This document shows, piece after piece, positions 1 through 37,805 of a stretch of DNA of 37,805 bases. The stretch covers positions 1 through 37,805 of the IMG/VR virus record IMGVR_UViG_3300033067_000568, one strand, 5' to 3'. This DNA comes from a virus. Taxonomy: Duplodnaviria; Caudoviricetes. The number at the start of each line of letters is the position of its first letter. The first letter of the stretch is position 1. The translations under genes and the position numbers were made by a program. The notes beneath the pieces are model-generated. The model searched no databases and was not told where the DNA came from. It worked only from the letters and a program-made list of their open reading frames with translations.

Positions 1-114
1 AGCGAGACCCGTGCAGTTGGTCGAATTTGATCCGTCAGTCCTGACAAAATAATCCGCCCCCTGAACATCCAGAGCGATAAGCGAAAAGATGAGGAGAAGG
101 AGAACCTTCTTCAT
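1..114 (-). CDS. Partial (5' end only) signal-peptide-bearing protein, possibly a beta-helix/tailspike type
   Basis: Not in the ORF track. Read by hand: ATG at 114 overlaps the TAA of the upstream gene (TAATG). It translates MKKVLLLLIFSLIALDVQG|ADYFVRTDGSNSTNCTGLA and is open to the window edge. YFVRTDG..N...C.G resembles the start of secreted beta-helix proteins. Confidence 0.8.
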   Translation of the reverse strand, partial: MKKVLLLLIFSLIALDVQGADYFVRTDGSNSTNCTGLA

Positions 115-2417
115 TAATTATTGCTCCCACCCATCTGCGCCCAGACAGTTCCGTTCGTGCAAACAATGGCAGAGTCAGCGAGCCCAAGAACAACGTCAGC
201 CCCTCCGGCAGAGTAAAACAATGAATTATTATCAAGCGTTATGTTGTTTGCGCCCGTGTTGACCACGTTCATACAGCACCCGCTCAGGTCAGAACTTGGA
301 GCCGTGAACGTATTTGTCGTGTTTGTTGTTACTGCGCCTGCTGATGAGATGTCTTTGAATGTCCCACAAGCGTCTGCCGTGATCGTTGCCCCGGCAGTTA
401 TCGTCTGACTCGCTGGCGGTGACGGGTGTCCTAAACGTTCCGGGGTTCCGCTGTTGTCCCGGCAGAACTCGAACGCGCTGTCAGTCGAGTCGTACCAGAA
501 CTTACCTTGTTCACCAGTACAGTCGTCATCATCGACTGCAACATTGTTGATATCGATTTTACCTGTTAGGTTAGGAGTTGGTAATGTGGCGACACCTGCG
601 CTTGTGATTGCCGCCTGACCCGTCGAACCAACCGTCAAAAGCGCTCCTGCGGTGTATGTTCCAATTCCTACGTTCCCGGCTGTGCCGAGTATCGTTGGGC
701 CAGTCGGGCCTGCGATGGTCTGCGTATAGATGGTTCCTGTCGGGCCCAAGTCAAGCGAGCCGCGCGGTAGCAGAGTGCCGATGCCGACGTTTCCGGCGGA
801 TGTGATGATCATGATATTGCCGTCACCCGTGGCCGTGGATGAAACCATCAACGGCGCGCTGGAACCCTGCTTAACGATCTCAAGGGTTGTGGATGGAGTT
901 GTGGTCCCGATACCGACAATATCGGTCGTGGTGGATGTGTAGACGTTCGTTCCGCCGTCGTTCCAACCTCCAGAACCAACACTCAATCCATCTATCTGAG
1001 TTTGAATGTTTGAAGTTGTACCCTTAACATAGGATAATTCGGTCAACGATGGATATGTTGAGGTAGGCAAAGAACCGATGGTTGTTGTCGTAGGCCAGAA
1101 TGTGATTGTATTAGCTGTCCCGATGCCTACTGAACCACCTGAAATATTAGTCAATCCACTTCCGTCACCAACGAAAGCTGTCGCATTGACAGTACCAACA
1201 ACATTTAAAGCACTAACAGGATTAATGGTATTAATACCAACATTGCCACTCGATTTGACAATTAAATAATCCCCATCTGAACTTGCCGTTGAAGAAATCA
1301 TTAATGGCGTTGTTGTTGATTGCTTTACTAATTCTAAATTAGCACTTGGCCTATAAGTTCCAACGCCAACGTTCCCAGAAGTAATTACTAAATCATTGCT
1401 CCCCCAGAAAGAATAATTCCTTGTGCCGGAAGAAGTTGGTACTGCATAAAAACTAATACTATCCCCATTATGTGTGCCGACGAATGTTGATTGCATCCCA
1501 TAAAGTTTGCCAGTATAACTTCCATTTACAGCCTCTACCAAACCCAAAACTCCAGTATAACGATCAGCAGTTCCCGTTGCTTGAGTCCTTCCCTCAACTC
1601 CAGCAAGATTTAATTTACCAACAGATGTATCCTCAGCTAAACCTGCAACGCCAATAGAATGTCCTCCTCCTGTATTGGCTGCGCTTCCTGTTTGTTTTGC
1701 GTATCCTCTTAAAGACCAAACTACATCATTCGTCAAGTTTGGATATACATAAGACACATCTGCCGCAGAACCCACTATATATGTGCCAAAAGTTGTCGTA
1801 TCTGTTGGTGCTGTTGTTTTTCTTACATTGAAACGAGAACCTGCCCAAGTAGAAACTGTTGTTCCTATTCCGACCGTATCTGATGATGTTGTTGGACTAA
1901 TATTAGTCCCACCATCCGTCCATCCTCCAGAACCAACACTTAAACCATCTATCTGTGTCTGGATATTTGAAGTCGCGCCCTTGACGTAAGATAATTCTGT
2001 CAAAGTAGGATATGTTTCCGTCGGTAGCGAGCCGATGGTTGTCGTAGTCGGCCAGAACGTGATCGTGTTAGCGGTTCCGATGCCGACTGAACCTCCGGAG
2101 ATATTTGTAAGACCTGAACCATCCCCAACAAATGCAGTTGCACGGACTGTTCCGACCACTTGTAATTTTTGTGTCGGGCCAGTCGTTGCGATTCCGATAT
2201 TCCCACCGCCTTCGAATATGACCGCTGAATCATCGATTGTTGTTGATGCGGTATATTTTGGGATCGCTCCGACAACGCCTGGACTAACAGTTCCGATACC
2301 GACGCCACCTGAGCTAACAGTCTCGTAATAATCTAAACCATCAATGGCGGCCTTGTAATCGGCATATGATATGGAGCAAACAAAAAGAAGGACGATGAAT
2401 AAAAATAAATTTTTCAT
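114..2417 (-). CDS. Tail-fibre-like protein with GNVGIGT repeats and an N-terminal signal peptide (767 aa)
   Basis: Many G(N/S)VG(I/V)GT beta-repeat motifs, two TELSYVKGxTSNIQTQID fibre motifs and Gly/Thr/Ser-rich composition. SD AAGGAGG. N-terminus MKNLFLFIVLLFVCSISYA|D. Confidence 0.8.
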   Translation of the reverse strand: MKNLFLFIVLLFVCSISYADYKAAIDGLDYYETVSSGGVGIGTVSPGVVGAIPKYTASTTIDDSAVIFEGGGNIGIATTGPTQKLQVVGTVRATAFVGDGSGLTNISGGSVGIGTANTITFWPTTTTIGSLPTETYPTLTELSYVKGATSNIQTQIDGLSVGSGGWTDGGTNISPTTSSDTVGIGTTVSTWAGSRFNVRKTTAPTDTTTFGTYIVGSAADVSYVYPNLTNDVVWSLRGYAKQTGSAANTGGGHSIGVAGLAEDTSVGKLNLAGVEGRTQATGTADRYTGVLGLVEAVNGSYTGKLYGMQSTFVGTHNGDSISFYAVPTSSGTRNYSFWGSNDLVITSGNVGVGTYRPSANLELVKQSTTTPLMISSTASSDGDYLIVKSSGNVGINTINPVSALNVVGTVNATAFVGDGSGLTNISGGSVGIGTANTITFWPTTTTIGSLPTSTYPSLTELSYVKGTTSNIQTQIDGLSVGSGGWNDGGTNVYTSTTTDIVGIGTTTPSTTLEIVKQGSSAPLMVSSTATGDGNIMIITSAGNVGIGTLLPRGSLDLGPTGTIYTQTIAGPTGPTILGTAGNVGIGTYTAGALLTVGSTGQAAITSAGVATLPTPNLTGKIDINNVAVDDDDCTGEQGKFWYDSTDSAFEFCRDNSGTPERLGHPSPPASQTITAGATITADACGTFKDISSAGAVTTNTTNTFTAPSSDLSGCCMNVVNTGANNITLDNNSLFYSAGGADVVLGLADSAIVCTNGTVWAQMGGSNN
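945..1202 (-). repeat. Intragenic 86-codon repeat, C-terminal copy
   Basis: Encodes VVGTVNATAF...GGWNDGGTN; 81/86 aa identical to the copy at 1902-2159. Confidence 0.9.
1902..2159 (-). repeat. Intragenic 86-codon repeat, N-terminal copy
   Basis: Encodes VVGTVRATAF...GGWTDGGTN; 81/86 aa identical to the copy at 945-1202. Confidence 0.9.
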
Positions 2418-2425
2418 GTTCCTCC

Positions 2426-2746
2426 TTAAATGCCAGTATTAAAAACAGCGTTGAACGCGGCGTATGTTTCCGATGCCCTGTTCGTCCATGCCGTCGAATA
2501 TGCCGTTGTACCTTTGGTGTAGGTGTAATTTGTGATCCCTGCAGATATGGTGGCCTTGGCTATGAAATAATAGCCGTCTTGCCTGAGATAACCGTAATAC
2601 CGTGGCGATGCAGCGGCCTCGTCGATGTCAACGATCTTGTAGGCGTTGTATAGGTCGTTGAAATTCCGGGCCGTTCCAGGGTACATGGCGGCGTATGCAG
2701 GAACGCACAGAAAAACCGCGATAATAAAAAATAATATTTTCCGCAT
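2426..2746 (-). CDS. Small tail-fibre-associated protein with signal peptide (106 aa)
   Basis: SD AAGGAG. N-terminus MRKILFFIIAVFLCVPAYA|A. The YYG...W.NRAS.TY pattern recalls small phage structural proteins. Confidence 0.7.
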   Translation of the reverse strand: MRKILFFIIAVFLCVPAYAAMYPGTARNFNDLYNAYKIVDIDEAAASPRYYGYLRQDGYYFIAKATISAGITNYTYTKGTTAYSTAWTNRASETYAAFNAVFNTGI

Positions 2747-2757
2747 AGAGACTCCTT

Positions 2758-4989
2758 TTAATTACAAGTTCCGCATATTGAATTTGTCAATGATCCTGTG
2801 CAATATCCAAGTATTGACGTTCCGCCACTGATCGACTTAACGCAAACAAGAGTGCCTGCCGTGGTTGTTCCTATACCAACGCGCATGTTTCCTGTGCCAA
2901 TATCGAGCGTCGCTCCAGGGGCTGTTGAGCCGATGCCGAGGTTCCCACCAGACGTAAAACGCATGGCGGTCGATGCCGTTGCGCCGACTTGCAGTAATGA
3001 TGTCGGTGTTGTCGTCCCGACGCCGACGTTGCCTTCTGAAGTAATTCTTATGCGTTCCGTTGCTGAAGTTGATCCGATTGCAGCCGTCCTAAATTGTAAA
3101 TGAGATCCAGCTGCTGATGCGGTAAATGCTTCCGCAGCGATTGCTTGAATAACTGCACCGTAAACATACTGTGTCCCGGTCGTGCTATACGAACCGGCGA
3201 ATCCAAATGCACCAAGGCGTGAACCAGAATCTAACGCTGTATAATCATTTTGCTTTAGAATGATTGTTCCTCCAGATGTTGTACTGTCCGCAGCAGAAGA
3301 GACTATACTAAAATGGTCTCCGGTCGTCGGGTGATATTCCATCTGGTTCGTTTTAATGTTATGGAGCGAAACATTTTTTCCGCCTGATTTTGTAAACGTA
3401 GAACCGCCGCCGTTATCGAAAATTGAGTAATGTATTTCTCCGATAGCAAGGTTTGAGGCGTCAACCAAATTTGTGACATTGGCAAATGTTCCGGTATTAT
3501 GCTCGATGTCTAAATCATAAATCTTAAAATAGCTTGTTGTAGAGCCTGAGCTTGAAACTAAAACAGAATTTTGAACAGATTCAACTGCAACTTGAAATAC
3601 TTGGGCCGGATAACGACAATCATAAAAATTAAGCGCATTCACTCCTAAAACGATAAATGCACTCCAGATAAGTGAGTGTTCGCCTAAACGGACGCCGTTA
3701 TAGTAAGTTTTAATCTTTAAATTTTTCCAACCCCCTGAGACATTTCCAGCGAGCATATCCGGTAACTTTAAAGCAAAAGAATCGTTATGAGTAGGTAATG
3801 CAAGATTTGAAACAGGCCCTGTATCAAAAGTTACATTATCACCTTGCGCTTGGTCAGCGTCTTTTAACTCAAGCGCAGAATGCGTCGGGTCTTGTACAGT
3901 TCGGAAACGGATATTTTCAAATATGGCATTTATCCTTGCTATATTTCCTGTCCCGCCACCACCTGAGTCTGTAACAGACATGATTGCATTTTCACCATTC
4001 GTACCATATTTTGTTCCATAAATAATAGCACCATTATTTGCGGCAGCATTTGGAGCAGAAGATACTGGCCCCTTAATGTGGAATGTTGTAACTGGACTAG
4101 CAAAAGCAATGGCTGGGAATGCTATTTGAGAACCGCCAGACTGATCGAAAGCACCATTGACAATATAAGTTCCTTCAGGAAAAAATATTATCCCTGTTTT
4201 TCCAATGACAGAATCAGAACCTAATGCGGCAAATGCCGCACGAATGGCGGTTGTGTCGTCTGTACCGTAAGTGTACGAGCTTGACGAAACGGTATCGGTT
4301 GCGGCATTAGTTAGTTCAACACTTGTTGCACTGTTAATCGATGCGATGGTAGTAGTCAGGTCTAAGTTTGTTCCGGCAGCACTTTGAATGGTAATTACTT
4401 TTCCAATATCAGATGCAGCAAAAGAAGCTGAGGCACTTGTAAAAGTATTGTCAGCAGCCGTTATGGCTCCGTCAAACGCCTGAACACCATCTCCCTTTGC
4501 TCCATACTGCTTTACGTTAAAAACAACAGCACCATCTTCAGTCCCACCCGTAAAACTTCCATCAACAACGAATCCGTTTTCGGTCGTATGGGCAACTGTT
4601 TTACCGTTCTTGTTTTTGAATTCATCGACCGGAGTAATATATCCTGTTTCGTCCGTCATCGTGGTCACGATCGTCCCGCTTGTGTAGGCCGAACAATACA
4701 TACGATATGCGAGCTGATTGCTCCCGCGCGATTCAGCGAGAACCGTTCCCGAACCTGCACCCGTTCCGGTTGCTACGGTCTGCCAAGTCGAAACGCCGTC
4801 CGTAGAACTCTGCAACACCCAAGTCCCGACGAACGTTCCCGAAACTGAATAGGTGAACGAATCGCCAACCTTGACTGAGAGTACGCCCCCTGCCGTATTC
4901 GCTGCGGTGAAACTTTTGGAAACCGTGGCGGCGAACGCCTGACCGCACACCAAGAACGCCAAAATTAAACTCAAGATGAATTTTTTCAT
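2758..4989 (-). CDS. Tailspike/depolymerase-like protein (pectate-lyase-3-type beta-helix) with signal peptide (743 aa)
   Basis: FNVKQYGAKGDG ... TDDTTAIRAAF ... IIFFPEGTYIV signature and C-terminal GNVGVGT repeats. SD AAGGAG. N-terminus MKKFILSLILAFLVCGQAFA|A. Confidence 0.85.
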   Translation of the reverse strand: MKKFILSLILAFLVCGQAFAATVSKSFTAANTAGGVLSVKVGDSFTYSVSGTFVGTWVLQSSTDGVSTWQTVATGTGAGSGTVLAESRGSNQLAYRMYCSAYTSGTIVTTMTDETGYITPVDEFKNKNGKTVAHTTENGFVVDGSFTGGTEDGAVVFNVKQYGAKGDGVQAFDGAITAADNTFTSASASFAASDIGKVITIQSAAGTNLDLTTTIASINSATSVELTNAATDTVSSSSYTYGTDDTTAIRAAFAALGSDSVIGKTGIIFFPEGTYIVNGAFDQSGGSQIAFPAIAFASPVTTFHIKGPVSSAPNAAANNGAIIYGTKYGTNGENAIMSVTDSGGGGTGNIARINAIFENIRFRTVQDPTHSALELKDADQAQGDNVTFDTGPVSNLALPTHNDSFALKLPDMLAGNVSGGWKNLKIKTYYNGVRLGEHSLIWSAFIVLGVNALNFYDCRYPAQVFQVAVESVQNSVLVSSSGSTTSYFKIYDLDIEHNTGTFANVTNLVDASNLAIGEIHYSIFDNGGGSTFTKSGGKNVSLHNIKTNQMEYHPTTGDHFSIVSSAADSTTSGGTIILKQNDYTALDSGSRLGAFGFAGSYSTTGTQYVYGAVIQAIAAEAFTASAAGSHLQFRTAAIGSTSATERIRITSEGNVGVGTTTPTSLLQVGATASTAMRFTSGGNLGIGSTAPGATLDIGTGNMRVGIGTTTAGTLVCVKSISGGTSILGYCTGSLTNSICGTCN

Positions 4990-5002
4990 TGAATGACTCC
5001 TT

Positions 5003-6433
5003 TTAAGATCCCACAGGCATAAATTGTAGGTCGGTTGATGGTGCTGTACCGAATGAATCTAGTTCAGCCCTGTAATATTCGTTTTTTCTGATTGGCACAC
5101 ACATGCCGTTTTTACGGTTCCCTTGTGTAGCTGAAAATGTGCTATTAACTCGCCATCCAGACGCATAACCGACAACGGTCGAAGGTGTTGCCGATGAGTC
5201 TGAATAAAATATTAAATCGCCGCCAGAACCGTCAGTTCCACTATTGAGCCAACCACAAAAAATACCGTCTGTGGTCGCTTGATAATTAGTGGCAAGTGAT
5301 TTCGAAACGCGCGCGCCGTACAGAGAACCCAGTGATGCGGTAGTATGCGTATGCCCAGGGTCTGCGCCGGATGTGACGTTTGCCCCTGTTATAGTTGTCG
5401 CCGCCACCGTCCCAACAACCTGCAATTTCTGCGTCGGCGACCATGTGCCAACGCCAACGTTCCCGTTCATAACAACGAGCCCGCCAACGGGCGCTGTCGT
5501 CCCAAGTCCGACGTTCCCTGAAAAACTGTTCACGCCCGTACCCGTCTGCGTATAACCACCCGTGGCTGTCGTTGCCACAACCGTTGTCGTACCTGTGGCC
5601 TGTAACGTGGTAAATTTACCGGCGTTCGGTGTCGTTGTGCCGATTCCGACGTTCGGGGCTCGTAAGTCCAAATACTGATATGCTGACGCCCCCTGATTAA
5701 CTTGGAGAACGTTCAGGCTGTTTGACACGATAGACGGCAAATTAACCGAAGCCGCGCTCGCTGCTGCTGCTGCTGCACTTGCCGCTGCTGCCGTTGCATT
5801 GGAAGCCGCGCTTGTGGCATTGGCTTGAGCTGCTGAAATAGCATCTGCGTCCGGACCGTCCGTGAAACCGTCGCCATCATCGTTAACGATTATCGAAGCC
5901 CCTGGATTGCCGACCAAACTGGCAGGTATCGCGGTGTCGAAATCGTCAGGGTCAGTCGTCTCGGAAAATTTAACGGACCGGTCAATTTCGTCCTGTTGTT
6001 GCTGATCTATCATGATTAGAGAATCAAACGTGTCCTCATGAGTTTCAGGATAGAACGCGCCCTGATTGCGAATGTCGGTGAGCTGTTTGATGGGCCGGAC
6101 GCGGCGAATGGTAAGGATGTAATTCGTTTTCAGATCCCCATCGCCGTCCAGCCAAGCCTGTGCGGAATTTACGAGAACGACGTTACCACCACTCGATGAA
6201 CCTACGCCAGTCACGGTATAATCCGTGGTTAATGTCAGCGTGGTTTCAACGTCGTTGGTATCTCGGACCGTGACCAAGAGATCGGTATTAGCAAATATTT
6301 TGTAGGAATAGGAATAGGTGTCGACCGCGCCGTTGCCGGTGTAATCCATACGGCTTGTCGTCGATGATATTGTCGCGTGAACGGGAGCGGTGAAGGTCAA
6401 CAAACACAAAATTAAGAGTAATCGAAACATCAT
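5003..6433 (-). CDS. Tail fibre protein with T7-type N-terminal anchor domain, preceded by a signal peptide (476 aa; start may be the second ATG at 6430)
   Basis: TISSTTSRMDYTGNG...YSYKIF...DLLV...LTLTTDYTVTG...LTIRR...QLTD..NQGAF.PETHED.FD.L.MIDQQ is the podovirus fibre adaptor domain. It is followed by an Ala-rich helix and GNVGLGT repeats. Confidence 0.88.
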   Translation of the reverse strand: MMFRLLLILCLLTFTAPVHATISSTTSRMDYTGNGAVDTYSYSYKIFANTDLLVTVRDTNDVETTLTLTTDYTVTGVGSSSGGNVVLVNSAQAWLDGDGDLKTNYILTIRRVRPIKQLTDIRNQGAFYPETHEDTFDSLIMIDQQQQDEIDRSVKFSETTDPDDFDTAIPASLVGNPGASIIVNDDGDGFTDGPDADAISAAQANATSAASNATAAAASAAAAAASAASVNLPSIVSNSLNVLQVNQGASAYQYLDLRAPNVGIGTTTPNAGKFTTLQATGTTTVVATTATGGYTQTGTGVNSFSGNVGLGTTAPVGGLVVMNGNVGVGTWSPTQKLQVVGTVAATTITGANVTSGADPGHTHTTASLGSLYGARVSKSLATNYQATTDGIFCGWLNSGTDGSGGDLIFYSDSSATPSTVVGYASGWRVNSTFSATQGNRKNGMCVPIRKNEYYRAELDSFGTAPSTDLQFMPVGS

Positions 6434-6448
6434 GCCTCCGCTATAAAT

Positions 6449-6476
6449 AGTCTATGTTTTATACGGTTATAATCAA
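6449..6476 (-). promoter_or_regulatory. Putative sigma70-like promoter for the fibre operon
   Basis: TTGATT-N16-TAGACT in an AT-rich gap upstream of the GGAGG SD. Confidence 0.5.
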
Positions 6477-6492
6477 TAAAAATTTAAGTTAT

Positions 6493-9400
6493 TTAAAAAT
6501 CAAGCCTAGTTCGTTTTTTCTTTTTCTTGTTATCTAAATATTGGCGTCCACCACCGAACCACCAGTAATAAAATTTACCTATCAGTGGAAGCCCACTCCA
6601 AACTTTATAGTTATCAACACCACGTTTTGACTGCAAATCTGAATATAAATCACCGATAACAGGAAATGGCGGAGCGATCGTAGACAATACTGCTGATCGC
6701 AAACCTTCACGTTTTGCCTTATAAATGGTGTATTTTGAAAAACCAATAAGACGAAGAATATTATCAATCACTAAATCAGAAGGCCGAATCGGACGGCCCA
6801 AAAGCAAATCTTTAATCACGTCTGTGCTTGCTCCCATAACTGCAAGAGCCATCGAGAAACGTACTAGGTCTATCATGGCTTTTTTCGGATTGTTTTTCAT
6901 CTCCATAAAAATTTTATTGTGATAAACGTCAAGCTGTTTGATTGAATACGATTTGAGCATATATGCGATACGCATATTACCGCCCTTCGCATAATACTCA
7001 GGCATTTCGGAAACGGTTACCGGCTGATAATCAAGCAACCGGCTGAACAATAAGTATTTGACGTTCTCGGTCGGATTCTCATTTTTAAGATCATCTAACG
7101 TCTGTGCAGATTCCTCACCGAAAACACGGTTCAATTCTTGAATCAACGCAGGATCGTTAGCGTTCGCCTGTTTCGACAACTTATTCATTGCGCCGTTGAT
7201 GAACGTCTCTTTTAGCAGAGAATCCATCTTGCTGAAACCAATAACACGAAATAACTTTTGAACCATATCCCCAATTTTAGATTGGTCTACAAATTCTTCT
7301 GCGATACGATCAAGGTGCAAATCGGATGTTTTGACGCCTTTGCCACTGATCGCTTTTGCAAGCCCAACACCCGACGAATAAATTCCGTTCTCGAACAACG
7401 ACGATGCTAAGTCATTAATTTGTGAAAGTGCCGAAACAGGAGAACCCATCGTATAAATATATGCGGTGTTCTTCCATAACGAAACCCATCCGCGCGTGCC
7501 ACGTTGCTTAAAACGGGCTTCCATTATTTTTTTAACCTCAGCCTCGTCTTTATGAGAAATCAATCCTTTTTCCATTAACTCATGCGTATATTTACCAATA
7601 CTTTTGTCAACGTCTTTTCCGTCCATTCCAAAGAATTTACGACTTTCGATTGCGTTATTCATCGACGAAACATACTCATGCAGTGCTGTCGTGCTATTTT
7701 TGTAAAATACGTTCATCTGTCCATCGACAGTTTCAATCTTCCGGGCCTTCGTGTTGCTCGGTCTTGACAGCCTGATTTCACCTTTGGCGAAACCGCGTAA
7801 TAGTTTATTGATGAACTCAACTTTTTCCTCATTGTTGAGAAGTTCGCCAATCCTGACTTGTTCCTCTTTGATAAGATTTTCGATCTGGCTCCACTGCTCA
7901 CCATTTCTAAGATAATTCATGAACGCTTCAGCGTCTATGACTCGGCGTGGAAAATAGAGGTCTAAATATCCGACATCCATACCGGCTTGGCGGGCGCGGA
8001 TATAAATTTTGTTCAACTCGTTCCGAACAGCTTCATATTCTTCTATGATTCCGTTACGTGATACGATTTCATCAACGACTTTATGATCGCTGTTTTTGAG
8101 CGCCAAATCCAAAGCCTTCGCATCCGCAGGATTCAATTCGCTGTATTTGTTTAAAAATGGTTCAATTATTTTCAGACTTTCTGAAGTTTCGGCTCGCACT
8201 AAATACTCAAATTTACGCATGGAATCACGAAGCGTTTTAGATATTTTCGCCAAGCGTGTTGAGAGAGGAACGAACGCGGCGTCAACCCATTCGTGGAAAT
8301 CTTTTGCGGTCTGACCATCAGCTCCAATTTTCGGAATATTTGGGATCACTATATGACCGGATTGATTCTTTAAAAAGTTTGTGCGAATAGCTTCAGGGTT
8401 TGTCTTCTGCGCCACTTCCCATTCGGCGGTGAGTTTTTCTCGGTAAGCTTTTCTTCTATAGCCTTCAATCTGATGGAATGGTTTTTCTTTAGCTGGTAAA
8501 TATGGTTGGGGATCATACCCCCATTCATGAATTGAATCCCCATTTGTAAAGATATCTCTGGCAGAGACAGTTTTACTAATAATCTTATATTCACCGTTTA
8601 ACTGGCTTTCTCCGTGTTCTTTTGCATAATTCCTATTGATAGAAACCCAATCGCCCGCTGTAAATGTACTTTTTGAATCCTTTGGGATGGCTCTATATAT
8701 TGTAATTACTTTATCTGGCTTATTTCTATATTGCTGCATTATGGAAACTGTTTGCATATCGTCAGGATGATTCTGTCCGTAATGACCATAATATTGAGCC
8801 GCTTTTCCACTATAAACATCATCCGGATAAGTTCCCGACAAGTCATAAAGAGGGCTTCCTGAATCTGCTGTTGGAGCGGTATGGTTTCCTCGATAATCAG
8901 CTTCTACCACACCGCTTTTATGCTTAATTTTTTCAACAGGAAAATATTCCTTAGCTTTAGCAGCCACATACTCCTCTGCGGTCTTGAAGTCTGCCGGATT
9001 TGTTGATTGCGGAATATCCTCTTTATACTGGTAGACAAATTCGTTATTCTTGGTCAAAAATCCTGGCTTGGCTTTGTCTTGGTCAAGATTCTCACGAACA
9101 AAAATATCTGCATGGTTTGCGTTCTTCTCCAAATCAAATTTTCCACCATACACTTTTCCGTCTTGAATGAACGCAGGGCCAATGATATTTTTAACTTTAT
9201 CTGGGTTTATAACCAAATCTTCGGTCGTCGCTTCAACCGATTCGTTTAATACCTTGATTTCTTTTCCTTCAAACATGGCCTTCTGGTTTTCGCTCGGCTG
9301 AATATTAATCGGTTCTTCGCCGCTATTAAACGGATTCACAACCGACCCACGTTCCTTCCCGCCGGGCAGGGCTTTTATGCTGTCCATGAACTCTGAGGCA

Positions 9401-11424
9401 ACGCCCAAATCATCGAGCGTCTGCGTTACCGTCTCGGCAGTTTTAACACCTGAACCTGTAATCATACCGATTGAGGCTGATACCGTGGCTTCTTTCCAGT
9501 TGATAGGGTCGCTCAACGCGATGTTTCCAACAACCGCCTGACTAAATTCCTGTGCGCCTTCCAATGTTCCGGCGGTCAAAACTTGTAGAATCTTCGGTCC
9601 TTTATCACCAAAAACACCGAATCGGTTTAACACAACGTCCTGCGGCAAATTACCCCAAAATGTCGCTGTGGCTGATAACGACGCGCTCTTTTCGCCGTAA
9701 CCGTTCTCGATGGCTTTCTTATATGTGTCACCGGAGTTGACAATTTCTTCCAAGATGGTCGATGTTCCGACACCGATCCAACGGGCGATAGACGGGGCAA
9801 TTTTGGCGATCTGAACACCCTTTGAAATGCCAAGCCCCGGAATAAAAAACGTAGACATCGAGCCAAGCCCTTCGTAAACTTGGTCAAGATACGTGGAATC
9901 TTCAACGGCATAAAAATCCTTGGCTGTCTTGCCCCATTCCTCAAACGCCTTACCGACTTCTTTCGCGCCAAGCCATTCAAGGCCGCTTCCGAAACTTTCA
10001 ACCGTTCCAGAAGCGCCACGCGCAATACCTTTTAACGCCCTCTGGATAGGTTCAAACGAAATCTCCCTCTCTCGCTTCGGGTCAAATACCTTGTCGTCCG
10101 GACCAAGCGGTGCTTGCGGATAGGTCTTATTATACTGCGCCCTTAAGACAGCTTCGGATGCTTCTTCAGGTTTTTTACCTTCGTCCAAATATGTCGTATA
10201 ATTGCTCAACGCATTAGCCAGCTCGCGCACATCGGATTCGTTGGCGATGTTCCAATTCTTGATTATCGGTATTTGTGTCCAAATTGAATTATCGCGGACG
10301 TTCTTTTGCTTGGTCAGAATATCCGTCAGACGGTTAATTTTTCGAGATTCTTGGCTGCTCATCACATTATCGGCCATCGAATCAACCAAAATTTGTTTGG
10401 CCTTAAATGCCTCAACACCGCTTAAAACTTCCTCTACAGCTTCAACGTATTTTTCAGCCGCCTCATTATCTTCTTTAAAACGGTCAATGTTATCTGACTG
10501 GGCCTTTGCCATGTCTTTCATCAGCTTGTTGCCCTTAACAACTCCTATGCCACCTTCTTCCGGCTTGTAGGACGCCGCTTGGATTTCTTCAATCGTCAAA
10601 TTACCGTTGATAAACTTATCGTTCAGGTCATATTCCAGATCGCGGCTGGAGTCTTTGAACATACCTTCAATTTTCTTCTGATCTTCTTGGCTTATTTTAT
10701 CTTTCTTAGAAGTCAAATATGCTGAGGCCGCCTGACCGTCCTTATTATCGAGCATAGCTGCAATAACACGAGCGTATGTCTGACTGGCACTCTTGGCGAT
10801 CTCACCTTCGATGACAGGAACGGGTATTCCATTGCGATAACCATAATTTATTAATTCTTGACGCTGTTTGAAAACCGACTGTTCAACCAAACCTTCCGGT
10901 CCGATATCCATATAATTCAACGCCGCTACGCCTTGGGCGTTCTGGATATATGCCTTGCTCAAGTCATCTTCATATTTCTTGGATTGTTCCGTAACGTGGT
11001 TCTGCGTCACGCGGTACAGGTCTGAACTTTTAACGGCTTTAATACGGTCAAACTTCGCCTTCTGCTGATCGTTCGAGAGTCCTTGACGTATCTTGTCCGT
11101 CCTCGTTTTCCATTCTTTTTCAACGTAATCCGGCGCGCCCATAGCGTTCTGACCAAGCCAATCCCTTTTCAGAGATGTCTGGATGTCCGTGAACACATTC
11201 GACATTTCAAGGTCAGAACCAGTGACACGCACATCATCTGCGTCCTGTTTCTGCTTGGCTATAATACCAGACACGTCGTTAACCAGCCCTTGCGCTGCAT
11301 GGGTGGTCTGCTGTACCTCTTGACCGCCACCGAACGCACTCAGAGGCTGTTCTGTATTAACGCGCGCCCCTGGTAACGGCGCTGTACGGACTGATGTTTC
11401 ACGACTGACTGGTACTGTAGGCAT
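6493..11424 (-). CDS. Large internal virion (DNA ejection/polyvalent-type) protein, 1643 aa, with an internal ART-like domain
   Basis: Lies between the tail tubular and fibre genes and is largely helical. MPTVP... N-terminus typical of podovirus ejection proteins; YFPRR and LKSYSIKQLD motifs in the C-terminal half. Confidence 0.75.
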   Translation of the reverse strand: MPTVPVSRETSVRTAPLPGARVNTEQPLSAFGGGQEVQQTTHAAQGLVNDVSGIIAKQKQDADDVRVTGSDLEMSNVFTDIQTSLKRDWLGQNAMGAPDYVEKEWKTRTDKIRQGLSNDQQKAKFDRIKAVKSSDLYRVTQNHVTEQSKKYEDDLSKAYIQNAQGVAALNYMDIGPEGLVEQSVFKQRQELINYGYRNGIPVPVIEGEIAKSASQTYARVIAAMLDNKDGQAASAYLTSKKDKISQEDQKKIEGMFKDSSRDLEYDLNDKFINGNLTIEEIQAASYKPEEGGIGVVKGNKLMKDMAKAQSDNIDRFKEDNEAAEKYVEAVEEVLSGVEAFKAKQILVDSMADNVMSSQESRKINRLTDILTKQKNVRDNSIWTQIPIIKNWNIANESDVRELANALSNYTTYLDEGKKPEEASEAVLRAQYNKTYPQAPLGPDDKVFDPKREREISFEPIQRALKGIARGASGTVESFGSGLEWLGAKEVGKAFEEWGKTAKDFYAVEDSTYLDQVYEGLGSMSTFFIPGLGISKGVQIAKIAPSIARWIGVGTSTILEEIVNSGDTYKKAIENGYGEKSASLSATATFWGNLPQDVVLNRFGVFGDKGPKILQVLTAGTLEGAQEFSQAVVGNIALSDPINWKEATVSASIGMITGSGVKTAETVTQTLDDLGVASEFMDSIKALPGGKERGSVVNPFNSGEEPINIQPSENQKAMFEGKEIKVLNESVEATTEDLVINPDKVKNIIGPAFIQDGKVYGGKFDLEKNANHADIFVRENLDQDKAKPGFLTKNNEFVYQYKEDIPQSTNPADFKTAEEYVAAKAKEYFPVEKIKHKSGVVEADYRGNHTAPTADSGSPLYDLSGTYPDDVYSGKAAQYYGHYGQNHPDDMQTVSIMQQYRNKPDKVITIYRAIPKDSKSTFTAGDWVSINRNYAKEHGESQLNGEYKIISKTVSARDIFTNGDSIHEWGYDPQPYLPAKEKPFHQIEGYRRKAYREKLTAEWEVAQKTNPEAIRTNFLKNQSGHIVIPNIPKIGADGQTAKDFHEWVDAAFVPLSTRLAKISKTLRDSMRKFEYLVRAETSESLKIIEPFLNKYSELNPADAKALDLALKNSDHKVVDEIVSRNGIIEEYEAVRNELNKIYIRARQAGMDVGYLDLYFPRRVIDAEAFMNYLRNGEQWSQIENLIKEEQVRIGELLNNEEKVEFINKLLRGFAKGEIRLSRPSNTKARKIETVDGQMNVFYKNSTTALHEYVSSMNNAIESRKFFGMDGKDVDKSIGKYTHELMEKGLISHKDEAEVKKIMEARFKQRGTRGWVSLWKNTAYIYTMGSPVSALSQINDLASSLFENGIYSSGVGLAKAISGKGVKTSDLHLDRIAEEFVDQSKIGDMVQKLFRVIGFSKMDSLLKETFINGAMNKLSKQANANDPALIQELNRVFGEESAQTLDDLKNENPTENVKYLLFSRLLDYQPVTVSEMPEYYAKGGNMRIAYMLKSYSIKQLDVYHNKIFMEMKNNPKKAMIDLVRFSMALAVMGASTDVIKDLLLGRPIRPSDLVIDNILRLIGFSKYTIYKAKREGLRSAVLSTIAPPFPVIGDLYSDLQSKRGVDNYKVWSGLPLIGKFYYWWFGGGRQYLDNKKKKKRTRLDF

Positions 11425-11743
11425 TGTGCAACTCCATATGATGTTTTCTACATAGCCATTGAACGGCTAAAGGCTTTGAATAATCTTCGTGATGTTTCTG
11501 TGCTTCTTCAGAGCATCCAAAAACTTCGCAAGGCTGCGGTATCAATTTTCCCCTACGCTGATAAACATTCGCATAAGAACGTGAACGCATTTTAAAACGA
11601 GCATCACCTTGCAATTTATGCGTTTTTCTCCAATGGCGCATATTTGCATTGTGGCAATCAACACACCAATGATGATTTTCGCGTTGAGGCCGAAGGTGAC
11701 ATTTTACACATGTTCCACGTTCAACATTCACATCCTGCATCAA
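11399..11743 (-). CDS. HNH-like endonuclease with Zn finger
   Basis: CxxC...CxxC N-terminus followed by RGKL..QPCE..C...HHEDYSKPLAVQWLCRKHH..LH. Confidence 0.7.
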   Translation of the reverse strand: MMQDVNVERGTCVKCHLRPQRENHHWCVDCHNANMRHWRKTHKLQGDARFKMRSRSYANVYQRRGKLIPQPCEVFGCSEEAQKHHEDYSKPLAVQWLCRKHHMELHNAYSTSQS

Positions 11744-12267
11744 ACAACCCCTTGTTTCTTGTATTTATAATAATCCATCGCCCCACCGCCGACATCGCGG
11801 GCGAACTGTAAACCGCCGGTCAATAACGTCTGGTTCTGCTTAAATTTCGAGGATATTCCGGAAAAACGTGCTTGTGACGCATAATCCTGTGCCTGAACCC
11901 TATAACCCCACGCCTCGCGCCATGCGTTATTCCGTATCGTGGTAACATCCTCCGCACCCAAGCCGGCGGTGTCCTGCTGAATCAGATCCGAGGTGTCAGA
12001 ATTCACATCCAAACCCTGCGCGGCCAACGCCGCCCTTTGCGCGCCGATGACCTGACGTGTCTGACGTTTCTTCGTGGCAACGTCTTTTTCACCACGCACA
12101 ACGGCATCGGATGCCTGTAAACGTGCAATCTCAGCGTTGAAATTTAACTGATTCTGCTCGTATTTCCCTTGCGCCTTCTGCGCTTGGTACTGCGAATAGG
12201 TGTTCGCCGCGGTCCCTATGGCATTGGCACCTGTCGATAACGCAAATAATCCGCCTGTTATTCCCAT
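11740..12267 (-). CDS. Small internal virion protein
   Basis: Gly/Ala-rich N-terminus and IGAQRAALAAQGLDV ... TIRNNAWREAWGY motif. Directly downstream of tail tubular B. Confidence 0.75.
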   Translation of the reverse strand: MGITGGLFALSTGANAIGTAANTYSQYQAQKAQGKYEQNQLNFNAEIARLQASDAVVRGEKDVATKKRQTRQVIGAQRAALAAQGLDVNSDTSDLIQQDTAGLGAEDVTTIRNNAWREAWGYRVQAQDYASQARFSGISSKFKQNQTLLTGGLQFARDVGGGAMDYYKYKKQGVV

Positions 12268-12268
12268 A

Positions 12269-14749
12269 TTATCCCCTAACTGGTATCATACCGACCGGCG
12301 TGATCGATAATATCGATGCCGGTATCGGGTCAACCTGCCTTATAAAACATCGTCCGCCCAAATTCCATGTGGCGTCGATATTAACTTCAACGGGCCCGGT
12401 CATTAAATTCACCGCGGAATCATAGCCTTCTGAATCACGCAATTTCGCCTCGTACAAATTCTGCAACGGGTCATCGTCATCATCGTCCGGGGGCTGTTGG
12501 CCAACGAATAAACCGCGTGTTTCTTCGACCATCAGAACGACTTTCCCGATTAATTTGCGTTTGTCAATCATCGTTTCGCCGTTCGTGGAATCCAAGTCTA
12601 GGGTCTGCAAATCGGAAATATACGGCAAACCAACGTGTATGACGCCATACGGCTTATCCAGTGTGATTGCGCCACCTGTGACCGTGACCGTGGTGTACGA
12701 CGAATTATTCGGGCTGGCAACAACGAACTCATCGGCGAATATCGCGACTTCCTTGCCCTCCAAATGTCCTAAGCCGGACAACTCATCAACCGCGTCTGTC
12801 CAAACCGCTGTGGCGGTACTCCTGAGCGTAACCGGAACGGTTTTATGTGGCGTTCCGGTAACGACTGTCGCGCTCGAATATGCACCGATCGTGAACCGTA
12901 TCAAATCTCCTGTGGCATCGTACAGAAATATCTGGTTTCCGACATCGCCGGCCACGAACTGCGAGGCTGAGGCGGTCAGTGTCAGCGTTTCGTCATACGC
13001 CCAAGTTGTGCCACCGGATAACGTCATGGTCGTGGCGGTTGTATTACGGCCATCATACGTCAACGCGGAATCCAGGAACACAGCATCAATAATATCCGCG
13101 ATCTTGCGCGTGTACTGGCGTTCGATATACCGAAGGTCCGTTCCGTTAATCGGGCGTTTGATGATCGCGTACATCGCGTCCTCAGCGCCCTCTGGAACAA
13201 CGCACAGACGTTCCGGCTCTCCGTCCGTATCGTGCCTATGCCACGCCCATACCTGATGTTCCTTGACATATGTCATTGCTATCAAACTTCGCTCATCTGT
13301 GACATTATCTTCCAAAATAACCCATATGACAGAATTTGGGTTTTCCTGATAAACTATGTCAACAACTGTAAATCCTTCGAACAAATGTGACGCAAATATG
13401 GTCAAATCGGAGTCCTTGTAACCTTCGATGGCATCCGACAACAGATCGCGAACAACATTCCCGCGCGCCTGAACATAAACGATGGAAGTTCCAACGATGA
13501 CCGGCGTGACGATCGAAGCACCGCGGTACGCCCGTGTTTTCGGATTTACTTGGCCAGGCCGTATAATTCCAGCGCTATCGCCTTCAGCATCCCATATCGA
13601 ACCGCTGGTGAACACGATCATACGCTCCAAATCGATGATATGCCTGACCTCGTTGTACTGCCGGCCTGGAACGGAGAACGTAACGGCGTCATCGTCCTGC
13701 AACGGTGTGCTGTAGGTAAAATTCTTAAAATTGGCTGACTTGCCCATCCAAATCTTTTCGGGATAATTTGTGGTGTTTCCGAACGTCAGACGTTGCTGAA
13801 CATAGGCAGAGACGGCAGGATAATTGCTCGAACCAGAAAATGGATCCCGCGCAGTTGGTGGGGTATCTTCAGCATCGGCTGTGATACCGTTATCAATAAA
13901 CGATGTCCCGATGGCAACGCCGATAAATCCATACACACCGTTGATTTTTTTATACACATTGTATTCCCCTGCCCCAGATGCCGCGGTCCATGATACCGTG
14001 ATCGGCGAACCACTCGAAGGTGTCGCGCTCGAACCCGTTGCCGAAGACTGCAAGCTCTCCTCGAACGTTTCGGAATTGACTGCTGTTATGACCCACTCCG
14101 TTACCGAACCAGCCGCGCCTGAATTGGTTGGTGATGTCGGTGCGGCCTGTGACGGAGCGAACACCACCAGCGATAACGTCCATGACGTATGACCGCTACG
14201 GCGTAATTCGCGCACCGCGTAACTCTTGTGCGTAAGCGTAACAACATCAAGCGACTGGTTGTATTTTATTGTCTCAAGGTTAGCTTCCAGATACGGGGTC
14301 GGTATTTCGTAGATACTACCCGTGAGGGGATACCAATACGTGGCATTTGGGGGCTGTTGGTTGGTGTGAGCCAAGATGCAATAATAATTTACACCCAATC
14401 GCGAAGCTAAATCTCCCACAACATACGCGGTGACGTTACTCCATGCAGTGACTCCAGAAACGGTTATCTGCACTCCATTCCGAATGAAACGGATATACTG
14501 ATCGCCGACCTCAAGAACATACGTTTGGTCAGAGTTGAACACAAACGGGATGAGAACCGAACGTTTGGTTGAATCCTTGGTTGAAACAATATATTTGAAA
14601 CCAGGACGGTTATCGGCACCGCCTTCTTTCTTGATAATAAAATTCCGTACGGTACGCATACCAGACTGATATTTAACCGTGTCGGTCCTTGCGTATAGAG
14701 CCGGGGCCAACTCACCAGATGCCAGTGATACCTGTTTTACTGCGGTCAT
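12269..14749 (-). CDS. Tail tubular protein B (nozzle)
   Basis: SLASGELAPAL.ARTD..KY, LIPFVF, YVLEVG..YIRF, YPAV...QQRL.F, QVWAWHRH and GLPY motifs. ATG at 14749 overlaps the upstream TGA. Confidence 0.92.
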   Translation of the reverse strand: MTAVKQVSLASGELAPALYARTDTVKYQSGMRTVRNFIIKKEGGADNRPGFKYIVSTKDSTKRSVLIPFVFNSDQTYVLEVGDQYIRFIRNGVQITVSGVTAWSNVTAYVVGDLASRLGVNYYCILAHTNQQPPNATYWYPLTGSIYEIPTPYLEANLETIKYNQSLDVVTLTHKSYAVRELRRSGHTSWTLSLVVFAPSQAAPTSPTNSGAAGSVTEWVITAVNSETFEESLQSSATGSSATPSSGSPITVSWTAASGAGEYNVYKKINGVYGFIGVAIGTSFIDNGITADAEDTPPTARDPFSGSSNYPAVSAYVQQRLTFGNTTNYPEKIWMGKSANFKNFTYSTPLQDDDAVTFSVPGRQYNEVRHIIDLERMIVFTSGSIWDAEGDSAGIIRPGQVNPKTRAYRGASIVTPVIVGTSIVYVQARGNVVRDLLSDAIEGYKDSDLTIFASHLFEGFTVVDIVYQENPNSVIWVILEDNVTDERSLIAMTYVKEHQVWAWHRHDTDGEPERLCVVPEGAEDAMYAIIKRPINGTDLRYIERQYTRKIADIIDAVFLDSALTYDGRNTTATTMTLSGGTTWAYDETLTLTASASQFVAGDVGNQIFLYDATGDLIRFTIGAYSSATVVTGTPHKTVPVTLRSTATAVWTDAVDELSGLGHLEGKEVAIFADEFVVASPNNSSYTTVTVTGGAITLDKPYGVIHVGLPYISDLQTLDLDSTNGETMIDKRKLIGKVVLMVEETRGLFVGQQPPDDDDDDPLQNLYEAKLRDSEGYDSAVNLMTGPVEVNIDATWNLGGRCFIRQVDPIPASILSITPVGMIPVRG

Positions 14750-15363
14750 CAATCCCTCGATCTGATGTAATCTGTGTCCGGTTCTTTTTCAGGCTGTTGC
14801 TCACCGATGGCGTTCGCCTTCGACTTCGATATGGACAGGAAATACGCGCGATAAGCACGTTCCCCAAGTTTGAACGGATCTCCGGCAGTTACACGCGGAG
14901 CGATATAAAATGCCAACAACAACGAAAATGCCATCACGAAGTCCGGCGCCCATTTGTCAGGGCTGTCAGACTTCTTGGAATACTCAAGCGTCGCGTCCTC
15001 CATGTCGGTCATTATCAGCGGACCGGTCGTATCTGATATTATTCGATACGGTATCCTAGAATCGTTGCTATCGTTACGCGTTCCGCTTGGTATTCGTATT
15101 GCCTTGGAACAGTCAGCTGGATAACGGTATGAGAACGCCCACTCAGCTCCGTCGACCTCACGCAAATCCTCGACCAACGCCAATGGCTCAATAACCGTCA
15201 GGTATGGATTCGGGAAATCACGCAAGGACTCCAACAGCGCATCGGAATAAAAGCGACGACACGCCTTAGCTTCGCCAGAACGTTCCGTTTCAACGTTGCC
15301 AATTTCCAACGATGAACCAAGGTGCGACAACGCCATGTTGCATATTCCGGTTTTATCTGCCAT
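14749..15363 (-). CDS. Tail tubular protein A (gatekeeper/adaptor)
   Basis: ICNMALSHLG, W.F.Y.YPADC and F..AF...LA..IA motifs; position upstream of tubular B. Confidence 0.88.
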   Translation of the reverse strand: MADKTGICNMALSHLGSSLEIGNVETERSGEAKACRRFYSDALLESLRDFPNPYLTVIEPLALVEDLREVDGAEWAFSYRYPADCSKAIRIPSGTRNDSNDSRIPYRIISDTTGPLIMTDMEDATLEYSKKSDSPDKWAPDFVMAFSLLLAFYIAPRVTAGDPFKLGERAYRAYFLSISKSKANAIGEQQPEKEPDTDYIRSRD

Positions 15364-15379
15364 ACCCTACCATTCGCGG

Positions 15380-15865
15380 TTAAATAACCGCTGCGTCAGA
15401 TGATTGTGATGTTGGTTCCTCAGCATTAACATCGTCAACGTCATCAAAACCGTCGCCGATTTTGCTGGTCATGCCAGGAATATTTAACTTATTCTGGAGA
15501 GTTCCTTTGCCGGCGTTTGTCTTGTTAAAATGCACTGGTTTTGTTTCCGGCGTATTGCTTTTGATCTTCTCCATCCACTTCTCAGAGAACTGCATCTCGG
15601 CAGTGATGATAGTCGTCTTGGTTTCCTTCTTAGGAACATCGCGCTTTAGTCCAACATCATAAACCATGACCGGCCTGTCGTTCTTGTCGAGAACGATAGT
15701 CGTGCGCTGTCTGACAATAGGACGCAAAAGGAAAACGTCACCGGCTCGGCGCCTCACATGATTATAATACCCGACAAACTTCTCAGGATCACCGATCGCC
15801 CTGACCCGCAACGTCTTTTTCAATTCTTTTTCTAACTGCTCATCACTTAATCCTTGAACTTTCAT
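15380..15865 (-). CDS. Hypothetical virion-module protein
   Basis: SD AAGGAG. RVRA...GYY...RR.GDVF motif common downstream of the capsid genes in BPP-1-like phages. Confidence 0.7.
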   Translation of the reverse strand: MKVQGLSDEQLEKELKKTLRVRAIGDPEKFVGYYNHVRRRAGDVFLLRPIVRQRTTIVLDKNDRPVMVYDVGLKRDVPKKETKTTIITAEMQFSEKWMEKIKSNTPETKPVHFNKTNAGKGTLQNKLNIPGMTSKIGDGFDDVDDVNAEEPTSQSSDAAVI

Positions 15866-15895
15866 TTTAGTTTTTCTCCTTGATTGAAAGTTTTA

Positions 15896-15923
15896 GCGGA
15901 CGCCCCCTTGCGAGAGCGTCCGC
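15896..15923 (-). terminator. Hairpin after the capsid/cement genes (leaky terminator or mRNA-stabilising stem)
   Basis: Minus strand GCGGACGCTCTC-GCAA-GGGGGCGTCCGC: a 12-bp stem with a GNRA loop and only a weak U tract. Confidence 0.55.
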
Positions 15924-15931
15924 ATTTAACA

Positions 15932-16363
15932 TTAACTGATCGTATACCCCTTGGCATAATGCGCCTGGAGGTCAGGACCATGACAGATAAACGCAGTCAC
16001 AGCACCAGCCGACAAATCACCGTTGTTCGGCGTGTAATACAACCGAATATAACGATAATTCGAAGCGAAATCAGGGCTGATGCGTGCAAAATACTTATTG
16101 CCAGCCGCAGCCAACGCCGGGATCGTGAACAACGTCTGTGAACCGTCCGGTGTGAACGATGTGGTGCTGTCACCTTCCAACGCAACTGTCAACGTCGAGT
16201 TGGATCCAGTGTCAGCGAACGTTGTGTCGATCATAACCCCGACGAACAGGTTTTCACCAACGCCGATGTTACGAGCGACGCCTAAGTCGATAATGTTCGT
16301 CGATGCTGCGGCAGCAGTAATTGCCTGGGCATCGGAGAACAGGTTTTGAGCGTCATGAATCAT
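15932..16363 (-). CDS. Bbp16-like capsid cement/decoration protein
   Basis: MI.D....FSDAQAITA.AASTNIIDLG ... RYIRLYYT motif, directly after the MCP. Confidence 0.88.
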   Translation of the reverse strand: MIHDAQNLFSDAQAITAAAASTNIIDLGVARNIGVGENLFVGVMIDTTFADTGSNSTLTVALEGDSTTSFTPDGSQTLFTIPALAAAGNKYFARISPDFASNYRYIRLYYTPNNGDLSAGAVTAFICHGPDLQAHYAKGYTIS

Positions 16364-16397
16364 AGTATTTCTCCTTTTAGATGTTCATTAAAATAAG

Positions 16398-17396
16398 TTA
16401 AACCAATGCTTCTGTTTCAAGGATCGCGTCGCACAAACGGATGGGAATACCGCGGAACGCGTATTCCATCTTACCGTCAACAACGTTGTAGGACAGCTGG
16501 CCGCCGGAAATAACATCATTACGGCGTAAGATATCCAACATTTCAATACAAGTTCTGTTCATGTAAAAAACAGGCTTGACCGAAGCGATGTTCGGGATGC
16601 GATAGATCGCCTTAATCATCAGCTCGATAATATCGGCAGCCGATGAAACGCCAACCAGATTCGATACGTCGATCGAACCGATACGCACGACATAGCGCCA
16701 ATCCTTGAGCGCGATACCGGCTTTCCACTGCCATCTGTCTTGGAACGCACGCATGCGGGTTCCGCCGATACCGGCTGTGCCAGTGATGGTCACTTCGCCG
16801 TAATTATCGTGCTTCAAACCTGCGATGCTTCCCTTCGGGAAAATACCGAAGATGCTGTTTGATCCCCAACCGACGAGCCAGATCGAGGTGTTATCGCTTC
16901 CGGATGCACCGGCGTCAATAACGTTCGAACCGTTGGTCGCGGCCGGATCTGAATAACGGGCAGCCAATCCGAGGAATTCCTCCGGCGCTGTTCCGCTATT
17001 CCCATAGAAGAACGTCTGGGCCATTTCCTGGTTCATGGCTTCGATGAACGCCATACCTTCGCTCAAACGGAACTCAGCCTGATTCCCGTTCAAGTTGGCC
17101 AATTCAACGTCCACTTCGCTCCAAGCCTCCAACATACCGCAACCTTCATCGATCTGGGCAGTTGTTGATTTGGATGACGCTGTTGCCTGGTTCAATAATC
17201 TCCACGCGACCGTAGGTAAACCGGTACGGACCGTGGTGCGTTCACCGGTAGGCAAGTTGCCCTGTTTCCAAAGAGCATCCCGAAGGATCTCGTTTGTCTG
17301 ACCCAACAACTCAACGATGGTCGGGACACTTCCATCGGGATCGAGGCGCTTTGCCCAATCGATCAATGTTAATACCGTTGCTCCCAGAGTAGCCAT
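16398..17396 (-). CDS. Major capsid protein (BPP-1 Bbp17-like)
   Basis: TL.DWAKRLDP, TTVRTGLP..AWR.LN, F.GLA.RY, TSIWLV.WG, DWRYVVRI and FRGIPIR..DA motifs. Confidence 0.95.
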   Translation of the reverse strand: MATLGATVLTLIDWAKRLDPDGSVPTIVELLGQTNEILRDALWKQGNLPTGERTTVRTGLPTVAWRLLNQATASSKSTTAQIDEGCGMLEAWSEVDVELANLNGNQAEFRLSEGMAFIEAMNQEMAQTFFYGNSGTAPEEFLGLAARYSDPAATNGSNVIDAGASGSDNTSIWLVGWGSNSIFGIFPKGSIAGLKHDNYGEVTITGTAGIGGTRMRAFQDRWQWKAGIALKDWRYVVRIGSIDVSNLVGVSSAADIIELMIKAIYRIPNIASVKPVFYMNRTCIEMLDILRRNDVISGGQLSYNVVDGKMEYAFRGIPIRLCDAILETEALV

Positions 17397-17417
17397 AGTT
17401 TTTCTCCTTGTTAAAAA

Positions 17418-18137
17418 TTATGTTTGCACGCCTGATGATTTCACAGTTCCTTCTCCGAAAAGCTTTTCTGCCGCAGATACAGGTTGTTTTTTCTGCCCAT
17501 GCGCGCCTGGCATTATCAACTGATCTTCGGACATTGCTTTCCCGATGCGATACAAAACCCTCATTAATTCCGGGTGATTACCGAAACGTCCTTGTTTCGG
17601 ATCATCAAGTATCGCATTAAACTCCGGCGTCCCATATTTCGCAAGGACACGTTTAGCGAGTTCTGTATTTTTGGCGAACTCAGCTCCACCGTATTCCTTG
17701 TCATTTTTAGCCGTGGCAACCCAAGAATCCTGCACCTCAGCCATCTTAGCCTGTGACTCGGCTTCGAAGGTCTGACGCGCTTCGGACAATACTTGGTTCT
17801 CTCTCTGCAACTGAGCTTCGGCCTGTTTCTGGCTCAATCCATGCTCCTTAGCGAAGGCTGCAATCTTGGCCACAGACTCATCACTCAGTACTGATTTCTC
17901 TGGTTTTGTCAACTTATATTCGGCCGGGGGTTTGTTACCTTCCGCGGCTTTGCGTTCAGCGGCAGCAGTTTCCTTGGCGATCTTCTTGGCTGACTCATAT
18001 GCGGTCTTGAGTTCCGTGTTGTCGGGATCTGCTTGGAACGCTTCCAAGGCAGCATCTGCTGCATCATACAGTTCATACGCTGATTTTACTTCGGCGGGTG
18101 GGGTGTTATCCTGTGCGCCTGGTATTTGTTCGCTCAT
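17418..18137 (-). CDS. Capsid scaffolding protein
   Basis: FAKEHGLSQKQA, D.EYGG and GNHPELMRVLYRIGKAMSED motifs, upstream of the MCP. Confidence 0.88.
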   Translation of the reverse strand: MSEQIPGAQDNTPPAEVKSAYELYDAADAALEAFQADPDNTELKTAYESAKKIAKETAAAERKAAEGNKPPAEYKLTKPEKSVLSDESVAKIAAFAKEHGLSQKQAEAQLQRENQVLSEARQTFEAESQAKMAEVQDSWVATAKNDKEYGGAEFAKNTELAKRVLAKYGTPEFNAILDDPKQGRFGNHPELMRVLYRIGKAMSEDQLIMPGAHGQKKQPVSAAEKLFGEGTVKSSGVQT

Positions 18138-18454
18138 AGCGGTTCTCCTTGCAATTCTTTTTCATATCCTGCGGTTAATAATTCGGCCAATGCCCTTTTA
18201 TCAACTTCAACGATCTTCCTTGCAACTGCGTGTCCTAGTTCCTGACGGCCAGCGTCACGGTGTATCGCGGCCGACGCGCTCCAGACTGACGAACATATCC
18301 TGCACTCCGCGAACAGCCATGCGATGAACCTTCTGAACTCAGGCATCGCCAACAGTGTTCTCATGTCGTTTTCGGCCTGTAACTGCGCGAGCCTGACCTT
18401 ATCGCCGGCCTTCTTGACCTGTTCCGGATCAGCTAAATTCTTAACGAGGCTCAT
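18134..18454 (-). CDS. Bbp19-like protein
   Basis: D...LL..PEFRRFI..L ... GRQELG motif between portal and scaffold. Confidence 0.75.
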   Translation of the reverse strand: MSLVKNLADPEQVKKAGDKVRLAQLQAENDMRTLLAMPEFRRFIAWLFAECRICSSVWSASAAIHRDAGRQELGHAVARKIVEVDKRALAELLTAGYEKELQGEPL

Positions 18455-20154
18455 TTACTCACCAATCTTTTCAAAGCGCTATCTTCTTCGAGTTTCGCGC
18501 CTGCCAGTTTCTGAGCAGCGCCGGCAACTCTCTCGACATTATCCATGGTCTGTGCTTGTTGCACAGCCTGTTGTTCGGCTTGATTCATAGCCTCGACTTC
18601 TTCATCAGTTCTTATGATCGTAGGGTCAACGCTCAGTCTGTCGCCGTAAACGTCGATGAACTGGTCAACATTAAACTTCTTCGGGACCGCGCCGGTCAAC
18701 TTCGCAATATTTGCGGCGGTCGTTGCAAACCTCTCCAAATTCGCAACACCAGACAGCTTCTGAGCCTGGGCCATGACCGAGACATATTCAACCTTCAAAT
18801 CCATTCCCTGCAATTCTTGAGGTGGTTCTGGGATCTCGCCTTGTCTTAACATAAAATCGAACATATTATCGATCAGTGGGTCTAACAGATCCTGATTCGT
18901 TTGTTCCAACACCGGCCCTAACGCCAGCAATTTTTCCTCATGCCGTTCTTCGATCTCGCGTGCGGTTATCTCGCGCCGGTCAGACTGTGCCAGCATTAAA
19001 AACAGATCCTCGTAAAACGCCTTCTGAATACGCAACCTAATCTGTTGCTGTTTCATTTCCAAGTGGTTGATATCCAGATTTACCTCATGCGCCGGACGAA
19101 AACCTTTCAATCCTTCGCGTTCATCCAGATACGTCATATCGCCAGGCAATATCGACGCCTTTTGATTCTTGAGCGATACTGGTCCAACCATTGCAGGATC
19201 AACGCCTTTATCTATCGCCTTGGCTGATTTCTTCTCACCATGCTGTAATTGCTTGATGTCACCTATCGCATCGAACCCAGGGCATGACGTTCCGTAAACG
19301 TCGCTTCCTGTAACTTGCCAACGCGGGAAAAGACCTGGGAAATAATTATATCCCGATTCACGCAAATATACATCTTCGTCAGCCTTTACCAAATAATTCG
19401 CATCCTGCATATTCGAACTTCCCAACTCGAAATAACATGACACATATTTGAAACTCGCAAATTTCTTATCATCATAATCCGTATTCGCATGGACCATGTG
19501 AGCGACATCAACCCAAGTCTCATACTCTCCACGTTCCCACAGTTGTTTAACGTATGTGCTGATGTTGTCCCACTTCGGTTCGCCATTTACCATACCGAAC
19601 TTCATAACGATTTGCCGGACAGTCATCGGGAATTCACGCATCAGAACACGCACGCGCAACTGGTCGTCGTTGGCGATCCAATACGAACCGATGGGCAACG
19701 AATAGAAATGCGCGACTCTATCAAAATCCTCCTCCATGATAATCCCTGCCGTGGCAAATACACCCATGTCACCATAAGTCAACGGCAAAACATTATACAA
19801 ATTCGTTCTGAGAAACTTTGCTGCCATGCGGTCATTGACCACATTCAGCCATCGTTTAACAGCACCGAACTCTGCCATATCGGGATCATCGGTCGTTAAT
19901 TTCTTCCAATCGCGCGACGGCGAAGTTATCCCAGACATCATTCCAGCCTGGAGCGTTCTTACCGCCAGCGTTCCGGTCGAGTCAATAATACGTTGGTTAC
20001 GGCGCCCCCCCTTATTCGTATCCGATGTAAAAAACCGCGCACGCCTGGCCAATATCCAGTTATTGGACTCTGCCCAATCAGCTTCGAACGTTAATCGTTC
20101 ATTCTTCAGCTGTGCTGAAAGACGGCTATATCGGACACGTTTTGTTTCTACCAT
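18451..20154 (-). CDS. Portal protein (T7-like head-tail connector)
   Basis: IIDSTG, GMMSGITSPSR.W, YG.SCPG, ITAREIEERHEEKL..LGPVLE and VEYVS.MAQAQK motifs. Confidence 0.95.
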   Translation of the reverse strand: MVETKRVRYSRLSAQLKNERLTFEADWAESNNWILARRARFFTSDTNKGGRRNQRIIDSTGTLAVRTLQAGMMSGITSPSRDWKKLTTDDPDMAEFGAVKRWLNVVNDRMAAKFLRTNLYNVLPLTYGDMGVFATAGIIMEEDFDRVAHFYSLPIGSYWIANDDQLRVRVLMREFPMTVRQIVMKFGMVNGEPKWDNISTYVKQLWERGEYETWVDVAHMVHANTDYDDKKFASFKYVSCYFELGSSNMQDANYLVKADEDVYLRESGYNYFPGLFPRWQVTGSDVYGTSCPGFDAIGDIKQLQHGEKKSAKAIDKGVDPAMVGPVSLKNQKASILPGDMTYLDEREGLKGFRPAHEVNLDINHLEMKQQQIRLRIQKAFYEDLFLMLAQSDRREITAREIEERHEEKLLALGPVLEQTNQDLLDPLIDNMFDFMLRQGEIPEPPQELQGMDLKVEYVSVMAQAQKLSGVANLERFATTAANIAKLTGAVPKKFNVDQFIDVYGDRLSVDPTIIRTDEEVEAMNQAEQQAVQQAQTMDNVERVAGAAQKLAGAKLEEDSALKRLVSK

Positions 20155-20474
20155 TACGCACCCAAAATTGTTTTGCCAGTTGAACCAATGTCACCAACAA
20201 CGCCGAGTGGCCCGGTTAATAACGTGCTATTTCTGCCCTGAGCCGCTAACGCCGCATTACGTTGTTTCTTACGCGCAGCATCCCTGTCAGCGATCGATGT
20301 GTCCGTTGCCGATTTCGCCTTAGCCTCATCGAGCAATTTCTGTTGCGCGATTGCCTGATCGTTAGCCGCGTTCTCGGCCTTCTTTCCAGCCTTCTTGCTC
20401 TGGACTGCCCCGTAAATACTTGTTCCTGCCGAAACCGCCGCAGATGCCGCTATGATGGACGCTGTTATCGCCAT
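20154..20474 (-). CDS. Small Ala-rich virion-associated protein
   Basis: Ala-rich, ends GR.STLLTG...KTILG; typical of genes upstream of the portal in podoviruses. Confidence 0.7.
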   Translation of the reverse strand: MAITASIIAASAAVSAGTSIYGAVQSKKAGKKAENAANDQAIAQQKLLDEAKAKSATDTSIADRDAARKKQRNAALAAQGRNSTLLTGPLGVVGDIGSTGKTILGA

Positions 20475-20475
20475 A

Positions 20476-20928
20476 TCACTTGTCCAATCGCTTGCCTAAG
20501 ATGAGATCAATATTCGAATACCCTAACCGCCTAAACAGATCGATCGTATGCGGAGTGTTCGTTTTTATATGATGGAACACCACTTGAACCCCCTCAGCCG
20601 CCAACTGCTTCTCGGTCCATAGTATAAACTTGACACCGAACCCGCGCTTCTCAGGATCGATGAAAATAATGTCCTGCACAGCCTGTGGAGGACTTGAAAC
20701 GTAATGCGGATTTTTTCTGACGAAGAATACTGCATAACCAACAAGTTTGTTTTCATCATCACGCGCTGTGTATGCTCGAAGAACGCCCATCTCATCCATC
20801 TGTAAATAGGCGTCCCAGTCAGGAGCAAGCGGAATGTCCTTGTAGAAACTTACTTCAGCCCAATGTTTTTCAAGCAACGGTTTAATTTCTTCAAAAATAT
20901 CTTTGGCGCGTTCGAGGGCGAAAATCAT
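20476..20928 (-). CDS. GNAT-family acetyltransferase-like protein
   Basis: LVGY.VF, DIIFIDPEKRG.G and LFRRLGY motifs. Confidence 0.8.
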   Translation of the reverse strand: MIFALERAKDIFEEIKPLLEKHWAEVSFYKDIPLAPDWDAYLQMDEMGVLRAYTARDDENKLVGYAVFFVRKNPHYVSSPPQAVQDIIFIDPEKRGFGVKFILWTEKQLAAEGVQVVFHHIKTNTPHTIDLFRRLGYSNIDLILGKRLDK

Positions 20929-21580
20929 TAATACCTCCTCTGTTTGTTGCTGTTTTGAGTTTTCCTATCTGCCCAACGACAATTCGATTTTTCGTAATTG
21001 CCATTGTTGTTGATGCGGTCGATTGACAAGCCATCTGGCTTAATGCCCATGTCGAAATAAAAATTATCAAAATTCATCCATCGTTCGCAGACTTTAATCC
21101 CTCTACCGCCGTAGTTTTTATAAGATGGATGAGTTCGATTCAAACATCGGGCAATCATATTGCCCAAGTTTCGTATTCTTTTGAGTTTGACATCCCATGA
21201 GTTTTAAATCTTTCTTCAGCCAATTCTTTACACAAACATCCGCATGATCTTGTAGCTCCACGAGCCAAGGATGCTTGAGAGATTATTTTTAATTGTCCAC
21301 AGTCACAGCGACAGAGCCATTTAGAATTTCTGCCTTTATCAACGGATACAAAATTAAGAACAGTCAATCTGCCAAATTTTTCCCCTGAAATATCGGCACG
21401 TCCACCCTTTAAACATCCACATGACTTTGCTTGGCCGTAAGCTAGATTATTATAAGTGGTAATTTTTGATTTTCCGCAATCGCAACGACACAACCAATAC
21501 CTTTTGCGATTTTTATGGTGGGCAAATTTGATAACGGTAAGATGGCCAAATTTATGGCCTGACAGGTCAATTGCCTTCAT
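20928..21580 (-). pseudogene. Frameshifted HNH homing endonuclease (split into ORFs 21155-21580 and 20928-21167)
   Basis: Two DLSG.KFG.LTV...WLCRCDCG...SCGC repeats, then THGMS..KEYETW. The continuation (G)NMIARC...YGGRGIKVC.RW..F..F..DMG...SIDRINNNGNYE..NCRWA is in another frame. TGGGCAAT lacks one G relative to TGG-GGC-AAT. Confidence 0.85.
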
Positions 21581-21625
21581 CGTTAGTATTCTTAAACGCT
21601 TTTATTGAATGTGTCAAAACAATTA

Positions 21626-23101
21626 TTAAATATTTTTCTCATCGTATGGGTTATAGTCATGTAACAATTTACCCTTATCCTTGTTGAACGGCAGTTCCGT
21701 CGTCGATGATGGCTGTTCTATCTCGGCGAACGTAAGCGCGAGCGCGTCGGCCAAATCCGGCGAAAATCCAAGACGTTCTTTTATCTGGTCTTTCGGTTCA
21801 AGTAGAAATTTCCCATTCTGATATGTGTATGTCGGCGCCGTCATCTCACGTTTCAATTCCGGTATCTTTGGGAGTTTACCGCCGTTCCTAACCCACTTCG
21901 CCATTTCCATCCAGCACTGCGAACGCATATTGTAATACCGCGGGTCCGTCGTTTTCGTGGACGCAAAGTTCACGCCCAATGACGAACTGTGTCCAGCAGC
22001 ACGCATGATGTCGATCGCGCCGTGTGCCCATCCGACAGTATCGTCGAAGAACTCGCGTTCAACATTTCCCCAAGTCATCTTTGCCGCCATAACTCGATTA
22101 GCAATATCGACGGACGGCTTATCTGTTGCCGGATTGTGACGCATGATCGCCGGTATGAACGAACACAAGCCTTGGCGTGGGAATATGACAGTCCTATCAT
22201 CTCCGAAACGAGCAACGTCGATGCCAAGGCGTTTCTGCGCCCAATCATAAACATCTGGGCGCATGACGCGGTTCATTGCGGATTCTATTTCCTCAAGACC
22301 TAACAGTTGATTAATAGATGCTGGCGGGAACAGACCTAAAATATAAGACATAACCCACGGGTTATCGCGTCCCCATTTCTTGATCTGGTCACGCGCCCAT
22401 TCGATGTCGATGCGAGGCGAGCGCTCAGGGTCATCAGGATCTCCGGTGATGGTCACAACATACCACGAATCCGCCTGGTCAACACACGCCACATACAAAA
22501 CTCCGTCAAGCGATGTCGGATTACCCGCAACGAGAATCCGTCCAAACTCAACGTCAGTTGATAAACCTTGTTCCGCTGAGCGCAGTATTGACGGAGGGAT
22601 GTCACCGCCTTCATCAATGAGATATAAAATATATCTGGAGTGCAAACCTGAGAGGGTTCGGCCAATGGTTTCTTTATCGGCAGACTTGGGATATGTCCTG
22701 GCCGACAACCACCATGACGTGGGGTGATCCTTGGCGAATATGCGTTCCTTGGTCCAGATGAACGCTTCGGAGAGGAATTTTGACCGCTGTTGCCACCGTG
22801 AAAACTCAGGCCAAAGATTATCCTTGAGGTTATCCGCCGTGACTGATACGCACGCGCCGACCGGATGATGCCCGCGCTCTGCATAACACGCGAGGAAATT
22901 CCAACCACACCATGCCAAGGCCGCGGTCTTACCTGGACCGGCGCATGCGCGCATCGCTATTCTTAGTTTTTTCTTATCGTTTGACGCGAAAGCCCTGAGA
23001 ACTTTGGATTGCCAAATATCGGGCTCAACATCAAAATTATCACGAACAAACAAAACAGGATCCGATCTCCATTGTCTTATTCGTTCGGCGGCTGGTGTCA
23101 T
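21626..23101 (-). CDS. terL: Terminase large subunit
   Basis: Walker A-like ACAGPGKT, Walker B YLIDEG, GNPT, nuclease GIDVARFGDD and SPDLADALALTFA. Start reassigned to the ATG at 23101 (ATGA overlap with the upstream stop). Confidence 0.93.
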   Translation of the reverse strand: MTPAAERIRQWRSDPVLFVRDNFDVEPDIWQSKVLRAFASNDKKKLRIAMRACAGPGKTAALAWCGWNFLACYAERGHHPVGACVSVTADNLKDNLWPEFSRWQQRSKFLSEAFIWTKERIFAKDHPTSWWLSARTYPKSADKETIGRTLSGLHSRYILYLIDEGGDIPPSILRSAEQGLSTDVEFGRILVAGNPTSLDGVLYVACVDQADSWYVVTITGDPDDPERSPRIDIEWARDQIKKWGRDNPWVMSYILGLFPPASINQLLGLEEIESAMNRVMRPDVYDWAQKRLGIDVARFGDDRTVIFPRQGLCSFIPAIMRHNPATDKPSVDIANRVMAAKMTWGNVEREFFDDTVGWAHGAIDIMRAAGHSSSLGVNFASTKTTDPRYYNMRSQCWMEMAKWVRNGGKLPKIPELKREMTAPTYTYQNGKFLLEPKDQIKERLGFSPDLADALALTFAEIEQPSSTTELPFNKDKGKLLHDYNPYDEKNI

Positions 23102-23796
23102 TTCAGCGTATCTTTGGTTTTCCCGAATACGAACATATTCCCGTAGCCGATGTGTCCGTAGTGAGTACAAGCGACTTTTCGGGTCGCCCAGATACTTGCG
23201 CCCATCTTGCGTGCGCGCCTTGAGAAATTCCAATCCTCTGGCACATTAACCGCAATGAAATTCCCAACGGCATCGCGCGAGATCATGTCCTCAAACTCGA
23301 ACCAGATATCGTTCACCCAGTCCTTGCGGATATCGATAAGCATTAATCCGGTATTGACAAGCAAATCCTTGTGAGTGAACGTCTCCGGATGATCGTTGTA
23401 AACCTCGTTCATCGTCAGCCGGCGCGGGCGCCAGTTTTTATCTGAGCCCTCGCATGGTTCATCTATCGCGGTTGAAGTAACACCAGATGATGTTTTGATC
23501 GGAATGACAGCGGATAAAACATCCGCTTCGACGCGTTCCATCTCATCGGATAATACATCAAGCCATCCAATGCCATGTGGCACAACGTCCGAATGAAGCA
23601 TGCAGAAATGCGTGGCGCCGTCCTTGCGCGCGTTCAATGCCGCGCAGAAAAGTTCATTGAAGTTCCTTGTGAGGCATGAATATGAATGAGTTCTAAAACC
23701 TTGAAGAATTCCTTTTGGTGAACATTGCAGAATCGCAGCTATCAAATCGGGGTTAACCTTGAGATCGCTGGTCGGTACTCCGAGAAATACTTTCAT
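23098..23796 (-). CDS. GT-A fold (GT2-like) glycosyltransferase
   Basis: KVFLGVP, RN, HFCMLHSDV (DxD equivalent), TGLMLI and EDWNFSRRARKMG.SIW....C.HYG motifs. GGAGG SD before the ATG at 23796. Confidence 0.8.
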   Translation of the reverse strand: MKVFLGVPTSDLKVNPDLIAAILQCSPKGILQGFRTHSYSCLTRNFNELFCAALNARKDGATHFCMLHSDVVPHGIGWLDVLSDEMERVEADVLSAVIPIKTSSGVTSTAIDEPCEGSDKNWRPRRLTMNEVYNDHPETFTHKDLLVNTGLMLIDIRKDWVNDIWFEFEDMISRDAVGNFIAVNVPEDWNFSRRARKMGASIWATRKVACTHYGHIGYGNMFVFGKTKDTLK

Positions 23797-24319
23797 CTTT
23801 TTTGCTACCTCCCACGAGGTCCTCAAGTGTTAGTTTGCCGGAAACCTCGTGCTTTTGTATGAACCGCCCAAGATCCTTTCCGAGCAGTTCAATAGATTTG
23901 AGTTTGTCGTAAAATTTAACCTTTTTCAAATAGCCTGTGTGTACTTTTTTACTGTCTTCGTAATCAAACTCCTCAGTCACATCCAATCCCGCGATCGCAC
24001 GGGCGACATCCGCCGGCCATTTATCCGGCGGCAATAACGCATGGTTATCGTCAAATATCTTTCGCACGTCAACAAACGCCAATGACTTCAGCTCACCCAA
24101 CAGCCGTTGTACAATCCACTCGTTCCTGGCATCAAGCGCCGCTTGGTAACGCTTCGTTCGTTCAACATCATCGTAGATCCATCGCAATATCAGAACATAG
24201 CTGCAATTCCACAGTTCGCACAGGTCAATTAAACTGCCGCCATTCGCAATGTTATCAAAAATCGTATCAATTGTCTTGGGATCGTTTATCTTTTCTGTGG
24301 TGTTATCGAATATGTTCAT
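23753..24319 (-). CDS. terS: Terminase small subunit
   Basis: IANG.SL..LC......ILRWI.....RY..A HTH, LAF.DVRKIFD and KVKFYDKLKSIELLGK.LG.F motifs; upstream of TerL. Confidence 0.85.
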   Translation of the reverse strand: MNIFDNTTEKINDPKTIDTIFDNIANGGSLIDLCELWNCSYVLILRWIYDDVERTKRYQAALDARNEWIVQRLLGELKSLAFVDVRKIFDDNHALLPPDKWPADVARAIAGLDVTEEFDYEDSKKVHTGYLKKVKFYDKLKSIELLGKDLGRFIQKHEVSGKLTLEDLVGGSKKDESISRSTDQRSQG

Positions 24320-24325
24320 GGATTA

Positions 24326-24354
24326 ATACTACCAAATAATATATTAAAAATCAA
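24326..24354 (-). promoter_or_regulatory. Putative promoter of the packaging/structural operon (likely leaderless terS mRNA)
   Basis: TTGATT-N17-TAGTAT with TGn extension, ATG 6 nt downstream, no SD. Confidence 0.55.
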
Positions 24355-24656
24355 GAAATTCTCCGAACAAATAAACCTTGAGGTGTGCTTTGGCGGGAAA
24401 ACTTCTTATTGTTCAGCCGGCCATAAGCATCCAAGGCGCGGCACATTTTTACGCGTTTTTCAAGTGTGTCTGGCCAGGGATACGTCTTATCCTCACCAAC
24501 ACCCTGCAAATGGAAATTGTATTTTTGGTTTAATTTGTTTGGATTGTCCCAATTTTTAGTGTTGCAACGCGGACAATTCGGGGATCGTTGCGGGAATCTT
24601 GGATACCAGCAATGACCACATTTTTGACATTGATTTTGTTGCATAAAAACCCCCAT
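24351..24656 (-). CDS. Small Zn-ribbon protein, possible DNA-binding regulator
   Basis: CQKCGHCW.PR.....CPRCNTKNW followed by a basic beta/alpha domain. Confidence 0.6.
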   Translation of the reverse strand: MGVFMQQNQCQKCGHCWYPRFPQRSPNCPRCNTKNWDNPNKLNQKYNFHLQGVGEDKTYPWPDTLEKRVKMCRALDAYGRLNNKKFSRQSTPQGLFVRRIS

Positions 24657-24664
24657 TTTTAGAA

Positions 24665-24890
24665 TGTTCCTGATGTTCCGTGTTCCTGACCACTTCTATA
24701 AAGTCTCTATAATTACCTATAATGTATACATACCTATATATTAACATTTACTTATTAATTTATAATTTAGTTAGGAACATTAGGAACATAAGGAACTAAG
24801 TACAAAAAGACGTTCCTAACTAAAATTTTGTTCCGTATCTGAAAAAGGAACATTTTCGGGCTTTCTCCAAAACCAAAGAGTTTGTGTTCC
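24665..24890. repeat. Candidate replication origin: TGTTCC/GGAACA iterons flanking an AT-rich core
   Basis: TGTTCC at 24665, 24674, 24681, 24829 and 24885; GGAAC(A) at 24774, 24783, 24792 and 24847; very AT-rich 24697-24772; at the 3' end of the primase-helicase gene. Confidence 0.7.
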
Positions 24891-26942
24891 TGACCTCTTT
24901 TTGAAGCGCGTCCAACCCAACCCTACTAACACATTGCCAATCCTTATTTCGTCCGTTTTTTTTACATTACCAATAGGTATGCCAAGAAAATCTGTTGCGA
25001 TTTTAATGATCTGTATTTCATCTTCGTTGGGCGGTAATTGATCTAGTTTTTCAACGATTTTATCGAACCAGACATCTTGTTGCCGGTAAAAATCTTGAAC
25101 GCTGTTTGTTTCTTCGGTTGGCATAATGTGCCAGTTTTCGCCTGCCTTGAAACGCGCGACAGCCTCAGCGAATAATTGATCGCGGTCTGCCTCGATCGCC
25201 TTATGGTTGATCTCACCGGTTTCAATAGGCCAAAAACGCGTACCGCCCGTATGATCGCGCAAAAATTGTTCTTCGTTCGTTGTTCCAACCAGAACCGATT
25301 GGCGCAAGTGATCCCTTGGATTGCGCTCATAAGGGGCACGGAAGCGGTCCTTGCGGCAACTGATAATTTGTTTGATACGGTTGACCTCAGCGCGGTCCAT
25401 ACCTGCCAAGTCACCGAATTCGATAAGAAGGTTGCCATGAAGCGACTGAAGGAAATTATTCGACTGAATGTTCTCAAGCGCCTCAGAGTACCACTTACCA
25501 CCTATTATAGAGAACGCGGTCGACTTTCCGGTCAGTTGCTTGGATTTCAGAATGACCATGGACCGCATAATGCACCCTGGTTGATAAATGCGCGCAGCCA
25601 TGGAGACCCAGAAGTTTTTGGATGCTGCACGGGCATATTCCGATGGTTTTGCCCCCAAATGCGTGGTCATAAAGTCAGCGATCCTTGGCGTTCCATCCCA
25701 CTCAAGCGACTCCATCCAGTCCTTGGGTTCGTTGCGATGCTCGCGGTCAGCGATAATACGCACGGCACGCCACACCTGGGCATCGGAAACACGCGACATC
25801 CCGTATTTTTCCTGAAGAACATACATCATCTTGAGAGTATCGATCTCCGTCCAATAACGCGACTGGGTTCCGTCTTGGGTGAATATCTGGTCATGAAAAT
25901 CATCGATCCAACAGCGTTTCGATAAATGCGGCTCACGCTCGAATATGCGGACAATATTCTGTTCGTTGCAGATAATATTCCCTTGGCCAGTCAGGGCCAG
26001 CCCTAATCGCTCCCACAGAACGATGTTCGACTCCGTTGGCTCAGACGGCGGTTCATCGACCTGCACCGTGATGTTATTCGTAACGTTTAATTGGAATATT
26101 GTGACGTTCGCGCGTGCCCAGTCGATCACCTGCTCACGCGTCCAGCCATCGTTTAAGGCGTCCCAAGCGTCCCACGCCTTCGGACGTGTTGGATCCGGAG
26201 TGATGATTTTTACCTCCGGGCAGTGTGAGGCGAGTATTTGAGCGATGCCTTTGGCGGCGGATACGCCAGGTTCGTCCGCGTCCGGCCATATCAACACGCG
26301 TTTCCCGTACACCGGCGCCCAGTCAGCCTTGCGGAACGCCTTGGAACCGCCACTCCAACTCACGACCGAATAGCTGTCACCGAGTAACTGACGCGCCGCG
26401 TCCGCGGCCTTCTCGCCCTCAACGATCAACACCGCCGGCTTGGACAGCGTTTCCAGTCCATACAACGGGCGAGGTTCGGGATATGCCTTGGCTTGCCAGC
26501 GGTTGCCCACCCAAGTCCACGGCATGAACTCCTTGCCATCCTTGGTATTGTAGCGCGCAGTATAATGTAAAACTGTACCGTTACCGTCACGATACGCCCA
26601 AGTTTGCGCGGGTGCGCCGTATACGGGATGGCGCATAGATGGAACAGTCATCGCTGGGGTGGATCCGAAATTGTATTGCTGGCTCAACTGCTCAGCGGCC
26701 TCGGATTGCTTGAGATTGTGGATCGCGGCATACAGGCTGATAACATCACCTCCAGACTGGCCTTGGCTGAAATCCGACCACAGGCCGGTGTCCAGATTAA
26801 TTTTGAATGATTTACCATGGCTGCCATGGATGTCACCGGCCACATACTCCGAGCCCTGTATTTTACCGCCAGGCACAAGCGTCGGGATAATATCTCGTAT
26901 CCGTGTTAATAAATATGCGGCAAGTCCTTCGAAATCGGGCAT
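24816..26942 (-). CDS. Primase (TOPRIM) fused to VirE/VapE-family helicase
   Basis: G.WSDF...GGDVISL N-terminal domain; TOPRIM VEGEKAADA and WPDAD.PG; WDG.PRI, QLTGKST, R.PY and FLRD.TG..RFWP motifs. Start reassigned to the ATG at 26942. Confidence 0.9.
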   Translation of the reverse strand: MPDFEGLAAYLLTRIRDIIPTLVPGGKIQGSEYVAGDIHGSHGKSFKINLDTGLWSDFSQGQSGGDVISLYAAIHNLKQSEAAEQLSQQYNFGSTPAMTVPSMRHPVYGAPAQTWAYRDGNGTVLHYTARYNTKDGKEFMPWTWVGNRWQAKAYPEPRPLYGLETLSKPAVLIVEGEKAADAARQLLGDSYSVVSWSGGSKAFRKADWAPVYGKRVLIWPDADEPGVSAAKGIAQILASHCPEVKIITPDPTRPKAWDAWDALNDGWTREQVIDWARANVTIFQLNVTNNITVQVDEPPSEPTESNIVLWERLGLALTGQGNIICNEQNIVRIFEREPHLSKRCWIDDFHDQIFTQDGTQSRYWTEIDTLKMMYVLQEKYGMSRVSDAQVWRAVRIIADREHRNEPKDWMESLEWDGTPRIADFMTTHLGAKPSEYARAASKNFWVSMAARIYQPGCIMRSMVILKSKQLTGKSTAFSIIGGKWYSEALENIQSNNFLQSLHGNLLIEFGDLAGMDRAEVNRIKQIISCRKDRFRAPYERNPRDHLRQSVLVGTTNEEQFLRDHTGGTRFWPIETGEINHKAIEADRDQLFAEAVARFKAGENWHIMPTEETNSVQDFYRQQDVWFDKIVEKLDQLPPNEDEIQIIKIATDFLGIPIGNVKKTDEIRIGNVLVGLGWTRFKKRSGTQTLWFWRKPENVPFSDTEQNFS

Positions 26943-26953
26943 GGGAATGGTTC

Positions 26954-27334
26954 CTATTCTGTCGCTTGGAGATATTTCTGGAGAGCTTCTTCTGGGCTGT
27001 GAGCGATGAATCCGACACCGCCCGACCAATTAACTGCACCAATAAAATTAACCTGTTCCTGTGTTGGTTTTGTAGTGTTCTTGGATTCGACTGCACAGAA
27101 ACGACCGTCCTTCGTCCATCCGACAAGATCGCTGGAACCATCACACAACCCGAAATGCACCGGCCGCGCGTTGCGGATAACGATGTCTGTCGGATGAACC
27201 TCGATATAACGAGTCTCAGGGAACCGTTGGACCTTGCCCTGCCACGCTAATCCAGTGTTGTTCCGGAAAAGGCGGGCGCCGACCGAGGATAGTTTTACCT
27301 GTATCCGGCGCATGATGTCGGATTCGGTGGTCAT
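26954..27334 (-). CDS. VRR-NUC domain nuclease
   Basis: ESDI, LFRNNTG, GSSDLVG, AVESK and QEQ.NF...V...GG motifs. Confidence 0.88.
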   Translation of the reverse strand: MTTESDIMRRIQVKLSSVGARLFRNNTGLAWQGKVQRFPETRYIEVHPTDIVIRNARPVHFGLCDGSSDLVGWTKDGRFCAVESKNTTKPTQEQVNFIGAVNWSGGVGFIAHSPEEALQKYLQATE

Positions 27335-27546
27335 CGTGATTTACTCCACTTCTCGATCTGCCCATGGATACGGGCAAGTTGTTTTTCCAAGAGCGCGATT
27401 TGCTCACGCAGTTTCGCGTTCTCCTGTTTTAGCGCGAGGACTTGGATGACTTTTCTATGATACTTCTCGTTCATCGTCGTCGTCACAACGGCACCTCCCA
27501 TGGCAGCCACATTCCAATTGTTTCCGGCGTGATTCATGCGGTTCAA
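27331..27546 (-). CDS. Hypothetical coiled-coil protein
   Basis: Fills the gap with 4-nt overlaps at both ends; heptad pattern. Confidence 0.6.
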   Translation of the reverse strand: MNRMNHAGNNWNVAAMGGAVVTTTMNEKYHRKVIQVLALKQENAKLREQIALLEKQLARIHGQIEKWSKSR

Positions 27547-27770
27547 CGACCATACTGTTTTCGATCATGTCCATAAATAAGCCTCCTCAATTGGTATGAC
27601 TCAGGGATTTGTAGGGCTTCAAGGATCCTAAGCGTGAGATACAGGCTCGGCAAATAAGCACCCGTCTCGATCTTGGCGATGTTCGCACGCGTCGTTCCCG
27701 CGTTACGGGCAAGCTGTTCCTGTGTCCAACCCTGTTTGTTGCGGTGTTTCCTGATGGTTTCATTGAACAT
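27543..27770 (-). CDS. XRE-family HTH regulator
   Basis: IRKHR...GWTQEQLA...G.TR..IAKIETG...PS motif. Confidence 0.9.
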   Translation of the reverse strand: MFNETIRKHRNKQGWTQEQLARNAGTTRANIAKIETGAYLPSLYLTLRILEALQIPESYQLRRLIYGHDRKQYGR

Positions 27771-28267
27771 TATTTGATTCCTTTGTAAATTAATTCATGC
27801 GGTTTCCTATTCTCAAAATCTTCAAGATATTTGATAAGTTTATAAGCAAGATTTTTATCGTCTTTTAAATGTCCTATAGCCGCATTACAGTTTTGGCATA
27901 AAAGCCCACGAACAAATTTTGATTTATGGCAGTGATCTACAAACAATCTTTTGTTATTAAAATTTTTTCCACCACATATAGCGCAAAGATTGTCTTGTTT
28001 TGTAGCCATTTCTTCATACTGCGCTATCGTCATGCCAAAATAACGCTTTAGACCAGTCCTTCTGTTGTTTTGCTTTACCCACTCGGGACGCTCATCTGCA
28101 TAATTTTTAGAATACATGTTATCGCATTGACGACACGATGAACGAAGATGTCTCCCGCGATTTCTTGTTCTGAATTCATCTATCGTCTTTTTTGATTTAC
28201 ATTGAGTGCATGTCTTTCCATTCAAAAGATAAAATTCATAATTAAATAATTTGTTTAATTCTTTCAT
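27770..28267 (-). CDS. Endonuclease VII-family protein
   Basis: Q...CAIC......LFVDHCH....VRGLLC..CN.AIG...D motif; AT-rich. Confidence 0.9.
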   Translation of the reverse strand: MKELNKLFNYEFYLLNGKTCTQCKSKKTIDEFRTRNRGRHLRSSCRQCDNMYSKNYADERPEWVKQNNRRTGLKRYFGMTIAQYEEMATKQDNLCAICGGKNFNNKRLFVDHCHKSKFVRGLLCQNCNAAIGHLKDDKNLAYKLIKYLEDFENRKPHELIYKGIK

Positions 28268-28276
28268 CTTAAATTC

Positions 28277-28492
28277 CTATTGCTTAGTTAATTTATTTAT
28301 TTCAATAAGAGTTTTTGGATTAGGTGCGTGACCAAGATGAAAACCGCCACAAAATAAACAGCTATAAACATGCGCATCCGGCGGTACGATGATGCCCTTC
28401 TTGCGGATGGACTTGAGCCGTGCCTCAGCGTGTTTCTTGGCAGAGAAGCGTTTCTTCTTATCGCACATGTGCCATTTGGTTAAGTCGTTCAT
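28277..28492 (-). CDS. Small Zn-finger hypothetical protein
   Basis: C..KKRF.....A ... Y.C.FCGGFHLG motif common in phages. Confidence 0.75.
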   Translation of the reverse strand: MNDLTKWHMCDKKKRFSAKKHAEARLKSIRKKGIIVPPDAHVYSCLFCGGFHLGHAPNPKTLIEINKLTKQ

Positions 28493-29880
28493 CCAACACC
28501 CTGTAATTTTTTCGCTTGTCGTGCCTGAAACACGAATTTAGCCCACCGTTCAGGAAATTTATATCCGCGACGCCGACCTTCTTCGATCAGTTCCTCTTGC
28601 GTCTTGCACCGCCCCTGGGCGATGAGCCTTTTTTTGCGGAGCGCGGCTTGGTTAACCTCAACGAGTTCGCCGTCTTTTTGATCGACTTGGCGGGAATCAA
28701 CTGCGAACTGAAATCCGCAGTACCTGCAAACTTGAGATCCGCTGTATTGGGCTGCAAAACACCGCGAACATATCTTGACGGATATGGTGGCTGCGCCGTT
28801 AGTCCGACGTTCAATCCCCTCCAAAGACCACTCCCGTTCTTCGTCTGGTAAGCCGTGTCTCTCACAATTTCCAGCATGGTCAAGGATGATTGCATGAGTC
28901 TTTACAGGCGACGGACGTAACGCCCTGCCGCACTGCTGGAGATAACATCCGACTGACATAGTAGGTCTGAGCATGATAACAGCTTCGAGCGAAGGCAAAT
29001 TAAATCCTTCTCCGAAGAGATCAACATTTGACAAAACTTTGATTTCCCCATGATTAAACCTCCTGATGGCGTGATCGCGTTGTTCGATTGGTGTTTCTCC
29101 GTCCACATGTTCGGCGACAATACCAGCCTGATTAAATTGACTGACTACATGTTTGCTGTGTTCGATGGACACGCAGAACACAACGGCGCGTTTGCCCGAT
29201 GCGTGTTTAATGTAATGTTTGATCGCGTCACCAGTTATCGAAGGCCGGTCCGCAACGGCGGCAAGTTCTTTCTTCTGAAAATCGCCCATCTGTGTGTGGA
29301 CACCCACAACGTTAATGCTCGAAGGCGCGTATATCTTATAGGGAACGAGGAAGCCGTTTTCGATGAGCCAATTCATAGACGGCCCTTGGACCATAGTTTC
29401 GAAGAATTTATTCAACGGAGATCCATCCAGTCGTCGAGGAGTCGCGGACAGTCCGATATGGTATGCGTTAGGATAACAGGAATATATCTTTGCCCACGTT
29501 TTCGCGCCAAGGTGATGAAATTCATCCCACACGATGAACTTGGGAGAATGCAACTTCTCATGTCGGTGCATTAACGTTTGGATCGAACATATTTGTATTG
29601 GGTGTGCCTTGGCCTGCATAAAACCAGCCGCGATTACACCGAATTTTTTAATACCAATATCCGAGAACGCGATAATCGTCTGTTTGACAAGTTCACGGCG
29701 GTGGACAATAAACCACGAAGTATATCCCTTAGAAGCCGATGTGTTGAGCATGTTAGCGGCAAGCGCTGTCTTACCGCCACCCGTCGGTAATTGCATTGCG
29801 ACAGAGCGAATACCATTTAAGAAGTGCGCGCGAGTTTCATCACGCATTTCGATCTGGTATGGGCGCAGCTGGAAGGACAT
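28489..29880 (-). CDS. SF2 DEAH-box helicase with C-terminal Zn ribbon
   Basis: LRPYQ, PTGGGKT, DEFHH, SATP, EGFNLP and QQCGRALR motifs. Start reassigned to the ATG at 29880. Confidence 0.93.
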   Translation of the reverse strand: MSFQLRPYQIEMRDETRAHFLNGIRSVAMQLPTGGGKTALAANMLNTSASKGYTSWFIVHRRELVKQTIIAFSDIGIKKFGVIAAGFMQAKAHPIQICSIQTLMHRHEKLHSPKFIVWDEFHHLGAKTWAKIYSCYPNAYHIGLSATPRRLDGSPLNKFFETMVQGPSMNWLIENGFLVPYKIYAPSSINVVGVHTQMGDFQKKELAAVADRPSITGDAIKHYIKHASGKRAVVFCVSIEHSKHVVSQFNQAGIVAEHVDGETPIEQRDHAIRRFNHGEIKVLSNVDLFGEGFNLPSLEAVIMLRPTMSVGCYLQQCGRALRPSPVKTHAIILDHAGNCERHGLPDEEREWSLEGIERRTNGAATISVKICSRCFAAQYSGSQVCRYCGFQFAVDSRQVDQKDGELVEVNQAALRKKRLIAQGRCKTQEELIEEGRRRGYKFPERWAKFVFQARQAKKLQGVG

Positions 29881-29886
29881 GAGAAG

Positions 29887-29914
29887 ATTATACATAACGG
29901 ATTTGATTTGTCAA
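29887..29914 (-). promoter_or_regulatory. Consensus sigma70 promoter, leftward (leaderless helicase mRNA)
   Basis: TTGACA-N16-TATAAT, ATG 6 nt downstream. Confidence 0.8.
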
Positions 29915-29943
29915 TACCAAAGTAAAGGCAAACAAAATAATTG

Positions 29944-29971
29944 TTGCATTTTTTTTGCGACCTGATATACT
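29944..29971 (+). promoter_or_regulatory. Rightward promoter (leaderless RHH mRNA)
   Basis: TTGCAT-N16-TATACT with TGn extension, ATG 6 nt downstream. Confidence 0.65.
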
Positions 29972-29977
29972 CAAGGC

Positions 29978-30133
29978 ATGAAAATATTAATCAACCTAAG
30001 GTCATCAGTTGAAGAACGTCGTCGGTGGAACGAGCAAGCTCGTCGCAGAAAAATGAACCTATCCGAGTATATCAGATGGCTTGTTTCCGATGATGAAAAA
30101 AAATGTCTTGACAGCCGTAAAGACAAATGTTAG
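29978..30133 (+). CDS. Ribbon-helix-helix DNA-binding protein (51 aa)
   Basis: Below the ORF-track cutoff. MKILINLRSSVEERRRWNEQARRRKMNLSEYIRWLVSDDEKKCLDSRKDKC shows an I.LR beta strand and an A....M.LSEYIR helix. Confidence 0.8.
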   Translation: MKILINLRSSVEERRRWNEQARRRKMNLSEYIRWLVSDDEKKCLDSRKDKC

Positions 30134-30136
30134 ACT
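30108..30136 (+). promoter_or_regulatory. Strong early rightward promoter
   Basis: TTGACA-N17-TAGACT with TGn extension and an A-tract upstream. Confidence 0.75.
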
Positions 30137-30184
30137 TCCTATCGTCAGCCAATTAAGGCTGAACACAACCAAAAGGACGCCACC

Positions 30185-30262
30185 ATGACAGAAGAACAAA
30201 TCGACATTATCGAAAACGAAGAACTCCTCGCCAAAGACAACCCGTTAAATTATCTCTGGTAA
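30185..30262 (+). CDS. 25-aa acidic micro-ORF
   Basis: SD AAGGA; MTEEQIDIIENEELLAKDNPLNYLW. Confidence 0.45.
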   Translation: MTEEQIDIIENEELLAKDNPLNYLW

Positions 30263-30263
30263 A

Positions 30264-30340
30264 CCCTGCGCCCGTGGAATGTGGCGTTCTCGGATGGGCG
30301 CGTGGAAAATTGTAGTACACCGTCCATCCGGGGCGCAGGG
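30264..30340 (+). ncRNA. Candidate structured RNA element (three-way junction)
   Basis: CCCTGCGCCC/GGGCGCAGGG outer stem, GGAATG/CGTTCT side hairpin and CGGATGGGCG/CGTCCATCCG inner stem. Confidence 0.45.
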
Positions 30341-30364
30341 CGCAATAAGAAAGGAAAGAACGCC

Positions 30365-30496
30365 ATGATGACAGTCAATTTGAGAAACGGAATACCGATA
30401 GTAGAGGTCGCTGAACCCACCCCCATTGACCCTAAACTTGCGCGTCAAAAGCTCGACTGTATCAGAGCCAAGGAACAGGAGAGTGACGCCACATGA
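30365..30496 (+). CDS. Hypothetical protein (43 aa)
   Basis: SD AAGGA before the ATG at 30365; ATGA overlap with the next gene. Confidence 0.55.
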   Translation: MMTVNLRNGIPIVEVAEPTPIDPKLARQKLDCIRAKEQESDAT

Positions 30497-30891
30497 AACC
30501 TGCGATCATCAACCACCACCGAAATTTCATATTCTGGTTCGTTGCATTCTGTTTGGTGCAAGCGTTCCTGCTGATCTATTGTATCAACGGCGAGGCGGCG
30601 GAATACACAGACGTCCAGATCGTGGACGCCATATACCGCGCCGAAGGCGGGAAGAAGGCCCAGTTCCCCTATGGTATTCGGTCAATTAAATGCGAAGGCG
30701 AGGCCGAGTGCCGTCAGATATGCCTGAACACGGTCAGGAACAACCGTAAACGTTTCGCCAAGCAGACCAAGTACACCGATTTTATAGCGTTCTTGGGTTC
30801 GCGGTATTGTCCGGTTGGCGCCGAGAACGATCCGCATGGGCTGAATAACCATTGGGTGAAGAACGTCCGTTATTTCCTAAACAGGAGTTGA
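30493..30891 (+). CDS. Membrane-anchored or secreted protein with a possible lysozyme-like fold
   Basis: N-terminal hydrophobic segment ending AA; AIYRAEGG, YGI and FL..RYCP....N.HW.KNV motifs. Confidence 0.55.
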   Translation: MKPAIINHHRNFIFWFVAFCLVQAFLLIYCINGEAAEYTDVQIVDAIYRAEGGKKAQFPYGIRSIKCEGEAECRQICLNTVRNNRKRFAKQTKYTDFIAFLGSRYCPVGAENDPHGLNNHWVKNVRYFLNRS

Positions 30892-30892
30892 C

Positions 30893-31180
30893 ATGGGTGA
30901 CATGGCAGAGCAGTTCAGATATTACGATAAGGTCATGCGCGAAAAACGCGCCGCAGAAGAACCTCGACGATTTGAACATGCGATAAGCGAGTTGACGAAA
31001 TTAAAATGTGTTGTGATTCGCAACGATGCCAACTCATGCCTAACCGTTCGGTTCGGAAACAAACAAATTGACTTCTGGCCATATAAGGGATGGTTCGTTG
31101 GACGCAAACCATTCGGACAGATCCGTGGCCGAGGGATAAAATTATTAGTGGAGGTAATCAAGAAATGTCAATCGAAATAA
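30893..31180 (+). CDS. Hypothetical phage protein
   Basis: SD AGGAG; IDFWP..GW...GRGI motif. Confidence 0.75.
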   Translation: MGDMAEQFRYYDKVMREKRAAEEPRRFEHAISELTKLKCVVIRNDANSCLTVRFGNKQIDFWPYKGWFVGRKPFGQIRGRGIKLLVEVIKKCQSK

Positions 31181-32082
31181 TCCACCCAACGGATAAACAA
31201 CACTGGCTCGCGTGCCGGACGAAGGACATTACATCGACCGAGATAGCTGGGCTGTTCGGTTTCTCGCCGTATACCACAGAATTCGAGATTTGGCATACGA
31301 AGAAATCCGGTTCGGTTGTTGAAATCGAAGGCAACGAACGCATGAAATGGGGAACGGCCTTGCAAGACGCCATCGCCGCCGAGATAGCTAAGGAACAAGG
31401 GTGGACTATCCGGCGCATGGACGAGTATATGCGCGATACGGATTTAAGGGCCGGTTCGTCGTTCGACTTCGCTATTGGTGACGATGTTTTACTCGAAGTT
31501 AAGAACGTTGACAGCCTCGCGTATCGTGATAACTGGGTTGAGCATGAGGACGGCAACATCGAGGCTCCGCTTCATATTGAAATCCAAGCCCAGCACCAGC
31601 TCATGGTCAGCGGTCGTTCGTTCGCATACATCGGGGCATTGGTGGGTGGAAACAGCCTCGTATTAATCAAACGCGACCGCAACGAAACCGTCATATCCTC
31701 GATAAAACAGAAAATCGCCGCGTTCTGGGCATCCATCGAATCCAACACGCCGCCCAAGCCAAACTTCGAACGTGACGCCAAGTTTATCGCCTCGCTGTAC
31801 AATTATGCGGATCCGGGCAAACTCTTGGACGTTCGTGAGAACGAATCGTTCCTTGAATTGGCGCGCGAACATAAGCGTTTGGGCGACATCGCTAAAGACG
31901 CTGAAACCAAGCGCGACGCACTCAAGGCTCAAATGCTCATGGTCATGGGCGACGCTGAGAAGGTCGAAGGTGGCGAGTTCTCGATCAGCGCGGACATCAT
32001 AGGCGAATGTGAAGTTGCATATACACGCAAGGCGTACCGTAATTTCAAACCGACGTGGAGAAAACAGAAGGAGTCAAAATGA
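31165..32082 (+). CDS. YqaJ/lambda-exonuclease-family recombination nuclease
   Basis: WL..R...ITSTEI, M.WG..L, SFD, LLEVK and Q.QHQL.V motifs. GGAGG SD before the ATG at 31165. Confidence 0.92.
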   Translation: MSIEIIHPTDKQHWLACRTKDITSTEIAGLFGFSPYTTEFEIWHTKKSGSVVEIEGNERMKWGTALQDAIAAEIAKEQGWTIRRMDEYMRDTDLRAGSSFDFAIGDDVLLEVKNVDSLAYRDNWVEHEDGNIEAPLHIEIQAQHQLMVSGRSFAYIGALVGGNSLVLIKRDRNETVISSIKQKIAAFWASIESNTPPKPNFERDAKFIASLYNYADPGKLLDVRENESFLELAREHKRLGDIAKDAETKRDALKAQMLMVMGDAEKVEGGEFSISADIIGECEVAYTRKAYRNFKPTWRKQKESK

Positions 32083-33119
32083 CAGAGTTAGAGTTGTTAA
32101 AAACCAGCATCACCAATTTAAAAGACCAATTAAATCCGCTGTTAGGCGCGGACACGGACAAGTTCATCCAAATCGCGATAAATCATATCGCTGGCCACAC
32201 GCAGGACTTGCTCAAATCTGATCGCAACAGCCTTTATACCGCAATTAACAAGGCCGCTCAATGCCGTTTGTTTCTCGATGGCCAAGAGGCAACGCTTGTT
32301 TCATACAACGGCACAGTTCAGATGCAGTCTGGTTATAAGGGGCTTCTGAAGATGGTTCGCAATTCCGGCGAGTTAGCAAGTATCAACGCCGGTGTCGTTT
32401 ACGAGAAGGACACGTTCGAATATTTCGTTGACGAGAAGGGCGAGCATTTAAAACACATGCCAACGCATGGCAAGGATCGCGGCAATCCAGTCCAGACGTA
32501 CTGTATCGCAAGGATCAAGGGTGGAAACGAACCGTATATCGAAGTTATGAGCGAGGAAGAAGTCATGGCATGTCGTAAGGTTTCCAAGGCAAAGACATCA
32601 CCTTGGGATGGTCCATTCGCCGATGAAATGCGTAAAAAAACCGTTATCCGCCGTATTTCAAAACGCCTGCCCATGTCCACCGACCTAAACATGGCGATCA
32701 ACGATGAGGAGTTCGAGGAACCCACGCCAGTTGAAGCGGTCGAACCCAAAACCACATCGACACGCTTGGAACAGGCTGTCGCACCCGTGGCTACACCGGC
32801 CCCAACGCCCGCCCCCACACCTGAACCAGAGCGGCATCCGGCAGAAAAGGTGTTCTCGCAGACAGTCCGCGGGATCCTTGAGAAGATCGGAGCGAAACCG
32901 TTCGGCGAAGGAAAATATCGGTATTGGTGTCAGATGGGTGGCGCGTTCTACGGCACCTTCAGCGAGACGGAATACAAGAAGGTCGAGGACTTGTATAACA
33001 AGAAAGTTCCCGTGATCGTGATGTTCGTAACCAAGGAGACCAAGGACAACAAGCCGTTCAACGATCTGTTGAGTATCATGCAGGACGAAACACCGAGCGA
33101 TAATGATGTTCCAATTTAA
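32079..33119 (+). CDS. recT: RecT-family ssDNA annealing protein with C-terminal extension
   Basis: GYKGLLKMVRNSG, VYEKD.F and PW....DEM.KKTVIRR..KRLP motifs. SD AAGGAG. Confidence 0.92.
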   Translation: MTELELLKTSITNLKDQLNPLLGADTDKFIQIAINHIAGHTQDLLKSDRNSLYTAINKAAQCRLFLDGQEATLVSYNGTVQMQSGYKGLLKMVRNSGELASINAGVVYEKDTFEYFVDEKGEHLKHMPTHGKDRGNPVQTYCIARIKGGNEPYIEVMSEEEVMACRKVSKAKTSPWDGPFADEMRKKTVIRRISKRLPMSTDLNMAINDEEFEEPTPVEAVEPKTTSTRLEQAVAPVATPAPTPAPTPEPERHPAEKVFSQTVRGILEKIGAKPFGEGKYRYWCQMGGAFYGTFSETEYKKVEDLYNKKVPVIVMFVTKETKDNKPFNDLLSIMQDETPSDNDVPI

Positions 33120-33121
33120 GA

Positions 33122-33252
33122 GCCGGTAAAAATACTGGTGAGGCCGCAAAAGAGGTGGCCACCACCACGGACTAACACCTCTGGAATCCGTGGCGGCAGG
33201 GCAGGTCTGTAGTCCGGGTGAGCTTGTAGCCCTCAAAAAACAGAACCCGGCA
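33122..33252 (+). ncRNA. Candidate structured RNA with several hairpins and alternative/pseudoknot pairing
   Basis: Stems GGCCGC/GTGGCC, CCACGGA/TCCGTGG and CCGGGT/ACCCGG. AGAGGTG (33151-57) is complementary to the loop sequence CACCTCT (33176-82). Confidence 0.45.
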
Positions 33253-33268
33253 CTAAATAAGGAGAGAT

Positions 33269-33487
33269 ATGTCTAAAGTCACCATCACCATCACCGATAC
33301 ACCTACGGGAGTCACGACAGTTTTAGATCCCAACTACGAAACGCTGGCATTTAAACTTACTCAAGGTCAGACAGGATTAACCGCCGCCGAGGGATATGCG
33401 ATGATCGCAGCCAATGCTATTCGCGCGGAGTCGAAACGTCGTAACAATAAAATTAATATCATCATACCTAAAAAACGGAGGATGTAA
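33269..33487 (+). CDS. Hypothetical protein
   Basis: SD AAGGAG; TAATG coupling to the csp gene. Confidence 0.75.
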   Translation: MSKVTITITDTPTGVTTVLDPNYETLAFKLTQGQTGLTAAEGYAMIAANAIRAESKRRNNKINIIIPKKRRM

Positions 33488-33687
33488 TGGCACAAGGCAA
33501 AGTCAAGTTTTTTAATCAACAAAAAGGATTCGGTTTCATCGCCCCCAAAGACGGCAGCAAGGACTTATTTTTTCATTTCACAAGCATCAAGGATAACAAT
33601 AAGCGAATCGATGAGGGCGATCTAGTCGAATTCGATTCAACCAGAACGGATAAAGGACCGGCGGCAACGAATGTCCGAATGGTTTGA
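33487..33687 (+). CDS. Cold-shock domain protein (CspA family)
   Basis: GKVKFFN..KGFGFI (RNP1), DLFFHFTSI (RNP2) and KGPAATNV motifs. Confidence 0.96.
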   Translation: MAQGKVKFFNQQKGFGFIAPKDGSKDLFFHFTSIKDNNKRIDEGDLVEFDSTRTDKGPAATNVRMV

Positions 33688-33759
33688 ACTAGGGCGGCAT
33701 GGGTCGCAGGGGGGCTTGTCAGGCGTATGGGCCTGAGGGGACTAGCCCCCAACCTAGTT
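33687..33759 (+). ncRNA. Candidate structured RNA element (three-way junction)
   Basis: AACTAGG/CCTAGTT outer stem, GCGGC-ATGG-GTCGC side hairpin and GGGGGCTTGTC/GACTAGCCCCC long stem. Abuts the next SD. Confidence 0.45.
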
Positions 33760-33770
33760 GAAAGGAAAAA

Positions 33771-34352
33771 ATGAGAATACTATTGACAGTTTTTATGTTT
33801 TTATTTGTGACAAGCGCATGGGCCTTGCCGATACCTACGGAGTATATCGGACATGCCTACGATGATGGTTGGGGATATCCGGCAACGTCGAGTTATGTTG
33901 GACCGGCGAACCGTGGCGGAACTTTCATTGGATTTCGTATATCGCAGCCTTACCGCGTTTCGATCATAAGCGGGATTTTGCGAGGGGCCGGAGAATGGGA
34001 GCGTGGCAGTATCTCCATGTCTTTGATACGCGGTTCAAGGAATTTCCGAGATACCGCGCTTCTTATACCAACCAACGACATCATTTTTGAAACGGAACGT
34101 TTTACTTTCCCATTGGATAACCAACAGCAGACTGTAAGCCACAACGCAAGCCTTGATCTTGAGGCTGGCGATTATTGGGTCAAGTATCAGGGTGCCGCGA
34201 TGTATGGTCATGTGATCGCACAGGGTTTTGGAATTGATGGGGATGTTATCGAGTCAGAGAGAATGGCAGGAGTCCATGCCCCAGAGCCAACGACATTGTT
34301 GTTGATGGCCGGCGGCATCTTGGGCGCGATCAGGATGAGAAGGAAAGTTTAA
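33771..34352 (+). CDS. PEP-CTERM sorting-domain protein
   Basis: Signal peptide MRILLTVFMFLFVTSAWA|LPI; C-terminus APEPTTLLLMAGGILGAIRMRRKV (PEP, TM helix, basic tail). Confidence 0.93.
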   Translation: MRILLTVFMFLFVTSAWALPIPTEYIGHAYDDGWGYPATSSYVGPANRGGTFIGFRISQPYRVSIISGILRGAGEWERGSISMSLIRGSRNFRDTALLIPTNDIIFETERFTFPLDNQQQTVSHNASLDLEAGDYWVKYQGAAMYGHVIAQGFGIDGDVIESERMAGVHAPEPTTLLLMAGGILGAIRMRRKV

Positions 34353-34363
34353 CCCGCAAGGGC

Positions 34364-34491
34364 GTTGGGGTGGCGTGGTAGCCTGAACAAAAGAGTCGCT
34401 ACTAAGCGTGCTCGGTGGTAGCAAGTAGCAAGAAACCGGTATTCTTGTCGAACGTGTCAATCCACTTGTTCGCAGACCAACTGCCCCCAGC
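34364..34491 (+). ncRNA. Candidate multi-branched structured RNA
   Basis: GTTGGGG/CCCCAGC closing stem enclosing the hairpins GCTACT/GGTAGC, CAAGAA/TTCTTG and CGAAC/GTTCG. Confidence 0.45.
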
Positions 34492-34534
34492 TAAACCTAA
34501 CCCTCACCGGGTAGCAAGGGACAAAGGGAGAAAT

Positions 34535-35101
34535 ATGAAGATAGAGTTATTTTGCGGTGAGTTTGAAAAGCATAAGAAGCCATTTTCAGGCGGAAGCTAT
34601 GTTTACGCCACAGATGGGCGAATGGCTTTAAGAGTTGATAAATCCAAATTTGAGAATCCCTATGACATCGGAGAATATGCTCCAAATATTGATGAGCTTA
34701 TAGAAAAAGTCAAAAAAGATACTCCGATCAATTTTAATGGGCAATTTGAATTAATACCGTGTCGTAATTGTAGGGCAACGGGCTTAAACAGAAAATGCCC
34801 TGAGTGCGAAGGAAGCGGAGTTATTGAATGTTGTGAGTGCGGTCAGGATAGAGACTGCCCCGATTGTGACGGAAATGGTAGCGGCGATGGAGAGAAATGT
34901 TCAGATTGCGACGGGCTAGGTAAAAGACTCAAAGAAGAACATACCGTTTTGATCGAAGGCTTAAAAGTGCAATCAAAATTTCTCTGCAAAATTTATCAAG
35001 AATTAAAAGATGTTCAACTGTTCGCCGATATGAGCGACAACAAAATGGTTTATTTTAAGTTTGATGGTGGCGAAGGAATTTTATTGCCGCTGAAATATTA
35101 A
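34535..35101 (+). CDS. Protein with DnaJ-type CxxCxGxG Zn-finger repeats
   Basis: CRNCRATG, CPECEGSG, CPDCDGNG and CSDCDGLG. Flanks YATDG and GILLP recall sliding-clamp-like domains. SD GGGAG before the ATG at 34535. Confidence 0.8.
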   Translation: MKIELFCGEFEKHKKPFSGGSYVYATDGRMALRVDKSKFENPYDIGEYAPNIDELIEKVKKDTPINFNGQFELIPCRNCRATGLNRKCPECEGSGVIECCECGQDRDCPDCDGNGSGDGEKCSDCDGLGKRLKEEHTVLIEGLKVQSKFLCKIYQELKDVQLFADMSDNKMVYFKFDGGEGILLPLKY

Positions 35102-35122
35102 CCACCCCCAAAGGAGATTGAG

Positions 35123-35407
35123 ATGAAAACCGAACATTATTTTTGTGACCAATGCAAAAAAGAAGTCGAGATGGAAGACAAAAAACCTAAACTTATAAAA
35201 CTCACTGTTGGCGTTGGCTCTCCATTTTATAATTCTTATGGATACAACCGATTTGAAATTCATAAAGAAATAGAAGTTTGTTTTGAGTGCGCCTCGAAGG
35301 TAGGGTTTGTAATGAAAGAAAAAGAAATCGCTAAAACCCCAGATATTCAAGAGCGTCTTTATGAAATCATGTGTGAAATTGTCCAGAATAATTTACCGAA
35401 TGATTGA
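35123..35407 (+). CDS. Hypothetical Zn-binding protein
   Basis: SD AAGGAG; two CxxC motifs. Confidence 0.75.
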   Translation: MKTEHYFCDQCKKEVEMEDKKPKLIKLTVGVGSPFYNSYGYNRFEIHKEIEVCFECASKVGFVMKEKEIAKTPDIQERLYEIMCEIVQNNLPND

Positions 35408-35504
35408 AGGAGTCCAAAGATGAGTGAGCATACGCCTAAATGCCCTGAATGTAAAACAAATACGGCTAAACACTAAAACAACGCCCAAGGGCGGATGAGG
35501 GGAT

Positions 35505-35711
35505 ATGACATTATCGCAAAGCCTAGAAGAAGCAAAACTTTTAAAATCTATTATTAATAATGTTTACGAAAAAATATATACCATGCCAAAGTTTAATGAA
35601 TCAGAGATTGAGCTTAGAGCGCAAACTTTAAGGGGAGTTGTTCTTGTTTTACAAAGCGATTTGATTGGAATTATTAATGACTGGAATGCCGAATTAATCC
35701 AGACAAAGTAA
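35505..35711 (+). CDS. Hypothetical protein
   Basis: SD GAGGGG; co-oriented with the operon. Confidence 0.65.
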   Translation: MTLSQSLEEAKLLKSIINNVYEKIYTMPKFNESEIELRAQTLRGVVLVLQSDLIGIINDWNAELIQTK

Positions 35712-35725
35712 TCTTAGGGGTGGGT

Positions 35726-35878
35726 ATGAAGCCTTCGGAACGTATACATGAAATTACTTTAGACTTACTTAACCAAAATCCTGAATATATCAATGATAAA
35801 GATATGTATTTGCATATAAGGATAACCGGACTAATTAAATTTCTCGACGAACAACACTCAAAGGACGGGGGGAAATGA
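35726..35878 (+). CDS. Hypothetical protein (50 aa)
   Basis: Read by hand: MKPSERIHEI...KDGGK; ATGA overlap with the next ORF. Confidence 0.6.
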   Translation: MKPSERIHEITLDLLNQNPEYINDKDMYLHIRITGLIKFLDEQHSKDGGK

Positions 35879-36027
35879 GCGAAACTAAAACATCTGTTAA
35901 ATCTAATCTTGGATATGCACTTGTTCAAACCGGAGCATTGCCTCCCCATTCAACTGATGATTTTTCAGACAATGAATATATTATGATTGCTTTAACAAAA
36001 TTACTTGAACGAGGAATTTGGAAATGA
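35875..36027 (+). CDS. Hypothetical protein (50 aa)
   Basis: Read by hand: MSETKTSVKS...RGIWK; ATGA overlaps at both ends. Confidence 0.6.
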   Translation: MSETKTSVKSNLGYALVQTGALPPHSTDDFSDNEYIMIALTKLLERGIWK

Positions 36028-36809
36028 CCAACGACGATAAGGATTTGAAGCTCAAAGAGTGTCCGTTTTGTGGCAAATCAGCACACCTACATTCTTACGC
36101 ACCTGTTCCGGGTACTTTAGGATGGTATCCGGTTAAATATGGTGATGGAACAGGGAAATGCTATCAAGTCTTTTGCAATGACTCTGATTGTCAGTGTGGT
36201 CATGGGCAATTAGATGTTGTTGGATATTATACAGAGCAAGTTGCAATTGAAAGGTGGAACACCCGCACCACGCCCCAACAGCCCTCAGAACCGCTGAAGG
36301 AGTTGGATGAGAAGGAAGGCTCAAGTATTTACATAACCGAATCAACAGAGGGTGAGTGGTCGGGAGATAGAACTACCGGAAAGCAGGGTAAAGTTCTATG
36401 GCTAAATTTTAAAGGCAACGGTGGAAATTATGCCATGATTAACTTAAACAATCTGGCCTCTAAAGAAGGCGCAGTAATTTCTAAGGCTATGTATCAGGCA
36501 ATCGCCAAATTCGGCCAGCCATCAGAAAAGAAGGCGGTGAGCGTAACCGATATTGAAAACATTATCTTGAGCCATAACTTAAACGGTAATGATGTTCTAA
36601 GAAGATTAGCCCAAGCCATCCACTCCGCCCTGCCCGCACAACGAGAGGTGAGGTATCCTGAAAAGTCAGAACACAGTCAACAATGTTTATATGTTATAGA
36701 GCCACGATATTTTGGCAATTCAAGTAAAGAAAAGTTCTGTGATTGTGGGGCATTTGAAAGAAATTTAACCATCGACGAATTCAAGAAACTTAACGGGGAT
36801 AAAACTTAA
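36024..36809 (+). CDS. Lar-family restriction alleviation domain protein with C-terminal extension
   Basis: LKECPFCG ... Y.V.C...C ... AIERWNTR motif. Confidence 0.8.
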   Translation: MTNDDKDLKLKECPFCGKSAHLHSYAPVPGTLGWYPVKYGDGTGKCYQVFCNDSDCQCGHGQLDVVGYYTEQVAIERWNTRTTPQQPSEPLKELDEKEGSSIYITESTEGEWSGDRTTGKQGKVLWLNFKGNGGNYAMINLNNLASKEGAVISKAMYQAIAKFGQPSEKKAVSVTDIENIILSHNLNGNDVLRRLAQAIHSALPAQREVRYPEKSEHSQQCLYVIEPRYFGNSSKEKFCDCGAFERNLTIDEFKKLNGDKT

Positions 36810-36821
36810 AAGGAGAATATC

Positions 36822-37082
36822 ATGCAAGAATATAAAGATGGAACATTTGGAGAAGTAGCACCAGCACAGGAAATTGTAAAAAAACTTTTAGAAAAAGAGG
36901 CGGAGCTGGATAAAACGGCAGCCGTCCATTTTGGCAGTCCTGAATATCTGGAAGCATTAAAGCAAGAAAAGGCTGAAGTTTCTGGTGTTGTTAAGTATTA
37001 CGGTGAAACCATGTTGCGGATAGAAGAAAAGTTAGACCGCATAATAAAGCATTTTAAAATATATCCGATTATTGGTGAATAA
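36822..37082 (+). CDS. Hypothetical protein
   Basis: SD AAGGAG. Confidence 0.7.
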   Translation: MQEYKDGTFGEVAPAQEIVKKLLEKEAELDKTAAVHFGSPEYLEALKQEKAEVSGVVKYYGETMLRIEEKLDRIIKHFKIYPIIGE

Positions 37083-37099
37083 ACTTAACGGGGGTTGAG

Positions 37100-37543
37100 A
37101 TGGGTTTTGCAATAGGCATTGAAAACACAAAGACAGCCACAAACGTCGGGACACTATGGCGCAGTGCTTATAACTTTGGAGCGCAGATGGTCTTTACTGT
37201 TGGCAAACGGTACAAAAATCAGCCGTCAGACACTGTAAAGGCTTGGAGGCATATCCCATTGTTGCATTTTGGTGACTGGCAACAATACAAAGAACACGCT
37301 CCACAAGGATGGGAAAACATCGGTGTAGAGATTTTACCAACCTCTAAAAACATTAAAGGATTCTCACATCCTAAACAAGCTGTCTACATCTTAGGAGCAG
37401 AAGATTGTGGTTTAAGTCAAGAAGCTATTGCGATTTGCAAACACATAATCCATATTCCGTCTAAGCATTGCTTGAATGTTTCTGTGGCTGGTTCAATTAT
37501 CATGTTTGACAGAACTATTAAACTTAACGGGGAGAGCGCATGA
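37100..37543 (+). CDS. SpoU/TrmH-family (SPOUT) RNA methyltransferase
   Basis: NVGTLWRSA..FG, ILGAED.GLS and IP...CLNVSVAGSIIMFDR motifs. Confidence 0.93.
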   Translation: MGFAIGIENTKTATNVGTLWRSAYNFGAQMVFTVGKRYKNQPSDTVKAWRHIPLLHFGDWQQYKEHAPQGWENIGVEILPTSKNIKGFSHPKQAVYILGAEDCGLSQEAIAICKHIIHIPSKHCLNVSVAGSIIMFDRTIKLNGESA

Positions 37544-37752
37544 GCCATCCAAAATATAGCCATATTGGTGCTAAGGATGACAAGGTAATCGAGGAATGTT
37601 CTGAACTTATAAAAGCGATCTGCAAGGCCAAACGGTTCGGTATAGATGACTGCCATCCTGTTAAATTAAAGACCAATCGCCAGTTGATTCTTGAAGAAAT
37701 GGCAGACGTTGAACAACGGATTCAGGATTACCGGAAGGAAATTTCGTTATGA
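37540..37752 (+). CDS. MazG-like nucleotide pyrophosphohydrolase
   Basis: EECSEL...CK..RFG ... EEMADV (ExxE...ExxD). Confidence 0.75.
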   Translation: MSHPKYSHIGAKDDKVIEECSELIKAICKAKRFGIDDCHPVKLKTNRQLILEEMADVEQRIQDYRKEISL

Positions 37753-37805
37753 GACAGAGTTTTGAGGAGTTTTTAAAAAATAAATATGAACATTATCGCA
37801 AAGTC
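37749..37805 (+). CDS. Partial ORF running off the window
   Basis: ATGA overlap with the MazG-like gene; MRQSFEEFLKNKYEHYRKV. Confidence 0.5.
   Translation, partial: MRQSFEEFLKNKYEHYRKV

Follow-up and report, generated by a model that had tools for sequence, protein, structure and literature searches.

The window analyzed here, 37,805 nt of the viral record IMGVR_UViG_3300033067_000568, belongs to an uncultured epsilon15/BPP-1-like podophage whose portal is 46% identical to that of epsilon15. The record is 89% complete, and contigs from the best-matching public run span the stretch (30 of 30 bins covered). On the minus strand lie the tail adaptor, or tube A (14749..15363; phrog_394), the tail nozzle, or tube B (12269..14749; phrog_376, E 2e-184), and a large internal or ejection protein (6493..11424) assigned by position and by N-terminal matches to PHROG 10475 and 1044. 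All three lack a leader peptide, and the ejection protein gene is the final leaderless gene ahead of five consecutive minus-strand genes, g1 to g5 (6430 to 1), each of which starts with a predicted Sec-type leader. A sequence-only reading had described an entire fibre operon at this position; this holds for the visible genes, but the contig end cuts the operon.

The first gene, g1 (5003..6430, alternative start at 6433), encodes a 475-aa anchor fibre in which the leader (6430-6374) is followed by a tail-attachment domain (D1) and helical neck, a GNVGIGT-type shaft and a variable tip with two Cys. PHROG tail-fibre profiles (best E 1e-39) align their position 2 with residue 21 of g1, and g1 matches Carin-1 Dpo31/Dpo36 residues 3-133 with an E of 1.5e-24. 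The anchor is of the epsilon15/Carin-1 D1 type rather than a T7-type fibre N-domain as had been proposed; the Pfam T7 fibre model gave no match at an E threshold of 0.01. Beyond the block, no D1 or fibre gene was found among the window genes of this 89%-complete record. The 743-aa product of g2 (2758..4989; leader 4989-4930) has a small all-beta N-domain with an SGTFVGT motif, a pectin-lyase-like tailspike body, a fibre segment resembling the MAT fibres of Bdellovibrio, and a four-Cys tip. It matched phrog_32881 (E 4e-21), tail-fibre PHROGs 9942 and 18345, and the Bdellovibrio MAT structures 8OML, 8ON4, 8OL4 and 8OND; its single-sequence model had a pLDDT of 36.7 and was discarded.

The block does not consist of fibres throughout, as the sequence-only reading had it, because g3 (2426..2746; 106 aa) encodes a small protein that is not a fibre. 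It comprises a leader (2746-2690) and 87 residues that belong to a large family without a name (1310 matches) and end in WTNRASLTY. Its predicted model (pLDDT 87.7) gave a clear fold match only to an 89-aa uncultured-phage protein, with nothing in the PDB at E ≤ 0.001 (best VIA Z 4.8) and no solved relative by sequence. Cultured phages yielded no match to g3, and no viral loci were found for g3 or for the gene at 30493. A g3 profile run over the loci collected from relatives had no match, including to the WDNRASLTY proteins of L136, L140 and L141 (18-20% identical). The next gene, g4 (114..2417; 767 aa; leader 2417-2361), encodes a Ser/Thr/Gly-rich fibre with nine (V/I)G(I/L/V)(G/N)T repeats and six Cys, all within the final 135 residues. 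As a whole protein it matched no Pfam or PHROG profile and no solved relative, and all Atlas matches were below 0.9; its homologs in L136, L140 and L141 carry a leader at the equivalent place. The first 38 codons of g5 (1..114) encode a leader and the start of a homolog of Cys-rich proteins of 593-603 aa in L136 and L141 (BLAST E 4e-6 and 2e-5).

Leaders were predicted as Sec-type with a home-made n/h/c heuristic and inspection by eye. The heuristic was positive for 6 of the 47 window genes, namely g1-g4, the gene at 30493 and a PEP-CTERM surface-protein gene, and called no core virion gene (head, portal, tail or ejection). Basic and hydrophobic parts are present in g5 (h = 3.27), with a VQG-A site by eye, and it failed the heuristic because of an Asp ahead of the cleavage site. 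When seven leaders are placed randomly among 47 genes, a run of five has p = 0.0006. A Shine–Dalgarno (SD) sequence stands before all five leader starts (GGAGG for g1, AGGAG for g2, g3 and g4, GGAG for g5), and the g5 start is additionally TAATG-coupled. At g1 the SD favours the second ATG (MFRLL), which is also the start site of homologs. Ten later in-frame start codons were listed within the first 70 codons of g1-g5, all of them lacking an SD; over that stretch the leaders of g2 and g4 are not followed by any in-frame ATG. We thus recovered the run of five Sec-type N-termini, their start signals and the lack of signal peptides in head, portal and tail-tube proteins as originally claimed.

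A candidate promoter of its own had also been noted for the block. Our promoter scan listed no site upstream of g1 (16 sites found against 12.7 expected), but a candidate sigma-70-type promoter, TTGATT-16 nt-TAGACT (6449..6476, minus strand), lies 18 nt before the g1 ATG, with the g1 SD GGAGG (6439-6435) downstream of it. This site matches 8 of 12 consensus positions, which is below the scan threshold. The TTG, the TA.ACT, the spacing and the distance to the ATG are kept in the two other upstream variants found in five relatives (L136/137/138/141 and L140), while the spacer differs. Such a promoter would also allow the block to be expressed outside the late programme.

Among 120 homologs of the anchor fibre, 16 have a leader and 104 do not. 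The corresponding counts are 2 and 18 for the best 20 homologs of the g2 N-domain and, by the heuristic, 11 and about 139 for the best 150 of the 1310 g3 homologs. In g1 and g2 the leader occupies the place of the initiator Met of leaderless homologs, and the predicted cut would give the N-terminus that those homologs have after Met. On these comparisons, the leader is an add-on to three unrelated phage domains. One heuristic-positive protein, P0077, was excluded for a probably over-long start; the errors of the heuristic include P0254 and P0280, which resemble membrane proteins, and P0218, which it missed. The leaders of 17 anchor proteins have diverged in sequence but keep the n/h/c organization, with an invariant Thr that is preceded by a small residue. 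Over 19 codons, the g1 leader differs from that of L140 by six silent and three replacement changes. The relatives' blocks have leaders on 6/6 genes in L136, 5/6 in L140, 6/6 in L141 (one of which needs a GTG start) and 3/3 in L137; L138 looks chimeric past its second gene and was excluded from this count.

D1 is 88-94% identical to that of relatives, compared with 87-89% for tube A and 87-88% for tube B, and differs from the L140 domain by 64 silent and 10 replacement codons; it evolves no faster than the tail proteins. The sequence-only reading had suggested a search for fibre N-domains preceded by signal peptides and a test for a clade. Leader-bearing D1 proteins do occur, in the 16 of 120 homologs above; as to the clade, the leader label needs six changes over the 129 rows of the D1 tree (seven in a hand-chosen 37-row subset), and one origin of the leader is not rejected (p-AU 0.435). 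A search of viral_contigs for the leader-plus-D1 pattern gave no matches.

Exported virion proteins are familiar from the filamentous phage M13, whose coat proteins carry Sec leaders and use the host export machinery. Those proteins are retained by the inner membrane, and particles leave by extrusion from unlysed cells, whereas the window phage has a portal, a capsid and a short tail built in the cytoplasm. Closer in architecture are Carin-1 Dpo31/Dpo36 and the epsilon15-like fibres (PHROG 1640, 13893), which like g1 have an N-terminal beta-sandwich and helical neck and are encoded after the podophage adaptor, nozzle and ejection genes. The D1 of Dpo31 is the domain tying it to the tail (PMC13317679; Dpo31/Dpo36 PDB 28LX, 8CK1). 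These fibres begin at Met, in contrast to the leaders on the g1 D1 and the block genes that follow. Consecutive leader-bearing tail-region genes, as in the window, are present in Cellulophaga phages phi10:1 (gp091-094) and phi18:3 (gp085-087), GenBank KC821618 and KC821620. All seven proteins have Sec-type leaders, and the same GenBank records annotate them as "structural protein, experimental MS/MS" with no mention of the leaders; this annotation leaves leader cleavage unproven and co-purification possible. The Cellulophaga phages differ from ours in belonging to other phage families with a Bacteroidota host, in leaders that end before Gln, in having few Cys (0-3) and in having no D1 that we could see.

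Outside phages, the MAT fibres of Bdellovibrio bacteriovorus combine a signal peptide with phage-like trimeric fibre modules and disulfide-bonded tips, and the signal peptide leads into a conserved N-domain of 130 aa that is particular to them (PMC10769870). Residues ~585-710 of g2 match the MAT structures of Bd1334, Bd2439 and Bd2133, and g2 alone in the block combines a signal peptide with MAT-shared fibre modules. MAT fibres are chromosomal and are displayed on the predator surface through that MAT-specific N-domain, whereas the block is phage-encoded behind virion-type N-domains and lies in a phage late region; most homologs of the first domains of g1, g2 and g3 have no leader. In prophages of Porphyromonas gingivalis, tailed-phage genes with signal peptides, some of them for capsid proteins, were interpreted as encoding prohead-protease substrates or envelope modifiers, with no fibres and no proposal of exported virion parts (PMC10367356).

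Disulfide-bonded exported proteins are marked by a bias towards even Cys counts (PMC2823432). An even count occurs in 14 of 16 anchors with a leader and in 44 of 104 without one (Fisher p 0.0009, with related proteins taken as independent), although Cys density did not differ between the two groups (p 0.91). Likewise, of the mature block proteins that contain Cys, 14 of 16 have an even count; among cytoplasmic proteins of the window the figure is 4 of 12. Since two block proteins have odd counts and the Cellulophaga proteins only 0-3 Cys, disulfides are not a general reason for the leaders.

The reading that we consider best, and probable on these sequence comparisons, is Sec export, periplasmic folding and docking on particles at lysis. 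The fibre-block proteins would very probably be exported via Sec to the periplasm and have their leaders cleaved, and would trimerise and form disulfides there. The D1 fibre would then dock on the adaptor of finished, fibre-less particles during or after lysis, when the inner membrane fails. In the weakest step of this scheme, the products of g2-g5 would attach by their own N-terminal modules or via g3. Some block products may be released free, and hydrolase-like members may act in that form. A likely reason for the arrangement is that tips and shafts common to bacterial surface fibres need an oxidising compartment.

Export of the block proteins, as predicted from sequence, is well supported because leaders are added to leaderless domains, are kept despite drift and go with even Cys counts; in this respect comparison favours the earlier proposal of an exported receptor-binding apparatus. 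Docking on virions is supported indirectly, because D1 changes at the same pace as the tail proteins, the 89%-complete record yielded no leaderless fibre, and leader-bearing Cellulophaga proteins carry virion annotations. T4 fibres assemble separately and are attached last to fibre-less particles (PMC3004832). In most podophages the fibres are held by a beta-dock of the adaptor (PMC13730344), and tube A would be the docking site of D1. A complex prediction with two adaptors and three D1 domains scored 0.00 and counts neither way. Late docking has the difficulty that trimers diluted after lysis dock poorly unless the outer membrane retains both pools. A leaderless fibre could also lie elsewhere, because 11% of the genome is missing from the record, which breaks off within the block.

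The block could instead be a captured fibre cassette that acts on the host surface like the MAT adhesins and alters the binding of infected or lysogenic cells; in that case D1 would be vestigial or would have become an anchor to the surface. The fibre modules that g2 shares with four MAT structures fit this, as do a shaft repeat in 6 of 16 leader-bearing but 1 of 104 leaderless anchors, the candidate promoter and the PEP-CTERM gene. We consider it improbable: it would leave the phage without a fibre, D1 changes no faster than tail proteins, and the MAT proteins have an N-domain of their own. Moreover, Pfam and PHROG profile searches found no integrase among the window genes seen in this 89%-complete record, and promoter-like sites also precede the leaderless fibres of enterobacterial relatives.

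Alternatively, the exported proteins could stay free in the infected-cell envelope without ever becoming part of the particle; their task would be to hide or cleave the receptor glycan, to prevent superinfection or to aid release. This is likely true of some block members, given the pectin-lyase-like body of g2, the BNR-repeat propellers, weakly similar to xyloglucanase, that relatives add, and the large leader-bearing gene found ≤3.5 kb downstream at 11 of 54 leaderless-anchor loci. As an account of the whole block it is improbable, since it leaves the leader on the sole D1 protein unexplained and two cultured phages have leader-bearing proteins with a virion annotation. Dual targeting, in which only part of each product is exported and a cytoplasmic fraction, arising from slow export or an internal start, enters virions in the ordinary way, could draw on Met29 after the g1 leader, shared by 13 of the 17 leader-bearing anchors aligned and the called start of homolog P0013, and on Met21 of g3, but is very unlikely given the missing SDs at later starts, the missing ATGs in g2 and g4 and Cys counts that suggest an oxidising compartment.

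Tailed-phage particles are held to be completed in the cytoplasm. From export and late docking we would extend, with rather less assurance, to a second morphogenetic route for tailed phages. The whole receptor-binding apparatus, anchor included, would pass through Sec, mature with host periplasmic factors and be fitted onto fibre-less particles in or outside the lysing cell. Leaders would have been fused on where the initiator Met had stood, perhaps repeatedly and on secondary fibres first, and disulfide-bonded tips exchanged with bacteria rich in surface fibres. Our literature search, made mostly outside subscription journals, returned no paper on exported tail fibres or an export-then-dock route. 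Export of the sole fibre that docks on the tail would leave intracellular particles non-infectious until lysis mixes the two compartments. Phage assembly would gain a step, phage yield and host range would depend in part on host export and disulfide systems, and the use by phages of disulfide-rich tips common to bacterial adhesins would be explained. Annotation could then not exclude virion proteins on signal-peptide grounds. Because the Cellulophaga phages are in culture, the question can already be put to the test.

As for lysis genes, no holin or spanin was identified among the window genes of the 89%-complete record, and a weak Rz-like match at 27331-27537 (E 9e-4) was rejected because the hydrophobic anchor is absent. 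Prophage-like matches in GTDB genomes all lacked a leader. The host lead, and we take it only as that, is Omnitrophota. Weak matches to the g4 repeats occurred in 2 of 151 genomes from the phylum of L109's genome.

The five consecutive fibre-block genes on the minus strand (g1, 5003-6430; g2, 2758-4989; g3, 2426-2746; g4, 114-2417; g5, 114-1, cut by the contig end) have the N-termini that the sequence-only reading described as Sec signal peptides (leaders). Its claim that the starts are backed by SD sequences was also borne out: a motif precedes all five leader starts, and no later in-frame start has one. We called leaders with a home-made heuristic for basic, hydrophobic and cleavage (n/h/c) regions on 47 window genes, so the leaders are predicted ones. 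Six of the 47 were positive, namely g1-g4, the gene at 30493-30891 and a PEP-CTERM gene; g5 failed solely on an Asp in its c-region. With that proviso, these are just the genes expected to carry leaders, and zero core virion genes (head, portal, tail) were called, as had been stated. The chance probability of a run of five leader genes is p = 0.0006.

The window is a linear, whole virus record, 89% complete by CheckV. Its minus strand encodes terminase, portal, capsid, Bbp16, adaptor, nozzle, internal proteins and a 1643-aa ejection protein (6493-11424), and the portal matches that of epsilon15 at 46%; judged by sequence, the virus is an epsilon15/BPP-1-like podophage. The block comes after the ejection gene and runs off the left end. 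Profile searches of the window genes in this incomplete record found no other fibre gene, and no lysis gene was identified among them. The PEP-CTERM gene (33771-34352, plus strand, early region), which scores above the Pfam and TIGR02595 cut-offs and adjoins a cold-shock protein gene, points to a diderm host.

Residues 21-160 of g1 match residues 3-133 of Carin-1 Dpo31 (E 1.5e-24), whose D1 domain fastens the protein to the phage tail (PMC13317679). Fibres of most podophages are held by an adaptor beta-dock (PMC13730344). The remaining products are a pectin-lyase-like body with a C-terminal segment matching tail-fibre PHROGs (g2), a confidently predicted fold that matched no solved structure (g3), a fibre with many repeats and six Cys at its end (g4) and the N-terminal part of a ~600-aa Cys-rich protein, complete in relatives L136 and L141 (g5).

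In g1, the g2 N-domain and g3, comparison with homologs marks the leader as an add-on. Residue 21 of g1 aligns to position 2 of the PHROG tail-fibre profiles. Among the best 120 of 1333 homologs of g1 (anchor fibres), 16 have a leader and 104 do not; nearly all of the latter start M-x-I/V/L-S-S, and the predicted cut in g1 leaves TISS, their N-terminus after Met. Eighteen of the 20 best g2 N-domain matches start like MATVSKSF and two have a leader, as do, by the heuristic, 11 of the best 150 of 1310 g3 matches. Leader sequences drift across homologs while the n/h/c pattern is retained. Viral and genome collections gave 54 distinct anchor loci, every one leaderless; the five leader-bearing loci were retrieved by a pattern built to find them. 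On the suggested test for a clade of leader-bearing fibre N-domains, the label clusters in trees, which do not fix the number of origins. The proposed block promoter fell under our scan's bar, but the two other upstream variants present among five relatives share its TTG, TA.ACT, spacing of 16 nt and distance of 18 nt from the ATG. Sites with at least eight matches lie upstream of 14/65 anchor loci, leaderless enterobacterial ones included, so a fibre promoter is no peculiarity of this block.

Cysteine parity is a further, independent sign of probable export. Even Cys numbers in the mature protein occur in 14/16 leader-bearing vs 44/104 leaderless anchors (p 0.0009, a statistic that treats relatives as independent), at equal Cys density, and in 14/16 Cys-containing block proteins vs 4/12 cytoplasmic ones. 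Proteins that are exported and disulfide-bonded are known to show such an even bias (PMC2823432).

Six metagenome loci, representing about two lineages besides the window, are close relatives: their tail proteins show 87-89% identity, and the layout is that of the window, with the cargo exchanged. Leaders occur on 6/6 block genes in L136, 5/6 in L140 (one start is ambiguous), 6/6 in L141 and 3/3 in L137, and these blocks additionally hold BNR-propeller proteins of ~800 aa. D1 and the tail proteins are conserved to the same degree, which is what continued binding between them would predict. A block of this kind was not seen in nine loci that share the ejection-protein C-terminal domain more distantly; in several of them, small genes of lysis type come after leaderless fibres. 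A large leader-bearing gene lies directly downstream in 11/54 leaderless-anchor loci, two of these looking like lipoproteins, an arrangement that may represent an intermediate stage. In L005, L010, L013, L016, L053, L057, L060, L064 and L109 the downstream protein is 290-710 aa, mostly with an even Cys count.

Most likely, block proteins would be exported by Sec and cleaved, then trimerise and become oxidised in the periplasm, with particles lacking fibres forming meanwhile in the cytoplasm; on inner-membrane failure, D1 would dock on the adaptor. The leaders, homologies and conservation are observed, and we infer export, disulfides, timing and docking. In T4, separately made fibres attach late (PMC3004832). 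The g2 C-terminal segment also matches four structures of Bdellovibrio MAT surface fibres (PMC10769870); that the block proteins are host-surface adhesins is nonetheless improbable. Slightly less probable still is that they all act free in the envelope, which is likely for some members. Dual targeting of the products is very doubtful.

A precedent for leader-bearing proteins found with tailed virions comes from two cultured Cellulophaga phages. Proteins gp091-094 of phi10:1 and gp085-087 of phi18:3 have Sec-type leaders and are annotated structural by MS/MS; gp095 of phi10:1, a pectate lyase, has a leader but no such annotation. This shows that leader-bearing proteins can occur with tailed virions, and bears on presence, not cleavage or docking. 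No paper on exported tail fibres was found in the literature searched; in the parts seen of PMC10367356, PMC13452462, 10.64898/2026.10.24.761521, 10.64898/2026.06.07.730766, PMC10820202 and PMC12946066, phage or host signal peptides are mentioned solely in connection with capsid proteins, with surface proteins, with a single NosD-like protein or with endolysins. The parts belong to known families; the export route is not described in the searchable literature.

Large leader-bearing proteins of relatives (L136 13918-18239, L140 14445-18718, L141 13911-18367) end in a short Gly-rich motif (e.g., GKASLTGGRIQ, RTVFGGYN, KIVIGGSTIDE), possibly a docking or sorting tag. A small WDNRASLTY protein precedes a fibre with NP(I/L)TGKLD in its mature N-terminus (L136 11293-13927, L140 11225-14208, L141 11172-13998); g3-g4 is the window analogue of this pair, whose members may be adaptor and ligand. 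Anchor fibres of L140 (9947-11188) and L141 (9947-11158) end in Cys-rich mini-tips (YCCKN, YCCP). In the related phage L019 (13665-15466), the two genes that take the places of capsid and Bbp16 are extended at the N-terminus by long hydrophobic stretches; its anchor is leaderless.

The 30493-30891 product (132 aa, six Cys, plus strand), whose gene is the first long one in the rightward arm, matched no family or PDB entry and has what we take to be a lysozyme-like look; homologs occur in four spring-water podophage records, and the one translated also has a leader. The ejection protein has a ParB-C-terminal-like segment at residues 839-974 (phrog_2579, E 3e-38) and differs in length among relatives (1598-1766 aa) in its middle part. 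Between the terminase and GNAT genes, an HNH endonuclease lies in two overlapping minus-strand ORFs (20928-21580), which match consecutive parts of phrog_374 (196-276, 279-355).

Follow-up and report, generated by a model that had tools for sequence, protein, structure and literature searches.

A tail fibre gene with a leader in front of its virion anchor, and a likely two-compartment route of podovirus assembly

Introduction

Why would a tailed phage place what looks like a signal peptide directly in front of the domain that is expected to join its fibre to the tail? The accepted view is that a tailed-phage particle is complete before the cell lyses, its assembly taking place in the cytoplasm, and T7 fibres are made in the cytoplasm. 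The stretch of DNA analysed here in full, which we call the window, is a whole viral contig of 37,805 nucleotides (IMG/VR record IMGVR_UViG_3300033067_000568), incomplete at 37.8 kb given that relatives reach 40-48 kb. A preliminary description of its letters had proposed that a signal peptide is joined precisely to a canonical T7-type fibre anchor and that the exported protein is still a virion part. Our analysis confirms the leader, and we argue that export of the fibre by the host Sec system is likely.

Results

The phage and its fibre gene

Pfam and PHROG scans of 30 window proteins indicate a terminase, portal (PF12236), scaffold, capsid (PF20911) and Bbp16 (PF21190), then an adaptor, a nozzle, a T7-gp14-like protein, a 1,643-aa ejection protein and the fibre, and by this gene content the phage is a BPP-1/Carin-1-like podovirus. 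The head and tail-hub gene set and its order are those of BPP-1-like podoviruses, and the difference from them lies in the leader-bearing fibre module; no reverse transcriptase was found among the 30 proteins with either profile set. The fibre gene stands at its canonical position in the late operon, 3' of the ejection protein genes, and no promoter was found before it.

Other features of the contig may be recorded here. The ejection protein (6493-11424, minus strand) carries at residues 839-974 an inserted domain that matches phrog_2579 (E 2.6e-38), and the orthologue in the relative L021 differs in this region. An unannotated ORF between the two terminase genes (23098-23826, minus strand), which we take from its appearance to be a glycosyltransferase, has no family match in the Pfam and PHROG scans. 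A SpoU/TrmH RNA methylase gene lies at 37100-37543 (plus strand).

The fibre ORF (6433..5003, minus strand, 476 aa) begins MMFRLLLILCLLTFTAPVHA and continues TISSTTSRMDYTGNG; ahead of TISSTTSRMDYTGNG stand a basic residue, a stretch of hydrophobic residues and the tripeptide VHA. Its parts are the following.

6435..6439, minus strand: Shine-Dalgarno GGAGG, separated from the second ATG (6430) by 4 nt and from the first (6433) by 1 nt
6374..6430, minus strand: predicted Sec/SPI signal peptide of 19 aa, ending VHA before Thr21, called by inspection and from homologues; putative export and cleavage
5954..6373, minus strand: virion-anchor domain, residues 21-160, a beta-sandwich and trimerising helix of the Carin-1 Dpo31/Dpo36 D1 type
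6347..6349, minus strand: internal Met29, conceivable as a second start but unlikely to be one, with no Shine-Dalgarno upstream
5753..5848, minus strand: Ala-rich helix, residues 196-227, likely a coiled-coil shaft by the secondary structure of the model
5399..5656, minus strand: GxGTxxP-type repeats, approximately residues 260-345, likely a beta-rich shaft by sequence (pLDDT <50)
5006..5326, minus strand: C-terminal beta-sandwich tip, residues 370-476, variable between relatives, with Cys393 and Cys445

Since three relatives (L021-L023) have GGAGG, a 4-nt gap and a single ATG, translation probably starts at the second ATG. The leader, put at 19-20 aa in the preliminary description, is then 19 aa long. 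The same description held that no start lies at Thr21 itself, and the codon preceding it is indeed GCG.

The AlphaFold model of the full-length fibre is poor past the anchor, with a mean pLDDT of 49.9 and confidence only at residues ~26-111. A fold search with the tip domain gave no match at Z≥8; the best, at Z 7.7, was to a common jelly-roll type fold, with no family named.

The anchor domain

What kind of anchor is it? Fourteen PHROG tail or tail-fibre families match, most of them aligning from residue 21 at profile position 2, with phrog_1640 the best (E 9.6e-40). The sole PDB sequence match is to Carin-1 Dpo31/Dpo36 (E 6e-26), and Foldseek on the anchor model places 8ck1_B first (E 4e-9), followed by the N-domains of T7 gp17 (PDB 7BOZ and 7EY9; E 2e-3 to 8e-3, probability 0.99-1.0, 16-17% identity), which share the fold. 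T7 gp17 also resembles the window fibre in its gene position after internal virion proteins. No Pfam family matches residues 21-178 even at E≤1 and none relevant matches the whole protein, the T7 fibre families included. Thus the name T7-type, as far as models can tell, holds by fold and not by family HMM, and the HMM match that the preliminary description had set as its test failed, although PHROG, the PDB sequence match and the fold still establish the domain. The nearest solved structure, by sequence comparison, is Carin-1.

Carin-1, a Cobetia phage (PDB 8CK1, 28LX), has an anchor, an adaptor and a nozzle all homologous to those of the window, the anchors being 43% identical in the fold alignment. 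In the accessible text of the Carin-1 paper, the D1 domain fastens the spike to the tail, and neither "signal peptide" nor "disulfide" is mentioned there (PMC13317679). The match begins at residue 3 of the Carin-1 chain, which hence has no leader, whereas the window anchor stands behind 19 residues; the distal parts are unrelated, and in the window a row of leader-bearing genes comes next. The hub partners of the window are as follows.

14749..15363, minus strand: tail adaptor/connector, homologue of the Carin-1 connector (8ck1_E, E 4.9e-15), no leader; predicted docking partner of the fibre
12269..14752, minus strand: tail nozzle, homologue of the Carin-1 nozzle (8ck1_A, E 5e-150), no leader

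The fibre therefore has what a Carin-1/T7-type fibre has, an anchor with a trimerising helix at the expected gene position together with a cognate adaptor and nozzle, and it departs from that type in not starting translation at the anchor (Met-Thr/Ser) as a cytoplasmic protein does. Of the 53 columns with ≥90% conservation across 88 leader-less homologues, 52 are retained in the anchor. Searched in all six frames with an anchor profile, the window has a single anchor-domain gene, and L021, L022, L057 and L070 have one apiece; the stretch that is missing from the contig could hold a further anchor gene with no leader. Because the anchor is intact, is the only one on the contig and comes with a Carin-1-type adaptor and nozzle encoded upstream, a role in the virion is far more probable than the capture of an adhesin from the host. 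On this point the preliminary description finds support, and the tail binding that it had asserted is predicted from the intact anchor and its cognate partners. A complex prediction with two adaptors and three anchor domains scored 0.00, and we count it neither for nor against docking.

The leader is in register and under selection

Two criteria served to call the leader, the n/h/c pattern and the (-3,-1) rule; we applied them by eye and with a home-made hydrophobicity heuristic that flags 16/16 leader anchors, 0/88 leader-less anchors and, as false positives, 6/120 adaptors. It has a basic n-region, a hydrophobic h-region and small residues at -3 and -1, with no lipobox Cys at +1 and no twin Arg, as expected for Sec/SPI.

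An alignment of homologues, proposed in the preliminary description as the way to see an extension, shows it. Among the 120 best homologues, 103 begin with a Met at or within one residue of Thr and 15 carry a hydrophobic leader that ends in register at Thr, a fraction that overstates the frequency of leaders since the ranking included the leader; one of the others is called from the internal Met, and one bears an extension of 44 residues in which no clear leader can be recognised. Together with the PHROG alignments from residue 21, these 15 bear out the claim that the leader stands exactly in front of an intact anchor. In the 15 leader forms compared residue by residue, the leaders are diverse and 18-32 aa long, and the residue before Thr is A in 13 and otherwise S or G. 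An exhaustive search added 90 proteins, three of them with leaders. By locus, a leader precedes the anchor in 4 of the 108 classified (L021, L022, L023 and L057), in none of the 19 IMG/VR loci classified and in none of the 9 loci of the GTDB scan, and the leader-anchor junction pattern has no match in IMG/VR. Cultured phages gave only two weak matches, to Pelagibacter phages.

Could the leader be an artefact of start calling, or a neutral remnant? That 103 of the best homologues lack one is what this explanation would expect. It meets the absence of a start codon at Thr21, the good Shine-Dalgarno before the leader, and a pattern kept in divergent leaders. Moreover, a 98%-identical protein (P0001) occurs on another contig, and the 18 leader codons differ from those of L021 and L022, which are identical there, by 10 synonymous and 4 non-synonymous changes; this copy and the synonymous excess argue that the leader is neither chance nor an assembly artefact. 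The corresponding dS is 2.49, near saturation, with dN 0.107 (dN/dS about 0.04); the anchor gives dS 1.66 with dN 0.093 and dS 1.17 with dN 0.064 (dN/dS about 0.06). Purifying selection is strong on the leader and on the anchor, and we regard the artefact or remnant explanation as highly improbable and largely refuted.

Anchors at 70-77% identity occur both with and without the leader. Quick trees need 7 and 6 label changes, at least two of them forced by starred branches on the latter tree, and an AU test does not reject a single leader clade (p 0.376); the leader was possibly gained more than once. The adaptor of the window defines a tight group (P0131-P0154, 62-100% identity), and when proteins are paired solely by equal contig size, seven leader fibres, on contigs of 45,396, 39,102, 30,612, 45,157, 48,212, 18,114 and 11,517 nt, go with adaptors that belong to this group or to its cluster members, and four leader-less fibres, paired on the same footing, with adaptors at 52-57% identity.

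Two relatives may be mentioned in this regard. The fibre of a distant phage (L057:9956-11569), with an anchor at 56% identity, has its own 32-residue leader on the same anchor, possibly an independent gain; lipoprotein-like and outer-membrane-like genes and an integrase-like ORF come after it. L021 and L022 are identical over the first 19 codons and 25 nt upstream and have an anchor dS of 0.59, a pattern that suggests recombination close to the leader/anchor junction.

A row of leader-bearing genes, and mostly paired cysteines

The fibre is the first of five consecutive leader-bearing ORFs. In the window no leader was found on the adaptor, nozzle, portal, capsid or other head and hub proteins. 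The four ORFs that follow the fibre are these.

2758..4989, minus strand: spike-like protein, 743 aa, leader, pectate-lyase-like region, 6 Cys (Pfam/PHROG, sequence)
2426..2746, minus strand: 106-aa protein, leader, no Cys, function unassigned (sequence)
114..2417, minus strand: fibre-like repeat protein, 767 aa, leader, 6 Cys (sequence)
1..114, minus strand: fifth leader-bearing ORF, interrupted by the contig end (sequence)

The 106-aa protein, for which a family match was not found, sits between two large fibre genes and is a candidate connector or chaperone; L021 encodes a protein of similar size at 11308-11628. L021 has six leader genes in a row. The five that lie 3' of its fibre (L021:11308-20508) include two propeller proteins of BNR/Vps10-like type and one protein that is rich in Cys and beta-helix-like, and a small holin-like ORF comes next.

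Cysteine counts differ between the two kinds of fibre. Mature leader fibres have an even number in 11 cases, none in 4 and an odd number in 1 (n=16), as against 25, 16 and 62 for leader-less fibres (n=103), a difference with Fisher p 4e-5; 11 even of 12 compared with one half gives p 0.003, and kinship inflates both values. The leader-less homologues (P0014-P0120) have an odd bias of their own, mostly with 1 or 3 Cys. In the window fibre the sole two cysteines of the mature chain are 393 and 445, in the tip, and both are invariant in three relatives at 42-44% identity. Among leader-flagged homologues of the 767-aa neighbour, 69 have even counts, 4 none and 15 odd (n=88). Beyond the main clade of fibres the even counts are not consistently kept: the further three leader forms, which are more distant, contain 6, 3 and 3 Cys. 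No Cys occurs in the anchor, and 4 of the 16 leader fibres have none at all; disulfides thus give no reason for exporting the anchor.

An arrangement that looks intermediate survives among the relatives. We considered non-redundant loci with a leader-less anchor at ≥50% identity and ≥900 nt downstream, which left 30 of 42 rows once 3 leader forms and 9 rows with too little room were set aside. At 10 of the 30 (L003, L006, L013, L017, L026, L033, L039, L041, L042 and L044) a long leader-bearing gene lies directly behind the anchor gene. The anchor proteins there are shorter, 212-551 aa versus 331-1,135 aa (p 4e-4), and among the leader-bearing partners the 9 with complete genes all show an even Cys count or none, with up to 16 Cys. 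These loci likely encode a split fibre, in which a short cytoplasmic adaptor fibre would carry an exported binding half. The likely evolutionary route would then be that a short anchor, still cytoplasmic, at first carried an exported partner, and that the anchor itself came to be exported later.

Virion part or surface factor?

Who is the host, and could the exported proteins serve there instead? The 767-aa neighbour has its best named homologue in a Candidatus Omnitrophica MAG and others in Margulisiibacteriota and Elusimicrobiota; cluster look-ups gave one Omnitrophota name among the 30 proteins asked, and atlas searches only viral clusters or low-scoring rows. This is a weak hint at an Omnitrophota host. 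The window also has a phage-borne gene for a PEP-CTERM protein with a leader (33771-34352, plus strand), likely a host-surface protein, and its presence presumably points to a diderm host.

Exported phage proteins might act as periplasmic or surface factors (receptor masking, superinfection exclusion, decoys, capsule remodelling), the anchor serving only to trimerise. The repeat regions do resemble exported bacterial fibres, with the Omnitrophica homologue of the 767-aa neighbour as an instance, the phage carries a PEP-CTERM cell-surface gene, and the missing part of the contig leaves room for another fibre. There is also a precedent in the MAT fibres of Bdellovibrio, which, in the accessible text of PMC10769870, have signal peptides in 21 of 21 cases and act on the cell surface. 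These are trimeric, phage-like and folded outside the cytoplasm, just as we propose for the window fibre, but they are cell adhesins encoded by chromosomal genes of a predator, with their own MAT domain of ~130 aa after the leader (PMC10769870, same text). The window protein has a phage anchor after its leader and lies in a phage late operon, and is set apart from MATs by domain and by context. A surface role would moreover leave the phage without an identified fibre, in spite of a gene at the canonical fibre position that is the only anchor gene found, and would have to account for an anchor that keeps 52 of 53 conserved columns at a dN/dS of about 0.06. We consider such a role quite improbable.

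Discussion

Our analysis points to a virion built in two compartments, which we regard as probable: head, adaptor, nozzle and ejection proteins would be made in the cytoplasm, the receptor-binding apparatus, anchor included, would reach the periplasm through Sec and mature there with disulfides, and the two would be joined at lysis; relatives would preserve its stepwise origin, possibly one that took place more than once. For the fibre itself the likely course, with export, cleavage and docking proposed from its sequence, is periplasmic folding followed by docking on fibre-less particles at lysis. Host Sec would export the fibre and signal peptidase I would cut at Thr21, which would leave the same N-terminus that Met removal leaves in ordinary relatives. 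The tip would form its disulfide and fibre trimers would build up in the periplasm; in the cytoplasm, particles that lack fibres would meanwhile be assembled. Lysis would open the inner membrane and mix both pools, and the fibre would dock on the adaptor and nozzle.

How could docking be completed in the time that lysis allows? Before the outer membrane gives way, holins make micron-scale openings in the inner one, and in lambda ~19 s pass from depolarisation to explosive lysis, according to the accessible text of bioRxiv 10.1101/2023.09.08.556860. By analogy, a lambda-like interval would be a short docking time, and it is the weak point of the proposed mechanism. Late addition of fibres is nevertheless biochemically plausible by analogy with other phages: in P22, tailspikes are added to purified heads in vitro within 30 min (accessible part of bioRxiv 10.1101/2021.09.20.461090), and in T4, particles that lack their long fibres can take them up (PMC3004832, in the part available). 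The former source also has a P22-type tailspike with a 43-residue N-terminal extension that still binds heads; that spike has a different anchor fold, and its binding despite the extension implies that an exact N-terminus need not be required.

The timing problem would vanish if a cytoplasmic form, translated from Met29 or left as unexported precursor, were the one on the virion, with the exported form a by-product or in a second role. An internal start was the objection that the preliminary description raised against itself. It is unlikely in that no Shine-Dalgarno precedes Met29 in the window or in L021-L023, yet Met29 is enriched, occurring in 14 of 16 leader forms versus 3 of 88 leader-less ones, and two database proteins (P0011 and P0270) are called from its position. 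The product would lack S24 and R28, each ≥90% conserved in 104 homologues; Met29 is absent in six leader forms (P0013, P0091, P0262, P0318, P0326 and L057); and since three other positions are similarly clade-specific, its enrichment may be plain ancestry. A dual start would also leave the downstream leader genes and the paired cysteines unexplained, and we consider it unlikely on the whole.

Alternatively, particles might reach the periplasm or another membrane-bounded compartment before lysis, through an unusual envelope or staged release, and receive the fibre there, which would likewise solve the short time window. A 132-aa lysozyme/glucosaminidase-like protein with a hydrophobic leader is encoded at 30493-30891 (plus strand), at the start of the rightward (recombination) arm, outside the late operon and not within a lysis cassette; it belongs to a family of viral clusters without a Pfam name. 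Its location, the lack of a holin or spanin in the Pfam and PHROG scans of the window, and the weak hint of an Omnitrophota host could be cited for such staging, but the lysis genes are probably in the missing part of the contig and the host assignment is tentative. No machine is known to carry a podovirus capsid across an intact inner membrane, and we hold this route to be very unlikely.

For virion proteins with leaders there are partial precedents. Inovirus pIII and pVIII are virion proteins made with leaders; inoviruses, which lack any head or tail built beforehand, are put together in the membrane as they are extruded. Closer is the cultured tailed phage phi18:3 of Cellulophaga, in which three consecutive proteins (gp085-gp087, GenBank KC821620) have leader-like N-termini and are annotated "structural protein" from MS/MS in the GenBank record, which makes no comment on leaders; these would be leader-bearing virion proteins of the sort proposed for the window, the comparison resting on leaders and annotation. 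We found no description of Sec-exported tailed-phage fibres in the openly available literature searched, nor in the accessible parts of PMC12309495, PMC13730344, PMC5723332 and an Omnitrophota preprint.

What would the phage gain? The likely pay-off is that the phage could use adhesin and spike modules which are derived from hosts, hold disulfide bonds and cannot fold inside the cytoplasm. The particle is of a known kind; its route of fibre biogenesis, as read from the genes, would be new. If the fibre is exported and added later, virion maturation would be coupled to lysis, the host Sec and Dsb systems would be phage dependency factors, and phages could borrow disulfide-bonded bacterial adhesin modules as receptor binders. 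The family offers an unusually clean test case, with anchors 70-77% identical with and without a leader, a solved tail homologue (8CK1) and a surviving apparent intermediate. For annotators, exported fibre-like genes on phage contigs may thus be virion parts.
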